Notes under the pieces: model-generated
What the model saw: the letters and a program-made list of their open reading frames with translations, nothing else
The model's database searches: none
Told to the model about the DNA's origin: nothing
Assembly (NCBI GenBank): GCA_038087875.1
Contig: CM075987.1
Location: 25,794,001 to 25,858,000 of the forward strand
From: Malacoraja senta
Lineage: Eukaryota
Length of the DNA stretch: 64,000 bases
Direction of reading: 5' to 3'
Made by a program: the position numbers and the translations under genes
Part shown: in pieces, positions 1 through 64,000 of the stretch
How the letters are laid out: every line of letters begins with the position of its first letter
Position numbering within the stretch: position 1 is the stretch's first letter

Positions 1-37
1 CGGGGACAGGCGGCATCTCTGGAGAGAAGGAACGCGT

Positions 38-65
38 GACGTTTCGGGTCGAGACCCTTCTTCAG
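38..65 (-). ncRNA. Minimal type I hammerhead ribozyme core (PLE-type)
   Basis: Minus strand CTGAAGA-A-GGGTC TC GACCC-GAAA-CG-TC: intact CUGANGA and GAAA boxes, GUC cleavage triplet. Confidence 0.65.
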
Positions 66-127
66 CCTCAACCCGAAACGTCACCCATTCTTTCTCTCCA
101 CAGATGCTGCCTGTACCCGCTGAGTAA

Positions 128-457
128 TACCCCTGTCCCACGGTGCGAGTTCATTCCAAGTGCTCTCCCGAGTTTAAAAAAAATCAAACTCGTGGTAAGC
201 ACGGAGAATGAACGTAGCGGGTACGTCGGAGCTCGGGGACGTCTCTTAGCGGCTCGTAACGCTAACGGCAGGTACTCGGGAAGACTCGCTAACGGCAGGT
301 AAGCACGGGGAGACTCGTGAAGATTTTTCAACATGATGAAAAATATCCACGAGAGCCCCGAGTACCGACGAGCGGCCATTACCGTAAATCTCCGAGTTCG
401 AATCGGTGCAAACTCGGGAGAACTCGTGGAATGAACTCGTACCATGGGACAGGGCTT
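128..457. mobile_element. PIF/Harbinger-type MITE
   Basis: TIRs CCCTGTCCCAC..GAGTTCATTCCA / TGGAATGAACTC..ATGGGACAGGG; TAA/TTA flanks; removal restores the host GAGTTACTCC. Confidence 0.8.
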
Positions 458-1011
458 TTACTCCAGCATTTGGAGTCTGTCTGCAGAGCATGTATATATA
501 TATACAGTATGTATGTATATTCCACTACAAAGGAAATAAGCCTCTTAAATTCCCACTTGTCTGTGGCTGAATATTGACAGATAGCTTGGGTAAGTCAATG
601 GTTTTTCCTAAATGCAATATTTTTCACTTCAAATGACTTTAATTATTAAATCTGTTATTCACCATTTAAGGTCATTTACTAATTTACAGAGCCTTTCCCT
701 CAGCAATCCATATCTGCATATTTGATTCTGTTGTTTTTAAAATGTTGCATTTGGAGAATTGCAACATATTCATAGCACCATGAACACCATTATTTTCAAG
801 AGCAAGAGCAAGAGCTGTGGATCTGAATTGATATCGTTTCAATTATTCATGAATTAGCTTATTAAATCAATACTTTACCTTCTTTGATATTGAAATGCTG
901 GAAACATTTTTCACTGATCCCGGTTTTAACATTCAAGTCTTGTAAGTCAAGATTTGCTTATTCAGATCACAAAATACTGATGTCACGACCGTGACTTCAT
1001 GATCACATGTT

Positions 1012-1144
1012 GTGTTAAAGAAGGAACTGCAGATGCTGGAAAATCGAAGGTAGACAAAAATGCTGGAGAAACTCAGCGGATGCAGCAGCATCTATGGAGC
1101 GAAGGAAATAGGCAACGTTTCGGGCCGAAACCCTTCTTCAGACA
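1012..1144 (-). mobile_element. Penelope-derived terminal repeat (subfamily B) with hammerhead core at 1114-1141
   Basis: Minus strand CTGAAGA-A-GGGT TTCG GCCC-GAAA-CG-TT, then arm and tail ending TGCAGTTCCTTCTTTAACACA. Confidence 0.8.
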
Positions 1145-1150
1145 TTGTGC

Positions 1151-1448
1151 TTAGTTTCGTTTAGAGATACAGCGGGGAAACAGGCCCTTCGGCCCACCAA
1201 GTCCGCGCCGACCAGCCATTAATACTGTCCTACACCAGGGACATTTTTTACATTTATACCAAGCCAATTAACCTACAAACCTGTACGTCTTCGGAGTGTG
1301 GGTGGATACCGAAGATCTCGGAGAAAACCCACGCAGGTCACGGGGAGAACGTACAAACTTCGTACAGACTAGCACCCGTAGTCGGGATCGAACCCGGGTC
1401 TCTGGCGCTGTGAGGCAGCAACTCTACCGCTGCGCCAGCGTGCCGCCC
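1151..1448 (-). mobile_element. HE1-like tRNA-derived V-SINE
   Basis: A box TGGCGCAGCGG, B box GGTTCGATCC, V domain, CR1-like tail and (CTAAA)n. Confidence 0.9.
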
Positions 1449-2068
1449 TAGTGCAGAGGAACAGTTGGGTCTATGTTGGTGATGCAGAGTGTTTGAGTGA
1501 CTGCAGATCACATTAACTCGTACTTCAGTACGAGAACCTTAGCTTCACCTGCCCAATCAATCAGTTTCGCAAACACTGAACACAGCGTTGCCTTGAAGTC
1601 GAGAAGGCAGACCTGAAAATAAAATCCCAAAATGTTTCATGAATCAGAATGCTGTCAGAAGTCCATTGTAATACTGACCAAAAGCGTTGGATTAAAAATT
1701 GTACCTCATCAATCACGTTATTGATTTTTATTTTCCTTCCGGTAAATAAAAAAGCTCTTTAGAACTTCCAACATACAAATAAGTATGGAGCAGAATCGTT
1801 ATGCTCTGAGAAATTGTGCTAATAGCAAATTTTAGATGGATTAAATATTGTCTGTACGAAACAATTACACTGAGTACATTGTCCTATCATAAGTAGCAAA
1901 CTCGTTTTCAGATCTCTAAGGAGAGGTATTATGAGCTTACCATTACACATTCTCCACGTGGCTTATTGTTTCCAAAGCAATTATGTAACTAGCTGTGTAG
2001 GAAAGAACTGCAGATGCTGTTTTAGACTGAAGATAGACACAAAGAGCTGGAGTAACACAGCAGAGTAT

Positions 2069-2408
2069 GGGGGCGATCTTATAGAGGTGTATAAAATATA
2101 TGAGAGGAATAGATCGGGTAAACGCACAGAGTCTCTTGCCCAGAGTAGGGGGAATCGAGGACCAGAGGACATAGGTGAAGGGGGAAAGTGAAATAGGAAT
2201 CTGAGAGGCATATTTTTCACACAAAGGGTGGTGGGTGTATGGAACAAGCTGCCAGAGGAGGTAATTAAGGCTGGGGTTATCCCAACTGTTAAGGAACAGT
2301 TAAGACAGGTCTATGGACAGGACAGGTTTGGAGGGATATGGATCAAATGCAGGCAGGTGGGACTAGTGTAGCTGGGACATGTTGGAGGGAGTGGGCAAGT
2401 TGGGCCAA
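2069..2408 (+). mobile_element. CR1/HER1-like LINE 3' fragment
   Basis: GDLIEVYKI...FFTQRVVGVWNKLPEEV ORF2 C-terminus and 3' UTR. Confidence 0.85.
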
Positions 2409-2893
2409 AGTTTGAATCCCTCAAATTCACCACCCTGTGATCATGGTGTCTTCAGGCCAGTCCTTTGCTGATACTATTGCCACTGTGAATTGCAATGGAA
2501 AAGAAATATTAGCGGTAAGATGCAATGAAAGGCAAGATCTTTCCATTTAAACACAGCAATCATACAGCCACTTGAGAAGTTAAGGCTTTCTTTCTAATGT
2601 CATTTATCTACATTATGGTAAAAGAAGGTGGACCTTGTATCTCTTTCCTTGCACGAGATGATAGTCCTTGACTTCTTTCACTCATCGTTTTAATAATTTA
2701 ACTAATTTCTCAATTGGAAAGGAAAACGATGGTGGGGGGGGGGGGGGGGTAGACAAGACCTAATCGTTGCACTCACAGTACATATTCCCAGGGACCTGAA
2801 GCAGCCATTATGTGTACAAGAAGCTTCAATTTTATGAAATGTTTAACATTAAGCTCCAATTACTGAAGTTATTCCTTGCCAAAATGTTGTCAT

Positions 2894-3221
2894 CACGGTG
2901 GCGCAGCGGTAGAGTTGCGGTAGAGTTGCTGCCTTACGGCGAATGCAGCGCCAGAGACCCGGGTTCGATCCTGCCTACGGGTGCTGTCTCTACGGAGTTT
3001 GTACGTTCTCCCCGTGACCTGCGTGGGTTTTCTCCGAGGTCTTCGGTTTCCTCCCACACTCCAAAGACAAACATGTTTGCAGTTTAATCAGCTTGGTATC
3101 AACGTCAATTGTCCCCAGTGTGTGTAGGATAGTGCTGGTGTGCGGGGATCGCTGGTCGGTGCGGACGCGGTGGGCCGAAGGGCCTGTTTCCGCGCTGTAT
3201 CTCCAAGCTAAACTAAACTAA
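2894..3221 (+). mobile_element. HE1-like V-SINE
   Basis: A/B boxes, V domain, (CTAAA)n tail. Confidence 0.9.
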
Positions 3222-3267
3222 GATATTAACTGTTTCCCTTTCCCCATATCCTGCCCGATTTATTATA

Positions 3268-3620
3268 ATTTTTATTTTTTTATTTTTTTATTTTATTAGA
3301 AGTTAATACAATACAAAACAATACAGTGGCACCTAATTTTAGGTGCCAACTATGTCATAACGTAATGCATTCTATGTACAACCTCTAGTTTTATGTTTTT
3401 GAAAAGGAGGTAAAAAATTTAAAAAAAAGAAAGAAAAAAAAAGAGAAAAGAAAGAGGAAAGATAAATAGTAGAAAATAGAAAAACGTGAAGTGTGTATAT
3501 AAGAAAAGAAAAAATAGAAAGTAGAAATAGTAGAAAAAGACCCTTAAAAAAGAAATTTTCAAATCTTTGTTTGGAGATGTAAATCTATCCACGACCTGAC
3601 CTGAAATCAGTAATCTTTAC
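3268..3620 (-). mobile_element. Probable L1-type LINE 3' UTR
   Basis: T-rich UTR ending CTTCTAATAAAATA plus A-rich tail on minus; same end motif as the L1 at 15876-16420. Confidence 0.55.
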
Positions 3621-4296
3621 GGTAATTTATTTATTAATGTTATTTATTTTTACATATCAAATTTCCAACATCTGCAATTAAAAAAAAACAAAACAGATCA
3701 AGGGGAGAACGTACAAACTCTGTACTGACATTTACCTGTCACCACGATGGAACCCATTCTCCGGTGCTGTAAGTCCTGCTACCACTGCACCACCCTGTCA
3801 CCAGAAGAGGAGATTATTTTCATTTGGCATCATGTTTGTGTAGACATTGTGGGGCAAAGATGCCTGTTGCCATGTTGCATTATTCTATGTTCTGTATTCT
3901 ATAATAATGGTTTGTTATTTAGAGTCCTTGACTCGACAGATTTTGCATTGGAGATGGTTTTTTGAGTCTATAGTATCTTCGAATTGTTTTTGAAGTGCAG
4001 AAAATACTGAAACGGTCAATAAGGCAAAACTGTGGAAGAAGTAAGTGATTGAACTGAAATTATCTGGATATTTACAGCTCCTGCCAATTTACTCAAACCT
4101 TCAAAAGCAATGGACATCTCTTCACAAATGGGATACTGATAAAAAGGAAGTGAAGGAGAATTTCAACCCTCTCTTCAGAGAGGGTCTAGAGGCTCTCATG
4201 ACAATAAACTCTCTTGAATCTTGAATCTAGAGACAGACGAAGGTTTTAGTTTGTTTCACTCCATTGACAAGTTATTTGTTGGAATCAAACAAACAT

Positions 4297-4600
4297 GGCG
4301 GCATGGTGGCGCAGCGGTAGAGTTGCTGCCTCACACCACCAGAGACCCGGGTTCGATCCTGACTACGGGTGCTGTCTGTACGGAGTTTGTACATTCTCCC
4401 CTCGTGACCTGCGTGGGTTTTCTCTGAGATCTTCGGTTTCCTCCCACACTCCAAAGACGTCCAGGTTTGTAGGTTTGTTGGCTTAGTGTAAATGTAAAAA
4501 TTGCCCCTAGTGTATTAATGTGTGGGGATCGCTGGTCGGCGCGTACTCGGTGGGCCGAAGGGGCCTGTTCCCACACTGCATCTCTAAAGCTAACCTAAAC
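4297..4600 (+). mobile_element. HE1-like V-SINE
   Basis: A/B boxes, V domain, tail. Confidence 0.9.
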
Positions 4601-4956
4601 CCAAGCATTACGGTGAAAGGGGCAAAGTTCAAAGGAGATGTACTGGGCGCGTATTTGACACGGAGGGTGGTGAGTGCCTGGAACGAGCTGTCGTGGGGCT
4701 GGCGCTCATTCCATACACCCACCACCATTTGTGTGAAAAAGTTACCCCTTAGGTTCTTATTAAATCTTTCCCCCTTCACCATAAATCTTTTCATTCTCCA
4801 TTCCCCTACTCTGGGCAAGAGATGTCCGATTATCAATGTGGTACCGTATTATGCATTTAACACATGCAACAACGTACATATTTCCATTGCTCAGGATGGA
4901 TACATGCATCTTATATACTGCCACATTGGCTTTAGTTTAATTTAGGTTAATAATTA

Positions 4957-5280
4957 GGGTGGCACAGTGGGAGAGTTGCTGTCTCACAGCGCCAGAGTCC
5001 CGGGTTCGATCCCGACTGCAGGCGCTGTCTGTACGGAGTTTGTACGTTCTCCCCATCACCTGCGTGGGTTTGCAACGAGATCTTTGGCTTCCTCCCACAC
5101 TCCAAAGATGTACAGGTATGTAGGTTAATTGGCTTGGTCTAAATGTGTAAATGTAAAAGACCCGACCCTAGTATGTGTGTAGGGTAGTGTTAATGTGCGG
5201 GGATCGCTGGTCGGCGCGTACACGTTGGGCCGAAAGGACCGTTTCCGCGCTGTATCTCTAAACTAAAATTAAACAAACCT
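4957..5280 (+). mobile_element. HE1-like V-SINE
   Basis: A/B boxes, V domain, tail. Confidence 0.9.
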
Positions 5281-5792
5281 AAAAACTGGACAGGAAATAC
5301 CAATGTATTTTCAATGTTGTAAGCGGAGCAGGTATTAAACTAGTGCAGTGATGGTCCTGCAGATTGAACACAATCTTGATCCTTTATTGCAGAGAGATCA
5401 AGGGAGTGGGATTAATTCTGACTTATTCCAACTAAAACAGAAGCATAGAGGGCAACATGTTCTGCAGTACTGAAATATCTTGAGAGCCAATGCAAAGAAG
5501 GATATACAAATTCAAGGGAGCCAGCGGAGGCTGAGTTTCTCTAGAGTTGTACGTTAAGCCTTGCAAGTCTATTCTTTGAATGCTACACGCGGACAGAAGT
5601 CTCTGAAGAAGATGTGAATTTAAATGTTCATAAATCCGTGTTGGCGTTTTCTCAATTAGGAAGGGTTGTGTTACTATGGTGGGGAATTAATTGTTACCTC
5701 CAAATTAAATCAAGGAATCTACCAAAAGATGTCAGTAGATTTCAGAGACACCGTTGCCTGTGGCCGAACCCTAGAGCTAATAACAACGCAGA

Positions 5793-6115
5793 GGATGGCA
5801 CGGTGGCGCTGCGGTAGAGTTGCTGCCTTACAGCGCTTACAGCGCCAGAGACCCGGGTTCGATCCTGACTACGGGTGCTGTCACTGTGGAATTTGTACCT
5901 TCTCCCCGTGACCTGCGTGGGTTTTTCCGGAGAACTTCGGTTTCCTCCCACACTCCAAAGACGTGCAGGTTTGTAGGTTAATCAGCTTGGTATAATTGTA
6001 AATTATCCCTAGTGTGTGTAGGGTAGTGTTAGTGTGCGGGGATCGCTGGTTGGCACCAACCCGGTGGGCCGAAGGGCCTGTTTCCAGGCTGCATCTCTAA
6101 AGCAGATAAACTAAA
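5793..6115 (+). mobile_element. HE1-like V-SINE
   Basis: A/B boxes, V domain, tail. Confidence 0.9.
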
Positions 6116-6383
6116 ACCTGCTTGTATGTGATCCATAATTCCAGCATTTCAACAACATTATTGTTCTTGTGCTTAAAATATTGGGGGGGGGGGTTAGGGT
6201 CATTACTGCTTAATTGAAACCCTCATTAGGCTCTACATTAACAGAGGTAAACATTTAAAAGTTGGTCATCTTTTCCCTTTAGTTTTATTCCATCCTCTTC
6301 AAATGCATGTCTCTTGCATGAGGTGTCAATACTAACAAGTAATGGATATCGATGAATAAAACTGGCTTAATAGTTAACTCTAA

Positions 6384-6857
6384 AGGGCCTGTCCCACCAG
6401 CATGCGACTGTATGCGGCGAGCACGACCAAACGTGGTCGCTTGAGCCGTACGGCCTCGCGGAGCCGGTCCCACTTCGATCGCCGGAGCCGTATGGAGTTG
6501 TGCGGGGCTGGTCCGGACATCGCGCGGGGCTCCGAAAAACTGACACTGTCCAAAAATCCCGCGTGGCAACGGTCTGTCGGCCCGCAGTTGCATTGAGGGC
6601 GTATGCAGCGTCTTGACGGCGTACGCCTAGCGCGTGGCGTTGCCCGATGACGTCACTGCCCGGCGTGCCGTTGCACGATGACGTCACCGCCCGACGCCGT
6701 GCGACGTCCAAATTCTGTCGGTCCGCCTCCTGCCCAGCTGATTGGTGAGTATGACGTAAATTACGTCACGCGCGGACTTTGCGCGTACTTAACGCGAACT
6801 CCGCTTCCGTTTGGTCGCGCTAGACGCATGCAATCGCATGCTGGTGGGACAGGCCCT
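6384..6857. mobile_element. PIF/Harbinger-type MITE (474 bp)
   Basis: TIR AGGGCCTGTCCCACCAGCATGCGA at both ends; perfect TAA TSD (6381-6383, 6858-6860); CpG-rich. Confidence 0.9.
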
Positions 6858-6907
6858 TAAGGCTATACATCTACACCGCAAGCTCTTGGTCTTGGTTGAT
6901 TGTCTTA

Positions 6908-7745
6908 TGGGCCTGTCCCACTTAGGCGACTGCAGGAGACTATGCTGTCACCACATGGTCGCCACATGTTCGCGGGTGGTTGCAGGGGAGTCGCCTTCGT
7001 GGTCGCGAGGAGTTCCCGCATTCTGGGAACTAGTCGCGGCCTCATTATGGTCGCCGCGAATTTCTCGACATGTTGAAAAATTAGCGGCCACTAGAATGAA
7101 GCCGCCATGGAGAGTGGCGAGAATTCTCGTGCCGTAGGTGGGTCGCCAGGAGGTCCTAATGGGTTGCTAGGAGGTCGAAGGTTCTCGGAGGCTCTCGTAG
7201 GTTGTAGCCGGTGCTGACCGGTGAATTTCATTGGCTCAAAGAAGGTAAGCAGTAGTTTTCAAAACCAAGGATAACCGACCGGTAACGGTTAAATGTCCGC
7301 CGAGCTTCACAGCCGTGTATCTCTGGCTTCTTAAAAGTTGTCTCCTCCCCCCCCTTCTCTCCCCCCCCCTTCTCTCCCCCCCCTTCTCTCCCCCCCCTTC
7401 TCTCCCCCCCCCCCCCTCTCCCCCCTTCTTCTCCCCCCCTTCTCCCCCCTCTTTTAAAGGATTTACCGTTCACTGTGCTTTAGCCATCTTAATTACAGCG
7501 CCAACCTTCCTGTTCATCGCGGCGTGTGTCTGTATCACCTTGGCTGTGCACCGTGAATTTTTTAGACAGGGCAAGCAGGGGGAGCGCTGTCTAAAAAAAT
7601 CACATGGGCTGGTGAAGGAAGCAATGTGTGTGCGTGTGTTCCACTCTGACAGTCGCCGTTACAGTTGCCGTTTTTTCAGGCGACTGCTGGTAACTTGACA
7701 GTCGCCGGCAGTCCGCTGAAAAATCGCCTAAGTGGGACGGGCCCA
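6908..7745. mobile_element. PIF/Harbinger-type MITE (838 bp) with internal C-rich tract
   Basis: TIR TGGGCC(T/C)GTCCCACTTAGGCGA; TTA TSD (6905-6907, 7746-7748). Confidence 0.9.
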
Positions 7746-7831
7746 TTACTGAGGCAATTGAAGGTAATTCACATAGCTCCTTCCTTCAATAAGTATACTG
7801 TCCATAATTGCAAGGAAATGCAATGCATACT

Positions 7832-8110
7832 AGTTTAGTTTACTCGCAGAACGCGGAAACAGTTCCTTCGGCCCACCGAGCCCGTACCAACCAGCGATCC
7901 CCGCACGTGAACTCAACCCATTTATACCAAAGCCAATTAACCTACAAACCTGTACGTCTTTGGAATGTGGGAGGAAACCGTAGATCTCGGAGAAAACCCA
8001 CACAGGTCACGGGGAGAACGTACAAACTCCATACAGACAGCACCCGTAGTCGGGATCGAACCCGGGTTTCTAGCGCTCTAAGGCAGCAGCTCTACCGCTA
8101 TGACACTGTC
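7832..8110 (-). mobile_element. HE1-like V-SINE
   Basis: B box, V domain, tail on minus. Confidence 0.85.
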
Positions 8111-8867
8111 AAGTTACCTAAAACGTTATTCCCTCATCATGTATCAGTACACTGTAAATGGGTCGATTGTAATCATGTGTTGTCTTTCTACTGACTGGTT
8201 AGCACGCGACTAAAAGCTTTCTCACTGTACCTCGGAACACGGACAATAAACTCAACTGAACTGAACTTTCCTTCGACATAACAACACTGCTATTTTGCCT
8301 GGATGTTGGTAATTGAACCAGTGAGTTATTAAGGCACGTAGTTATAATTCATGGCACACACACTATTTAAAATGCAGTGTGCTTCTGAAGCAAAGTGCAT
8401 TCAGTAATGTTTTTTTATAACAGCCGAGCACACTTATAATTCTGCTCCTGTGACATTTGCCCGTTGTAAAGTGGACGTGGACATTTACCTCGTAACCTGG
8501 AAGAAAGGTAAATTGAAGGGGAAATGTACTTTGAATATTTTTTGCGGAAAGCTTTGTTGATCGGTTCAGTCCAGATTAATTTTGGCGAACAAATTCAGGA
8601 AATGTAGAACACTTCCATTGGGAGGATGGTGGCAAGCATGTTAAACACAGATTAGAGAAACAGTGTCGTAAATTCTTCCCTCGGGTCATATCAAGAGTGG
8701 CGAGTCAGGGAGAGATAGATCGTAATGTCCTGCCTGTGTACACTATGATTAAAACATTTGAGCCTGAAAATTAGAATAAGCTTGAGGGGGCTGTGTTTGC
8801 AGTTAGTGAAATATCAATCAGTTAGACACAACATTGTCCACCCATCTTGAAATAACTGAAATTAGTA

Positions 8868-9067
8868 GCGGCGAGGTGGCGCAGCGGTAGAGTTGCTGCC
8901 TCACAGCCTGGGTTCGATCCCGACTACGGGTGCTTGTCTGTACAGAGTTTGTACGTTCTCCCCCCCCCCTCGTGTGTGTAGGAGAGTGTTAACGTGTGGG
9001 GATCGCTGTTTGTTGCAGACTCGGTGGGCCGATTGGCCTGTTTCCGTGCTGTATCTCTAAACTAAAC
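8868..9067 (+). mobile_element. HE1-like V-SINE, internally deleted
   Basis: Head and tail present, part of V domain missing. Confidence 0.85.
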
Positions 9068-9068
9068 A

Positions 9069-9427
9069 ATAGACCATAGACAATAGGTGCAGGAGTAGGC
9101 CATTCGGCCCTTCGAGCCAGCACCGCCATTCAATGTGATCATGGCTGATCATCCACAATCAGTACCCCGTTCCTGCCTTCTCCCCATATCCCCTGACTCC
9201 GCTATTTTTAAGAGCCCTATCTAGCTCTCTCTTGAAAGTATCCAGAGAACCTGCCTCCACCGCCCTCTGAGGCAGAGAATTACACAGACTCACCACTCTC
9301 TGTGAGAAAAAGTGTTTCGTCGTCTCCGTTCTAAATGGCTTACTCCTTATTCTTAAACTGTGGCCCCTGGTTCTGGACTCCCCCAACATCGGGAACATGT
9401 TTACTGCCTCTAGCGTGTCCAAGCCCT
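9069..9427 (-). mobile_element. CR1/HER1-like LINE 3' fragment
   Basis: GLDTLEA..MFPMLGESRTRGHSLRI..FFSQRVV..GTGY* then (CTATTGT)n-type tail. Confidence 0.9.
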
Positions 9428-9743
9428 GAACAAAACTAAAAAGCAGAAGACTGAATAACAACATCTTAGCAGCAAGACTAGTTTCCTTTTGCTTTCTTGT
9501 CTGACTACGCAAGATGACCAGCCGGGGTTCGATTCAGTTCATGCCCATATGGTAAATGAAGAAAGACGTGAAATGTCAACAGTTTACTTTGTTAGGAGGG
9601 AAAGTGTTGCTGTTTAAAACCACTAATTTGGAGAAAAAATACGCTAAAATCTATAATTGCTGCTTTCAGTCTGAGTGAAGAGGAGATTTTAAAATAGAAC
9701 TTAATTGTACATTTGGTGAAATAAGCAGAATAGAATAAACAAG

Positions 9744-9955
9744 GTGTGACACGATGGAACCGCAGACGCTGGTTTAACCCGAAGATAGACACAAAATGCT
9801 GGAGTAACTCAGCGGGACAGGCAGCGTCTCTGGAGGGAAGGAATGGGTGATGTTTCGGATCCAGACGCTTCTTCAGACCTAAAACGTCACCCATTCCTTC
9901 CCTCCAGCGATGCTGCCTGTCCCGTCTGAGCTACTCCAGCGTTGCGTGTCTATCT
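9744..9955. mobile_element. Penelope-derived palindromic element (subfamily A)
   Basis: Tail plus inverted arms around a degraded hammerhead. Confidence 0.8.
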
Positions 9956-10256
9956 ATAGAATAGACAAGGTTTTGCTTCAACGGGAATAACATCACAATC
10001 ATTCGACTGTTTAACAAAGAAAACAGAAAATTGGCACCTTCTTGTTGATGTCACTTCCATGGGACACACAGCTGTGGAACAAAAATGTTTTAGAGACTCA
10101 TCTTAAAAAGGAAAATAGGGATGATGTTTACAACACATTTTGCACTGCTTCACAGAATCATCTCGACCAATGAAGGCCATTTTGTTCTTCATACTTGTGC
10201 CACCAATCTGATAAAGCTGCTCACTCAGTCCCACTTACTTTTCTTTTGTTTCGCCT

Positions 10257-10842
10257 TTGGTTTAGTTCCGAGATACAGCGTGGAAACAGAGTCCGCACCG
10301 ACCAACGATCTCCGCACACTAACACTACCCTACACACACTAGGGACAATTTACTCTTACACCAAAGTTAATTAACTTGCGAACCTGTACGTCTTTGGAAA
10401 CCCAAAGATCTCGGAGAAAACCCGCGTGGTCTCGGGGAGAACGGACAAACACCGTACACCTCTGGTCAGGATCGAACCCGGGTCTCCGGCGTTGTAGGGG
10501 TGCAACTCTACTGCTGCCCCATTGTGCTGCCTTTGTCTTCTTTCGGAAAGAGGGAAATAAATAAATAAATATATAGAAACAGGCCCTTCAGCCCATCGAG
10601 CATTGATCACCCGTTCACACTAGTTCTATGTCATCACACTTTCGCTCCACACCAGACCAGTGGAAATTTACAGAGGCCAATTAACCTGCTAATCCCGCAC
10701 GTCTTTGGGCTGTGGGAGGAAACCGGAGCACAGGGAGGTAGAGCGTGCCAGCTCCACACAGGCAGTACCCGAGGTCATAATCGAACATGGGCATTTGGCT
10801 CTGTGAGGTAGCGGCTCTACCATCTAGGCAACTGTGCCACCC
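10257..10842 (-). mobile_element. Two V-SINE copies (10257-10531 and an older variant 10575-10842)
   Basis: V domains and tRNA-like heads on minus. Confidence 0.8.
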
Positions 10843-11085
10843 TCTCCACTTTGTTTTGGAAATTCACAATTTAACGTGCTTCCTCCAGCTTTTTAAGTCA
10901 ATGTATCTTGCAATTTAAAAACGCATTGAACAGAAAGAAAATTCTCCTCATCCTTTGTTCTTTTGTCAAGGGTTCTAAATAAATGTCCTCTATTTATCAA
11001 ACTTTGCTCCAAGGAAAGATTTGGTTCCATTATCTCGATCAAAATGCCAACCGTTTTGAAACACTATTAAATTTTGTTCAGTATT

Positions 11086-11555
11086 TTAGTTTAGAGCTAC
11101 AGCGCGGAAACGGGTCCTTCAGTCCACCGAGTCCGCGCCGACCAGCGATCCCCGCACACTAACACTATCCTACACACGTTAGGGGCAATTTACAATTTTA
11201 CCAGGTCAGTACAAATGCTGAATGTGGGAGGAAACCGGAGAAAACCCACGCAGGTCACCGGGAGAACATGCAAACTCCATGCAGACAAGCACCCGTAGTC
11301 GGGATCGAACCCGGGTCTCCGGCGCTGGAAAGGGCCTGTCCCACTTTCGCGACCTTCACAGGCGACTGCCGGCACCCGTGATGGGTCGCCGAAATTTTCA
11401 ACGTGTTGAAAATTCAGCGGCGACCAGAAAGACGCTACGACTCTTTGGAGACCTCTCACGACCACGGTCGCCTAGCCCTTTTCTCCAGAGATGCTGCCTG
11501 ATCCGCTGAGTTACTCCAGCATTTTGCGTCCATCTTCAACTCTACCGCTGTGCCT
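11086..11555 (-). mobile_element. HE1-like V-SINE interrupted by a Harbinger MITE end (about 11331-11468) and a PLE arm (about 11475-11538)
   Basis: SINE breaks at GGCGCTGGAA|AGGGCCTGTCCCAC and resumes at CAACTCTACCGCTG. Confidence 0.8.
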
Positions 11556-12384
11556 CAATTGTGTTATTTAAAAAATAATGATCCAACTAATTTCACCAGA
11601 TTTTGTTTTATCTAATTTTATTTTTAATTTCTCCAAACAAATCAACAACAAGTGCTTGGGGTTTGATTCTGGGTTTTGAAATATTGGGTCATTTCAAGTG
11701 AAGTAATCCCTTTAAATCACAATTAACATCTCTCAAGACAAATTTAAATTATTCAGCCCACACTACCATTTTAAAATAAGATAAAGAATAATGGAAGCGG
11801 GATTGATGGAACACTGCTAAGTTTGCTCAACATGTTGATTAAGATTCTGCAGGCTATATCAGAAGTCAGTGCTCTGTTCGAAATAAGCTCTGGTGCTAAT
11901 TTGTTGGAGGGAATTAAAATCTTTGAGGTCAGGGCAGGGAGAACTGAAACAAGGCTTGTACATGGCAATAATTATCCTTAAGCCATTGATGCCTAAACTC
12001 AAAATCCCATGTATCGGAAATCAGAATCGTTGTGAGAGCGTGTTATTTCGAAATGTTACAAGTGGCTAAAAGGCCAATTTTGTGGCTGCGAAGAAATAAG
12101 ATGTTGGGTTATTGAGAGACCAGAGGGAGTTGACATTCATAGATAATAAGAGTGTGGAAAGGCAGGTGTATGGTAATGCAGTGAGACATCATCTATGGGC
12201 CTTAGGGAGAGCAGAGGAAATATTTGAAGGTTAAGAAGGCCCCGATGGGGTATGTTCAAACAGCTTCTTCAAGAACCAGCAGCTAAGAACATTTATAAGC
12301 CGATTCCAGCTTTAAATCATCTTTCCCTTGTAGCGATCGTATTCTGAGGGGAATGATCGCAGTTAGCTGTGTGGAAAGGTAGGC

Positions 12385-13162
12385 TGTAGGAAGGAAGGAA
12401 GTCGCAGGTTGAAACCAAAGATAGACACAAAAAGCTGGGGTAACTCAGCGGGTCAGACAGCATCTCTGGAGAAAAGGAACGGGTGACGTTTCGGGTCGAG
12501 CCCTAGTGAGACCACACCTGGAGTATTGTGTGCAGTTTTGGTCCCCTAATTTGAGGAAGGACATTCTTGCTATTGAGGGAGTGCAGCGTAGGTTTACAAG
12601 GTTAATACCCGGGATGGCGGGACTGTCATATGCTGATAGAATGGAGCAGCTGGGCCTGTACACTCTGGAGTTTAGAAGGATGAGAGGGAATTTCATTGAA
12701 ACATATAAGATTATTAAGGGCTTGGACACGCTAGAGGCAGGAAACATGTTCCCGATGTTGGGGGAGACCAGAACCAGGGGCCACAGTTTAAGAATAAGGG
12801 GTAATCCATTTAGAACGGAGACGAGGAAACACTTTTTCTCACAGAGAGTTGTGAGTCTGTGGAATTCTCTGCCTCAGAGGGCGGTGGAGGCGGGTTCTCT
12901 GGAAACTTTCAAGAGAGAGCTAGATAGGGCTCTTAAAGATAGCGGAGTCAGGGGATATGGGGAGAAGGCAGGAACGGGGTACTGATTGGGGATGATCAGC
13001 CATGATCACATTGAATGGCGGTGCTGGCTCGTAGGGCCGAATGGCCTACTCCTGCACCTATTGTCTATTGTCTATTGAAACCCTTCTTCAGGAACTCGAC
13101 CCGAAACGTCACCTCTTCCTTTTCTTCAGTGAGTTACTCCAGCTTTATGTGTCTGTCTTCAG
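12385..13162. mobile_element. Penelope-derived palindromic element split by a CR1 insertion
   Basis: GACGTTTCGGGTCGAG|CR1|AAACCCTTCTTCAG..CCCGAAACGTC. Confidence 0.8.
12501..13077 (+). mobile_element. CR1/HER1-like LINE 3' fragment with open ORF2 C-terminus
   Basis: VRPHLEYCVQFWSP...GTGY* (12506-12985), 3' UTR, (CTATTGT)3. Confidence 0.95.
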
Positions 13163-13326
13163 AGACGTAATCTGATTAGGTGTGACTTCAAATACGCCCA
13201 CATCACCTGAGAAACTTAATCAGACATGTTTGGAATTGAACCCTCTGGCCACTCAATAACCCAACATCTTATTTTCAGTTTAGTTTATTGTCACATGTAC
13301 CGAGATACAGTGAAAAGCTTTTGTTG

Positions 13327-13478
13327 CTGGAAACTTTTTTGTCGCCGATAGATTTGGAACATTTCAAAATCCCGCGGCGACACAAAAACAATGTTGCGAC
13401 ACTCGAGGAAACACCACGCGTCAATACGTCAATGACGCCGGCAGTCGCCGAAAAAAATTGCCACGTGGGACAGGCCCT
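13327..13478. mobile_element. Harbinger-type MITE fragment (one TIR)
   Basis: GTGGGACAGGCCCT followed by TAA. Confidence 0.7.
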
Positions 13479-13482
13479 TAAG

Positions 13483-13710
13483 TTGTATTGGAAGGAACTG
13501 CAGATGCTGGTTTACACCACAGATAGACACAAAACGCTGGAGTAACTCAGCGGGACAGGCGGCATCTCTGGAGAAAAAGAATGGGTGACGTTTCGGGTCG
13601 AGACCCTTCTTCAACCTGAAGCAAGGGTCTCGACCCAAAACGGCACCCGTTCCTTCTCTCCAGAGACGTTGCCTGGCCCGCTGAGTTTCTCCAGCATTTC
13701 GTGACTATCT
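13483..13710. mobile_element. Penelope-derived palindromic element (subfamily A)
   Basis: Two inverted, mutated hammerhead motifs at the centre. Confidence 0.8.
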
Positions 13711-14105
13711 GCGATGAGTCAGTTTGCGGATGACTGAAGGTTAACATTACCATCTGAAATATTAACCTTTCCACAGATGCTGCCCGACCTGCAGAGTGCT
13801 TCCAGCATTTTCTGTTTCTATTTCAGCTTGCGCCAGCAATTTTATTTTCAGCTTTTCAAGGTGGATTTTAAATTGTTTCAACGCGTCTTGCCCAAGCCTT
13901 CAATTCTTATCCCTCAATACTGCAACCTTGATCACCCAACTGAATCCACATTTGTGCAGGACATTAATTTTACTCGAGAATCAATCAATTAGTCTGTCGC
14001 TAAAAACAGCCATGATCTCCTTAGATTTATGACAGGCTTTAACAGCCTCTGCGGAAGATGGCAAGCGATATTTCAATTACATTAAAAGTGCACACATGTT
14101 CAAAG

Positions 14106-14912
14106 CGCGGTGGCGCAGCGGTAGAGTTGCTGCCTCACAGCGCCAGAGACCCGGGTTCGATCCTGACTGCGGATGCTGTCTGTACGGAGTTTGTACATTC
14201 TCCTCGTGACCATATAACCATATAACCATATAACCATAACAGCACGGAAACAGGCCATCTCGGCGCTTCAAGCCCGTGCCGAACATTTAAAAAAAAATTT
14301 TTTAAATTAAAAATAAATACTTCCCCCTAGTCCCATCTACCTGCACTCAGACCATAACCCTCCATTCCTTTCCCGTCCATATACCCATCCAATCTATTTT
14401 TAAAGGATAACATCGAACCTGCCTCCACCACTTCCACTGGAAGCTCATTCCACACAGCTACCACTCTCTGAGTAAAGAAGTTCCCCCTAATGTTCCCCCT
14501 AAACTTCTGTCCCTTAATTCTCAAGTCATGTCCCCTTGTTTGAATCTTCCCTACTCTCAATGGAAAAGCTTATCCACGTCCACTCTGTCTAACCCGCTCA
14601 TAATTTTAAAGACCTCTATCAAGTCCCCTCTTAACCTTCTGCGCTCCAAAGAATTAAGACCTAACTTGTTCAACCTTTCTCTGTAACTTAGTTGCTGAAA
14701 CCCAGGCAAAATTCTAGTAAATCTACGTGGGTTTTCTCCCGGAGCTCCAGTTTCCTACCACACTCCAAAGACGTACAGGTTTGTAGATTAATTGGCTTGG
14801 TAAAATTGCAAATTGTCCCTTGTGTGTGTAGGATAGCGTTAATGTGCGGGGATCGCTGGTCGGCGCGGACTCGGTGGGCCTGTTTCCGCGCTGCATCTCT
14901 AAACTAAACTAA
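14106..14912 (+). mobile_element. HE1-like V-SINE interrupted by CR1
   Basis: Head 14106-14210; resumes at ACGTGGGTTTTCTCC about 14725. Confidence 0.85.
14211..14722 (-). mobile_element. CR1-like LINE 3' fragment, (TTATATGG)n-tailed subfamily
   Basis: TRGHDLRI..FFTQRVVAVWNELP..GRWD*. Confidence 0.9.
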
Positions 14913-15390
14913 ACCAAACTTTCTTTGTGTCAATACGGAACGAAGAAGAAATTGTCGGATGGAGATTGCAGCTGGTTTAACAGGTGCTGCTCTGGGTTTT
15001 ATTTACACATGTGGCGTTGTGATTGCCGACCACATTGGGACCACGGTCTCATCTGCCAGGAGAAGTGGTTTCTGCCAATGGGTCCCTCTGCCCATGTTAA
15101 TACCACACATCGTAACTACAAATCTTCACATCCACCATCCTTGCTGAGAATTACCACTGGGTGCAGTAACTTCCAGGCTGCGCACCTGCCTTGTGACTCC
15201 GCTGAGCCTGGTTCAATCCTGACCTCCGGTGCTGTCTGTCTGAAGTTTGGATATCTTAGTTTAGTCAAGAGTCAAGAGGGTTTTATCGTCACATGTCCCA
15301 GATAGAACGATGAAACTCTTTCTTGCTGCAGCACAACAGAATATGTGAACTTGGTGTACTGTAAACAATGTGGAAACATGAAAAAGTTCC

Positions 15391-15497
15391 GTGTGTATAT
15401 GTGTGTGTATATATGTTTATATCCAGTATATACATGTGTATGTATGTTTGTTCGTATATATATTTATATATAGTATGTATGTGTGTATGTGTGTGTG

Positions 15498-15591
<94 letters not shown>

Positions 15592-15870
15592 TTTATATCT
15601 ATTATATACGTGTGTATGTATGTTTTGTTTGTATATATATATATATATATAGTATATGTGTGTATATATAGTATGTATGTGTGTATGTGTGTGTGTATAT
15701 ATATATATATATACATACGTGTGTATGTGTGTGTGTATACATATATATACGTGTGTATGTGTGTGTGTTTGTGTATGTATTTTGTATGTGTATACTGTAC
15801 ATTTACATACAGTATATGTACACATATACACACACATACATTATCTCACACACACATTTATATATCTATA
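15391..15870. repeat. Compound (TG)n/(TA)n microsatellite
   Basis: Direct reading. Confidence 0.95.
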
Positions 15871-15875
15871 TAAAT

Positions 15876-16420
15876 TGAAGAAAGCTCCAATACCAACTAT
15901 AAATATGTGGATTTCAAATATGTTTGAAACATTACACCTAGAAGAGATAAGACTCCTCCTAGCAGGTAAACCAGATCACTTCCACCTGACGTGGTCTGCA
16001 TTTATAGAATTATTACAAACATAGGGTGCAAAAGTACTTTAAAAAAAATTGAGGTCAGGTAAGGGGGGAATGATAGTTGAAGAGTTGGTATGTCCCATTT
16101 ACGTAATGCTCATAAAAATATTTGTTTCTCTCTTTTTCCTCTTTCTCTCTTTCTTTTTTTCCTAGGGTCTATTTCTTAACTCTTTTTCTTTTGTTTTTAA
16201 TTTTGCTCTTATAGGGTCTTCGTCCTTTTTTGTTGTCACATTTCCTACACTTTCACTTTTTCCTTCACTTTCTTCTTTCTTTCAATCTTTTCCTTTTCTA
16301 GTGTAAAAAATAAATGGAGTACATTAATTGTAAGAAGATATAAATGACGAGTACTAATGTATGTGGTTGTAATGTAATGTACTTCTAATAAAATACAAAT
16401 TAAAAAAAATTTAAAAAAAA
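15876..16420 (+). mobile_element. L1/Tx1-type LINE 3' end
   Basis: KKAPIPTINMWISNMFETLHLEEIR..FHLTWSAFIELLQT* resembles a fish L1 ORF2 C-terminus; T-rich UTR, AATAAA, A-rich tail. Confidence 0.75.
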
Positions 16421-16529
16421 ATTGTATATACATACACACATACGTACATACAATATATACACCTATGTACACATAAAAACAAACAATAATTGTGTAAAAA
16501 GACAAAACCACTGCCTTCTGATCTATGTA

Positions 16530-16782
16530 GTTTAGTTTAGTTCAGTTTATTGCCATGTGTACCGAGGTACAGTGAAAAGCTTTTGTTGCGTGCTAACCAG
16601 TCAGTGGAAAGACAATACAGATTACAATCGAGCCGTCCACAGTGTCCAGATACATGATAAGGGAATAACATTTAGTGCAAGGTAAAGTCAAGTTCCAGTA
16701 TCAAGGATAGCCTGAGGGTCTTCAATGAAGTAGATAGTGGCACAGGACCGCTCTCTAGTTGTTAGCATGATGGTTCAATTGT
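16530..16782 (-). mobile_element. Rex1/Babar 3' UTR fragment
   Basis: Matches the UTR attached to the Rex1 ORF remnant at 61527-61975. Confidence 0.7.
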
Positions 16783-16814
16783 CCATGTACTTTCAATGAT
16801 CCAATCCTCTCTAG

Positions 16815-17150
16815 ATGCACAGAGTTTCTTGCCCAGAGTAGGTGAATCGAGGACCAGAGGACATACTGTAGGTTTAAGGTGAAGAGGAGAAGATTTATTA
16901 GGAATCTGAGGGGTAACTTTTTCACACAAAGGGTGGTGGGTGTATGGAACAAGCTGCCAAAGGAGGTAGTTGAGGCTGGGACTATCCCAACATTTCAGAA
17001 ACAGTTAGACAGGTACGTGGATAGGACAGTTGTGGATGGATATGGACCAAATGCAGGCAGGTGGGACTGGTGTAGCTGGGACATGTTGGCCGGTGTGGGC
17101 AAGTTGGTCTCAAGGACCTGTTTCCAGGCTGTATCACTCGATGACCCTAT
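16815..17150 (+). mobile_element. CR1-like LINE 3' fragment
   Basis: NLRGNFFTQRVVGVWNKLP..GRWD. Confidence 0.9.
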
Positions 17151-17269
17151 GACTGGAGATACATGACTGGAGATCCGGTTCCTTCCACATTCCAAAGACG
17201 TACAGGTTTGTAGGTTAATTGGCTTTGGTACAATTGTAATATTGTCCTTGGTGTGTGTATAAAACATAC

Positions 17270-17510
17270 AAACCTAGAAAATAGGTGCAGTAGTAGGGTA
17301 TTCGGCCCTACGAGCCATTCAATATGATCATGGCTGATCATCCAAAATCTGTACCCCGTTCCTGCCTTCTCCCCATATCCCTTGATTCAGGTAGCCCTAA
17401 GAGCTATATCTAACTCTCTCTTGAAAACATCCAGTGAATTGGCCTCCACTGCCTTCTGTGGCAGAGAATTCCACAACTCTTTGGGTGAAAAAGTTTTTCC
17501 TCATCTCAGT
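17270..17510 (-). mobile_element. CR1-like LINE 3' fragment
   Basis: 3' UTR and ORF end on minus. Confidence 0.85.
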
Positions 17511-17782
17511 ATTTTGGATCTTTTCCAATCAACTATCAGATCTGAGCAGACAAGGTTCATCACCATGCCACATCTCACAATTAGCAGTTAAATTACAATT
17601 ACTGCCCACACAAAGTGTGATTGTAATTACCTGCATCCAGCCAAATGCATGTGTCAGAACTAAATTGAACAGTGAATTAATTCTCCATTGATTCTAGTAC
17701 GTCATTGTCCAGTTTGCATCTTGGAGGTCATCACGTGCATCTTAATCGCCACCATCTTAGCAACGACAACCTCTTAGCTGCT

Positions 17783-18190
17783 GTCAAGTTGGAAAGGGCG
17801 CCAAGAAGATTTACGAGGATGATGCCAGGACCCGAGGGTGTGAGCTGTAGGGAGAGGTTGAGCAGGCTGGGACTCTATTCCTTGGAGCGCAGGAGGAGGA
17901 GGGGTGATCTTATAGAGGTGTACAAGATCATGAGAGGAATACATCGGGTAGATGCATCCAGGGACATAGGTTTAAGGTGAAGGGGGGGATGATTGTATTG
18001 GGATCTGAGGGGCTAACATTTTCACACAAAGGGTGGCGGGTGTATGGAACGAGCTGCCGGAGGAGGTAGTTGAGGCTGGGACTATCCCAACGTTTAAGAA
18101 TCAATTAAGCAGGTTCATGGATAGGACAGGTTTAGAGGGATATGGGCCAAACACAGCAGGCAAGTGGGACTAGGGTAGATGGGACATTCG
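17783..18190 (+). mobile_element. CR1-like LINE fragment
   Basis: LERAPRRFTRMMPG..LYSLERRRRRGDLIEVYKI. Confidence 0.9.
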
Positions 18191-18384
18191 GAGACTTTTG
18201 TGTTGGAAAACCCAAAATTCAGAGACTTTTGTGTTGGAAAAGGATTTTGGTTATCTCTGTCAAACTTATCTACTTGACCTAATTCATGGCACTCGTCCCC
18301 ACTTTCAAGAAAAGTTATTCATTCTGTCCCCAGTGTTTTTTCCGAATGGGTATTCTTTGTCCTAATAATCATCCATGTTAATCT

Positions 18385-18400
18385 CTTTCTCTTTCCCTCT

Positions 18401-18437
<37 letters not shown>

Positions 18438-18697
18438 TCTCACATTCTCTCTCTCACACTCAGTCTCTCAATCTTTTGCTTTCAGCCTCTCTCTCAGGTC
18501 TCTCTCTCAGAAACTTTATTTTTAAGGGGAGAAAGAGAGAGGGAGAGAGAGAGAGAGAGGGAGAGGGGAGAGGGAGAGGGAGAGAGAGAGAGAGAGAGAG
18601 AGGAGAGGGGGAAAGAGAGGGAGAGGGAGAGAGAGAGGGGAGAGAGAAAGAGATAAAGAGAGAGAGAGACAGAGAGAGAGAGAGACATAGAGAGAGG
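18385..18697. repeat. (CT)n-rich tract followed by (GA)n-rich tract
   Basis: Direct reading. Confidence 0.9.
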
Positions 18698-18954
18698 CAA
18701 GTTGCAGGCGGCATCCAGGTTTGTGGGTTAATGAGCTTCTGCTAATTGCCCCCAGTGTGTGTGAGGTGTTGATGCATACAGTAAGTGTAATAGCATAAAA
18801 CCAGTGTGAATGGGTGATCGATGGTCGTTATGGACTTTGTGGACCAGAGGGGCCGTTTCAATGCTGCATCAACAATGTAATGTAATTTCCCCGATCTACT
18901 GAAGGTCCTGGACTCCAGACAAGAAGTTTCTCCTTCCATAGTTCCTGTGTGCAT

Positions 18955-19436
18955 CTCCCCCTCTCATTCCCACACTGACCTTTCTGTCCTTTGTCAGATT
19001 GAGAGTCAGGCCCATCCTCAATTTCACAGTGAGGCCCAGCGCAAATTGGAGGAACAGCACCTCATGTTTCCCTTGGGCAACTCACAGCCCAGTGGTATGA
19101 ACATTGACTTCTCTAACTTCAAGTAACCTTTGCCTTCCCTCTCTCTCCACCCCTCCCCCCTTCCCAGTTCTCCGACTAGTCTCACTGTCCTTGTTTACAT
19201 TTTATCTCTGTATGCTTTGCTGGTACCTTCTCCTAGCCAACAATGATCCATTCTTCATTTCCTTGATCTTCATCCCCTTTGTCTCATTTTCACACCTTAC
19301 AGTTTCTTAGCTCTGCATTTCCCTCTCCCCTGATTGAGTCTGAAGAAGGGCCTCGACCCGAAACGCCACCCATTCCTTCTTTCCACAGATGTTGCCTGTC
19401 CCGGTGAGTTACTCCAGCATTTGGTGCCTATCTCCA
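18955..19436 (+). mobile_element. Penelope-like element 3' end (GIY-YIG C-terminus, 3' UTR, terminal repeat)
   Basis: SPSHSHTDLSVL..SEAQRKLEEQHLMFPLGNSQPSGMNIDFSNFK* (stop 19124-19126), then UTR with a mutated hammerhead motif at 19340-19367. Confidence 0.85.
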
Positions 19437-19945
19437 GCATTTCTATTTCGGTACATTGACAAATGAAAATTTGTTTTTCAACGCTGACGGATAGATCTAC
19501 CACCAGAGGGAGACATTCCACAACATCTACCTACAGCAAGAACTTCCAGAGAAAGATGGGATATGCGTATGAATTCATTTAAAAAATATTTCTCATTTAA
19601 TTTAAATTTTAATCTCCATCAATGAAATCTGTTGAAGGATAAATGGTATAAATTTTACATAAAACAGACTGAGCTGAGGAGAGACTGCAGGGCAGTCAAC
19701 ATTTAAAATTTAAGAGATGTTCCCATGGACTGTTGTCCTGATCTTGGCAGTGTGTGCCATGATTGATTCTTGCTCTCCAAACCTGTCAGCTTTGCAGCAT
19801 CTAACACTGATGGAAACCGGTTGATTCATTTTGTCCTTTGTATTTAACGAGGCTCCGAAAGTCAACCAGGACTTCCAGGACAACAGCCGACTGCAGTTGG
19901 GGGATAGCTTCACGTCTGGATGCAAGCATCTCTACAACTCATGTC

Positions 19946-20337
19946 ATAGAGACACACAGTGTGGGAACAGGCCGTTCGGCCCCACTTGCCCACACCCACC
20001 ATCTACACTAGTCCCATCTGCCTGCGTTTGGTCCATAACCTTATAGAGACATACAGTGTGGAAGCAGGCCCTTCTGCCCAACTTGCCCATACTGACCAGC
20101 ATGCCATGTACACTAGTCCCGCCTGCCTAGGTTTGGTCCGTAATCTTATAGAGTTATAGTCACAGAGTCATAGAGGCATAGAGATATTACAGCATGGAAA
20201 CAGGCCCTTCAGGCCCACACAAACCTACATGTCTATCTAGACTAGTCCTGTCTAGCTTTGGTCCATAACCTTATAGAGTCATACAGCATGGAAACAGGAC
20301 CTTCAGGCCCACACCGACCAACATGTCCCATCTACAC
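19946..20337 (-). repeat. Four tandem diverged copies of a CR1 3' terminus
   Basis: Units start about 19946, 20043, 20147, 20273; shared junction TTTGGTCC(A/G)TAA(C/T)CTTATAGAG. Confidence 0.8.
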
Positions 20338-20503
20338 GAGGACCAGAGGACATAGATTTAAGGAGAAGGGGGAAGGATTTTATAGGAATCAGAGGGGTCA
20401 CTTTTTCACACAGAGGGTGCTGGGTGTATGGAACAAGTTGCCAGAGGAGGGAGTTGAGGCTGGCTATAGCAACGTTTAGGAAACAATTACACAGTTACAT
20501 GGA

Positions 20504-20722
20504 AAGACACAAAGTGCAGGAGTAACACAGCGGGACAGGCAGCATCTCTAGAGAGAAGGAATGAGTGACGTTTCGAGTCGAGACCCTTCTTCAGCCACTC
20601 AGGGTCTGAAGAAGGCGACCCAAAATGTCACCTCTCCTCTCCAGAGATGCTGCCTGTCCCACTGAGTTACTCCAGCACTTTGTATCTATCTTCGTGTAAA
20701 CCAGCTTCTGCAGCTCTTTCCT
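20504..20722. mobile_element. Penelope-derived palindromic element inserted in a CR1 3' fragment
   Basis: Inverted arms plus tail; CR1 sequence continues on both sides. Confidence 0.8.
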
Positions 20723-20954
20723 TAAGGTACATGGATGGATAGGGCAGGTTTAGAGGGGATGTGGGCCAAACGCAGGCAGGTAGGACTAATGTAAATAGGA
20801 TATGTTGGTCGGTGTGGGCAGGTTGGGCTGAAGACCTCTTGTATGACTCTATGAAAGAAATAGAGTCCGACATTTGTAGGGAAGAACTGCAGATGCTGGT
20901 TTAAATCGAAGATAGACACAAAATGCTGGAGTAGTCTGTCTGTTAGACTTCAGT

Positions 20955-20982
20955 CTGAAGAAGGGACTCGACCCGAAACGTC
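20955..20982 (+). ncRNA. Minimal hammerhead core within a PLE-derived element (about 20875-21050)
   Basis: CTGAAGA-A-GGG ACTCGA CCC-GAAA-CG-TC. Confidence 0.6.
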
Positions 20983-21742
20983 ACCCATTCCTTCTCTCCA
21001 GAGATGCTGCCTGTCCCACTGAGGTACTTCAACATTTTGTGTCTATCTTTGAAGAGGTACTCTTCATGTTATGCATTGTATGTTTCCATGGCAGTAATCC
21101 CTCTTCTTTTCATGCTCTTCAGTTTATCCTGCAAACTAGCTTGATCTGCTCAGCATACTCAGTCATGCGATACCTCATAACTTCTTCCTCAACCCACGAC
21201 CCACTCAACTTCCCTGCTGAGAATTTCCCCTACTCCAGATTCATCTCAAATGCAACAAATATCAATTTCTGAGAGAGGAAAAAAAACCAAGTGTGTCCGT
21301 AAGCTTGAAATGTCAATACAATTTATTCATTTCATCTTTGTTTCAAAGTCTTCTTTCCTCAGTCTCTATTCTCACTTATTTATTTTTCTCCTACTCAATC
21401 TCCACATACCACGACCAATCTCCCAAATGATACACAACACACAAACATAATGAAAGTCTGCAGATTGATCTGCTTTCTGGAATTCCATTACATGCAACGT
21501 AACAACCTTCACAAGTTCCTAACTTATAGGAGAAGAATTAGGCCACTCGGCCTGTCAAGTCTACTCCGCCATTCAATCATGGCTGATCTATCTCTCCCTC
21601 CTAACTCCATTCTCCAGCCTTCTCCCCATCACCTCTGACGCCTGTTCAAATCAAGAATCTATCTATCTCTGCCTTTAAAATATCCATTGACTTGGCCTCC
21701 ACAGCCAGCTGTGGCAATGAATTCCACAGATTCACCAGCTAA

Positions 21743-23132
21743 TGGGCCTGTCCCACTTACGCGACTTTTTCGGCGCCTGCCGGCACCCGTCATAGGTCGT
21801 TACAGGTCGCCGAAAATATTCGACATGTTGAAAACCCAGCGGCTACCAGAGCAAGGTACGACTCTTTGGGCGACTACTCACAACCATACAGTAGGTATGT
21901 TACAAAACTTACCTTCAGTCGCGCTGTAATTCTGCCACTGGCCGTGTGCGCGATTTTGGCGCCTTTAAGGGGGGGGCGGGGTTAAAACGCGGGTTTCTCC
22001 TCCCTTGTCCTGGGAATATTTTGTTGGAGTACAAGCCTTGGCTGACAAAATCGTTCCTACCGGCGTTTTGTGAATTTTTTATTTTTATTAAATCGTCAAT
22101 GTCAGCGCTACAGTTATTTTAAAAGCAGCTCCTGAAGCGTCAACGCCAATAACGGGGACGGATTTCACACACGGGACAGGTAAACGAAAGTGGTTTCTTT
22201 AAATGTATAAAAGTGCTTCTTAAGAAGCCTTTAATTCACATTTTTTCATGCGACACGGTGATTTTATTCCCCGAATTAACGGCAGTATTTTTCATGCCAA
22301 TACGGGGTTAAATTCACCGCAAATCAACGTTCCAAAAGATCGCGTTCCAGTAATCCTCACTCGCAAGATGAATTAAATCCCCATTAATTTACAGGTATTA
22401 AACATTCAATTTCTTCCATTTGGCCTGTAAATTCATGAAAATTAGATTTAAAAATTATGTTATATTGTGAATTATTGTGTGAATGTTATTTGGACACTTA
22501 GGCTATTTAAAAATGTTAATCTATTCTTAAGAAATTGATAGATGTTTAGATGTAGTAATTGAATTTTGTAATTAGGTACAATTAGGTAACTAACTAATTA
22601 TATGCTTTACTTTCATGTCTTCGAAGTAAGATTGTTTCATATTTGTTTCAGAATGCTTCAATCTATAATAACTGAAAATTTCTTTCAGTTATCATAATTT
22701 TTAAGAAAGTTATGGGCTTTTAACTGTCCTCGATCACAGCTTTTGTGTTAAGTCAATGGAAAAGCAATAGGGAACTAGATGCTAATTTCTGAGTATGATA
22801 ATGGCCATAACTTTTTTAATACTGAAGATATGAAAGTGAATTAAGTGTCAAATTAAACTTCTTTTTAAGCTTTATCTGATGGGATAAATTGCAGACTTTA
22901 TTTTTTAAATCTCAAAATTTTGTATCATTGCTACATACAGACTTCATCCCGCGACATGTCGCCAGGGTGTCGCCAGTACAGTCGTGAGTCGTCTCCTCAG
23001 TCGCCCAAAGAGTCGTAGCGTCTTTCTGATCACCGCTGGATTTTCAACATGTTGAAAGTTTTCGCCAACCTGCAACGACCTATGACAGGTGCCGGCAGTC
23101 ACTGAAAAAGTCGCGCAAGTGGGACAGGCCCA
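21743..23132. mobile_element. Harbinger-type MITE carrying a nested ~1-kb DNA transposon
   Basis: TIRs TGGGCCTGTCCCACTT(A/G)CGCGACTTTTTC; flanks TAA/TTA. Confidence 0.85.
21892..22933. mobile_element. Non-autonomous TIR transposon, hAT-like (1042 bp)
   Basis: Imperfect TIRs TAGGTATGTTACAAAA / TTTTGTATCATTGCTA; CATACAG duplicated (21885-21891, 22934-22940); AT-rich, no ORF. Confidence 0.75.
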
Positions 23133-23480
23133 TTAGTTTGCCTCATTTATTTCAATCCCATATTTTCTGTCTGATAATTAATCCACTATTCATGGTCATA
23201 TAGTTTCCTTTGGTTTTATTGTCACGTGTACCGAGGAACAGTGAAAAATATTGTTGCACCAGATCATGAAGCCTAACAACCTCTTGCACGTTATCTTACT
23301 GAACCTAGAAACACAAGGATCTTAGAGGGCTGAAGCAGAAGGAACTGCAGATTCTGCAATCTTGAGTAAAACACAAAGTGCTGGAGTAACTCAGCCGGTC
23401 AGGCAGCATCTCTGGAAGGAATAGATAGGTGACATTTTTTTTGTTGGGATGGGGGCCCTTCCTCAGACTAAAGGTCTGAA

Positions 23481-24466
23481 ACATAGAAACATAGAAAATA
23501 GGTGCAGGAGTGGGCCATTCGGCCCTTCGAGCCTGCACCGCCATTCAATATGATCATGGCTAATCATCCAACTCAGTATCCTGTACCTGCCTTCTCTCCA
23601 TACCCCCTGATCCATTTAGCCACAAGGGCCACATCTATCTGCCTCTTAATTATAGCCAATGAACTGTCCTCAACTACCTTCTGTGGCAGAGAATTCCACA
23701 GATTCACCACTCTCTGTGTAAAAAATGATTTTCTCATCTCGGTCCTAAAAGACTTCCCCCTTATCCTTAAACTGTAACCCCTTGTTCTGGACTTCCCCAA
23801 CATCGGGAACAATCTTCCTGCATCTAGCCTGTCCAACCCCTTAAGAATTTTGTAAGTTTCTATAAGATCCCCCCTCAATCTTCTAAATTCTAGCGAGTAC
23901 AAGCCGAGTCTATCCAGTCATTCTTCATATGAAAGTCCTGCCATCCCAGGAATCAGTCTGGTGAACCTTCTCTGTACTCCCTCTATGGCAAGAATGTCTC
24001 TCCTCAGATTAGGAGACCAAAACTGTACTCAATTCTCCATGTGTGGTCTCACCAAGACCCTGTACAACTGCAGTAGAACCTCCCTGCTCCTATACTCAAA
24101 TCCTTTTGCTATGAATGCTAACATACCATTCGCTTTCTTCACTGCCTGCTGCACCTGCATGCCTACTTTCAATGACTGGTGTACCATGACACCCAGGTCT
24201 CGTTGCATCTCCCCTTTTCCTAATCGGCCACCATTCAGATAATAGTCTGCTTTCCTGTTTTTGCCACCAAAGTGGATAACCTTACATTTATCCGCATTAT
24301 ACTGCATCTGCCAAACATTTGCCCACTCACCCAGCCTATCCAAGTCACCTTGCAGCCTCCTAGTATCCTCCTCACAGCTAACACTGCCCCCCAGCTTAGT
24401 GTCATCTGCAAACTTGGAGATGTTGCATTCAATTCCCTCATCCAGATCATTAATATCTATTGTAAA
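23481..24466 (-). mobile_element. CR1/HER1-like LINE, ~1-kb 3' fragment including RT end
   Basis: INDLDEGIECNISKFADDTKLGG...GTGY*, (CTATGTTT)n tail. Confidence 0.95.
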
Positions 24467-24509
24467 TATCTCGACCTGAAGAAGGATCTCGACCCGCAAC
24501 GTCACCTAT

Positions 24510-24977
24510 CCCTTCAGCCCACCGAGTTTGCACTGACCAGCGATCACCCCACACACTAGCATTATCCTACACACTAGGGACGACTCACGACCATACAAGC
24601 GACACGCTGGCGACATGTCGCGGGGTGAAGCCTGTATGGTCGTGAGTAGTCGCCCAAAGAGTCGTACCTTGTTCTGGTCGCTGCTGGATTTTCAACACGT
24701 TGGAAATTTTCGGCGACCTGTAACGACCTATGACGGGTGCTGGCAGTCACCGAAAAAGTTGCGTAAGTGGGACAGGCCCATGACACTATCCTACACACAC
24801 TAGGGACAATTTACTTTTATACCAAGCCAATTAACCTACAAACCTCTTTGGAGTGTGGGAAGAAACCGAAAATTTCAGAGAAAACCCACGCAGGTCATGG
24901 GGAGAACGTGCGAACTCCGTACAGACAGCACCCGTAGTCGGTTTCGAACCCGGGACTCCGCGCCACCATGCCACCCA
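24510..24977 (-). mobile_element. HE1-like V-SINE interrupted by a Harbinger MITE fragment (about 24578-24780)
   Basis: Right TIR GTGGGACAGGCCCA ends at 24780. Confidence 0.8.
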
Positions 24978-25106
24978 TTGAATAATTGGACCAAGATCTC
25001 TCTCAGTCACATCAGAGTGCAACTCCAAACCAATGTTAAATGTGTTTGTGTGCAGGCATGTCACACTCCCCAGAAATGGAGCTGAATCAATTCATCCAAT
25101 ATACTG

Positions 25107-25276
25107 CAGGGACATAAAATACTGGCGTAACTCAGCGGGACGGGCAGCATCTCTGCTCAAAAGGAATAGGTGATGTTTCGGGTCGGGACCCTTCTTCAGA
25201 CTGAGAGTTAGGGTAATGGGAAATGAGAGATATAGACAGTGATATTGAGAGATATAGAACAAATGAATGAAAGATT
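25107..25276 (-). mobile_element. Penelope-like 3' UTR fragment
   Basis: Matches 36695-37097. Confidence 0.75.
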
Positions 25277-26022
25277 GGGCGGCACGGTGGCGTAGTGGGA
25301 GAGCTACAGCCCGTACAGCACCAGAGACCCGGGTTCGATCCTGACTACGGGTACTGTCTGTACGGAGTGTGTATCTTCTCCCCGTGACCAGCCTGGCCTT
25401 TCCCCGGGATCTTTGGTTTCCTCCCACATTGGGATGATCAGCCATGATCACATTGAATGGCGGTGCTGGCTCAAGGGGCCGAATGGCCAAATCCTGCACC
25501 TATTGTCTATTGTTGACAGATGGCGCAATGGGCTAAGTGTTCGGCTGGCAACCGGAAGGTAGCCGGTTCGAATCCCGCTTGGAGTGCATACTGTCGTTGT
25601 GTCCTTGGGCAAGACACTTCACCCACCTTTGCCTGCGTGTGAATGTGTGTGAATGTGTGTGAGTGATTGGTGGTGGTCGGAGGGGCCGTAGGCGCAGATT
25701 AGCAGCCACGCTTCCGTCAGTCTGCCCCAGGGCAGCTGTGGCTACAGAAGTAGCTCACCACCACCGAGTGTGACTGAGGAGTGAATGAATAATGCGATGT
25801 AAAGCGCCTTGAGTATTAGAAAGGCGCTATATAAATCCCATCCATTATTATTATTATTATTATTGTCTATTTCAAAGACGTACAGGTTTGTAGGTTAATT
25901 GCCATTGGTTTGAATGTATAAATGTTTTTTAAAAATTGTCCCTAACGTGTGTAGGATCGTGTTAGTGTGCGGGGATCGCTGGTCAGCGTGGACTTGGCGG
26001 GCCGAAGGGCCTGTTTCCGCGC
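25277..26022 (+). mobile_element. HE1-like V-SINE hosting a CR1 tail (about 25428-25513) and a CORE-SINE
   Basis: Breaks after CTCCCACA; resumes TCAAAGACGTACAGG at about 25872. Confidence 0.85.
25514..25864 (+). mobile_element. tRNA-derived CORE-SINE with L2-type tail (AFC-like)
   Basis: A box TGGCGCAATGG, B box GGTTCGAATCC, CORE GTGTCCTTGGGCAAGACACTTCACCC, tail GTAAAGCGCCTTGAG..AGGCGCTATATAAAT plus (ATT)n. Confidence 0.85.
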
Positions 26023-26448
26023 CGCACCAATACGCAAAAACGTAACGATGATGAAGGCCATTGTTAGCATTGTTAACATCTAACAGACTGTTTAAGTTTT
26101 CAGTGTGAACCGGAGCTGGATGTGAGTGAGTTAACAACTACACAAAATGGAGGGACCGCCAAGTCCTCTACATTTCCTCCAGATCTTCCTGCCCGCAATT
26201 TATGAAGTTGAATTATCATCAGTAATATTGAAACCATAACACCATACAACAAACCTCAGCGGGTAAGAATGATTTAATATCATCATGCCCACTTGGGTGT
26301 TGCTTTCCTCGTTAAATATAGCACTAAACAAACAATGTATTAACAGCAGTGGTGGAAATTATACAACAGTGTTGACACCCAGTTAATCTCAGCAAAGTGC
26401 ACCGGTGTGGAAGGAAGTCTTTATGAATAATTCTTTTGGAATTGTTAA

Positions 26449-27065
26449 CGGCACGGTGGCAGAGCGATAGCGATACAACGTTTGCAGCGCCAGAGACCTG
26501 GGTTCGGTCCCAACTACGGGTGCTGTCTGTACGGAGTTTCTACGTTCTCCCCGTGACCTGCGTGGGTTTTCTCCGGCATAGAAACATAGAAACATAGAAA
26601 ATAGGTGCAGCAGGAGGCCATTCGGCCCTTCGAGCCAGCACCGCCATTCATTGTGATCATGGCTGATCGTCCCCAATCAATAACCCGTGCCTGCCTTCTC
26701 CCCATATCCCTTGACTCCACTAGCCCCTAGAGCTCTATCTAACTCTCTCTTAAACCCATCCAGTGATTTGGCCTCCACTGCCCTCTGTGGCAGGGAATTC
26801 CATAAATTCACAACTCTCTGGGTGAAAACGTTTTTTCTCACCTCAGTCTTAAATGACCTCCCCTTTATTCTAAGAATAAGTTCAGAACCGGCTTCTCCGC
26901 TTTCCTCCCACACTCCAAAGACGTGTGGGTTTGTACGTAATTGGCTTCGGTAACATTGTCCCTCGTGTGTAAGATAGAATTAGTGTACGCGCGATCGACG
27001 GTCAGCACGGACTCAGTGGGCCGAAGGGCCTTTTTCCATGCTGTATCTCTAAATTAAACTAAACT
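26449..27065 (+). mobile_element. HE1-like V-SINE interrupted by a CR1 3' fragment (about 26577-26876, minus)
   Basis: SINE halves flank LRIKGRSFKTEVRKN..GTGY*. Confidence 0.85.
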
Positions 27066-27211
27066 GAGCTAATTGCCCTTCTGCCTGCCTAATGACAACT
27101 TCACCACAGGAAGTCAAAGACAGGCTGGACAGAGTTTTATCAATTAAAAACTGGAAGATGCACAACAACAGCTTTAGGAATGAAAATGGCTGTGATTATT
27201 TAACTGTAACT

Positions 27212-27545
27212 GGGCAGCACGGTGGCGCAGCGGTAGAGTTGCTGCCTTACAGCGCTTGCAGCGCCAGAGACCCGGGTTCGATCCAGACCACGGGTGCTGT
27301 GTGTACGGAGTTTGTACGTTCTCCCCCCGTGACCTGCGTGATGTTTTCTCCAAGACCTTCAGTTTCCTCCCACATTCCAAAGACGTACAGGTTTGGAGGT
27401 TGTAATTGGCTTGTTATAAGTGTAAATTGCCGCTAATTGTGGGTATAGAATATTGTTAGTGAGCAGGGATCGCTGGTCGGTGTGGACTCAGTGGGCCAAA
27501 GGGGCCTGTCTCCACGCTGTATCTGTAAACTAAACTAAACTAAAT
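27212..27545 (+). mobile_element. HE1-like V-SINE
   Basis: Full length. Confidence 0.9.
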
Positions 27546-28067
27546 GTGAAAATCTGGACCCCTACTACGGTGCTGTAATAATGTGGCTATCACAAATGCT
27601 GTGTATGTTTATAGACAGCATGAAAATAAATTGTTCCGCGGCTTTGAATTACCACCCACCGGCTACACCATTGTTGCACGTCCCTGCTCATTAGGCTGTT
27701 TTACTGTTCCCAACTTTTAAACTGTCCTTTTTTTATGAATGCAGATCAAAACTGGCAGAATGTCACACCTAACAGCCAATGGCTCAAAAATAGTTTGAAG
27801 CAGCTCTAAGCGGAGAAACCGTGATTGTTCTAAATTTATCACATTCCTGGGAACAATAGCTGGTGCACATCATCCTGTTTTCACAAGGATGCTTTTCGAC
27901 AAGAAAGTTGTGTTCTCTCAGCGTTATGTCCCACGAGATTGTCAAACTTAAATGCACCTCCCACACGTTTCAATCTGGGGTGTCTTTGATTCACCCCTGC
28001 TAATTGGCACTCCAGTTCCTTAGCCAAGTTATTTTTTGCCAACCAGGGCTCCCAATTAGGACTAACT

Positions 28068-28539
28068 GGGTTTAGTTCAGTTTCAGGATACAGCGCGGAA
28101 ACAGGCCCTTCGGCCCACCGAGTCCATACCGGCCATCGAACCCCGCACGTTAACACTATCCTACACACACAAGGAACAATTTACACATACACCAAGCCAA
28201 TTAACCTACATACCCGAATGTCTTTAGTTTGTTTCGTTTAGTTTAGAGATACTGCACGGCAACAGGCCCTTCGGCCCACCGAGTCCGCACCGACCAGCGA
28301 TCCCCACACACTAACACCATCCCACACACACTAGGAAAATGTACATTTATACCAAGCCAATTAACCTACATACCTGTACATCTTTGGAGTGTGGGAGGAA
28401 ACCGAAGATCTCGGAGAAAACCCATGTGGTCACGGGGAGAACGTACAAGACAGCACCCGTAGTCGGGATCGAACCCGGGTCTCTGGCGCTGCAAGCACTG
28501 TACGACATCAACACAACCGCTGCGCCACCGTGGCCACCC
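28068..28539 (-). mobile_element. Two adjacent HE1-like V-SINEs (one partial)
   Basis: Tail region occurs twice; one head. Confidence 0.85.
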
Positions 28540-28540
28540 T

Positions 28541-28843
28541 AACATCAAGTAACCCTTGCTTTCCCTCTTTCTCCATCCCACCCCCCACCCTAGATTCATT
28601 GTCCTTGTGAATACATTTTACTGATTGCGCGCCTCGTTGTCACCTACCCCATAACTAACAATGATCCTTTCCACCTCTTCCCTGATCTTTGTCTCCTTTC
28701 GATCTCTCGTTTTCCCACCTTACACATGTCGCTCTGCCCAGACGCTCTGACTGAAGAGGGGTCTCGACCCTAAACGCAACGCAGTCCTTCTATGCCGAGA
28801 TGCTGACGGTCCCGCTGAGTTACTCCAGCGTTTTGTGTCTGTC
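28541..28843 (+). mobile_element. Penelope-like 3' UTR fragment (older)
   Basis: TCAAGTAACCCTTG start matches the ORF stop context at 19120; degraded hammerhead about 28751-28780. Confidence 0.75.
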
Positions 28844-29002
28844 TCCCAATCAGGACGATGGCTATGAAATCAAACCTTCCAACTTTGCCAAACGCTCTCC
28901 TTCGTCTCGGATAAAATGCTCAGCGAATTCAACACAGGAGTTCTCTGGGCAGGGTGAGAATTGCCCGAAGCTTCCAATTTGTGGCCATCAAACAGTGGGA
29001 GA

Positions 29003-29032
29003 TGTAAACAAGGTCAATAAAGGTCAAAGTCA
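29003..29032 (+). promoter_or_regulatory. Candidate enhancer motif cluster: forkhead site plus perfect DR4 nuclear-receptor element
   Basis: TGTAAACA-AGGTCA-ATAA-AGGTCA-AAGTCA in apparently non-repeat DNA. Confidence 0.4.
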
Positions 29033-29095
29033 ACCAGCACATGAGTCTGTCACCACTGGTCACTTGGGTGCACGAGTCTGCTAGGTTCTTAGCTT

Positions 29096-29330
29096 AGGTA
29101 GACAAAAATGCGGGAGAAACTCAGCGGGTGAGGCAGCATCTATGGAGCGAAGGAACTAGGCAACGTTTTGGGCCGAAACACTTCTTCAGACTGTTGCTCA
29201 GTCTGAAGAAGGGTTTCGACCCGAATCATTTCCTATTTCCTTCGCTCCATAGATGCTGCCTCACCCGCTGAGTTTCTCCAGCATTTTTGTCTACCTTCGA
29301 TTTTCCAGCATCTGCAGTTCCTTCTTGAAC
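29096..29330. mobile_element. Penelope-derived palindromic element (subfamily B) with 13-bp TSD
   Basis: AGGTTCTTAGCTT at 29083-29095 and 29331-29343; inverted arms plus tail. Confidence 0.9.
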
Positions 29331-29343
29331 AGGTTCTTAGCTT

Positions 29344-29657
29344 AGTTTAGTTCAGTTTAGATTAGTTTAGTTTAGAGATACAGCGCAGAAACAGGCCCTT
29401 CGGCCCACCAAGTCCGCCCCGACCAGCAATCCCCGCACATTAATGCTTTCTACACACACTAGGGACAGTTTACATTTACACCAAGCCAATTAACCTACAA
29501 ACCTGTGTACGTATTTGGAGTGTGGGATGAAACCGAAGATCTCGGAGAAAACCCACACAGGTCATGGGGAGAACGTACAAACTCCGTACAGACAGCAGCA
29601 GTAGTCAGGATCGAACCCGTGTCTCTGGCGCTGTGAGGCAGCAACTCTACCACTGCT
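29344..29657 (-). mobile_element. HE1-like V-SINE
   Basis: V domain, B box, tail. Confidence 0.9.
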
Positions 29658-29811
29658 CTATGCAAAAGTAACAGAGATAAGCTTCGAAACAGTGCAGAAA
29701 ATGAACAAATAGTCCATTTTGTTTGGTGGAGAACGTCTGCAGTCCGGAGTTCCAACACTGCCTCACTGAAGGCTTTACCTTTGTAATGATAAGGGTACTT
29801 CAGCGTAACAA

Positions 29812-30115
29812 TGTTGAGGATGTTCCACTAGTGGGAGAGTCTAGGGCCACAGGGCACACCGCAGAATAAAAAGTCATATGTTTAGAATGGCGATGAGGAG
29901 GAATTTCTTTAACCAGAGGGTGGTGAATCTGTGGAATTCATTGCCACAGAAGGCTGAGGCCACGTCATTGGATATTTAAGGCAGAGATAGGTAGATTCTT
30001 TATTAGCACGGGTGCCTAGGGTTAATGAGGAGAAGGCAGGAGAATGGGGTTGGGAGGGAAAAATAGTTCAGCCATGATTGAACAGACTTGATGGGTCAAA
30101 TGGCTTAGTTCTGCT
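29812..30115 (+). mobile_element. Older CR1-like 3' fragment
   Basis: Degraded ESRATGH..FFNQRVVNLWNSLP. Confidence 0.8.
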
Positions 30116-30517
30116 ACAATTGTAGTCCTTTAGGTCTACCGCTGCTCCAGTGTGCCGCAAGATCCTTATTTATCGTGTTCTTAAGTATCCAAAGCAGAGT
30201 GTCCTTAACTGAAGGTGGTTAACTCCCATCTAACAGCAGTGGTTGGTACAACAGTGTATCACGAGTCATTCCACAAGCCACCCACCTCCTTGTTAAATAG
30301 AGTATAGGGCGGAGCGGTGGTAGACTAGCTGCCTTACAGCGTCGGAGACCCGGGCTCGATCACAAACATTTTGTGTCTGCCTTCAGTATATTGGATGAAT
30401 TGGTTCAGCTCCATTTCTGGGGAGTGTGAGACCTCTGCATGTACTGTAAACACATTTAACATGGGCTTGCTGTTGCACTCTGATGTGACTGAGAGAGATC
30501 TTGATCCAATGATGCAA

Positions 30518-31305
30518 TGGGCGGCACCGTTGCGTAGTGGTGGGGTTGCTGCCTCACAGCGCCTCAGACCCGGGTTCGATCCCGACTACGTGGGCTGTCT
30601 GTACGCAGTTTGTACGTTCTCCCCGTGACCTGCGTGGGTTTTCTCCCAGTCTCCAAAGACGTACAGGCATTTAGGTTCATTACTTACTTACTAACTTACT
30701 GCCTATTATGCCTCCTGGCATGTAGGGCAGCAAGGAAGGTCCTCCACTCCTGTCTGTTCTGGGCTAGCTTCTGGACACTACCCCAGGTCAGGTCCATTGT
30801 TTTCATTTCCTCCCCTACAGTTTGACGCCAGGTGGTTTTGGGTCTCCCACTTTTCCTTTTCCCTTCCAGTGTCCAGTGCAGGACCATTCTTGGGATGCTG
30901 TCTGGTACATTCATCCTAGCATCTGTCGATAGCCCTGGAAGTCCATCACGCCCAGTAGTGTTGATTCCTGCAGTTGCTGTTTCCGTAACATATTTGTTTT
31001 ACGAGACAGGGTTGTTAGCCCCTGTGCTCAACCTCCAACCTGGAGGACCAGTGGATCGCTCTTCGTCTCGCCTCTACCCTTCGACCTGTCCAGCATGGGA
31101 GACCCTAACAGGAGACGAATCTCCCGCTGGCCTAGCTCTAAGGGGTCACGGAGACACACACGCTCCCCGACAATGACAAGGTTGCAATCCACGGGGAGAT
31201 TTAGGTTAATTGGCTTGATATAAATGTGTGTGTAGAGTAGTGTAAATGTGCGGGGGACCAAAGGGCCTGTTGCCACGCTGTACTCTAAGCTAAGCTGAAC
31301 TAAAC
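30518..31305 (+). mobile_element. HE1-like V-SINE interrupted by an RTE derivative
   Basis: Halves flank 30682-31198. Confidence 0.85.
30682..31198 (-). mobile_element. Bipartite non-autonomous RTE element (5' UTR fused to ORF C-terminus)
   Basis: RTE-type 5' end; W..EGKRKSGRPKTTWRQTV..LAQNRQEWR..* C-terminus; (TAAG)n tail; TSD ATTTAGGTT(C/A)ATT. Confidence 0.85.
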
Positions 31306-31319
31306 GATGTATCAAGAGT

Positions 31320-31578
31320 TGTGTAGGAAGGAACTGCAGATGCTGGTTTAAACCAAAGATAGACTCAATCAGCTGGAGTAACTCAGGGGGGACAGGCAGC
31401 ATCTCTACGGAGAAGGAATGGGTGACGTTTCGGGTCGAGACCCTTCTTCAAACTTGTTAGGGATAAGGGAAACGAGTGATATAGATGGTGATGCGTAGAG
31501 ATAAAGAACAATAACTAAAAGATATGCAAAAAAGTAACGATGATAGAGGAAGCGGTCCATTGCTGGCTGTTTGTAGGT
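31320..31578 (-). mobile_element. Penelope-like 3' UTR and terminal repeat
   Basis: Matches 36695-37097. Confidence 0.8.
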
Positions 31579-32508
31579 TGTAGAGGGTGTTTGTAGGACC
31601 AGAGGGAACAACCGCATAGGTAGATGTTTTGTAGCTGTACCAAGGGTTGTTCCACATGCTACCCATTTTCTTGCTGGCACACTGACCTACATGTCCAGGT
31701 CACACATGCGGGCCAGATACCTTTAAGAACTGGGGCGGTAACGGCACTTTGTGTTAAATCAACTAGGCCACGAGGGAGAAGCGGAATTGAACAGCAAAGT
31801 TCCTCCCGAAGCTGAAACTCTTCGACACAAATCCAAACTTTGTTTCCTTCACGAATGTGAGCAGCCCCCCCAGGGGAACTGAGGGCTAAAAAAAAAAAAA
31901 TCATCAAAAACCGCATTTCAGGGACCGTGTGTGTTTTTTTAATATAGAGAAGACTCCACTTTTCACAGCCTTTACATTAGAATAATGTAACGTGTAATTA
32001 CCAAAACTGTAGAACATGCAATCTGAAAAGCAATTTAATACAAATACAACAATGACGTACAAAGGCACCCAAAGCTGTGTAAGTTTGGATTAACATTTAC
32101 ATTGTGTGATTTCCAATGCGCAGATCATTATTTATTGTGTAGACACACCAAGATGTGTGAAGTCCTTAGGGTATCCTAATAACATTTGTATTCTTGAGAG
32201 CGCGCTGCGACAAAGTGCAGAATGGATTATTTTTCCACCTTTGTGAGTGTTGATTATTCTATACTCTGAGGAGAAGGGGGTTGTCTTTACTTATAAAGTG
32301 ACCATCCCCTGGAGATTCGGGAGATGCTGCCTGTCCCGCTGAGTTACTCCAGTTATTTATGTCTATCTTTGGTTCAAACCAGCATCTGCAGTTCGTTCCG
32401 ACACGTCCCTGCACTGACGACTTGTCTAGTTTGGAGGTACAGCAAGGAAACAGGCTCTCCGGCCCGCACCGGCAAGCGATCAAGATTCAATTTAATTGTC
32501 ACGTGTCC

Positions 32509-33158
32509 CAATGGAATGTTGGCCTTCATAACAAGAGGGTTTCAGTATAGGAGTAAAGAGGTTCTCCTGCAGTTGTATAGGGCTCTGGTGAGACCACATC
32601 TGGAATATTGTGTACAGTTTTGGTCTCCTAATTTGAGGAAGGACATCCTTGTGACTGAGGCAGTGATGTGTGGGTTCACGAGATTGATCCCTGGGATGGC
32701 GGGACAGTCATATGAGGAAAGATTGAAAAGACTAGGCTTGTATTCACTGGAGTTTAGAAGGATGAGGGGGGGTCTTATAGAAACATATAAAAATTATAAA
32801 AGGACTGGACAAGCTAGATGCAGGAAAGTTTTTCCCAATGTTGGGCGAGTCCAGAACCAGGGGCCACAGTCTTAGAATAAAGGGGAGGCCATTTAAGACT
32901 GAGGTGAGAAAAAACGTTTTCACCCAGAGAGTTGTGAATTTGTGGAATTCCCTGCCACAGAGGGCAGTGGAGGCCAAATCACTGGATGGATTTAAGAGAG
33001 AGTTAGATAGAGGTCTATGGGCGAGTGGAATCAAGAGATATGGGGAGAAGGCAGGCACAGATTATTGATTAGGGACGATCAGCCATGATCACAATGAATG
33101 GCGGTGCTGGCTCGAAGGGCCGAATGGCCTCCTCCAGCACCTATTTTCTATGTTTCTA
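32509..33158 (+). mobile_element. CR1/HER1-like 3' fragment inserted in a Rex1 3' UTR
   Basis: NGMLAFITRG..RPHLEYCVQFWSP..GTDY*. Confidence 0.92.
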
Positions 33159-33159
33159 A

Positions 33160-33627
33160 TTAAAGTACAGTGAAATTTGAGTTACCGTACAGCCATACTA
33201 AGTGAGAACAAAAACAATATACAACTCAGCCACATAAAATAAAATTTATCATAAACATCCACCACAGCGGAATCCACATTCCTCACCGTGATGGAAGGTA
33301 AAGCCAGCATAGTCTGATCAAAAATAGTCCGAGGGTCTCCAGTAAGGAAGACAGTAGTTCAGGGCTGCTCTCTGGTTGTGGTAGGATGATTCAGTTGCCT
33401 GATAACAGCTGGGAAGAAACTGTCCCAGAATCTGGAGGTGTGCGTTTTCACACTTCTGTACCTTTTGCCCGATGGGAGAGGGGAGAAGAGGGAGTGGCCG
33501 GGTTGCAACTCATCCTTGATTATGCTGCTGGCCTTGCCGAGGCAGCGTGAGGTGTAGATGGAGTCAATGGAAGGGAGGTTGGTTTGTGTGATGGTCTGGG
33601 CTACGTCCACAATTCACTGCAATTTCT
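33160..33627 (-). mobile_element. Rex1/Babar LINE 3' fragment
   Basis: LPSIDSIYTSRCLGKASSIIKD..PGHSLFSPLPSGKRYRS..SFFPAVIRQLN. Confidence 0.9.
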
Positions 33628-33993
33628 GTTATCCTAATGCAATTTATTCTTCCACCCTGGGCGCCACAGAAGCAGTGGTGCTATCGAATAAATATTCATT
33701 CAACTATTCTTTATCTTTATATTGTTAATATAAATTCATAAACATGGAAGTAAAACAGTCACTTATGCAGCTAAGTTATTCTGCTCTAATCTTCTCTGCC
33801 CTCAGTGGTGTCTTTCTCCTCAACAAATAGTGATGGAATAATCTTGTGTATAATTCAGGTTGTCCACTGACAGTCCCAAGGTGTGCTGTGTGCGTGTCTC
33901 TATCTTTGCAATGGTCTTGACATTTTCAAGAAGCGAGACAGGTAAATTGCAAATTTGCTATTTGGAAATGAGTTTGGTTTATTGTCACGTGTC

Positions 33994-34324
33994 CAGGGTT
34001 CCCAGGCCGCTGGGAGGACTCTCCCGACCCCGGAGCAACATCACCCGGCGAGAACGGCCTGGAACATCGTGCCTCCGTAGAGGCAACTGTGGAGGCCTCA
34101 ATGGGCCCGACTATGGGTGAACTGGGGTGGGGGACTGGACTTTGTGCCTTCCCTCATGGTGGGAGCCATTGTGGGGGGATGTTCAGTGTGTTAAGACTAT
34201 CTTGGTGTTATGTCTGTATTCTCTTCTTTTGTGTGCTGCATAATGGCAAGAAGCATTTCACTTCACTACACCTGGGTGTATGTGAATGTGACTAATACAA
34301 ATACTTGACTTTACTTTTTACTTT
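33994..34324 (+). mobile_element. Unclassified GC-rich retroposon with Rex1-like 3' end
   Basis: ACGTGTC duplicated (33987-33993, 34325-34331); ends CATTTCACT..GTGACTAATA plus ACTTT-like repeats. Confidence 0.6.
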
Positions 34325-34442
34325 ACGTGTCAACAAAGCCAGCGATGAGGATGGCTCATGTTCATGTCAGTATAAGGAAAACAGATATGTGAAAGAAGGA
34401 ACTGCAGATGCTGGTTTAAACCGAAGATAGACACAAAAAGCT

Positions 34443-34710
34443 GGAGACGAGGAAACACTTTTTCTCACAGAGAGTGGTGAGTCTGTGGAATTCTCTGTCT
34501 CAGAGGGATGTGGAGGCAGGTTCTCTGGATGCTCTCAAGAGAGAGGTAGATAGGGCTCTTAAAGATAGCGGAGTCAGTGGATATGGGGAGAAGGCAGGAA
34601 CGGGGTACTGATTGGGGATGATCAGCCATGATCACATTGAATGGCGGTGTTTGCTCGAAGGGCCAAATGGCCTACTCCTGCACCTATTGTCTATTGTCTA
34701 TTGTCTATTG
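34443..34710 (+). mobile_element. CR1 3' fragment inserted in a PLE arm
   Basis: (CTATTGT)4 tail; PLE GCTGGAG|TAACTCAGC split. Confidence 0.88.
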
Positions 34711-35747
34711 TAACTCAGCGGGACAGGCAGCATCTCTGGAGAGAAGGAACGGGTGACATTTTGGGTCGAGAGCCTTTTTCAGATATAACAGGCGGCAGGG
34801 TGGCGCTAAGGTAGAGCCGCTCCCGTACAGCGCCAGACACCCGGGTTTGATCCTGACTACGGAGTTTGTACCTTCTCCCCGTGACCTGCGTGGGTTTTCT
34901 CCTAGATCTTCAGTTTCCTCCCACACTCCAAAGATGTACAGGTTTGTAGGTGTATTGGCCCAACTTGCCCACGCCAACCAACATGTCCCATCTACACCAG
35001 TCCCACCTGCCTGCGTTTGGCCCAAATCCCTCTATATCCGATCCATGTACCTGCCCAATTGCTTCTTGAACTAGAAAACATTTTTTTAGAAGCCAATTAA
35101 CCTACAAACCTGCACGTTTTTTAGGAACGTGGGAGGAAACCGGAGCACCTGGAGAAAACCCTTGTGGTCACGGGGAGAATGTACAAACTCCGTACAGCAG
35201 CACCCGGAGTCAGGATCGAACCCGGGTCTCTGGCGCTGTGAAGTAGCAAATCTACCGCTGCACCAATGGTTCTTCGGTCTTTCTTCTTTAACGGACCTCT
35301 CCATCCAGAGATATCATGAACACATCAGACACGTGAACACAACGCAACAACCTCAACTATGAACTACAGAGTGCATTTGGTTAGAATAAGGACTTCTGGG
35401 TTGTTTTGCGCTACCATTGGGGATATTCGTATAGATATTCTATTTATTATATGTTATCTATGTGTACTGTCTTTATAGATGTTATGTAGCTGCAGATAAG
35501 AATTTCATACATATGGTGATATCTAGTAACAGTTGGACCTCTGGAGAGAAGGAATGGGTGACGTTTTGGGTCAAGACCCTTCTTCTGAAGAATCCCTTCT
35601 CTCCAATGATGTTGCCTGTCCCGTTGAGTTACTCCAGCATTTTGTGTCTACCTTCAATAGAAATAAATATTGATCAAGTGAAAATAGGCATTCCAGATTG
35701 GATGTTGACATCATTGATTTGAGTAGCTGGAGCTAACGATTACCTCA

Positions 35748-36077
35748 TTAGTTTAGTTTAGTCTAGAGGTACAGCGTGGAAACAGGCCCTTCGGCCCATG
35801 CATGGGAGCAGGCCCCTTCGAGTCCATGCCGACCAGCGTTCCCCGCACACTAACACCATCCTACGCACATTAGCGACAAATTACAATTTTACCAAAGCCA
35901 ATTAGCCAACAAACCTCTACGTCTTTGGAGTGCGGGAGGAAACCGGAGCACCCGGAGAAAACCCACGCAGGTCACGGGGAGAACGGACACCTCCGTACAG
36001 ACAAGCACCTGTAGTCAGGATCGATCTGGGGTCTCTGGCGCTGTAAGGCAGCAACTCTACAACTGCATCACCATGCC
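35748..36077 (-). mobile_element. HE1-like V-SINE
   Basis: Near full length. Confidence 0.88.
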
Positions 36078-36694
36078 TCTATAAAGAAATTGGAGGGGAC
36101 GAGGAAATAAAGGGGAAGCCGCTGTGTTAGGGGAAGGCATGGTAGGTAATGTCCTCTCATCATCAGGTGAAAGTCTAGAAGCAATTCTGATTATTTTTTT
36201 TGTCATTTAAAAAAATTCCCTGGTCAGGACTTCTGCAGATCTGGTGGTAATTCAATTCCGAGTCTGTTGTTAATGTGCATCAGTGGGGTGTGTTGGGGTC
36301 ATTGGTCCAACAAGAAGTGTAATTCAATGTACACAACATTTCAAAATGCAGCATTTATCATCGATCAATTTAAGGGAACATTTTTGCAAATCTGAACGAA
36401 AAAAAAACGTCTGTGATTTTCAGCATACCCCAAAGAATGTACAATGCAATCGATAGTTGCTACTGTGGTTAAAATATAAATATCTTAGCTTATCAAAGTT
36501 GATTAAATGCTTACATTAATTCCGAATGTCAGCTTCAGTGAAAGACCGCTGAATTATTTAATACGGCCTTTGGAACTGCCGGGTTATGCAAATACATTAT
36601 TGCCAGATCGGAATTGTCAAAACTAAGCCTGCGTTCTCCTGAACTGAGAGGTGACAGGAACAATAGATGGTAGAAAACGATAGTTGTGAGTAAC

Positions 36695-37097
36695 TGTGTA
36701 GGAAGGAACTGCAGATGCTGGTTTAAACTAAAGATAGACACAAAAGGCAGGAGTAACTCAGTTGGACGGGCAGCATCTCTGGAGAAAAGGAATGGGTGAC
36801 GTTTCGGGTCGAGACCCTTCTTCAGACTGACAGTCAGGGGAAAGGGAAAGGAGAGATATAGGCGGTGACGTAGAGAGATATAGAACAAATGCATGAATGG
36901 TATGCAAAAAAGTAACGGTGATGAAGGAAACAGGCCATTGTTAGCTGTGGGCTAGGTGAAAACGAGTTACAGACAATGAGACTCAACAAGATGACTTTGA
37001 AGCTGGTACGACTTGGTTGGGGGAGGGATGGAGAGAGAGGGGATGCAAGGGTTACTTGAAGTTAGAGAAATCAATATTCATACCGCTGGGTTGTAAG
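36695..37097 (-). mobile_element. Penelope-like element 3' end
   Basis: LQPSGMNIDFSNFK*, then UTR, hammerhead, arm and tail. Confidence 0.88.
36798..36825 (-). ncRNA. Minimal type I hammerhead ribozyme core
   Basis: CTGAAGA-A-GGGTC TC GACCC-GAAA-CG-TC on the PLE sense strand. Confidence 0.7.
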
Positions 37098-37206
37098 ATG
37101 AGTGGAAGTCATTGTGATGGCAATATGCATCTTATTTATTAGTGGGTGTTTCTTGGCAACACTAAACAATGGCTCTGTCTCTTGAGAAATGAATGGGCCT
37201 CAGGTA

Positions 37207-37207
37207 T

Positions 37208-37257
<50 letters not shown>

Positions 37258-38075
37258 ATTTTATTTATATAGCGCTTTTCAGGACTGAAAGTCGCTTTAT
37301 ATTGAGAGTCAAGAATAAACAAAACAAAATAGAGCAGTAAGGCAGAGATGCAAAGGGGAGGGGAACATGGGACTAAGGGTATGCAGAGGTGAAGAGATGG
37401 GTCTTGAGGAGGGACTGGAAGATGGTGAGGGACTCAGAATTTCGGATCAGTTGTGGGAGGGAATTCCAGAGCCTGGGAGCTGCCCTGGAGAAGGCTCTGT
37501 CTCCAAAAGTGCAGAGGTTTGATATCGGAGTGGAGAGGAGACCAGCTGATGTGGATCTGAGGGACCGTGAGGGTTGGTAGGGGGAGAGGAGGTCAGTGAG
37601 ATAAGGGGGGGTGGGCAAGTTGTTGAGGGCTTTGTAGGTGAGGACCAGGATTTTGTAGGTGATCCGGTGGGAAATGGGAAGCCAGTGAAGTTCTTTGAGA
37701 ACTGGGGTGATGTGGTGCCAGGATTTGGTGTGGGTGATGAGTCGGGCGGCTGCATTCTGGACCAGTTGGAGTCGGTTGATGTTGCTGGAATTGATGCCAA
37801 AGAGAAGAGAGTTACAGTAGTCCAGTCGGGAGGAGATGAAGGCATGGATGAGTCTTTCAGCAGCGGGGGGTGTGAGAGAGGATCTGATTTTGGCAATGTT
37901 GCGGAGGTGAAAAAATGATGTTTTGACAACATGGCGGATGTGAGGCTCAAGGGAGAGGGTCGAGTCAAAGATCACGCCAAGGTTGCGTGCCTGAGGAGAT
38001 GGGGAGACAGTGGTGCCGTCAATAGTGAGAGTGGGGTTGTTAATTTTAGTGAGTGTTGATTTGGAGCCCAGCATA
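37207..38075 (-). mobile_element. L2-clade LINE 3' fragment, ORF2 C-terminus open for about 230 codons
   Basis: LGVIFD..HAFISSRLDYCNSLL..LQLVQNAAARL..LHWLP..GDRAFS.AAP.LWNSLP; stop at 37373; (ATT)n tail. Confidence 0.93.
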
Positions 38076-38132
38076 TTGTTTACAGCGAAACCCATGAATT
38101 CCCACTCCCCCTACTCCGCTCTCCCACCATCC

Positions 38133-38376
38133 CCTCGCCCGATGGGAGAGGGGAGAAGGGGGAGTGGCCGGGGTGAGGAAGTTTAAAAGATTTAAAAGTT
38201 ACAAAATAAACTTAAGAGAAAACTGTTTTTGAGAAACTGAACCAGAACAAGGGTGCGACTCGTCCTTCACTATGCTGCTGGCCTTGCTGAGGCAGAGTGA
38301 GGTGTAAATGGAGTCAATAGAAGGGAGGTTGGTTTGTTAGATGGTCCGGGCTGCGTTCACAATTCTCTGCAATTTC
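38133..38376 (-). mobile_element. Rex1/Babar fragment, interrupted
   Basis: Matches 33460-33627 with an ~80-bp AT-rich insert. Confidence 0.75.
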
Positions 38377-38781
38377 TTACGGAAATTGGAAAATCCATCG
38401 TCTGTTTCCACACAAATAATCAGTAGGTCCATCACCAAGAGAGGAGCAGAATGTGCAATCCCATAGGGGCAACTCTTCAGGAAAAACAGCAAAAGCCAAC
38501 AATACTATGGCTGGACTTTAATTGAAAATAATCTTTAAATTATTTATTGGTATTTTGAATGTAATCACAGAGAAGGTGTGACAGGATCTGTAAAGGGATT
38601 ACTGGCTTCGGTATCTCAGTATTTAAAATGTGATGTTCACTTTTTGACAGCACCTTAAGGAATATACCAAATATAGACTCGCATTACATAAGACAGCAAT
38701 ATGTGCAAATATACAATGACACTTCCTTGGAGCTATGCTTGTTTAGTCTTTGGACTCATGAGGACTGAGTGCCACTGTTAA

Positions 38782-38977
38782 TGGGCCTGTCCCACTTAGG
38801 CGACTCTTCAGGCGACTGCCAGGGACTAGTTGTAATGGAATTCACCTACGACACCTGGCGACAACCTACGACAGCAAACATTGTCGCCACTGTCGCCGAA
38901 AAATGTTCAACATGTTGAAAACTTTGCAGCGGTCGCCTGTAGTTGCCCCAAAAAATCGTCCAAGTGGGACAGGCCCA
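38782..38977. mobile_element. Short Harbinger-type MITE (196 bp)
   Basis: TIR TGGGCCTGTCCCACTT at both ends; right TSD degraded. Confidence 0.8.
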
Positions 38978-39015
38978 TCGTTACACTTTCAAATCCCCCA
39001 AAATGCCTTGTCATT

Positions 39016-39333
39016 TTGGTTTAGTTTGGTTTAGAGATGCAGCACGGAAACAGGCCCTTCGGCCCACAGAGTCCGCGCCGGCCAGCGACCACCTGTTCAC
39101 ACCAGTTCCATGTTATTCCCACTTTCCCGTTCACTCTCTCCAGATTCGGGACAATTTGTGGAGGCAAAATTAACCAACAAACGCGCACGTGTTTGGGATG
39201 TGGGAGGAATCCGGAGCACCCGGAGACAACCCACGAGGTCACGGGGGAGAATGTATAAACTCTGTACAGAACATGCCTGAGGTCAGGATCGAACTGGGTC
39301 TCTGGCACGGTGAGGCAGCAACTCTAACGCCGC
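39016..39333 (-). mobile_element. V-SINE (older variant)
   Basis: V domain, head, tail. Confidence 0.8.
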
Positions 39334-39814
39334 TAGGTTGGCAGGATACATTGTTAGAATATAATCTACTTGGCAGGATACATTGTTAGAATATAATCTA
39401 CATTGTTAGAATATAATCTAACATTCTTAACAATGTTTTTAATAGATCATAGAACTGGAGTTTCTGCAGTGATATTGAGAATGTACAAGAAGAGCAAAAC
39501 TTTCCAATTAACCTCTGGGTCTACATTTAAAAAGATCACAGGTGGTACTATTGCAACGTTTAGCAGGGAATATCACAACATTTAAGAAACATTTAGACAG
39601 GTACATGGATAAGACGGGTTTGGAGGGATATGAGCCAAATGCAGGCAGGTGGGACTAGTGTAGATGGGACATGTTGGTTGGTGTGGGCAAGTTGTGCTGA
39701 TGGGCCTGTTTCCACGCTATAACAGTCTATGAAGGAACTGCAGATGCTGGTTTAAACCCAGGACAGACACAAAAAGGTTGGAGTAACTCAACGGGTCAGA
39801 CAGCATCTCTGGAG

Positions 39815-40075
39815 TTGATCATGACTACGGGTGCTGTCTGTACGGAGTTTGCACGTTTTCCACGTGACCTCGTGGGTTTTCTCCAAGATCTTTAGTTTCC
39901 TCCCACACTCCAAAGACGAAAAGGTTTGTAGGTTAAATGGCTTGGGTTTGTATACTTGGTATAAGTGTAAGTTGTCCCTAGTGTGTGTAGGCTTGTGTTA
40001 ATCGCTGGTAGATGCGGACTCGGTGGGCCGAATGGGCCTGTTTCCATGCTGTATCTCTAAACTAAACTAAACTAA
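39815..40075 (+). mobile_element. HE1-like V-SINE (5'-truncated) within a PLE arm
   Basis: V domain and (CTAAA)n. Confidence 0.8.
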
Positions 40076-40400
40076 AAAGAAAGAGGTGACATTTCAGGTT
40101 GAGACCCTTCTTCGGATGACTATGATCTTTTACCTTACTTGCCTGTGGCCTCATGCCTCAAGATTCCTTCAATATCCATAAATTAGGCATCTGCCTTGAT
40201 TACACTCAGAGACTGAGAGTTGATTTTGTTCAACAATAAACCCTCTGTTGGTTCCACATTTCATTTGAATTTCCTACAATGGGCCAAACAGCCTGTACAC
40301 AATTGAACATGGCAATGTCTCCCCCTAACGCTAACTCAACTTACAACTTAAAATACAAATTCCTGCAATAATTATCCATGACGGTGCCTGTTGCAAAGAT

Positions 40401-40685
40401 GAGTTGAGTTGGGTTGAGTTGGGTTGAGTTGGGTTGAGTTGGGTTGAGTTGAGTTGAGTTGGGTTGAGTTGGGTTGAGTTGGATTGGGTTGAGTTGGGTT
40501 GAGTTGAGTTGGGTTGAGTTGGGTTGAGTTGGGTTGGGTTGGGTTGGGTTGAGTTGGGTTGAGTTGGGTTGAGTTGGGTTGAGTTGGGTTGAGTTGGGTT
40601 GAGTTGGATTGAGTTGGGTTGAATTGGGTTGGGTTGGGTTGGGTTGGGTTGAATTGGGTTGGGTTGGGTTGGGTTGGGTTGGGTT
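40401..40685. repeat. Pentanucleotide microsatellite (GGGTT/GAGTT)n
   Basis: About 57 units by length. Confidence 0.95.
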
Positions 40686-41139
40686 TAATATGCATCATTC
40701 AGGTAGACATTCACAACCTTTTTCCCAGGGTGCAAATGTCCAACAACAAACCGTCTAGCTGTAATATGAGAGGGGGATGTACGGGGCAGGTTTGTTTATA
40801 CCAAAGGGTGGGGGCCTGGAATGCATTGCCAGGTGTGGTGGTGGAGGCAGATATGATAATGGTGATTAAGAGGCTTTTGGATAGGCACATGTTAGTGCAG
40901 GGCATAGAGGGGTATGGAAAAAGTACAGGCAGATGAGATCAGTTTAACTAGGCATCATGTTCAACATCAACACTGTAGACTAAAGGCCCCATTCCTGCGC
41001 TGTAGTGTTGTATGTTCTATCTTTTGTCTCTCATTATATATGTCCCATTCCCATTACATCAAAATACTATTTCACCCAGGGGGGACAAGAGAAAGAATCC
41101 AATTCATTCAATTAAACCCAATCTCTCTATTGGACGATA

Positions 41140-41548
41140 AACAGTCCATCATCGGCTCTGACCTCCCTACCATCGAGGGGATCTATCACAGTCGCTGCCT
41201 CAAAAAGGCTGCCAGCATCATCAAGGACCCACACCATCCGGGCCACACACTCATCTCTCCGCTACCTTCAGGTAGAAGGCACAGGAGCCTGAAGACTGCA
41301 ACGACCAGGTTCAGGAATAACTACTTCCCCACAGCCATCAGGCTATTAAACTATAGCCCATTATCTGTTTATTTGCACTTTATCAGTTTATTTATTCATG
41401 TGTGTATATATTTATATAATGGTATATGGACACACTGATCTGTTCTGTAGTCGTGCCGTCTATGTTCTGTTGTGCTGAAGCAAAGCAAGAATTTCATTGT
41501 CCTATCAGGGACACATGACAATAAACTCTCTTGAATCTTGAATCTTGA
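41140..41548 (+). mobile_element. Rex1/Babar LINE 3' fragment
   Basis: IIGSDLPTIEGIY..IIKDPHHPGH..LPSGRR..FPTAIRLLN; (CTTGAAT)n tail. Confidence 0.9.
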
Positions 41549-41642
41549 ACATTTATTTGTATGTTTGTTATATATTTTTTTGCCTTCCATTCAAGAATTC
41601 AAATTGTCGTGGTTGCTATAAAAAAGAGCTAAAAAGGCAGCA

Positions 41643-41941
41643 GGGTGGCACAGTGGTAGAGTTGCTGCCTCACAGCGCCAGCGACCCAGGTTGAATCCTC
41701 ACCACGGGTGCTGTCTGTACGGAGTTTGTACGTTCTCCATATGACCTTGTTAGTTTTCCCCGGGTGCTCCGGTTCCCCCCCACACTCCAAAGACGTACAG
41801 CTCTGTAGGTTAATCGGCTTAATATAAATTGTCCCTAGTGTCTGCAGGATAGTGTCAGTGTGCGGGGATCGCTGGTTAGCATCGGCTTGGTGGGCCGAAG
41901 GGCCTGTTTCTGTGCTGTATCTCTTAACTAAACTTAACTAC
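41643..41941 (+). mobile_element. HE1-like V-SINE
   Basis: Full length. Confidence 0.88.
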
Positions 41942-41976
41942 GAACAATTGCCAGGCATGTGATAGCAAGGCAAGAT

Positions 41977-42174
41977 GTGTGTAGGAAGGAACTGCAGATG
42001 CTGGTTTAAACCGAAGGAAGACACAAAATGCCGGAGTAACTCAGCGGGACAGGCAGCATCTCTGGAGAGAAGGAATGGGTGACGTTTTGGGTCGAGACCC
42101 TTCTTCTGAAGAATCCCTTCTCTCCAGAGATGCTGCCTGTCCCGCTGAGTTACTCCAGCATTTTGAGTCTATCT
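41977..42174. mobile_element. Penelope-derived palindromic element (subfamily A)
   Basis: Tail plus inverted arms. Confidence 0.82.
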
Positions 42175-42655
42175 CTGATACAAATTTGTCTTTGGTTGGA
42201 GTCATTAAAACCACCGCTATTGAATACCCCTTTCATTCACCCAATACTAGTCAGTCACATTAACCTCAGTAGAAATGATCATCAGGTGAACAACACAACA
42301 GCGCGCAAGTTACATAGCACCCGATATTAACTTGCTGTTATTAACTTGAAATATTGACTTGGTTTTTCACTCTATGGGCATTTTATTTATTACAGTTCAG
42401 ATTTCCATTATCCAGAAATGTGTTGTTTTTTATGCCTTATTAAATAAATCACACAAGCAATTGGAATTGAAGCAAATAGATTTAATGGTTTGGAAGGGTA
42501 TCGAGGGATATGGAACGAGGTATAAGGTAGGTGATTGGAATTGAGTTGCGCATTGAGGGGTCTGACTGCAAACATTAAATTTGTAAATAAATATCCAATG
42601 TCACAGAAAACCGATGCAAGGTCTTAACCACCCCTCTGTCACTGCAGATGCTGCC

Positions 42656-43855
42656 AATAGACAATAGGTGCAGGAGTAGGCCATTCGGCCCTTCGAGCCA
42701 ACACCGTCATTCCATGTGATCATGGCTGATCATCCCCAATCAGTACCCCGTTCCTGCCTTCTCCCCATATCTCCTGACTCCGCTATCTTTAAGAGCCTGA
42801 TCTAGCTCTCTCTTGAAAGTATCTAGAGAACCGGCCTCCACCGCCCTCTGAGGCAGAGAATTCCACAGACTCACAACTCTCTGTGTGAAAAAGTGTTTCC
42901 TCGTCTCCGTTCTACATGGCTTACCCCTTAATCTTAAACTGTGGCCCCTGTGCCTAAACCACTGGGCTCCTCCAGCAGTGTGCTTATGCCCAGAGTAGGG
43001 GAATCCAGAACCAGAGGACATGTGTTTAAGTTGAGGTGAGATTTAGTAGGAAACTGATGGGTAACTATTTCACACAAAGGGCGGTGACTGTATCGAACAA
43101 GCTGCCGGAGGAGGTAGTTGAGACAGGTACTGTCGCAAAGTTTTAAGAAACATTCAGACAGGTACATGGATAGGACAGGTTTAGAGGGATATGGGCCAAA
43201 TGCAGGCAGGTGGGACATGTTGGCTGGTGTGGGCAAGTTGGACTGAAGGGTCTGTTTCTGCGCTGTTTGACTCTATGCTCCAGATTCCAGTATCTGCTGT
43301 CTCTAATAGAGCATGGAACATAGAACAGTACTGAACAGGATCATTCAATCATGGCTGATCTATCTTTCCTTCTCAACCCCATTATCTTGCCTTCTCCCCA
43401 CCCTTACTCCCATACTAATCAAGACACTGTCAATCTCTGCCTTAAAAATGTCACACTTGGCCTCCTAAGCCATCTGTGACAATGATTTCCACAGACTCAC
43501 CACCCTAAAACAAATTCCTCCTCATCTCCTTTCTAAAGTTATGTCCTTTTATTCTGAGGCTAAGGCCTTTTGGTCCTATACTCTCCCATTAATGGAAACA
43601 TCCTCTCCACATCCACTCTATCCAGGCCTTTCACTATTCGGTAAGTTTCAATGGGGTTTCCCCCCTCATCCTTCCAAACTCCAGCGAGTACAGGCCCAGT
43701 GCCGTCAAACGCTCGTCATATGTGAACCCACTCATTCCTGAGATCATTCACGGAAATCTACTCTGAACGCACTCCAGCTCCAGCACATCCTTCCTCAGAT
43801 ATGGGACCCAAAACTCCTCACAATACAGCAAATCTGGTCTGACCAGCAACTTATA
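42656..43855. mobile_element. Cluster of three CR1 fragments (42656-42950 minus, 42985-43275 plus, 43340-43855 minus)
   Basis: ORF2 C-terminal motifs and 3' UTRs. Confidence 0.85.
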
Positions 43856-44194
43856 AATTTCCTGTTTGGAAGTGAAATGGTATAAATTCATCTTTAATTG
43901 CTTGCATTTAATGGATGCTTTAGCCATGGCTGCATGTTATACTCCCTTCCTCATTTAATTTCGGATGATAATATCCTCATCATATTGTGCAGTTCTGTTC
44001 TTTCCCATTTGTTCATTGATAGATCCCAAGGGGGAGGAAAAAAATCATTCCAACCTGAAATCTTTCTCTACGATCATTTTAGACATATTATTAAGCATTA
44101 ACATATGATTATGGGCAAAGTCCAATCTAAACCAAGTGAACACAATACCCTTGATTGCAAGCAAACCCTGGAAATGCAATACTACTTTAGTTTA

Positions 44195-44441
44195 AGGTAC
44201 ACAAAAATGCTGGAGAAACTCAGCGGGTGCAGCAGCATCTATGGAGCGAAGGAAATAGGCAACGTTTCGGACCGAAACCCTTCCGGGTTTCGGACCGAAA
44301 CGTTGCCTATTTCCTTCAGGGTTTCGGCCCGAAACGTTGCCTATTTCCTTCGCTCCATAGATGCTGCTGCACCCGCTGAGTTTCTCCAGCACTTTTGTGT
44401 ACCTTCGATTTTCCAGCATCTGCAGTTCCTTCTTAAACACA
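44195..44441. mobile_element. Young 247-bp PLE-derived palindromic element ('flip' isomer)
   Basis: ~76-bp inverted arms with 1 mismatch; TSD ACTTTAGTTTA (44184-44194, 44442-44452). Confidence 0.92.
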
Positions 44442-44452
44442 ACTTTAGTTTA

Positions 44453-45204
44453 GTTTAGTTTCATTTAGTTTAGAGATAAGAGTGCAGAAACAGGGCCTTT
44501 GGTTTCCGAGTCCGCGCCGACCAGCGAATCCCGCACACTAACACTATCCTACACACACCAGGGACAATTTACAATTTCACCGAAGGCAATTGACCTACAA
44601 ACCTGCACGTCTTTGGAGTGTGGGAGGAAACCGGAGCACCCGGGGAAAATGCACGCAGGTCACGGGGAGAACGTACAAACTCCGTACAGACAGCACCCAG
44701 GATTGAAGCCGGGTCTCCGGTGCTGTCAGGCAGCAACTCTGCCGCTGCCCCACCTTGCCGCCCTATACCCTGCTGGATTCCAGTCAGAAGCGGCAGGTAG
44801 TGCCGCTGCCTCACAGCTCCAAACCCCCCCCCCCCCCTTGTTTGATCATGACTTCTGTTGGTCTCTGTGAGAAATATGTACATTCTACTCTTGACCGGGC
44901 CACACAGTGGCACTCACCGGTAGAGTTGCTGCCTTACAGCGCCAGAGATCGCCGGGTCCGATCCTGACTACGGGTGCCGCCTGTACAGAGTTTGCACGTT
45001 CTCCCCGTGACCACGTGGGTTTTCTCCGGGCGCTCATTAAGGTTTCGTGCCACATTAAGGACGTGCAGGTTTGTGCGTTAATTGCCTTCTGTAAATTGCC
45101 CCTACTGTCTTGGATGGAATTGATATACGGGATGATTGTTGGTCCACATGGACTCGGTGGGCCAAAGGGCCTGTCTTCATGCTGTATCTCCAATCTAAAC
45201 TAAA
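44453..45204. mobile_element. Two head-to-head V-SINEs (to 44763 minus; 44900-45204 plus)
   Basis: V domains and tails. Confidence 0.85.
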
Positions 45205-45700
45205 CATAGCGTTGTCAAAATAATTGTGGAGGAAGGATTCCCAAAGGGAAAAGACCGATGTTGTTGTTATTCATCTGTAGATAATAAACGTCAACAATGG
45301 AGATTTATTTTGACTTAAAGGAGCCTTGTTGTGGCATCATCCTGATTACTTCCATTAGTCCCCGAGGCTATAAGGCGCAAGAATCTACGCTTTGATCCAT
45401 TCCCTATTTTTACGTCTACCGTTGCACTAGCCGATAATTCTCATGAGCCTCCACCACCGGATGTGTCAAGATATTCTGAGAAGGATCGCAACCCAAAACG
45501 TCAGCTATTCCTTTTTCTCCAGAGATGCTGCCTGCCCCACTGAGTTACTCCAGTGTTTTTGTGTCCAACTATTGTATACCAGCATCTGCAGTTCCTTCCT
45601 ACAGGTAGAGGCTAGCTCAGAACCACTCTCTAGTTATTGGTAGGATGGTTTAGTTGCCTGATAACAGCTGGGAAGAAACTGTCTCTGAATCTGGAGGCCT

Positions 45701-46373
45701 GGTTTAGTTTAGAGATACAGCGTTGGAAACAGGTCCTTCGGCCCACCGAGTCCGTGCCGACCAGTGATGCCCGCACATTTACACTATCTTACACACACTA
45801 GGGACAGTTTACATTTATACCAAGCCAATTAACCTGGCGGGAGCCCTGGTTGAAATTTATGAGTGGTCCTTAAATACAGGAGAGGTGCCGGAAGACTGGA
45901 GGGTGGCAAATGTTGTACCTCTTTTCAAAAATGACTGCAAGGAAAATGCTGGGAACTATAGGCCAGTGAGCTTAACATCTGCAGTTGGTAAGTTACTGGA
46001 GTGTATTCTGACTGATACGATATACAGGCATGTGGATGGGCAAGGGCTGATTAGGGATAGTCAGCATGGTTTTGTACATGGGAGGTCATGTCTCACAATT
46101 CTGATTGATTTTTTTGAAGGCCAAATAGGTTGATGAGGGCGGAGCTGTAGATGTACATGGACTTCTTCAGTAAGGCGTTCGACAAGATTCCGCATGGTAG
46201 GCTTCTCTGGAAGGTTAGATCGCATGGGATCCAAGGAGAGATAGCTGAATGGATAGCAAATTGGCACCATGGAAGGAAGCAAACTCCGTACAGACACCAC
46301 CCATAGTCAGGATTGAACCCACGTCTTTGGCGCTGGAAGGCAGCAACTCTACCGCTGCTCCACTGTGCCACCC
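45701..46373 (-). mobile_element. HE1-like V-SINE with its middle replaced by a CR1 RT fragment
   Basis: Tail 45701-45834, head 46281-46373. Confidence 0.8.
45836..46270 (+). pseudogene. Internal CR1 reverse-transcriptase fragment
   Basis: GEVPEDWRVANVVPLFK..NYRPVSLTS..QHGF..GRSCLT; after frameshifts FSKAFDKIPH. Confidence 0.9.
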
Positions 46374-47201
46374 TTTCTTCAGTCTGTCATCGTGACAATG
46401 TCATTGTGACAGTGTGACGTCACCTCACTCCCTCCACAGATGCTGCCTGACCCATTGAGTTCCTCCAGCATTTCCTGTTTTGCTCCTTGTAGTACTGTTC
46501 AGCTGAGAGAGATAGCTCTTAGCTAAGTGAAATGGAATGACAAAAGAGGATCGGTGTTTCTCTTACGTGATCCGTGTTGTGAACCTGTTTCCCAAAGAAC
46601 TATTAAGGCACCAATGCACAGCATCATGCCGCCTTGAGAATAAAGCGTTCAAATGAAGACGCAATGGGACAAAAGGAAATAGAAGGATATGAGCGAATTG
46701 CTTAATCCTACCTTAGATGGCCAAATGGTACAGGTAATTGTTATCTGACAACAGGGGGATTTACAGCGATTGAAATGCTGTTACCTCAGCAACATCAATG
46801 TCAAATCAACTCAACTCAACATTATAAAGTACGGGCCTGGCAGCTAGAAGTACAATGTGTGATATTGGTGCGGAGAAAATAGAATCATCACACAATGCAA
46901 TTTCAACAGAGGAAATTAGATTAGGTGGATAATGAGGCAAAACTCTATTAAAGTTAATTTCTAGAGGGTGTTATTACCTTGCTAAAAGTGTTGTCACTGT
47001 CTCATCGCCTTAGAGCAAAGTAGTCTTATAATAACTCCACATTTCTTTCAGCAGCTAAATTCCGAACCACGCTAAACTTTGCAAATTGGAAGCTAGTGTC
47101 AAAAATAAATATAGAATCGAAAAGTGGAAGTGATTTAAACAAAACAAAAGAGCTATCTCCTCAGAAATTTAGGGCACAGATAAAAACCATTAGGACCATT
47201 A

Positions 47202-47514
47202 GGCGCAGCGGTAGAGTTGCTGCCTTGCAGAGCCAGAGACCTGAGTTCGACCTGACTGCGGGTGCTGTCTGTACGGAGTTTGCACGTAACTCCCGTGACC
47301 TGCGTGGGTTTTCCCGGGGCGCTCCGGTTTCCTCCCACACTCCAAAGACGTGCAGATTTGCAGGTTAATTGACTTCAGTAAAATAGTAAATTGTCCATAG
47401 TGTGTGTAGGATAGTGCTAGTGTATGGGGCGATCACTGGTAGGCGCGGACTTGGTGGGCATTTGGGTCTGTTTCCGTGCTGTATCTCTAATGTCTAAAGT
47501 CTAAAGACTAAAGT
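47202..47514 (+). mobile_element. HE1-like V-SINE
   Basis: B box, V domain, (CTAAAGT)n-like tail. Confidence 0.88.
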
Positions 47515-47874
47515 CGGGCAGCATCTCTAGAGAACATGGATAGGTGACGTTTCCGTTTGAAGAAGGGACTCGACCCGAAACATCAATCCATGTTCTCCAG
47601 AGATGCTGCCTGATCCGCTGTGTTGCACCGATATCACGTGTCTTTTTGTGTATTAACCAGCGCCTGCAGTTCCTTGTTTCTACAGAAACTAAGGATTGCC
47701 TTGTTTGGTTTTAACTGCTAAACAAAATCAAATTTGCTTTCTTCAGTCTCCTGCAGAAATGAAAGTATTTGCCTAATTGTTCCTTCCCTTGTTTCAATCC
47801 CTTTTAATTGGGCAAATGTCGCTAAATTTGTGGCACGGATTTGGCAGGCTATCAGAATAATCTATAATCTCATA

Positions 47875-48235
47875 AAGTCACAAGGTCATAAATGATAGAA
47901 GTAGAATTAGGCCATTCAGCCCATCGTCTACTCCGCCATTCAATCATGGCTGATCTATCTCTCCCTCTCAACCCCATTCTGCTGCCTTCTCCCCATAACC
48001 CCTGACACCCGTACTAATCAAGAATCTATCAATCTCCATCTTAAAAATATCCACTGACTTGGCCTCCACAGCCTTCCATGGCAAAGAATTCCACAGATTC
48101 ACCATCATCTGACTAAAGAAATTCCTTCTCATCTTCCTAAAGGAACGTCCTTGAATTCTCAGGCGGTGACCTCTGGTCCTAGACTCTACCACTAGTTGGA
48201 ACGTCCGCTCCACATCCACTCTATCCAGGCCTTTC
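47875..48235 (-). mobile_element. CR1-like 3' fragment
   Basis: ESRTRGHRLRI..FFSQMMVNLWNSLP. Confidence 0.87.
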
Positions 48236-48652
48236 TCTATCTCCTTTTATATTAGTTCCTCCTTCATGCTAAATTTAATCCTGTGAATAAACATTGCCTT
48301 GTACGTAATTCCCAAGGGCCAACTGCTTGTCAGTAGGTGGCATAACTTGCACTTAAATGAAGGAAAGTCTTGATGCAATTTATTATGCAAAATTCCCTAC
48401 CTTCTCTCTTGATCTATCAGTGAGTGAAACTGGAAAGCTCGCAGCCACATTCAACATAAGGAGGTAATTGCTTTTGCTTCTGTCTTATAAATTTCGCCCT
48501 CTGAGCATCATGAAGCAGAGGTGAAGCAAGATACAAGAGAAAGGGATTAACAACACAAACCTCTGCATAAATCAACATGGAACACAATTGTAGATGTAGG
48601 TTATGAATTATACTCTCTTTCACACCAATCAGTTGCCCTTGCAGTTCTTCAA

Positions 48653-48976
48653 GTTTAGTTTATTTTAGTTTAGTTTAGAGATACAGCGCGGATACAGGCC
48701 CTTCGGCCCATCGGGTCTGCACTGACCAGCGATCCCCACACATTGACATTCTCCTACAGATTCTAGGGACAATTTACAATTTTACTGAAACCAATTAACC
48801 TACAAACCTGTACGTCTTTGTAGAGTGTGGGAGGAAACCGAAGATCTTGGAGAAAACCCACGCAGGTCACGGGGAGAACGTGGAAACTCAGTACAGACAG
48901 CACCCGTAGTCAGGATCGAACCCAGGTCTCTGGTGCTGTAAGGCAGTAGCTTTACTGTTGTGCCACCGTGCCGCCT
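48653..48976 (-). mobile_element. HE1-like V-SINE
   Basis: Full length. Confidence 0.9.
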
Positions 48977-49066
48977 AATTCACACTAGTAAGAGAAATAG
49001 ATTTGAAATAATTTTAAAATTTCGCACTTACTGTTCATTCACATTTTTTCTTTAACGGGGATACCA

Positions 49067-49400
49067 GGATGGGACGTCGAATGACGAGAAGCCGAAGTGG
49101 AAGCCGAAGTGGAAGCCAAGATACCGAACGGAAACGACGGTGAAAAGCCGTTCGGGTTCGTATCCTTTAGGCGTCGTGTCCATTCGGTTATTTGGCTTTT
49201 AGGCGTCGTGTCCATTCGGTTATTTGGCTTTTAGGCATCGTGTCCATTCGGTTATTTGGCTTTTAGGCATCGTGTCCATTCGGTTATTTGGCTTTTAGGC
49301 ATCGTGTCCATTTGGTTATTTGGCTTTTCGGCGTCGTTTTCGTTCGGTATCTTAGCTTCCACTTCTTCTCTTCGGCTTCTTGTCCTTCGACGTCGCGTCC
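49067..49400. mobile_element. Foldback-like non-autonomous element with modular inverted ends
   Basis: ~85-bp imperfect inverted ends (GGA.G.GACGTCGAA.GAC.AGAAGCCGAAG..AAGATACCGAACG.AAACGACG); no TSD resolved. Confidence 0.65.
49169..49328. repeat. 32-bp tandem repeat, 5 copies
   Basis: AGGC(G/A)TCGTGTCCATTCGGTTATTTGGCTTTT. Confidence 0.95.
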
Positions 49401-49981
49401 ACACACGGTTTATTAAGGGTAATCAACAAAATTAGCTTCAGGGTCATACAGCACGGAAACAGGCCCCTCGGCCCAACTTGCCATGCTGACCAAAATGCCT
49501 CATCTTCACTAGTCCCAACTGACTAAGTAAGGCCCATATCCTTCTAAGCCCTTCCTGTCCGTGTACCTGCCCAAATGCCTTTTAAATATTATTAAAAGAT
49601 GTCACGTTGGCGCGGCAGAAGAGTTGCTTCCTTACAGCACCAGAAACCAGTAACAGCATTTCAATCGCAGACTAGATGAGCCAAAGGGTCTATATCCATG
49701 CTGTATCTCTAAACAAAACTAAATTTGCCTCTCTGTAACCGAGCCCAAAGCAAAGGAATAAAGGTGACCTTTCATCAGTAATTAGTACGTGGCTATCAAC
49801 GAGATGATTCTATTTGCATGACAATTGAATCATCCACAATAATTAAAACCGTTGCATAAAGCTATTTTGAAAGATCGTGTAATTATTCCAAATTATAATT
49901 TGAATGCTAAAGCACCTGAGATTTAGGACGTAATCAAAATGATGACCCTTTATCCATGATGAGATAACATTATTTCTACTT

Positions 49982-50188
49982 TGTAGGAAGGAACTGCAGA
50001 TGCTGGTTTCAACCGACGATAGACACAAAATGCTGGAGTAACTCGGCGGGACAGACAGCATCTCTGGAGAGAAGGGATGGGTGATGTTTTGGATCGAGAG
50101 GCTGAAGGGTCTCAACCCGAAACATCACCCATTTCTTCTATCCAGAGATGCTGTCTGTTCCTGCTGAGTTACTCCAGCATTTTGTGTC
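49982..50188. mobile_element. Penelope-derived palindromic element (subfamily A)
   Basis: Tail plus inverted arms. Confidence 0.8.
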
Positions 50189-50247
50189 ACTATTTCTAAT
50201 TTTATGTATTTGAGATGCCCCATTTATCGATGTGTCAAATGTCCTCT

Positions 50248-50677
50248 CTGTGGATTGTCACCTTGTCGTGGTGGAGAAGCTTGTGTGGACCTGAGATCCT
50301 GAGAGCGATGCTGTCTGGAGCTCTGCTCCTGGTAGGGCCACCTATGGTGGTGAGGTCGAGGGGGAGGTCTCTGACAAAGAGCAATCCGACCAAGGCCTCA
50401 ACGGTGGAACAGGCGGAAGACGATGGCTGACCTTAGTGGAGCGTCACAACGGCTGGGAAGGCGGATGAAGGCTGCAGCAGAAAAGGGTCCCCGGTTGTCT
50501 TGGACTCCATGCCACTGGATCCTGACCCAGATCTGTCAAGGACCGTGGGGTGGCTGTCTGTGCACCAGTCTCCCCACGTTAAACAAAGTCACGCACAGGC
50601 GTCCTCCATATAGGGAATAGCACCCTGGAGACACACATGGTCAGCCACGACCGAAGGGGGGCTAAGAAAAGAAGAAG
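50248..50677 (+). mobile_element. Non-autonomous RTE (Expander/BovB-type 5' end) derivative
   Basis: GGATTGTCACCTTGTCGTGGTGG..TAGGGCCACCTA..GACAAAGAGCAATCC head; (AAG)n tail; TSD TGTCCTCT (50240-50247, 50678-50685). Confidence 0.8.
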
Positions 50678-50851
50678 TGTCCTCTGCCCCCACCCCAATC
50701 CTATTCATAGGTTCCATATTAGGTTTTAACAGTTACTATTTCATCTAAGGCATCCTAAGATTTGAAAAACAACAATTTGTGAAACAAGCTGTAAAATTTG
50801 TTTCACTACTTGTATTTAGCGTTGACTTGAAATCTAAATGCAAGTATATGT

Positions 50852-51160
50852 CATGGTGGCACAGCGGTAGAGTTGCTGCCTTACAGCACTTACAGAGTCC
50901 CGAGGGTTCGATCCTCACTGCGGGTGCTTGTCTGTACGGAGATTGTACGTTCCACCCGTGACGTACGTGGGTTTTCTCCAAGAACTTCGGTTTCCTCCCA
51001 CACTCCAAAGACATACAGATCTGGAGGCTTAGTGTCAATATAAAAGAATGCCACTAGTGTAGGATAGGGTTGGTGGGAGGGGATCACTGGTCGGTGCGGA
51101 CTCGGTGGGCTGAAGTGTCTGTTTCTGCGCTGTATCTCCAAAACGAACAAAAAAACTAAA
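50852..51160 (+). mobile_element. HE1-like V-SINE
   Basis: Full length. Confidence 0.88.
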
Positions 51161-51394
51161 CATGGGAATTGTATTAAAGCTTCTCTGCGGTGGTTCCATT
51201 TTGGGATGATTGACATCTCAGTCTTGACGGAAGCTCGGGTAAGTACGTAACTTTTTTTCCATGGTGGGTGAGTTTTAAGAGGGACCTTTAAACCAGCATC
51301 TGCAGTTCCTTCCCACACATTCAAATCTCTACTTTGCCAGGCTGAGTTTTGCGTTGTTCTCCTCGGTAAACATTGGTGGATTCTTGAGTAATGA

Positions 51395-51866
51395 TGGCAA
51401 GCCACTCCCTTTCCTGCTGGACATATACAGGAAGAGATGTATCAGCAGAGCCATCTCCATCATCAAAGACCCCTACCACCCATCCCATCACATATTCTCC
51501 ATCCTGCCATCTGGGAAGAGGTACCGGAGCATTAGGTGCAAAACCAGCAGGATGCTCCTCAGCTTCTTCCCGCAGGGTATAAGACTGATAAACGGACTTT
51601 GTCCCCTGCCAAAGTAACCTGCACCAACCACCAACCTGGACACACTGCAGCAGAGCCACTGTCGTGCCGCTGCCGATCGGAACGCCTGTTGATGTTTAGT
51701 AGAGTAGAGTGTTAATTTGTTCATGATATATATATTTTTACTTCTATTTATTTTTTACTGCACACACTGAAATGGACACTGGTTGAGGAACGTTTTTTTG
51801 TTTCCTCTGGGTATGCGAATACTCAGGAAATAACAATAAAGATATACAATACAATACAATACAATA
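51395..51866 (+). mobile_element. Rex1/Babar LINE 3' fragment
   Basis: IYRKRCISRAISIIKDPYHPSH..LPSGKRYRS..SFFPQGIRLIN; (TACAA)n tail. Confidence 0.9.
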
Positions 51867-53071
51867 AGCATTGCACAGTCTAAAGCTGCATCTTTAGAAT
51901 TATGCAAGCATGAAAATGCAATAACTAAAACCGTGCCTGTAACAAAACACAAAAGGAAATATTTCTGAAGTACTCAAACCCCTCTCAACTCTTACCAGGC
52001 AACAGCGGGGAGGAACAGCAGGACATCCCGAAGTGATTACTCTCATTGCAAATGCCATTCTTAACACATGCCGTCCGGGGCCAAACCACATTAACTGTGA
52101 CACAGTCCATCAGTCAAACGGGAAATTCCTAATAGGTTATGTAAGCACGGCACTGGGAAACTTAGTCTGCCCGACCTGCCAGTCTCCGCATCCTCGACTG
52201 GCAAGTTCAAGTTCACTGAATCCAACTCGAGATTACTGACGTGTGCTTAATGTGATTCAATGCAGATTCAAAATTGAAGATAGTTGATATTGACTTCACC
52301 AACCCAAGAAGGAGCTTTCATTCTTGATGGCAAAATAAGAGAAGAGAATCCCTTCTCGCATTTAATCCTTCACATTTCAGTGTTCAAAAGTTCATATGTG
52401 ATAGGATCAGAGTTAGGCCATTCGGCCCATCAAGTCTACTCCGCCATACACTCATGGCCGATCTATCTCTCACTCTCAACCACATTCTCCAAACACTGTT
52501 GTTTTATGGCCAAGAACAATACTTTATGAGCTATTTGAGTGAAACAGAAATGGGGCAAAATAATGCACATCTTACATCTTAGTATTGGCATTGGTTTATT
52601 ATTGTTATGTGTACCGAGATACAGTGAAAGACTTCTACGTCTTTGGAGTGTGGGAGGAAACTGGAGCTCCTAGAGAAAACCCACGCAGGTCACATACTAA
52701 CTCCATACAGACAGCACCCGTAGTCAGGATCGAACCCGGGTCTCTGGTACTGTGAGGCAGCAACTCTACCGCTGCTCCACTGTGCCACCCTACATATACC
52801 GGATACCATACATGAGTACATTCATACTTTATACGCAAAAGAAAAAGGAAATAGGATACAGAAAGTAGTGCAGCTATGGAGAAAGTGCAGATTTAAAAAT
52901 AAATCCTTTTTCCAATGACAAAATTGCAAATAAATTCATTTTAAATAGAATTAGAAGGGTGTAGATTCCTTTCTATACAGGGAGAATAAAATGAACCATA
53001 CTGTGGTGGCGCCTCCTTCTTTGATGTCATGCTGATCCCCGTTTATGCAGGCTGGCCTGAGCAGCTGAAGA

Positions 53072-53262
53072 CCAGCACCATGGACAGTGCCTGGCTGCAG
53101 AGACATCCAGCACCATGGACAGTGCCTGGCTGCAGAGACATCCAGCACCATGGACAGTGCCTGGCTGCAGAGACATCCAGCACCATGGACAGTGCCTGGC
53201 TGCAGAGACATTCAGCACCATGGACAGTGCCTGGCTGCAGAGACATCCAGCACCATGGACAG
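53072..53262. repeat. 35-bp minisatellite, about 5.5 copies
   Basis: CCAGCACCATGGACAGTGCCTGGCTGCAGAGACAT at 53072, 53107, 53142, 53177, 53212, partial at 53247. Confidence 0.97.
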
Positions 53263-53315
53263 CAGTCTGTACAGAGCTGGGCCCACAGCCAGAGGAGCAA
53301 CAACTGTGTCCTATT

Positions 53316-54091
<776 letters not shown>

Positions 54092-54329
54092 CAGATCTGC
54101 AATGAACATGTACAATGGCAGGGAAGATTTATAATTACTTTATATTACAGCTCATACAAATAAAGCCACTTTATACTGATTATAATTCCCGAGCCTAGCA
54201 GCTAATAGAGAACCAACAACAAAACCATGAACAAAAATCTCAAGCTCAAGAAGTGAAACATTTCAGGATGTCAGTATCAATGTTTGCGGTTTGCCTTTAG
54301 TTACATTTTTGAAGACAATAGCAGGAGAC

Positions 54330-54541
54330 GGACACAAAATGCTGGAGTAACTCAGCGGGACGGGCAGCATCTCTGGAGAGAGAAGGAGCGGGTGACATTT
54401 TGGGTCGAGACCCTTCTTCAGACCCGACCCCGAAACGTCACCCATTCCTTCCTTCTCTCCAGAGATGCTGCCTGTCCCGCTGAGTTACTCCAGCACTTTG
54501 TGTCTACCTTTGGTTTAAACCAGCATCTGCAGTTCCTTCCT
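54330..54541. mobile_element. Penelope-derived palindromic element (subfamily A)
   Basis: Inverted arms plus tail. Confidence 0.82.
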
Positions 54542-54979
54542 CGACAGTAAAAGCCGAGCGGAATTACCAGGATTGTAAGAGAGAAATAACTGGAGGAACT
54601 TCAGATTCCAGCATCTGCAACCTCTTGCATCTCCAGGTTGTCAATACTGTATATTTACCTTTCAATTATACTTTATTTATCAAGAAATAAAAGTATTTTC
54701 AGAAAGAATCAGAAATGAACCTACAGTTGATTGAAGCAGATGGTGACAGGAGCAGAAGAGATATATTGTTTTGCAATTTGTTTATGATACAACCCATTTC
54801 TGTCTGGGATCATAAAACACCATATTGTGCATGGACATCTGAGCCTGCAAGAGAATTTGACACGACTTGGATTGAAATTTGGATATTGGAATTGAGGGAA
54901 TGTAAGAGAAAAAGTGTTTTTTTGATTTTCTTACACTGCTGAAAAACATGTCTATCGTGAATCTGATATGTCAGTAAAC

Positions 54980-55287
54980 TATAGAATCACAGAGACAGAC
55001 AGCGTGGTAATGGGCCCTTCGGCCCAACTTGCCCACACTGACCAACATGTCCCATCTACACTAGTCCCACCTGCCTGCATTTGTTCCACATCCCTCTAAA
55101 CTTGTCCTATCCACGTACCTGTCTGATTGTTTCTTAAATGTTGTGATAGTCCCAGCCTCAACTACCTCCTCTGGTACAGTAGCTCGTTCCATGCACCCAC
55201 CACCCTCTGTGTGAAAAAGTTACCCCTCAGATTCCTATTAAATCTTTTCCCCTTCACCTTAAACCTATGTCCTCTGGTCCTCGATTC
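54980..55287 (-). mobile_element. CR1-like 3' fragment
   Basis: Matches 16815-17150. Confidence 0.87.
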
Positions 55288-55451
55288 TTCTCTCTTTAGA
55301 CCAAGTTACGGCAGTGGGCAAGAATGTCACTAGTTTCTCCACTAGTTTCACAAATTGATGGTTCCGAAGGGTCTCGACCCGAAATGTCACCTATCCATGT
55401 TTTCCAGAGATGCTGCCTAACCCGCTGAGTTACACCAGCACTTTAATTCAT

Positions 55452-56607
55452 TAGACTGGTCTTTGTGGACTTCTCTAGCGCCTTTAACACCGTGCAACCT
55501 CACATGATGGGACGAAAACTGCTCCAGATGGATGTCAACCCGCACCTGGTCCTCTGGATGCTCTCATTCTTGACAGATGGACACCAGAGGGTTCGAGTCA
55601 ACGGTCACCTCAGTTCATCCAAGAGCCCCACAAGGCCCTGTAATCTCACTGGTTCTGTACACACTATACACAAACGACTGCAGGAGCACTAACCCAGGTA
55701 TAACATACATTAAATACTCTGATGACACTGTGATCATGGACACCACCAACTCTCAGGGACAGCTACAGTCTGAGATGGACATTTTTGCAGAGTGGAACTG
55801 CCTTGACCTCAATACCTCCAAAACAAAGCAGTTGGTTGTTGACTTCCGTAAAGGTCCTTCCATCACCCCCACTCTGTTAGTCAACAACCAGCCAATAGAA
55901 AGGATCGAGTCATACAGACACCTTGGGACAATAATTGATCACAAACTCACCTTCCAACTAAACAGTGAAACTATATTTTCTAAGTGTCAGCAGCGCCTCT
56001 TTTTCCTGAGGAAACTCCGCAGACCAGTCAGTCCTGACAGCTTTTTACAAATGTTTCATTGAGTCAGTAATAACCTCCAATATGTCAGCCTGGCTTGGGT
56101 CACTATCCAACATCCATCGCAACCCACTAAACAAAATCATATCAATGAGCAATAAAATAATCGGACTGGAGCAGGAACCACTGATCAGTATTTACAATAG
56201 AAGGACTAAACTAAAAGGAACACAAATAGCCTCAGACACCACTCACCCACTGCACAACCAATACAGTCTTCTACCCTCAGGCCAGAGAAACAGGTCACTC
56301 ACATTCAGGACTAAGAGAGCCATGTTGAGCTTCATGCCTACATCCGTTAGACTCATGAATAGTTGATCTCTTTATTTATTCATTTATTTATATATACATT
56401 TTTAACATTCTTTTAATGTTTTTATTGCCTATTCTTCATGTATTGTGCTTTGCAAGTTTTACCTACTGTCCACTGTTGGACTGCTGGCGTGTGATGTGTG
56501 CTGGTATATTGTGTTGTGCTGCTGGGCATGTCAACTGTACACGCGCTGATGTTCTGCACAAACAAAGTTCCTAACGGATAAATAACGTTCATTGAAATTG
56601 AAATTGA
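55452..56607 (+). mobile_element. Rex1/Babar LINE, ~1.15 kb with frameshifted RT
   Basis: FVDFSSAFNTVQPH, APQG.V.S..LYTLYTNDC, KYSDDT, CQQRLFFLRKLR, HPLH..LLPSG; (ATTGAA)n tail. Confidence 0.93.
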
Positions 56608-56683
56608 TATGTTCTTCTTTGTGAACCAGCATCTAGAGTTCCATCTTCCAAGCTCTTACCTCCTGGACTTTGTTCTGCCTCTA

Positions 56684-57146
56684 CAGCAGCTGCACTGTTG
56701 CGGACAGGAAGGGACTACAACGGGTGGTGAAAACCGCGCAGCACATCATCGGTGCCCCGCTCCCTGCCGTGGATGCCCTCCACCGAAAACGGTGTCTGAA
56801 ACGGGCTGGGAAGATCATTAAAGACCCCTCCCACCCCAACCATGGACTGTTTGCCCTCCTCCCATCAGGGAGACGGTACAGGAGCCTCAGGTCTCGTACC
56901 AGTAGGATGAGGAACAATGAGCTTCTCAATTATACCGTCGCATTGCTGAGCTCGGAGTCCGGCCGATAGATTCCTCCGGTCCCTCCGTCCCCATTGTTAA
57001 TTATTCTGTATTTTTGATTATTCTGTATCCTCTTTTTTTTTAAATTTCTATATTGCACTACTACTACGGACTGACGCAAAACTGCATTTCGTTGTACCCA
57101 TACTCAGTATTTGTGCAATGACATTAAAGTTGAATTGAATTGAATA
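56684..57146 (+). mobile_element. Rex1/Babar LINE 3' fragment
   Basis: SCTVADRKGLQRVVKTAQHIIG..DPSHPNHGLFALLPSGRRYRS; (TTGAA)n tail. Confidence 0.9.
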
Positions 57147-57859
57147 CTCTCTTCCAACTCTCCTCCCCACAAACAAACAGTCTGAAGAAGGATCTCGACC
57201 CAAAACGTCACCCATTCCTTCTCTCCAGAGACGCTGCCTGACCCGCAGAATTACTCCAGCTTTTTGTGTCTAACTTCGGTTTAAACCAGCATCTGCAGTT
57301 CCTTCCTACTCATCATGTTCCCCAGAGATGCTGCCTAAGCTGCTGAGTTACTCCAACACTCTACGCCTTTTCGTTTGTCAATAAAGACTGCCGTTTCAAA
57401 ATCACTTTAGATTTTCTGTTTTTCGGAAAGTGGTAGCTGGAGATTGGAAATGATAGCAGAAGCTTATGTCTATCAATTTGCACCTATAGGAAAACAAAGC
57501 CACATGTGCAGATGAAGTGGTTCCATAAGGAAGTTGATCGTCCCATTGCCTTATGTTCTATCAACACTAAGTGGGCAGAGTTCAAGCGATAAGCACAATC
57601 AACACACAGTTACAAACTGTCAACACACATATAAGGGAACCGCAGAGATGTCTCCACAATCCTCTGTTCAATATGCATGATTGTTTAAATATTTTATCTC
57701 GCCAATCTACAGACATGCCGTATTTGACTCTAAATGGTTTCTACTTACAACTGAATGCCGACACTATTATATTCTGCCCCGTGAAGAAGAATAAATCTAT
57801 GGAGATTTTCAATGTCTCAGATAATCTGTGCAATTTTCCATGTTGGGGAATTACGTTGT

Positions 57860-58490
57860 CAATAGACAATAGACAATGGACAATGGGTGCAGGAGCAGGC
57901 CATTCGGCCCTTCGAGCCAGCACCGCCATTCAATGTGATCATGGCTGATCATCCCCAATCAGTACCCCGTTCCTGCCTTCCCCCCATATCCCCTGACTCC
58001 GCTATCTTTAAGAGCCCGATCTAGCTCTCTTGAAAGTATCCAGAGAACCTGCCTCCACCACCCTCTGAGGCAGAGAATTCCACAGACTCACAACTCTCTG
58101 TGTGAAGAAGTGTTTCTTCATCTCCGTTCTAAATGGCTTAAGGGCCTGTCCCACGAGCATGTGACTGCATGCGGCAAGCGCGACGTAACGTGGTCGCTTG
58201 AGCCGTACGGCCTCGCGGGGCCGGTCCCACTTTGATCGCCGGAGTCGCATGCTCGTGGGACAGGCCCTTTACCCCTTATTCTTAAACTGTGGCCCCTGGT
58301 TCTGTACTCCCCCAACATCGGGAACATGTTTCCTGCCTCTAGTGTGTCCAAACCCTTAATAACCTTAGGTAGACAAAAGTGCTGGAGAAACTCAGCAGGT
58401 GCAGCAGCATCTATGGAGCGAAGGAAATAGGCAACGTTTCAGGCCTTATATGTTCCAGTAAGATCCCCTCTCATCCTTCTAAATTCCAGA
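57860..58490 (-). mobile_element. CR1/HER1-like 3' fragment with nested MITE and PLE arm (about 58367-58445)
   Basis: DTLEAGNMFPMLGE.RTRGHSLRIRGK|MITE|PFRTEMKKHFF. Confidence 0.9.
58141..58268. mobile_element. 128-bp Harbinger-type MITE
   Basis: TIR AGGGCCTGTCCCACGAGCATG; TTA TSD (58138-58140, 58269-58271). Confidence 0.93.
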
Positions 58491-58913
58491 GTATGGTATG
58501 TTGTAGTCTTAATCAAAATGTCCACAGAACTCAGAGCATGTTTCCACTCATGGGAGAGTCCAGGACTAGAGTCCATTGCCTCAGAATAAAAGGAGGTACC
58601 TTCAGAAAGTAGTCAGGATTGAACCTGGGTCTCTTGACCGGGACTTTACCGCTGCACCACCTTGCGGCCCCCAGAGTGTATGGAATAGGTGCAACAGTGG
58701 GATCACATAGAACCAGTGTGAACGGGTGATCGATGGTTGGCATGGAATAGGTGGGCCGAAGGGCCTGTTTTCTTGCTGTATCTTCCAATCAATCAAAATC
58801 CAATCACTACTATAGCAAGGACCACATCTGGTGTACACTCAATGGAATGAATCTGCAACATTTCTGACATGGAAACTCAGAGCAAATTAAGAGATAGGCA
58901 GTGAAAGAATCTT

Positions 58914-59241
58914 TTTTAGTTTAGTTTAGTTTACAGATACGGCGTGGAAACAGGCCCTTTGGCTGACCGAGTCCGTACCGACCAGCGATCCCCACGCATT
59001 AACACTATCCCACGCACACTAGGAACAATTTACACTTCTACCAAGCCAATTATCCTACAAACCTGTACGTCTTTTTGGAGTGTGGGAGGAAACAGAAGAT
59101 CTCGGAGAAAAAACACACAGGTCACGGGGAGAACGTACAAACTCCGTACAGGCAGCACCCGTAGTCGGGATCGAACCCGTGTCTCCGGCGTCACAAGCGC
59201 AGTAAGGCAGCAACTCTACCGCTGCTCCACTGCGACCACCC
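58914..59241 (-). mobile_element. HE1-like V-SINE
   Basis: Full length. Confidence 0.9.
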
Positions 59242-60132
59242 TTTGTGTCAATCTTCGGGGAGTCGTTCCCAGATGAAGATTTAGGAAACACGAGGTTTCG
59301 AATGGATTTATTTGTGTCGCTGGAACTATGGGATATAATGCACCAGATCTCAGAAGTGTGAGAGGCTCCGATGGAAATATATGATATACGAGTCATTTAA
59401 ACTGAAGAGTGAACAAAATTTAAGGCTATAAATTTAACAAAGGCAAAATGACAGAAACCCAGATAAAGAATAATGACCAGTCAACTGCAGCACCATTATT
59501 CAAGGTCATTTAAAGGAAAATTGCTCTCATAACTGGAACAGCTTTGATTATTCAGTAGCTGAATGCTATTCATGAAATATCTTTAGTCTGAAGCTTTGAC
59601 GATTATTTGTTATACCGGATAGTTTTACATTGCGATGCAGTGTGAAAATATAGATTCAGCGGGCCATTACTCACTGTCATCAGATGTACAGTGCTCGGTT
59701 TGAATATAATACTTGTTTCATGGAACTGTTTGCACAGCTGTTCTGCTCCAGTTGTTAAAACAGGCGTCCCCATTCATCACAGGTTACTGGCTGCCGGAGA
59801 TGAAAATGTTCAACCCAAATAGGATTTATACCTCTCAACTTCAACGGCGAGCGATGAAAATACAGGGAGGAAACAGCCCACTGAGTCCACGCCAACCAGC
59901 GATCCCAACACTATCCGCCATAGTCCAGTTCAGTGGAGGTTCAATTCCAACCCAATGATCTCTTTGGACTTTAAGAAACTCATCTGACGAAAGTCAAGAG
60001 TCAAGTGTGTTTTATTGCCATATGTCCCAGACAGAACAATGACATTCTTACTTGCAGCAACATAACAGAGCATGTAAACATAGTACTTTGTAAACAGTAA
60101 GGAAAGCACCCTTCTTCAGACTGATGGAGTCA

Positions 60133-60431
60133 TTTAGTTTAGTTCAGGGATACAGCGCGGAAACAGGCCCTTCAGCCCGCACGACCAGCGATCCCCGCAC
60201 ACTAACACCATGCCCCACGCTCTAGGGGTAATTCACAATTTTACCTGGCCATTTAATCTACAAAGCTGTACATTTTGTGGGATGTGGGGGGGAAATTAGG
60301 ACACTCCTACTGCAGGAAACCTACATCATCACAGGAACAACGTGCAAACTCCACAGAGACGACACCCGGGGTCAGGATGAAACCCCGGTCTCTGGCGCTG
60401 TGAGGCTGCAGCTCTACCAGCTGTGCCGCCC
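60133..60431 (-). mobile_element. V-SINE (diverged)
   Basis: Head, V domain, tail. Confidence 0.78.
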
Positions 60432-60448
60432 AATTATAGACCACGGGA

Positions 60449-60544
60449 AGGTACACAAAAATGCTGGAGAAACTCAGCGGGTGCAGCAGCATCTATGGAG
60501 CGAAGGAAATAGGTAACGTTTCGGGCCGAAACCCTTCTTCAGAC
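60449..60544 (-). mobile_element. Solo PLE arm (subfamily B) with intact hammerhead core at 60515-60542
   Basis: Minus GGT-CTGAAGA-A-GGGT TTCG GCCC-GAAA-CG-TT-ACC; flanked by AGACCACGGGAAG direct repeat. Confidence 0.85.
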
Positions 60545-60617
60545 CACGGGAAGACTTAAATGGAAGGGTTAAGTAAGGAGAAGAGAGGCAAATTATATTC
60601 TCCCCACAGTGACAAGT

Positions 60618-61000
60618 AAGTAAGTAAATAAATACGTTTATTGGCCAAGTATTCACATACAAGGAATTTGCCTAGGTGCTCCGCTCACAAGTAACAACAT
60701 GACATACAGTGACAGTTACGAATGACTCAGAAAACACTAAACATTAATAATAATAAAACATTAATGATAAAACACCATTGATCAAGCAAGTGAACTAACA
60801 AAATACCAGATCAAAGGGAGGCTACAGATTCTTGGCTGTTGAGTAGAGCAACTACTCGTGGATAAAAACTGTTTTTAATGTCTGGCTGTGGCAGCTTTGA
60901 CAGTCCGGAGTCGCCTTCCAGAGGGAAGTGATTCAAAGAGTTTGTGTCCAGGGTGAGAGGGGTCAGAGACGATCTTGCCTGCTCGCTTCCTGGCCATGCT
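60618..61000 (-). mobile_element. Rex1/Babar LINE 3' fragment
   Basis: RKRAGKIVSDPSHPGHKLFESLPSGRRLR; (TTAC)n-like tail. Confidence 0.88.
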
Positions 61001-61526
61001 GGCTTTCAACGTCACATCCACACCACGGTTTTCGGAAATTGTACTTGATTTTCCTAACGACCGTGGCAACAAGCAACGAGCACAGGACAAGCAATGGCAT
61101 GATTTCAGCTCGGTCAATAGCCGAATGAAATGCAAAATGCTCCGTTTAATTTAACATCGCTAAATTATCAACTGTAGCACTTATTTGTTCCATGAAATTG
61201 ATTCACCGCACTAATCATTGGATGAATAGACAGCAGCTCCCTCACCAATTAAACTGAATATTAGATTTAGTGATGGAAAATATTCTGTTTAATCCAATTA
61301 ACTGCTCAGCTGAAAAACCAAACGTAGCGATCGGGCTAAAGCTGGGGAACGCGGCAAGTTGCACTTCCAAAAGTGAATTAAAAATGTATTTGACACTGCA
61401 CTGTAAAGAGTGTTTAGTTTCAAAGGCCACTGCATTCCAGAAATACATTACAAATGTATAATACCAAAATGTTTTTGGCTATGGCCAACTGATATTGAAG
61501 CGACAATGATAGTCATGGAAAAAGAA

Positions 61527-61975
61527 CATTTGTTGCGTGCTATCCAGTCAGCGGAAAGACAATACATGATTACAACCGTCCACAATGTACAGATACAGGA
61601 TAAGGGGAATAATGTTTAGTGCAAGATAAAGTCCAGTAAAGTCCAATTAAAGATAGTCTGAGGGTCTCCAATGAGGTAGATAGTAGCCCAGGACTGCTGT
61701 CGAGTTGTTGATAGGATGGTTCAGTTTCCTGATAGCAGCTGGGAAGAAACTGTCCCTGAGTCTGGATATGTGTTTTCACACTTCTATATCTCTTGCCTGA
61801 TGGGAGATGGGAGAAGAAGGAGTGATCCTTAGTGTAGTGTGAAGTGTAGATGGAGTCAATGGGAGGGAGGTTGGTTTGCGTGGTGGTCTGGGCTGCGTCC
61901 GCAATTCTCTACAAATTATTTCGGCCTTGGGTGAAGCTGTTGCCAAACCATTGCTGTGATGTAATCTAATAACAT
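61527..61975 (-). mobile_element. Rex1/Babar LINE 3' fragment (degraded)
   Basis: Matches 33359-33627 and the UTR at 16530-16782. Confidence 0.82.
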
Positions 61976-62229
61976 CATCCAAATGTTAGAATTTTGAATA
62001 GGTTTGTCTCATAACAGGTACCATTTAATTACGTGTGGGGGGAATTAACCAGCACGGCAGAACGTTTTACTTGACCTTTTCAATGTAAGACATCTTAAGA
62101 AGCAATAATTTGTGAAAAGTTCTCAAAGAATTCAAAGTTGCTGTTAATTCACCCAGAATTTAAGAATACATCAAAATAACCTCCTTCAGAGTGTTATGCA
62201 GGCACAGTTTGATTGATTGAAAGAAACAG

Positions 62230-62539
62230 GATGGAAACAGGCCCTTCAGCCCACCAAGTCTATACTGACCTGCAGATCACATGTTCGCACTGGTTCTATG
62301 TTATCCCATTGTTGCATCCATTGCCTATATCTATCTATCATGGGCAATTTCCAGAGGCCAATCGACCTGCAAACCCTCACGCCTTTGGGATGTGGGAAGA
62401 GACCGGAGCAACCAGAAGAAACCCAAGCAATCACAGTGAGAATGTGCAAACTCCACACAGACAGCAGCCGAGGTCAGAATTGAACCCCTGTCTCTGTCGC
62501 TGTGAGACAACAGCTCTACCAGTTGCATCATTGTGCCGC
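62230..62539 (-). mobile_element. V-SINE (older variant)
   Basis: Head, V domain, tail. Confidence 0.78.
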
Positions 62540-62645
62540 TATAAATTTATTGTTTCCTTCCGAGAGACCATTGGCTCCTTGTTGATGTGCCGACCAGTGG
62601 GAAATACTTTTATTCCAGAGGCTCTTGTATATAGGAAGGAACTAC

Positions 62646-62892
62646 AGGTACACAAAAATGCTGGAGAAACTCAGCGGGTGCAGCAGCATCTATGGAGCGA
62701 AGGAAATAGGCAACGTTTCGGGCCGAAACCCTGAAGGAAATAGGCAACGTTTCGGTCCGAAACCCGGAAGGGTTTCGGTCCGAAACGTTGCCTATTTCCT
62801 TCGCTCCATAGATGCTGCTGCGCCCGCTGAGTTTCTCCAGCATTTTTGTGTACCTTCGATTTTCCAGCATCTGCAGTTCCTTCTTTAACACA
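62646..62892. mobile_element. Young 247-bp PLE-derived palindromic element ('flop' isomer)
   Basis: Same arms and tail as 44195-44441 with the spacer inverted; TSD AGGAACTAC (62637-62645, 62893-62901); inserted in the tail of a subfamily A copy that runs to about 63161. Confidence 0.92.
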
Positions 62893-63272
62893 AGGAACTA
62901 CAGGTGCTGGTTTAAACCGAAGATAGACACAAAATGCTGGAGTAACTCAGCGGGACAGGCAGCATCTCCGGAGAGAAGGAATAGGTGATGTATCAGGTCG
63001 AGACCCTTCTTCAGACCTTGGAGAGAGGAGGAGAACCTCTTCAGTTGGAGAGAACATCTAAAGCGTCTGAAGAAGGGTCTTGACCTGAAACTGTCACCCA
63101 TTCCTTCTGTCCAGAGATGCTGCCTTTCCTGCTGAGTTACGCCAGCATTTTGCGTCTATCTCAGCTCTTGTATATACATGCACTCGCAGAAATGCAGGCA
63201 CAACCGCACAGCAACAAACTATGTGGACCCACTTGGGACCCGCTTGGCCCACGCTCAATACCGTTTGCAAGT

Positions 63273-63675
63273 AGGATGAGGAAGGACCTCATTAAAATGT
63301 ACTGAATAGAGAAAAGGCCTGGATAGAGTGGATGTGGGGAGGATGGTTCCACTAGTGGGAGAGTCTAGGTCCAGAGGCCATAGCCTCACAATAAAATGAT
63401 GTTCCTTTAGGAAGGAGATGAGGAGGAAATTCCTTAGTTAGAGGGTAGTGAATCTGTAGAATTAATTCATTGCCACAGAAGGCTGTGGAATCCAAGTCAA
63501 TGGATATTTTTAAGCCAGAGAGATAGATTCTTGATTAGTACGGGTGTCAGGGGTTATGGGAAGAAGGCAGGTGAATGGGTTTTGTGAGGGAAAGAAAGAT
63601 CAGCCATGATTGAATGGCAGAGTAGACTTGATGGGCTGAATTCTGCCTCCATCACTTACAAATTTAAGAACTTAT
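63273..63675 (+). mobile_element. CR1-like 3' fragment (older)
   Basis: Degraded ORF2 C-terminus and UTR. Confidence 0.83.
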
Positions 63676-63879
63676 GAAGTCTGCTTTTTATCACACTCCA
63701 GTTAACCTCACCGGCATGTCTTTCAATTAAGTGTCCATTATTCATGAGTTGACATTGACAGTGGAAGCAAAACACTATTTGTCCAGGGTTCTGAATCTTC
63801 AATTCTGCAATGATAGATAATGATCAAGACTGGGAATTATAAAGACCAATCTCCCTTCTTCATGTTCATAAGTTCCGGG

Positions 63880-64000
63880 AGGCCATTCGGCCCATCGAGT
63901 CTACTCCGCCATTCAATCATGGCTGATCTATCTTTCCCTCTCAACCCCATTCTCATGCCTTCTCCCCACTAACCCCTGACACCCGTACTAATCAAGAATC
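63880..64000 (-). mobile_element. CR1-like 3' UTR, runs off the window
   Basis: Matches 47905-48025. Confidence 0.83.

What the first reader, a model, noticed from the sequence alone, without database searches (positions are those of the whole stretch)
31051..31192. Covarying ~140-nt RNA fold shared by two divergent RTE derivatives (with 50252-50387): candidate ribozyme or IRES
Seen: copy A (minus strand here) and copy B (plus, 50252-50387) differ in sequence but keep the same helices by manual pairing. Closing stem GGATTGC/GCGATCC vs GGATTGT/GCAATCC; TTGTC/GACGA vs TTGTC/GACAA; GTCTC/GAGGC vs GACCT/AGGTC; GACC/GGTC vs GATC/GGTC; hairpin GGAGA-TTCG-TCTCC vs GGAGC-TCT-GCTCC; hairpin GGG-TCT-CCC vs TAGG-GCCA-CCTA. 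The domain starts within a few nt of each element's 5' TSD. Established: some RTE elements carry 5' HDV-like or twister ribozymes. I could not fit this fold to either by eye. Inference: a structured cis RNA kept even when the ORF is deleted, possibly an uncharacterised self-cleaving or translation-initiation motif.
Basis: partly seen in the sequence, partly recalled or inferred. Interest (0 to 1): 0.75.

Follow-up and report, generated by a model that had tools for sequence, protein, structure and literature searches.

The report
HDV-like ribozyme heading RTE-type retrotransposons
The shared 140-nt fold is real, and once the first seven bases of each element are added it has the double-pseudoknot layout of a hepatitis-delta-like self-cleaving ribozyme, a known way for such mobile elements to cut their RNA free.

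Summary
Both stretches are 5' ends of two high-copy, short, internally deleted retroelement families, A and B. A stringent core pattern matches 1279 times in the genome against 0 in the control.

Target-site duplications show that the elements start at window 31198 (minus strand) and about 50243 (plus strand). With those bases included, the RNA has HDV-like topology:
- P1 is the element's first 7 nt, paired with the 7 nt directly after a 3-bp P3 and 7-nt L3.
- P1.1 is a single G-C pair.
- P4 is a branched domain of about 95 nt.
- A conserved C followed by purines sits just before the 3' strand of P2.

I found a third, low-copy lineage (C) at the 5' end of near-full-length elements with endonuclease and reverse-transcriptase sequence. 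It adds compensatory changes in P1 and P2. On 5+5+5 copies, 96% of cells pair, 13 pairs changed on both sides, and P1 is 100% paired with 4 double changes.

No Rfam family matches, and cleavage is untested. Both window copies are decayed.

Verdict: a new member of a known kind. HDV-like ribozymes at RTE 5' ends are already in print. Confidence 0.72, interest 0.45.

The parts
30678..31198 (-). Element A: a 521-bp internally deleted derivative of an RTE-type non-LTR retrotransposon, ending in a (GTAA)n-like tail.
   Evidence: The 9-nt TSD AACCTAAAT lies on both sides.
31199..31207 (-). 5' target-site duplication of element A (AACCTAAAT). Its 3' copy is at 30669-30677.
   Evidence: The TSD ends immediately before the first base of P1.
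31053..31198 (-). Ribozyme-like domain, copy A (decayed). The J1/2 linker is 1 nt shorter than in the family majority.
   Evidence: The covariance model matches end to end, E 1.3e-33.
31192..31198 (-). P1 5' strand, CTCCCCG. The predicted cleavage site is 5' of base 31198.
   Evidence: Pairs with 31163-31169, CGGGGAG.
31184..31190 (-).
   Evidence: Pairs with 31053-31059, GCGATCC.
31170..31182 (-). P3 (ACC) / L3 (TTGTCAT) / P3' (TGT). The family majority has TTGTCGT and GGT, so this copy has lost one P3 pair and carries a G-to-A change at L3 position 6.
   Evidence: pair 20:28 is marked non-standard.
31163..31169 (-). P1 3' strand, CGGGGAG, directly after P3'. C at 31162 is the proposed P1.1 partner of the L3 G at 31177.
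31066..31161 (-). Branched P4 domain: stems 45-49/126-130, 53-56/114-117 and 69-73/106-110, plus two hairpins. It holds the ATG of a 22-codon upstream ORF (31096 down to 31028).
31060..31065 (-). J4/2, CGAAGA. The C at 31065 sits where HDV-like ribozymes have the catalytic cytosine.
   Evidence: Column 135 is C in the majority of all three lineages. Its role is inferred.
31053..31059 (-). P2 3' strand, GCGATCC.
30696..30914 (-). In-frame fusion ORF of element A. The start region of the main ORF (M-N-V) is joined to the last ~70 codons of the retrotransposon ORF.
   Evidence: compared with the near-full-length copy L093.
50243..50677 (+). Element B: a short non-autonomous element with an (AAG)n-like tail. 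A candidate 8-nt TSD, TGTCCTCT, lies at 50240-50247 and 50678-50685, so its first 5 bases may be target DNA.
   Evidence: The TSD reading is my inference from the sequence.
50243..50387 (+). Ribozyme-like domain, copy B.
- P1 5' strand: 50243-50249
- P2 5' strand: 50252-50258
- P3: 50260-50262
- L3: 50263-50269
- P3': 50270-50272
- P1': 50273-50279
- C of P1.1: 50280
- P4: 50281-50374
- J4/2: 50375-50380 (C at 50375)
- P2': 50381-50387
   Evidence: The covariance model matches end to end, E 1.7e-35, with P1 pair 2:36 marked non-standard.

Best explanation
The module is an HDV-like (hepatitis-delta-type, nested double pseudoknot) self-cleaving ribozyme. It forms the first ~145 nt of RTE-type non-LTR retrotransposons and of their short internally deleted derivatives.

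Proposed mechanism (inferred):
- The elements are transcribed as parts of longer host or read-through transcripts.
- The RNA folds so that its first 7 nt (P1) pair with the 7 nt just after the P3/L3 hairpin.
- The cytosine in J4/2 then catalyses scission immediately 5' of P1.
- This releases an RNA whose 5' end is the first base of the element, and that RNA is copied into new sites.
- Deletion derivatives need only this 5' module and the 3' end that the reverse transcriptase recognises. That explains why the fold survives loss of the ORF.
- The large branched P4, which holds a short upstream ORF start in lineages A and B, may also serve translation or protein binding.

Shown: the fold, its covariation, its place at element 5' ends, and the copy numbers.
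Inferred: catalysis, co-transcription, and any role in translation.

The two window copies are mutated relics. A has lost a P3 pair and changed one L3 base. B has a P1 mismatch and may be 5'-truncated.
For: 1. Topology. P1 is columns 1-7 with 31-37. P3 is 18-20 with 28-30, with a 7-nt L3. P1' directly abuts P3'. P2 is 10-16 with 141-147 and crosses P1. A single G23-C38 pair forms P1.1. A conserved C135 followed by purines lies just before P2'. This matches the family description in PMC3774820 (passages and section 16 read) and PMC3185411 (passages read: P3 of 3 bp, P1.1 of 1 or 2 bp).

2. Covariation. On 15 copies (5 from each of three lineages), 96.2% of 585 cells pair, against 36-50% when the partners are slid. 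Thirteen pairs changed on both sides. P1 has 4 of 7 pairs with double changes and is 100% paired. P2 was not part of the model that made the alignment. It is 99% paired and carries a lineage-level U-A to C-G change at 13:144.

3. RNAalifold, which was not told the model, predicts P1 and P3 on A+B and P1 in full on A+B+C.

4. A column-shuffle test on A vs B reached the observed covariation in 3 of 2000 shuffles.

5. A covariance model built from A+B only finds all 21 lineage-C copies searched. The hits run end to end, start at the first base of P1, and have E from 1e-21 to 4e-11.

6. Element 5' ends. TSDs of 9-14 nt end exactly before P1 base 1 in 13 family-A copies of 34 examined, plus the window copy. 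The same holds in 3 family-B copies, with a fourth ambiguous by one base. In lineage C, 24 of 39 non-self matches start exactly at that base and 34 of 39 within 2 nt.

7. A generic HDV-type descriptor, written after seeing the fold, gave 0 hits in the non-family sequence among the 686,758 bases scanned (both strands). It hit 34 locus-strands that carry the module.

8. The module heads a ~3.4-kb element with endonuclease and RT sequence and the near-full-length lineage-C elements.

9. Lineage C has no ATG or upstream ORF in P4, so coding constraint does not explain the conservation.

10. HDV-like ribozymes at RTE 5' ends are reported in the review PMC6765202 (passages read).
Against: - No Rfam family matches, including the HDV-type ones. 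There were 0 hits at gathering score on the window, nothing relevant at E<=10 on 801 nt, and 0 hits at E<=10 on 153 nt of a majority-like copy.
- The base pair at the cleavage site is C-G, not the G-U wobble that I recall for HDV and CPEB3.
- P3 pair 18:30 is A.A in all 5 lineage-C rows.
- P1.1, L3 and J4/2 hardly vary, so covariation says nothing about them.
- Only three lineages from one genome were available, and the A5 alignment was fitted to the nested part of the structure.
- Self-cleavage was not tested.
- P1' variants with single substitutions are mostly uncompensated, though their numbers fit random decay after insertion.
Confidence: 0.72

Rival explanations
1. The RNA has the same double-pseudoknot fold but does not cleave. 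It acts only as a structured 5' UTR element. For example, it could be a binding site for the element's reverse transcriptase, or a cap-independent translation start signal for the ORF about 190 nt downstream. The exact 5' end would then come from an internal promoter.
For: The fold is supported, but catalysis is not shown. P4 is large and branched, with its own covariation: 45-49/126-130 has 3 double changes and 69-73/106-110 has 2. It holds an ATG in lineages A and B. Other HDV-like ribozymes of retrotransposons are credited with translation and protein-binding roles, and L1Tc couples a promoter with its ribozyme (PMC6765202 and PMC8256844, passages read). No Rfam HDV-type model matches.
Against: The invariant strands are those that form the HDV-type active site: L3, the C after P1', and the C plus purines before P2'. 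P1 begins at exactly the first base of the element in three lineages. That is what cleavage predicts and what a UTR element does not require. The ATG is absent in lineage C.
Confidence: 0.13
2. One reading: a nested, non-pseudoknotted fold consisting of the closing stem, TTGTC/GACGA and the inner helices. This would be a new class of ribozyme or IRES unrelated to HDV.
For: All these helices can form in A and B. With that structure 95.4% of cells pair. No Rfam match was found.
Against: - The helix 21-25/133-137 has no change on both sides, and pair 24:134 is broken in 5 of 5 lineage-C rows.
- The reading leaves out the element's first 7 nt, which pair with 31-37 with 4 double changes and no broken cell.
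- Its good overall score comes from P2 and P4, which the HDV-like model shares.
Confidence: 0.05
3. The conservation reflects DNA-level or coding constraint, such as an internal promoter or the short upstream ORF M..RS.GR..TKS[DN]P. The apparent pairing would then be a by-product.
For: A and B share 9 of the first 15 residues of a short ORF that starts inside the module. L1Tc shows that the same 77 nt can act as promoter and ribozyme (PMC8256844, passages read).
Against: Lineage C has no ATG there yet keeps the fold. Thirteen pairs changed on both sides while staying paired. The shuffle test reached the observed signal in 3 of 2000 shuffles. The short ORFs of A and B stop at different places and lose all similarity after residue 15.
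Confidence: 0.05

Closest known systems
HDV-like self-cleaving ribozymes at the 5' ends of non-LTR retrotransposons (R2, R4, Baggins, L1Tc, RTE). Sources: Ruminski et al. 2011, not held here and cited through PMC6765202 and PMC3774820; Eickbush et al. 2013, PMC3774820.
   Same: - Nested double pseudoknot.
- A ~7-bp P1 whose 3' strand directly follows P3/L3.
- Cleavage predicted at the element's first base.
- Variable 5' junctions.
- P1 evolving by compensatory changes while the L3/P3/P1.1 region stays constant.
- A variable P4.
- Elements that lack their own promoter and rely on co-transcription.
   Different: - No Rfam HDV-type model detects it.
- The cleavage-site pair is C-G.
- P4 is a branched domain of about 95 nt.
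- The host is a 1.94-Gb genome of an unnamed eukaryote, with over a thousand copies on short deletion derivatives.
- Activity is untested.
R2 SIDEs, 'Short Internally Deleted Elements' (Eickbush & Eickbush 2012, PMC3414825, abstract read).
   Same: They are non-autonomous elements made of a 5' ribozyme joined to the 3' end of the parent by internal deletion. Hybrid forms join a ribozyme to a different 3' end, which may be a parallel for family B. Their 5' junctions are variable.
   Different: SIDEs are described as rare and restricted to rDNA in Drosophila. Families A and B are dispersed and abundant: 746 and 1401 first-look candidates.
CPEB3 and genomic HDV ribozymes.
   Same: Helix order and sizes are the same: P1 of 7 bp, P3 of 3 bp, L3 of 7 nt, and a C plus purines before P2'. 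P1.1 is weak, with one G-C pair. The details for CPEB3 and HDV are recalled, not tested here.
   Different: There is no detectable sequence or profile similarity. P4 is far larger. The G-U wobble at the cleavage site is absent.
Twister-variant ribozymes of Schistosoma non-LTR retrotransposons (PMC8501958, search listing and start of abstract only).
   Same: A self-cleaving RNA tied to non-LTR retrotransposition.
   Different: It is a different fold. No twister model matches here.

Membership tests
HDV-like ribozyme family | Five helices (P1, P1.1, P2, P3, P4) forming a nested double pseudoknot. | tested here: met
   The pseudoknotted structure is 96.2% paired on 15 copies of 3 lineages. P1 and P2 cross, and both carry double changes. 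P1.1 is a single invariant G-C pair, so it is neither supported nor contradicted.
HDV-like ribozyme family | An ~7-nt P1 anneals to ~7 nt (P1') immediately downstream of L3/P3, and this sets the cleavage site (PMC3774820). | tested here: met
   Columns 1-7 pair with 31-37, which directly follow P3' (28-30). Four of 7 pairs have double changes and no cell is broken. RNAalifold predicts this helix unprompted.
HDV-like ribozyme family | P3 of 3 bp closing a short L3 that holds a conserved G (PMC3185411, PMC3774820). | tested here: inconclusive
   A and B have ACC/GGT with the 7-nt L3 TTGTCGT. In lineage C, pair 18:30 is A.A in 5 of 5 rows, leaving 2 bp. L3 differs at one position, and the G residues are kept.
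HDV-like ribozyme family | A catalytic cytosine in J4/2 just before the 3' strand of P2. | tested here: met
   C at column 135, followed by GAA or AAA, is present in the majority of all three lineages. Copies without it show CpG-type decay. Only its position was tested, not its chemistry.
HDV-like ribozyme family | Site-specific self-cleavage 5' of P1. | not testable with these tools
   Indirect support only: genomic 5' ends of elements coincide with P1 base 1.
HDV-like ribozyme family | A match to a curated HDV-type covariance model in Rfam. | tested here: not met
   0 matches at gathering score. Nothing HDV-like at E<=10 on 801 nt. 0 matches at E<=10 on 153 nt.
HDV-like ribozyme family | A G-U wobble at the cleavage-site pair. 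I recall this for HDV and CPEB3. It is not stated as universal in the papers I read. | tested here: not met
   Pair 1:37 is C-G in 13 of 15 rows and U-G in 2.
RTE clade of non-LTR retrotransposons (host element) | A single long ORF with an apurinic-type endonuclease followed by reverse transcriptase, a very short 3' UTR and a simple-repeat tail. Clade placement needs an RT tree. | tested here: inconclusive
   RVT_1 (E 1.6e-17) and DUF6451 are found in L092, and a weak Exo_endo_phos_2 match (E 0.0041, below the cut-off) in L093. The stop codon lies ~20 nt before a (GTAA)n-like tail. No tree was made, so the RTE label rests on recalled hallmarks.

The most novel reading that the evidence does not exclude
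This is a distinct, vertebrate-type subclass of HDV-like ribozyme. Its large branched P4 would be a second functional module. P4 evolves by its own compensatory changes, and in two lineages it buries the start codon of an upstream ORF. It could be a ribosome- or reverse-transcriptase-recruiting domain, so that folding, self-cleavage and translation start of an uncapped RNA are coupled in one 145-nt unit. With over a thousand copies spread through the genome, many inside host transcription units, intact copies could also cut host pre-mRNAs.
Probability: 0.2. Interest if true: 0.65.

Novelty: new member of a known kind. Interest (0 to 1): 0.45.

Why it matters
If the RNA cleaves, this genome carries over a thousand copies of a self-cleaving ribozyme that current Rfam models do not see.

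That would explain three things:
- how promoter-less RTE-type elements and their SINE-like deletion derivatives obtain exact 5' ends;
- why the 5' module is retained when the ORF is lost;
- how dispersed copies might cut the host transcripts they sit in.

It also gives three natural sequence variants with compensatory changes, which suit mutational study of a long-P4 HDV-like ribozyme. A covariance model of the nested helices (R1), together with the P2 and P1.1 pairs defined here, could be used to look for the same module in other genomes.

It does not open a new class: the ribozyme type and its link to RTE elements are already published.

Tried and rejected
- **Rfam scans**: no family matched. 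tRNA, 5S, 7SL, twister, hammerhead and HDV-type models are therefore not supported as the origin of the head.
- **Earlier notes of this scan**: nothing on this genome or sequence.
- **Pattern ACCTTGTCNTGGTW**, meant to find other lineages: 321 hits against 318 in the control, so noise. Only a few decayed A and B copies turned up.
- **Sequencing runs**: no listed holder is on record as RNA. Words of family B occur in runs under several organism codes.
- **Reads** (one RNA raw-read run under another organism code plus three contig runs).
  - No place where many molecules begin or end was reported.
  - 98 reads run on across the first base of P1 into a single flank, which points to one dominant locus. 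That locus carries a G-to-C change that makes a C.C mismatch in P1, and most of its reads have the first mate on the + strand. The RNA strand is therefore uncertain.
  - I treat this as inconclusive for cleavage.
- **Contig runs:** they show the B module nearly unchanged and add no covariation.
Smaller requests followed.
  - L091 ran into a contig end.
  - L092 is a 5'-truncated element without the module.
- **Patterns for P1' variants** (23 and 35 hits), with 19 short stretches fetched.
  - 8 of 10 copies with the A33-to-T change keep T5, so they are uncompensated.
  - 0 of 5 copies with A36-to-C are compensated.
  - 2 of 4 copies with A36-to-T have A at P1 position 2.
  - The counts are what random decay of about 1% per specific change would give among over 1279 copies. 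They say nothing either way.
- **Protein atlas**: RT/DUF6451 clusters only, with no clade name.
- **Papers not held:** Ruminski 2011, Webb 2009, and Webb & Luptak 2011. Their descriptor and their list of RTE ribozymes could bear on novelty.
- **Literature search for HDV-like ribozymes with fish terms**: none of the 15 listed papers contains the phrase 'HDV-like ribozyme'. This is not proof that the module is unpublished.

Full report
**What is at the coordinates**

The minus strand of 31051-31192 and the plus strand of 50252-50387 align over about 140 nt and then diverge. On a cleaner alignment of family members they are 71% identical, with 42 differing columns out of 147.

Both are 5' ends of repeated elements. 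A DNA search of the window's own 1.94-Gb assembly gave 746 first-look candidates for copy A and 1401 for copy B. The 40 scored matches in each case were 94-96% identical. A stringent pattern joining two conserved cores across a 90-130-nt gap matched 1279 times against 0 for the reversed control. All 100 listed matches were of type A or B. Comparing 30 copies of each family shows short elements: most A copies are about 290-530 bp and B copies about 400-430 bp. A covariance model finds only these two copies in the window.

**What the elements are**

Copy A spans 30678-31198 on the minus strand. It is flanked by the 9-nt duplication AACCTAAAT and ends in a (GTAA)n-like tail about 20 nt after a stop codon. 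It holds a 100-codon open frame whose last ~70 residues recur across the genome, with 158 matches.

Some of those matches lie in long frames. One of them, L092, has RVT_1 (E 1.6e-17) and DUF6451 but is 5'-truncated. Searching with its endonuclease fragment found about ten close copies. One lies 718 nt downstream of a type-A module that the pattern search had already listed. It lies about 2.1 kb upstream of a match to the C-terminal piece.

That region, L093, shows the full order: the module, a ~190-nt leader, a start region M-N-V, then the endonuclease. Window copy A is therefore an in-frame internal deletion that joins M-N-V to the last ~70 codons.

The RTE label fits these hallmarks, but I made no tree. 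Family B shares only the 5' module and has a different (AAG)n-like tail.

**Where the elements start**

In 13 of 34 family-A copies examined, an exact duplication of 9-14 nt ends immediately before the C of CTCCCCG. The window copy does the same once its 1-nt shorter linker is allowed for. Family B shows this in 3 copies before CTTCTCC, plus one copy ambiguous by a single base. The first one to three bases vary among B copies, as expected for junctions of this element type.

**The fold**

Those first 7 nt are complementary to the 7 nt that directly follow a small hairpin, ACC-TTGTCGT-GGT:
- lineage A: CTCCCCG with CGGGGAG;
- lineage B: CTTCTCC with GGAGAAG.

The order is:
1. P1 5' strand
2. 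1-2 nt linker
3. P2 5' strand
4. 1 nt
5. P3
6. L3 (7 nt)
7. P3'
8. P1'
9. a C that can pair with the third base of L3 (P1.1)
10. a ~95-nt P4 domain
11. a C followed by purines
12. P2'

This is the layout given for HDV-like ribozymes. P1 anneals to the ~7 nt immediately downstream of L3/P3 and thereby sets the cleavage site (PMC3774820, passages and section 16 read). P3 has 3 bp and P1.1 has 1 or 2 bp (PMC3185411, passages read).

RNAalifold cannot draw pseudoknots and was given no hint. It still predicted P1 and P3 on the A+B alignment, along with a further P4 helix carrying two double changes.

**Is it more than chance?**

Folding energy alone is weak: z = -3.17 for copy A and -1.12 for copy B. 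The covariation is stronger. A and B share three stems of at least 5 bp with at least two double changes each, a result reached in 3 of 2000 column shuffles.

I also wrote an HDV-type descriptor: a 7-bp P1, a 6-8-bp P2, a 3-bp P3, a 7-8-nt L3 with fixed U and G, a one-pair P1.1, and C-N-R-A before P2'. It gave 0 hits in the non-family sequence among the 686,758 bases scanned on both strands. It hit 34 locus-strands that carry the module. I wrote the descriptor after seeing the fold and partly from memory of HDV, so it measures specificity and is not independent evidence.

**A third lineage**

The endonuclease search also returned a tier of matches at 41-48% identity. I fetched 650 nt upstream of four of them. 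Three (L094, L096, L097) carry a homologous module at the point where their mutual similarity begins.

This lineage C is low-copy, with 54 first-look candidates. Of 39 non-self matches, 24 start at exactly the first base of P1 and 34 within 2 nt. I fetched eighteen more copies.

Lineage C has:
- P1 CCTCTCC with GGAGAGG, a new C-G at pair 2:36;
- P2 GGACTGC with GCAGTCC, so pair 13:144 is C-G instead of U-A;
- L3 TTGACGT;
- the same C after P1';
- C-GAA directly before P2';
- new pair types in the P4 stems;
- no ATG in P4.

A covariance model built from A and B alone, with only the nested helices, found all 21 lineage-C copies searched. The hits ran end to end and began at P1 base 1.

On the model-made alignment of 5+5+5 copies, the pseudoknotted structure is 96.2% paired over 585 cells, against 36-50% when partners are slid. 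Thirteen pairs changed on both sides. P1 is 100% paired with 4 double changes. P2, which the model did not contain, is 99% paired. RNAalifold on this alignment again predicts P1 in full.

**Results that do not fit, or are open**

- No Rfam model matches.
- The cleavage-site pair is C-G.
- P3 loses a pair in lineage C.
- The active-site strands are invariant, so they carry no covariation signal.
- An alternative pairing, 39-42 with 134-137, would include the proposed catalytic C.
- The one RNA raw-read run shows no pile-up of 5' ends at P1 base 1. It shows 98 reads running through into one flank. These come from a dominant locus with a C.C mismatch in P1, and the RNA strand is uncertain. I count this as inconclusive.
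- Single-substitution P1' variants are mostly uncompensated, but their numbers fit random decay after insertion.

**State of the two window copies**

- Copy A lacks one linker base, has a G-to-A change in L3, and has lost a P3 pair.
- Copy B has a C.A mismatch in P1. It also has a candidate TSD, TGTCCTCT, that overlaps its first five bases, so those may be target DNA (my inference).

Both are probably inactive relics of active families.

**Comparison with what is known**

[quoted passage not shown] They are held to free promoter-less elements from co-transcripts and to help translation (PMC6765202, passages read; Ruminski 2011 is not held here).

Compensatory evolution of P1 with a constant L3/P3/P1.1 region, variable 5' junctions when cleavage is at the element's end, and a highly variable P4 are all described for R2 (PMC3774820). 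Non-autonomous elements made of a 5' ribozyme plus a 3' end are described as R2 SIDEs (PMC3414825, abstract read).

This module works like these and meets the structural tests. It fails the profile test against Rfam and has not been assayed. I file it as a new member of a known kind.

**Verdict**

| Item | Result |
|---|---|
| Observation | confirmed |
| Best explanation | HDV-like ribozyme, confidence 0.72 |
| Interest | 0.45 |

Noticed in passing
window 31028-31096 (-) and 50345-50432 (+): A short upstream ORF starts inside P4 in lineages A and B. The peptides (22 and 28 residues) share 9 of their first 15 residues and then diverge. Lineage C has no ATG there.
   Followed up: partly
window 30696-30914 (-): Copy A's internal deletion is in frame. 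It joins the first three codons of the main ORF to the last ~70 codons, giving a 72-codon open frame. Other family-A copies use different deletion junctions.
   Followed up: partly
window 31000-31052 (-); L094:425-480; L093: Just downstream of the ribozyme, lineages A and C share a conserved leader (CTGGTCCTCCAGGTTGG... followed by a GGGG..CCCC hairpin-like stretch). Lineage B lacks it. It may be a second structured element of the 5' UTR.
   Followed up: no
window 49982-50188 and 31320-31450: Very abundant short repeats lie just upstream of both elements, with up to 76-90 matches among the 60 fetched loci. They hold a motif of the type CTGCTGAGTTACTCCAGC. They are probably a SINE family unrelated to the finding.
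   Followed up: no
L003/L004, L045/L046, L053/L054, L036/L056: These are pairs of element copies with identical flanks, so they are segmental duplications rather than independent insertions. Copy counts overstate the number of insertion events.
   Followed up: no
L048:1499-1915 (family B): In the one RNA raw-read run, most reads over the element come from a single locus under another organism code, and they read through from its upstream flank. Contig runs under at least three other organism codes hold the B module nearly unchanged.
   Followed up: partly
L092:3372-3746 (-): A fragment of a second, unrelated reverse transcriptase (motif FADDTK) lies next to the truncated RTE-type copy.
   Followed up: no
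family A, base before the element start: The base just before the element start is T in 20 of 30 family-A copies, and it belongs to the target-site duplication. This suggests a target preference of the endonuclease.
   Followed up: no

What the first reader, a model, noticed from the sequence alone, without database searches (positions are those of the whole stretch)
44195..62892. Two young 247-bp Penelope-derived palindromes are exact flip/flop isomers
Seen: 44195-44441 and 62646-62892 have the same length, the same AGGTACACAAAAATG start and the same single ~37-nt tail on the right. Each has its own TSD (ACTTTAGTTTA; AGGAACTAC), so they are independent insertions. The asymmetric spacer between the arms of one copy is the exact reverse complement of the other (..CGGACCGAAACCCTTCCGGGTTTCGGACCGAAACGTTGCCTATTTCCTTCAGGGTTTCGGCCCG..). 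They carry three GAAACGTT hammerhead half-motifs but no CTGAAGA catalytic box. Established: PLEs form inverted pseudo-LTRs with a short tail, and flip/flop isomers are typical of hairpin-mediated replication such as parvovirus ITRs. Inference: this MITE-like retroposon may propagate through a hairpin or either-strand intermediate and may no longer need its own ribozyme.
Basis: partly seen in the sequence, partly recalled or inferred. Interest (0 to 1): 0.8.

Follow-up and report, generated by a model that had tools for sequence, protein, structure and literature searches.

The report
Flip-flop palindromes from a Penelope retrotransposon
Two 247-base hairpin-shaped insertions are short, ribozyme-less offshoots of a very abundant Penelope-like retrotransposon, and their mirror-image centres most likely show that this kind of element can attach its short "tail" to either end when it inserts.

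Summary
Both copies are 247 nt, and the middle of one is the exact reverse complement of the other. They differ at only 3 other positions, and each has its own target-site duplication.

They are not a stand-alone oddity. Their arms and tail are the 3' end of a young Penelope-like element (PLE) with over 10,000 copies, whose upstream ORF carries RT-like and GIY-YIG parts. The asymmetry is one extra 34-bp unit, which other copies carry 1-7 times, always on one arm only.

Both orientations are common: 19 right-sided against 11 left-sided of 30 classifiable sampled loci. They share all arm polymorphisms and three spacer haplotypes, and do not differ in age. So they are neither two separate lineages nor a rare accident.

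A flip is equivalent to putting the tail on the other end. Published work says PLE tails occur at either end, that the PLE protein extends both target strands, and that reverse transcription starts at two sites bracketing the tail.

My best reading (0.55) is that the orientation is re-drawn at insertion. Inversion in place after insertion is not excluded, because no read-level check was possible. A parvovirus-like hairpin mechanism is not needed.

It is a new variant of a known kind.

The parts
44184..44194 (+). Left target-site duplication of copy A (ACTTTAGTTTA)
   Evidence: repeated at 44442-44452
44195..44270 (+). Copy A left arm (76 nt). It is the reverse complement of the right arm and ends exactly where the tail would begin.
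   Evidence: 20-mer U at 44251-44270
44271..44328 (+). Copy A asymmetric centre: a small hairpin (9-bp stems, TTCC loop), then one extra 34-bp unit joined by TTCA. The unit lies on the tail side ('right-sided', form A).
44329..44404 (+). Copy A right arm. It is the 3' part of the PLE pseudo-LTR, downstream of the hammerhead cleavage-site region.
44405..44441 (+). Copy A 37-nt tail, present at this end only
   Evidence: 0 of 50 unit-bearing copies have a tail at both ends
44442..44452 (+). Right target-site duplication of copy A
62637..62645 (+). Left target-site duplication of copy B (AGGAACTAC)
62646..62721 (+). Copy B left arm
62722..62779 (+). Copy B asymmetric centre, the exact reverse complement of A's. 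The extra 34-bp unit lies on the arm away from the tail ('left-sided', form B), and the loop reads GGAA.
62780..62855 (+). Copy B right arm
62856..62892 (+). Copy B 37-nt tail
62893..62901 (+). Right target-site duplication of copy B. It lies inside the inverted tail of an older, related PLE 3' end that continues to about 63010.
1011..1143 (-). Solo 5'-truncated copy of the same young family, with a tail and with the CTGAAGA box
29096..29330 (+). Palindromic copy of the same family with a different centre (CTGAAGA boxes on both strands), one tail, and target-site duplication GGTTCTTAGCTT
60449..60543 (-). Solo copy without a tail, flanked by target-site duplication CCACGGGA. It ends exactly at the arm/tail boundary.

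Best explanation
Both copies are insertions of a short, non-autonomous, palindromic derivative of a very abundant young Penelope-like element (PLE). The derivative consists of the last ~76 nt of the PLE pseudo-LTR, an inverted copy of that stretch, and the 37-nt PLE tail on one end only.

The centre is a small hairpin plus a variable number (1-7 seen) of a 34-bp unit. The unit is derived from the helix-II / GAAAC / cleavage-site part of the PLE's minimal hammerhead. The catalytic CUGANGA box is gone.

The palindrome with its asymmetric centre is copied as one unit by the PLE machinery acting in trans. 'Flip' against 'flop' is simply which end receives the tail.

Inferred mechanism: the PLE protein primes cDNA on both cut target strands. 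One cDNA starts at the tail-inclusive site and the other at the tail-less site. Because the template is a palindrome, the two cDNAs can pair through the arms, and either one can become the strand that runs through the centre. The orientation of the centre relative to the tail is therefore re-drawn at insertion.

Shown here: the anatomy, the PLE parentage, that insertions are independent, that both forms are common and intermixed, and the one-tail and one-sided-unit rules.

Inferred: that flipping happens during retrotransposition, and by two-strand priming.
For: Anatomy and exact flip.

Parent family:
- The shared right arm plus tail start (92-mer, up to 3 mismatches) has 10,549 genome hits; the control pattern has 0.
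- In L121-L150 the arm is preceded by CTGAAGA-A-GGGTTTCGGCCC-GAAAC-GTT, and many copies are 5'-truncated with their own target-site duplications.
- In L140 the upstream ORFs are RT-like and GIY-YIG. Pfam PF01541 gives E 3.5e-4 at 21.2 bits, below the 22.6 cut-off. The best Atlas hits score 0.98 to clusters carrying GIY-YIG.

The unit is inherited rather than made afresh each time:
- Palindromes with CTGAAGA centres all have different turn-round points: 8 of 8 (L124, L128, L129, L132, L134, L138, L149, L150).
- Unit-bearing copies share the same small hairpin and the same TTCA junction. The 44-mer across the junction has 1,259 hits at up to 1 mismatch.
- The tail-linked A pattern has 123 hits.
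- The tail-linked B pattern has 37 hits.

Flipping is recurrent:
- 19 right-sided against 11 left-sided copies among the 30 loci the script could classify, out of 46 loci sampled through an orientation-neutral 44-mer. Binomial p is 0.20.
- In 31 complete one-unit copies (15 A, 16 B) no arm or tail site is diagnostic, and nearest neighbours are no more often of the same form than in shuffles.
- Three spacer haplotypes occur in both forms: 5A/3B, 5A/2B and 2A/1B.
- There is no age difference between forms (Mann-Whitney p 0.26), and both forms are among the least diverged copies.

Rules expected from 'one tailed end, one tail-less end':
- 0 of 50 unit-bearing copies have a tail at both ends, and 0 of 55 have units on both arms.
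- The left arm ends exactly at the arm/tail boundary, as does the tail-less solo copy at 60449-60543.

Control against flipping in place: a composite repeat carries the same core between ~44-bp inverted arms. It keeps one orientation relative to its flanks in 75 of 77 copies by script, and the 2 flagged copies have the same orientation on inspection.

Literature:
- PMC11167929 (abstract, passages and part 1 of section 3): a purified PLE protein cleaves and extends both strands. Reverse transcription starts at two internal sites, and the tail is the stretch between them.
Against: - No transposition event was observed. The timing of the flip is inferred from population patterns in one assembly.
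- The control family is younger (0.8% against 3.7% from its consensus) and has shorter, less perfect arms. Its 0 of 77 flips argues only moderately against flipping in place.
- Some palindromic copies have 5'-truncated left arms (L129, L149). These fit a single cDNA copying a palindromic RNA rather than two-ended priming, so more than one route exists.
- The 4-nt loop of the small hairpin flips independently of the unit side (form B with a TTCC loop: L120, L151, L170; form A with a GGAA loop: L182). Whole-palindrome reversal alone does not explain this.
- The 19:11 ratio comes from 46 loci on two contigs. The other loci in the haplotype tests were chosen by similarity to copy A, so sampling is not uniform.
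- The biochemical support comes from one lizard PLE tested in vitro.
- GIY-YIG falls just below Pfam's cut-off, and Rfam finds no hammerhead even at E up to 1. The ribozyme motif in the parent was read by eye.
Confidence: 0.55

Rival explanations
1. Flipping in place after insertion. The long perfect hairpin or cruciform provokes template switching at replication, or recombination between the 76-bp arms. This inverts the centre at individual loci or at a few master loci, as happens with small hairpin-loop inversions in chloroplast DNA (recalled, not looked up).
For: - The arms are near-perfect hairpins.
- The 4-nt loop of the small hairpin is found flipped independently of the unit side. One such copy is in the composite family, which otherwise never flips (L077). 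This looks like local hairpin-mediated switching.
- Intermixing of forms on arm haplotypes is equally expected from frequent flipping in place.
Against: - 0 of 77 spacer flips in the composite family that carries the same core. If the 247-nt family had reached its mix by flipping in place at a constant rate, about 12% flips would be expected over the composite family's age; the probability of 0 of 77 is about 3e-5. The caveat is shorter arms.
- The proportion of forms shows no trend with copy age.
- 76-bp arms are short for homologous recombination in animals (established knowledge).
Confidence: 0.2
2. Two stable lineages. One ancient inversion produced form B, and each form then copies itself faithfully. 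The shared arm variants come from recombination or template switching with other family members, or from recurrent mutation.
For: Arm haplotypes are heavily shuffled in the whole family. All four combinations of two sites 9 nt apart are seen, so exchange in the arms is frequent.
Against: - Three spacer haplotypes, one of them defined by two changes, are present in both orientations. Exchange in the arms cannot move these without moving the orientation too.
- There are no diagnostic SNPs, and distances between forms equal distances within forms (AA 11.7, BB 9.9, AB 10.8).
Confidence: 0.12
3. Each palindrome is made afresh from a linear, unit-bearing PLE 3' end. Two converging cDNAs join at a strongly preferred microhomology, so forms A and B are convergent products rather than copies of palindromic templates.
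For: - Linear 5'-truncated copies exist with a CTGAAGAA remnant followed by an extra unit (L178, L181).
- CTGAAGA-type palindromes clearly arise anew with varied centres.
Against: - The same small hairpin and loop recur in most unit-bearing copies.
- Non-mirrored variants at the arm-spacer joints are shared by several copies in both forms.
- No copy has units on both arms (0 of 55), although two cDNAs entering the same array should often produce that.
Confidence: 0.08
4. Parvovirus-like hairpin-primed DNA replication, or an assembly artefact.
For: Only the formal flip/flop relation.
Against: - The 247-nt element has no coding capacity.
- Its parent is a reverse-transcribing element with target-site duplications, 5' truncation and a one-sided tail.
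- Both forms occur at dozens of distinct loci, each with its own target-site duplication. A local mis-assembly does not explain that.
Confidence: 0.05

Closest known systems
Complex inverted PLE insertions with a one-sided 'tail' (Evgen'ev & Arkhipova 2005 and Arkhipova 2006 as cited in PMC8557442; Frangieh et al. 2024, PMC11167929)
   Same: - An inverted copy next to the 3' end, 5' truncation, and a 30-40 bp tail at only one end that can be either end.
- Both target strands are cleaved and extended.
- Two reverse-transcription start sites bracket the tail.
   Different: - Here the inverted structure has shrunk to a 247-nt unit that is itself copied many times.
- It has an asymmetric, inherited centre that makes the tail side readable as flip or flop.
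- No paper I could search describes this. One search (Penelope-like / flip / palindrom) listed nothing relevant among its 12 listed rows, and one search found no such passage in the 2026 retrozyme preprint.
Animal non-LTR retrozymes, non-autonomous PLE derivatives (PMC7229834, seen as a listing only; bioRxiv 10.64898/2026.07.22.740005, abstract and term search seen)
   Same: - Short non-coding derivatives of the PLE pseudo-LTR region.
- Presumably mobilised in trans by PLEs.
   Different: - Retrozymes are head-to-tail tandem units with active hammerheads and circular RNAs.
- These copies are dispersed single palindromes with target-site duplications and no CUGANGA box.
Parvovirus / AAV terminal-repeat flip and flop (established knowledge, recalled)
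   Same: Two forms in which the asymmetric inner part between inverted arms is reverse-complemented.
   Different: - Those arise by hairpin-primed DNA synthesis and Rep nicking at the ends of a linear ssDNA genome.
- Here the element is a chromosomal retroposon insertion, and the flip equals a change of which end bears the tail.
Hairpin-associated small inversions in organelle DNA and quasi-palindrome template switching (established knowledge, recalled)
   Same: A loop or spacer between short inverted repeats inverts recurrently.
   Different: - That process acts in place on one locus.
- Here the control family with the same core shows 0 of 77 spacer flips.
MITEs
   Same: Short, non-coding, hairpin-forming and dispersed.
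   Different: - MITEs are cut-and-paste DNA elements with symmetric ends and a target-site duplication of fixed length.
- Here the duplications are 9-14 bp and variable, one end has a 37-nt tail, and the ends are those of a retroelement.

Membership tests
Penelope-like element (derivative of) | Parent copies encode a reverse transcriptase followed by a C-terminal GIY-YIG endonuclease | tested here: met
   - L140 has a 252-aa open frame with an RT-like ..YNDD.. stretch, then a 230-aa frame with ..IYIGET..R..EH...
- Pfam GIY-YIG scores E 3.5e-4 at 21.2 bits, just under the 22.6 cut-off. The RT fragment gets no Pfam hit.
- The best Atlas hits score 0.98 to GIY-YIG-bearing eukaryotic clusters.
- There are no PDB relatives.
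Penelope-like element (derivative of) | Minimal hammerhead motif in the pseudo-LTR | tested here: inconclusive
   - The parent 3' ends read CTGAAGA-A-GGGTTTCGGCCC-GAAAC-GTT. This fits the min-HHR description in PMC4209133 (passages).
- Rfam gives no hammerhead hit at the gathering threshold in the window, nor at E up to 1 on L126, L133, L025 and L149.
- Activity was not tested.
Penelope-like element (derivative of) | [quoted passage not shown] | tested here: met
   - A 37-nt tail at one end of both copies.
- 0 of 50 copies have a tail at both ends.
- A tail-less solo copy with a target-site duplication lies at 60449-60543.
Penelope-like element (derivative of) | Frequent 5' truncation, an adjacent inverted copy, and target-site duplications | tested here: met
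Non-LTR retrozyme | Head-to-tail tandem units, each with a complete hammerhead (CUGANGA box) | tested here: not met
   Neither copy has CTGANGA on either strand. Both are single dispersed palindromes.
Non-LTR retrozyme | Circular RNA intermediates | not testable with these tools
Parvovirus-type flip/flop hairpin termini | The asymmetric inner part is reverse-complemented between two otherwise identical forms | tested here: met
Parvovirus-type flip/flop hairpin termini | Hairpins at the ends of a linear ssDNA replicon, resolved by a Rep nickase | tested here: not met
   The element is a 247-nt chromosomal insertion with a target-site duplication and no ORF. Its parent encodes RT and GIY-YIG.
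MITE | Symmetric terminal inverted repeats reaching both ends, and a target-site duplication of fixed length | tested here: not met
   One end carries a 37-nt non-repeated tail. Duplications range over about 9-14 bp.

The most novel reading that the evidence does not exclude
This palindromic PLE derivative, which lacks a ribozyme box, has its tail side re-drawn at every retrotransposition. If so, the family is a natural in-vivo reporter. It would show that PLE integration primes cDNA on both target strands, that either cDNA can become the full-length strand, and that hammerhead catalysis in cis is dispensable for mobilisation in trans.
Probability: 0.45. Interest if true: 0.6.

Novelty: new variant of a known kind. 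Interest (0 to 1): 0.45.

Why it matters
How PLEs integrate is still poorly understood. PMC8557442 (passages read) says their 'complex tandem/inverted' insertions and one-sided tails come from still-undefined features of the transposition cycle.

A high-copy family whose inherited centre is asymmetric turns 'which end got the tail' into a countable character. A full census, or a comparison between individuals, could test in vivo the two-strand priming seen so far only in vitro.

The family also shows that copies lacking the catalytic box of the hammerhead were still templated many times. In addition, a ribozyme-derived 34-bp unit behaves as an expandable module, forming arrays with at least 11 matches at 34-bp spacing in one array.

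Tried and rejected
I replaced them with plain contiguous patterns.
- The 23-mer across the unit junction (2,626 hits) was a poor probe. 77 of the 90 fetched loci matched a different, composite repeat by the script. I reused that repeat as a control.
- Whole-genome pattern counts for A against B are not comparable in scope:
  - 123 hits for A with one or more units, 115-mer.
  - 39 hits with copy B's own 115-mer, which carries two private changes and would also hit unit-less palindromes.
  - 17 hits for A with exactly one unit, 145-mer.
  - 37 hits for B with one or more units, 145-mer.
  I therefore take the ratio from fetched loci only.
- An apparent run of + strand matches on contig C3 is an effect of how the truncated list is ordered. 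One search shows - strand copies in the same region. It is not a finding.
- Rfam found no family at the gathering threshold in the window. At E up to 1 it gave only sub-threshold microRNA-precursor matches to the long hairpins, which I regard as generic hairpin hits.
- PDB sequence search found nothing.
- The look-up of sequencing runs listed no RNA holder.
No read-level check of either locus or of allelic orientation was made.
- Earlier-findings look-ups returned nothing.
I then fetched short regions, as the message allowed.

Full report
**Observation**

Window 44195-44441 (copy A) and 62646-62892 (copy B) are both 247 nt. Each consists of a 76-nt left arm, a 58-nt asymmetric centre, a 76-nt right arm that is the reverse complement of the left arm, and a 37-nt tail that is not repeated.

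Positions 40-170 of A equal the reverse complement of the same positions of B exactly. Outside the asymmetric part the copies differ at 3 positions.

A is flanked by an 11-bp direct repeat and B by a 9-bp one, and the flanks are unrelated. Neither copy contains CTGANGA on either strand. Each has three copies of the 20-mer that carries the GAAACGTT half-motif. As RNA they fold at -177.9 and -185.5 kcal/mol, with z scores of -24 and -27.

**Anatomy of the asymmetry**

Call the 20-mer next to the centre U. Then:
- A reads: left arm ending in U, a small hairpin (9-bp stems, loop TTCC), U', a TTCA junction, a second 9-bp half-stem, U', and the rest of the right arm.
- B reads: U, half-stem, TGAA, U, the small hairpin with loop GGAA, U'.

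The asymmetry is therefore one extra 34-bp unit. It lies on the tail-side arm in A and on the other arm in B. Because the arms are mutual reverse complements, B is formally the palindrome of A turned over with the tail attached to the other end.

**What the arms and tail belong to**

The right arm plus the start of the tail (92 nt, up to 3 mismatches) occurs 10,549 times in the 1.94-Gb assembly; the control pattern occurs 0 times.

In 30 fetched loci the arm is normally preceded by CTGAAGA-A-GGGTTTCGGCCC-GAAAC-GTT. Copies are cut off at many different 5' points, each with its own target-site duplication.

Several longer copies share an upstream region. In L140 this region has an RT-like open frame followed by a frame with a GIY-YIG motif. 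Pfam scores it E 3.5e-4, just below the curated cut-off. The best Atlas hits score 0.98 to clusters carrying GIY-YIG.

This is the architecture of a Penelope-like element: RT plus C-terminal GIY-YIG, a minimal hammerhead in the pseudo-LTR, and a 30-40 bp tail. The sources are PMC8557442 (passages) and PMC4209133 (passages). Rfam does not recognise the motif, so the hammerhead in the parent is read by eye and its activity is untested.

**Palindromes are common in this family**

Many insertions carry an inverted left arm. Those with CTGAAGA boxes in the centre each turn round at a different point: 8 of 8 (L124, L128, L129, L132, L134, L138, L149, L150). They look newly made.

The unit-bearing palindromes differ. 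Most share the same small hairpin and the same TTCA junction.
- A 44-mer across that junction has 1,259 hits at up to 1 mismatch, many of them in arrays with a 34-bp period.
- A tail-linked A-type 115-mer has 123 hits.
- A tail-linked B-type 145-mer has 37 hits.

Since the junction is an arbitrary derived feature, these copies were templated from elements that already had it, and those elements lack the catalytic box.

Among 72 distinct tailed copies parsed, 55 carry extra units. Of these, 30 are right-sided (1-6 units) and 25 are left-sided (1-7 units). None has units on both arms, and 0 of 50 have a tail at both ends.

**Are flip and flop two lineages, a rare accident, or a recurrent event?**

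I sampled 46 loci through the 44-mer, which is present in both forms and so is neutral to orientation (plus six loci already fetched). The script could classify 30 of them: 19 right-sided and 11 left-sided. Binomial p against 1:1 is 0.20. The other 16 lacked a tail or an arm within the short stretch fetched, or were complex.

I then compared 31 complete one-unit copies, 15 A and 16 B. I dropped four copies with truncated or nested left arms (L006, L013, L064, L100).
- None of the 13 polymorphic sites in the arms and tail separates the forms (lowest Fisher p 0.083).
- The nearest neighbour is of the same form in 0.484 of cases, against 0.485 in shuffles.
- Mean distances are AA 11.7, BB 9.9 and AB 10.8.
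- Three spacer haplotypes, written in one orientation, occur in both forms: 5A/3B, 5A/2B and 2A/1B. The last is defined by two changes and includes the two window copies.
- Divergence from the consensus does not differ between forms (p 0.26), and both forms are among the least diverged copies.

These results reject 'one orientation very rare' and 'two lineages with diagnostic SNPs'. One caveat applies: the loci come from several differently chosen samples, some picked by similarity to copy A.

**When does the flip happen?**

I could not observe this directly, but one internal control bears on it. A different, composite repeat carries the same core (small hairpin plus one unit) between inverted arms of about 44 bp, embedded in arrays of a 66-bp unit. 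Its spacer has the same orientation relative to its flanks in 75 of 77 copies by script, and the 2 flagged copies are also the same on inspection.

That family is younger: 0.8% against 3.7% from its consensus. Suppose the 247-nt family had reached its mix by flipping in place at a constant rate. Then about 12% flips would be expected in the control, and 0 of 77 has a probability of about 3e-5. Shorter arms may lower the in-place rate, so this is supportive, not decisive.

**Mechanism proposed**

The published record supplies the pieces.
- PLE insertions often have an inverted 5'-truncated copy next to them, and a tail 'at either end', often at only one end (PMC8557442).
- A purified PLE protein cleaves and extends both target strands. 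It starts reverse transcription at two internal sites, and the tail is the stretch between them (PMC11167929).

Apply this to a palindromic template. One target strand primes a cDNA that includes the tail, and the other primes a tail-less cDNA. This matches two observations: the left arm ends exactly at the arm/tail boundary, and the window's tail-less solo copy at 60449-60543 ends at the same boundary.

Each cDNA is itself palindromic, so the two can pair through the arms.
- If the tailed cDNA runs through the centre, the parental orientation results.
- If the tail-less one does, the centre is reversed relative to the tail.

This accounts for the exact flip, the single tail, the one-sided units and the intermixing of forms.

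It does not by itself explain three things:
- the independent flips of the 4-nt loop (L120, L151, L170, L182, and L077 in the control);
- the copies with truncated left arms (L129, L149);
- the changes in unit number.

**Comparison and novelty**

The closest known thing is the ordinary complex PLE insertion with a one-sided tail. This is a compact, high-copy, ribozyme-box-less version whose asymmetric centre makes the tail side visible.

Animal retrozymes are the known non-autonomous PLE derivatives, but they are tandem and carry hammerheads (listing). The parvovirus analogy holds only for the form of the isomers.

My searches found no description of flip/flop PLE palindromes. They cover open-access papers and bioRxiv only. 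I rate the finding a new variant of a known kind, of moderate interest.

**Limits**

- The analysis rests on one assembly.
- The sample is about 70 parsed copies out of thousands.
- No reads could be laid.
- No RNA data were available.
- The supplements of the cited papers were not opened.

Noticed in passing
L031-L120 (for example L055 at 330-470); genome-wide: The 23-mer across the unit junction occurs 2,626 times. In 77 of the 90 sampled places it belongs to a composite repeat. That repeat is a ~140-nt core of the A form captured between tandem arrays of a 66-bp unit derived from an older PLE arm. It is very young (0.8% from its consensus) and always has the same core orientation.
   Followed up: partly
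G000 C3:89146663-89147045; also L087, L183, L189, L190: The 34-bp unit (hammerhead helix II, GAAAC, the cleavage-site region, and 14 nt) forms tandem arrays. One array gave 11 junction matches at 34-bp spacing in the list, and up to 7 extra units were seen in parsed tailed copies. Arrays are always on one arm only.
   Followed up: partly
window 62893-63010; L145 and L148: Copy B is inserted inside the inverted tail of an older PLE 3' end. At least two other copies of the young family also sit in tail sequence of other copies. This fits the reported need of the tail sequence for endonuclease recognition (PMC11167929).
   Followed up: no
window 60449-60543, 58367-58445 and 1011-1143: These are solo 5'-truncated copies of the same family. 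Two lack the tail and end exactly at the arm/tail boundary; one of those has target-site duplication CCACGGGA. The third has the tail. This matches two alternative reverse-transcription start sites.
   Followed up: partly
L120, L151, L170, L182; L077: The 4-nt loop of the small hairpin (TTCC or GGAA) is found flipped independently of which arm carries the units. This happened once even in the composite family, which otherwise never flips.
   Followed up: no
L158 and L159 (G000 C3:4086989 and C3:4090563): These two copies, 3.6 kb apart, are identical across the compared stretch (element plus short flanks) and have the same orientation. This is probably a local duplication rather than two insertions (one search merged them as duplicates).
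   Followed up: no
L025, L133 and L149: At a permissive threshold the long hairpins score as various microRNA-precursor families. All scores are far below the gathering scores (for example 87.8 against 230 bits). I regard these as generic hairpin matches.
   Followed up: no
window 43000-52999: About a quarter of the sampled 31-mers of this stretch are held by runs labelled as eight other coded organisms, while two runs of one organism hold 0.48-0.59. This could reflect shared repeats or close relatives. Nothing was laid.
   Followed up: no
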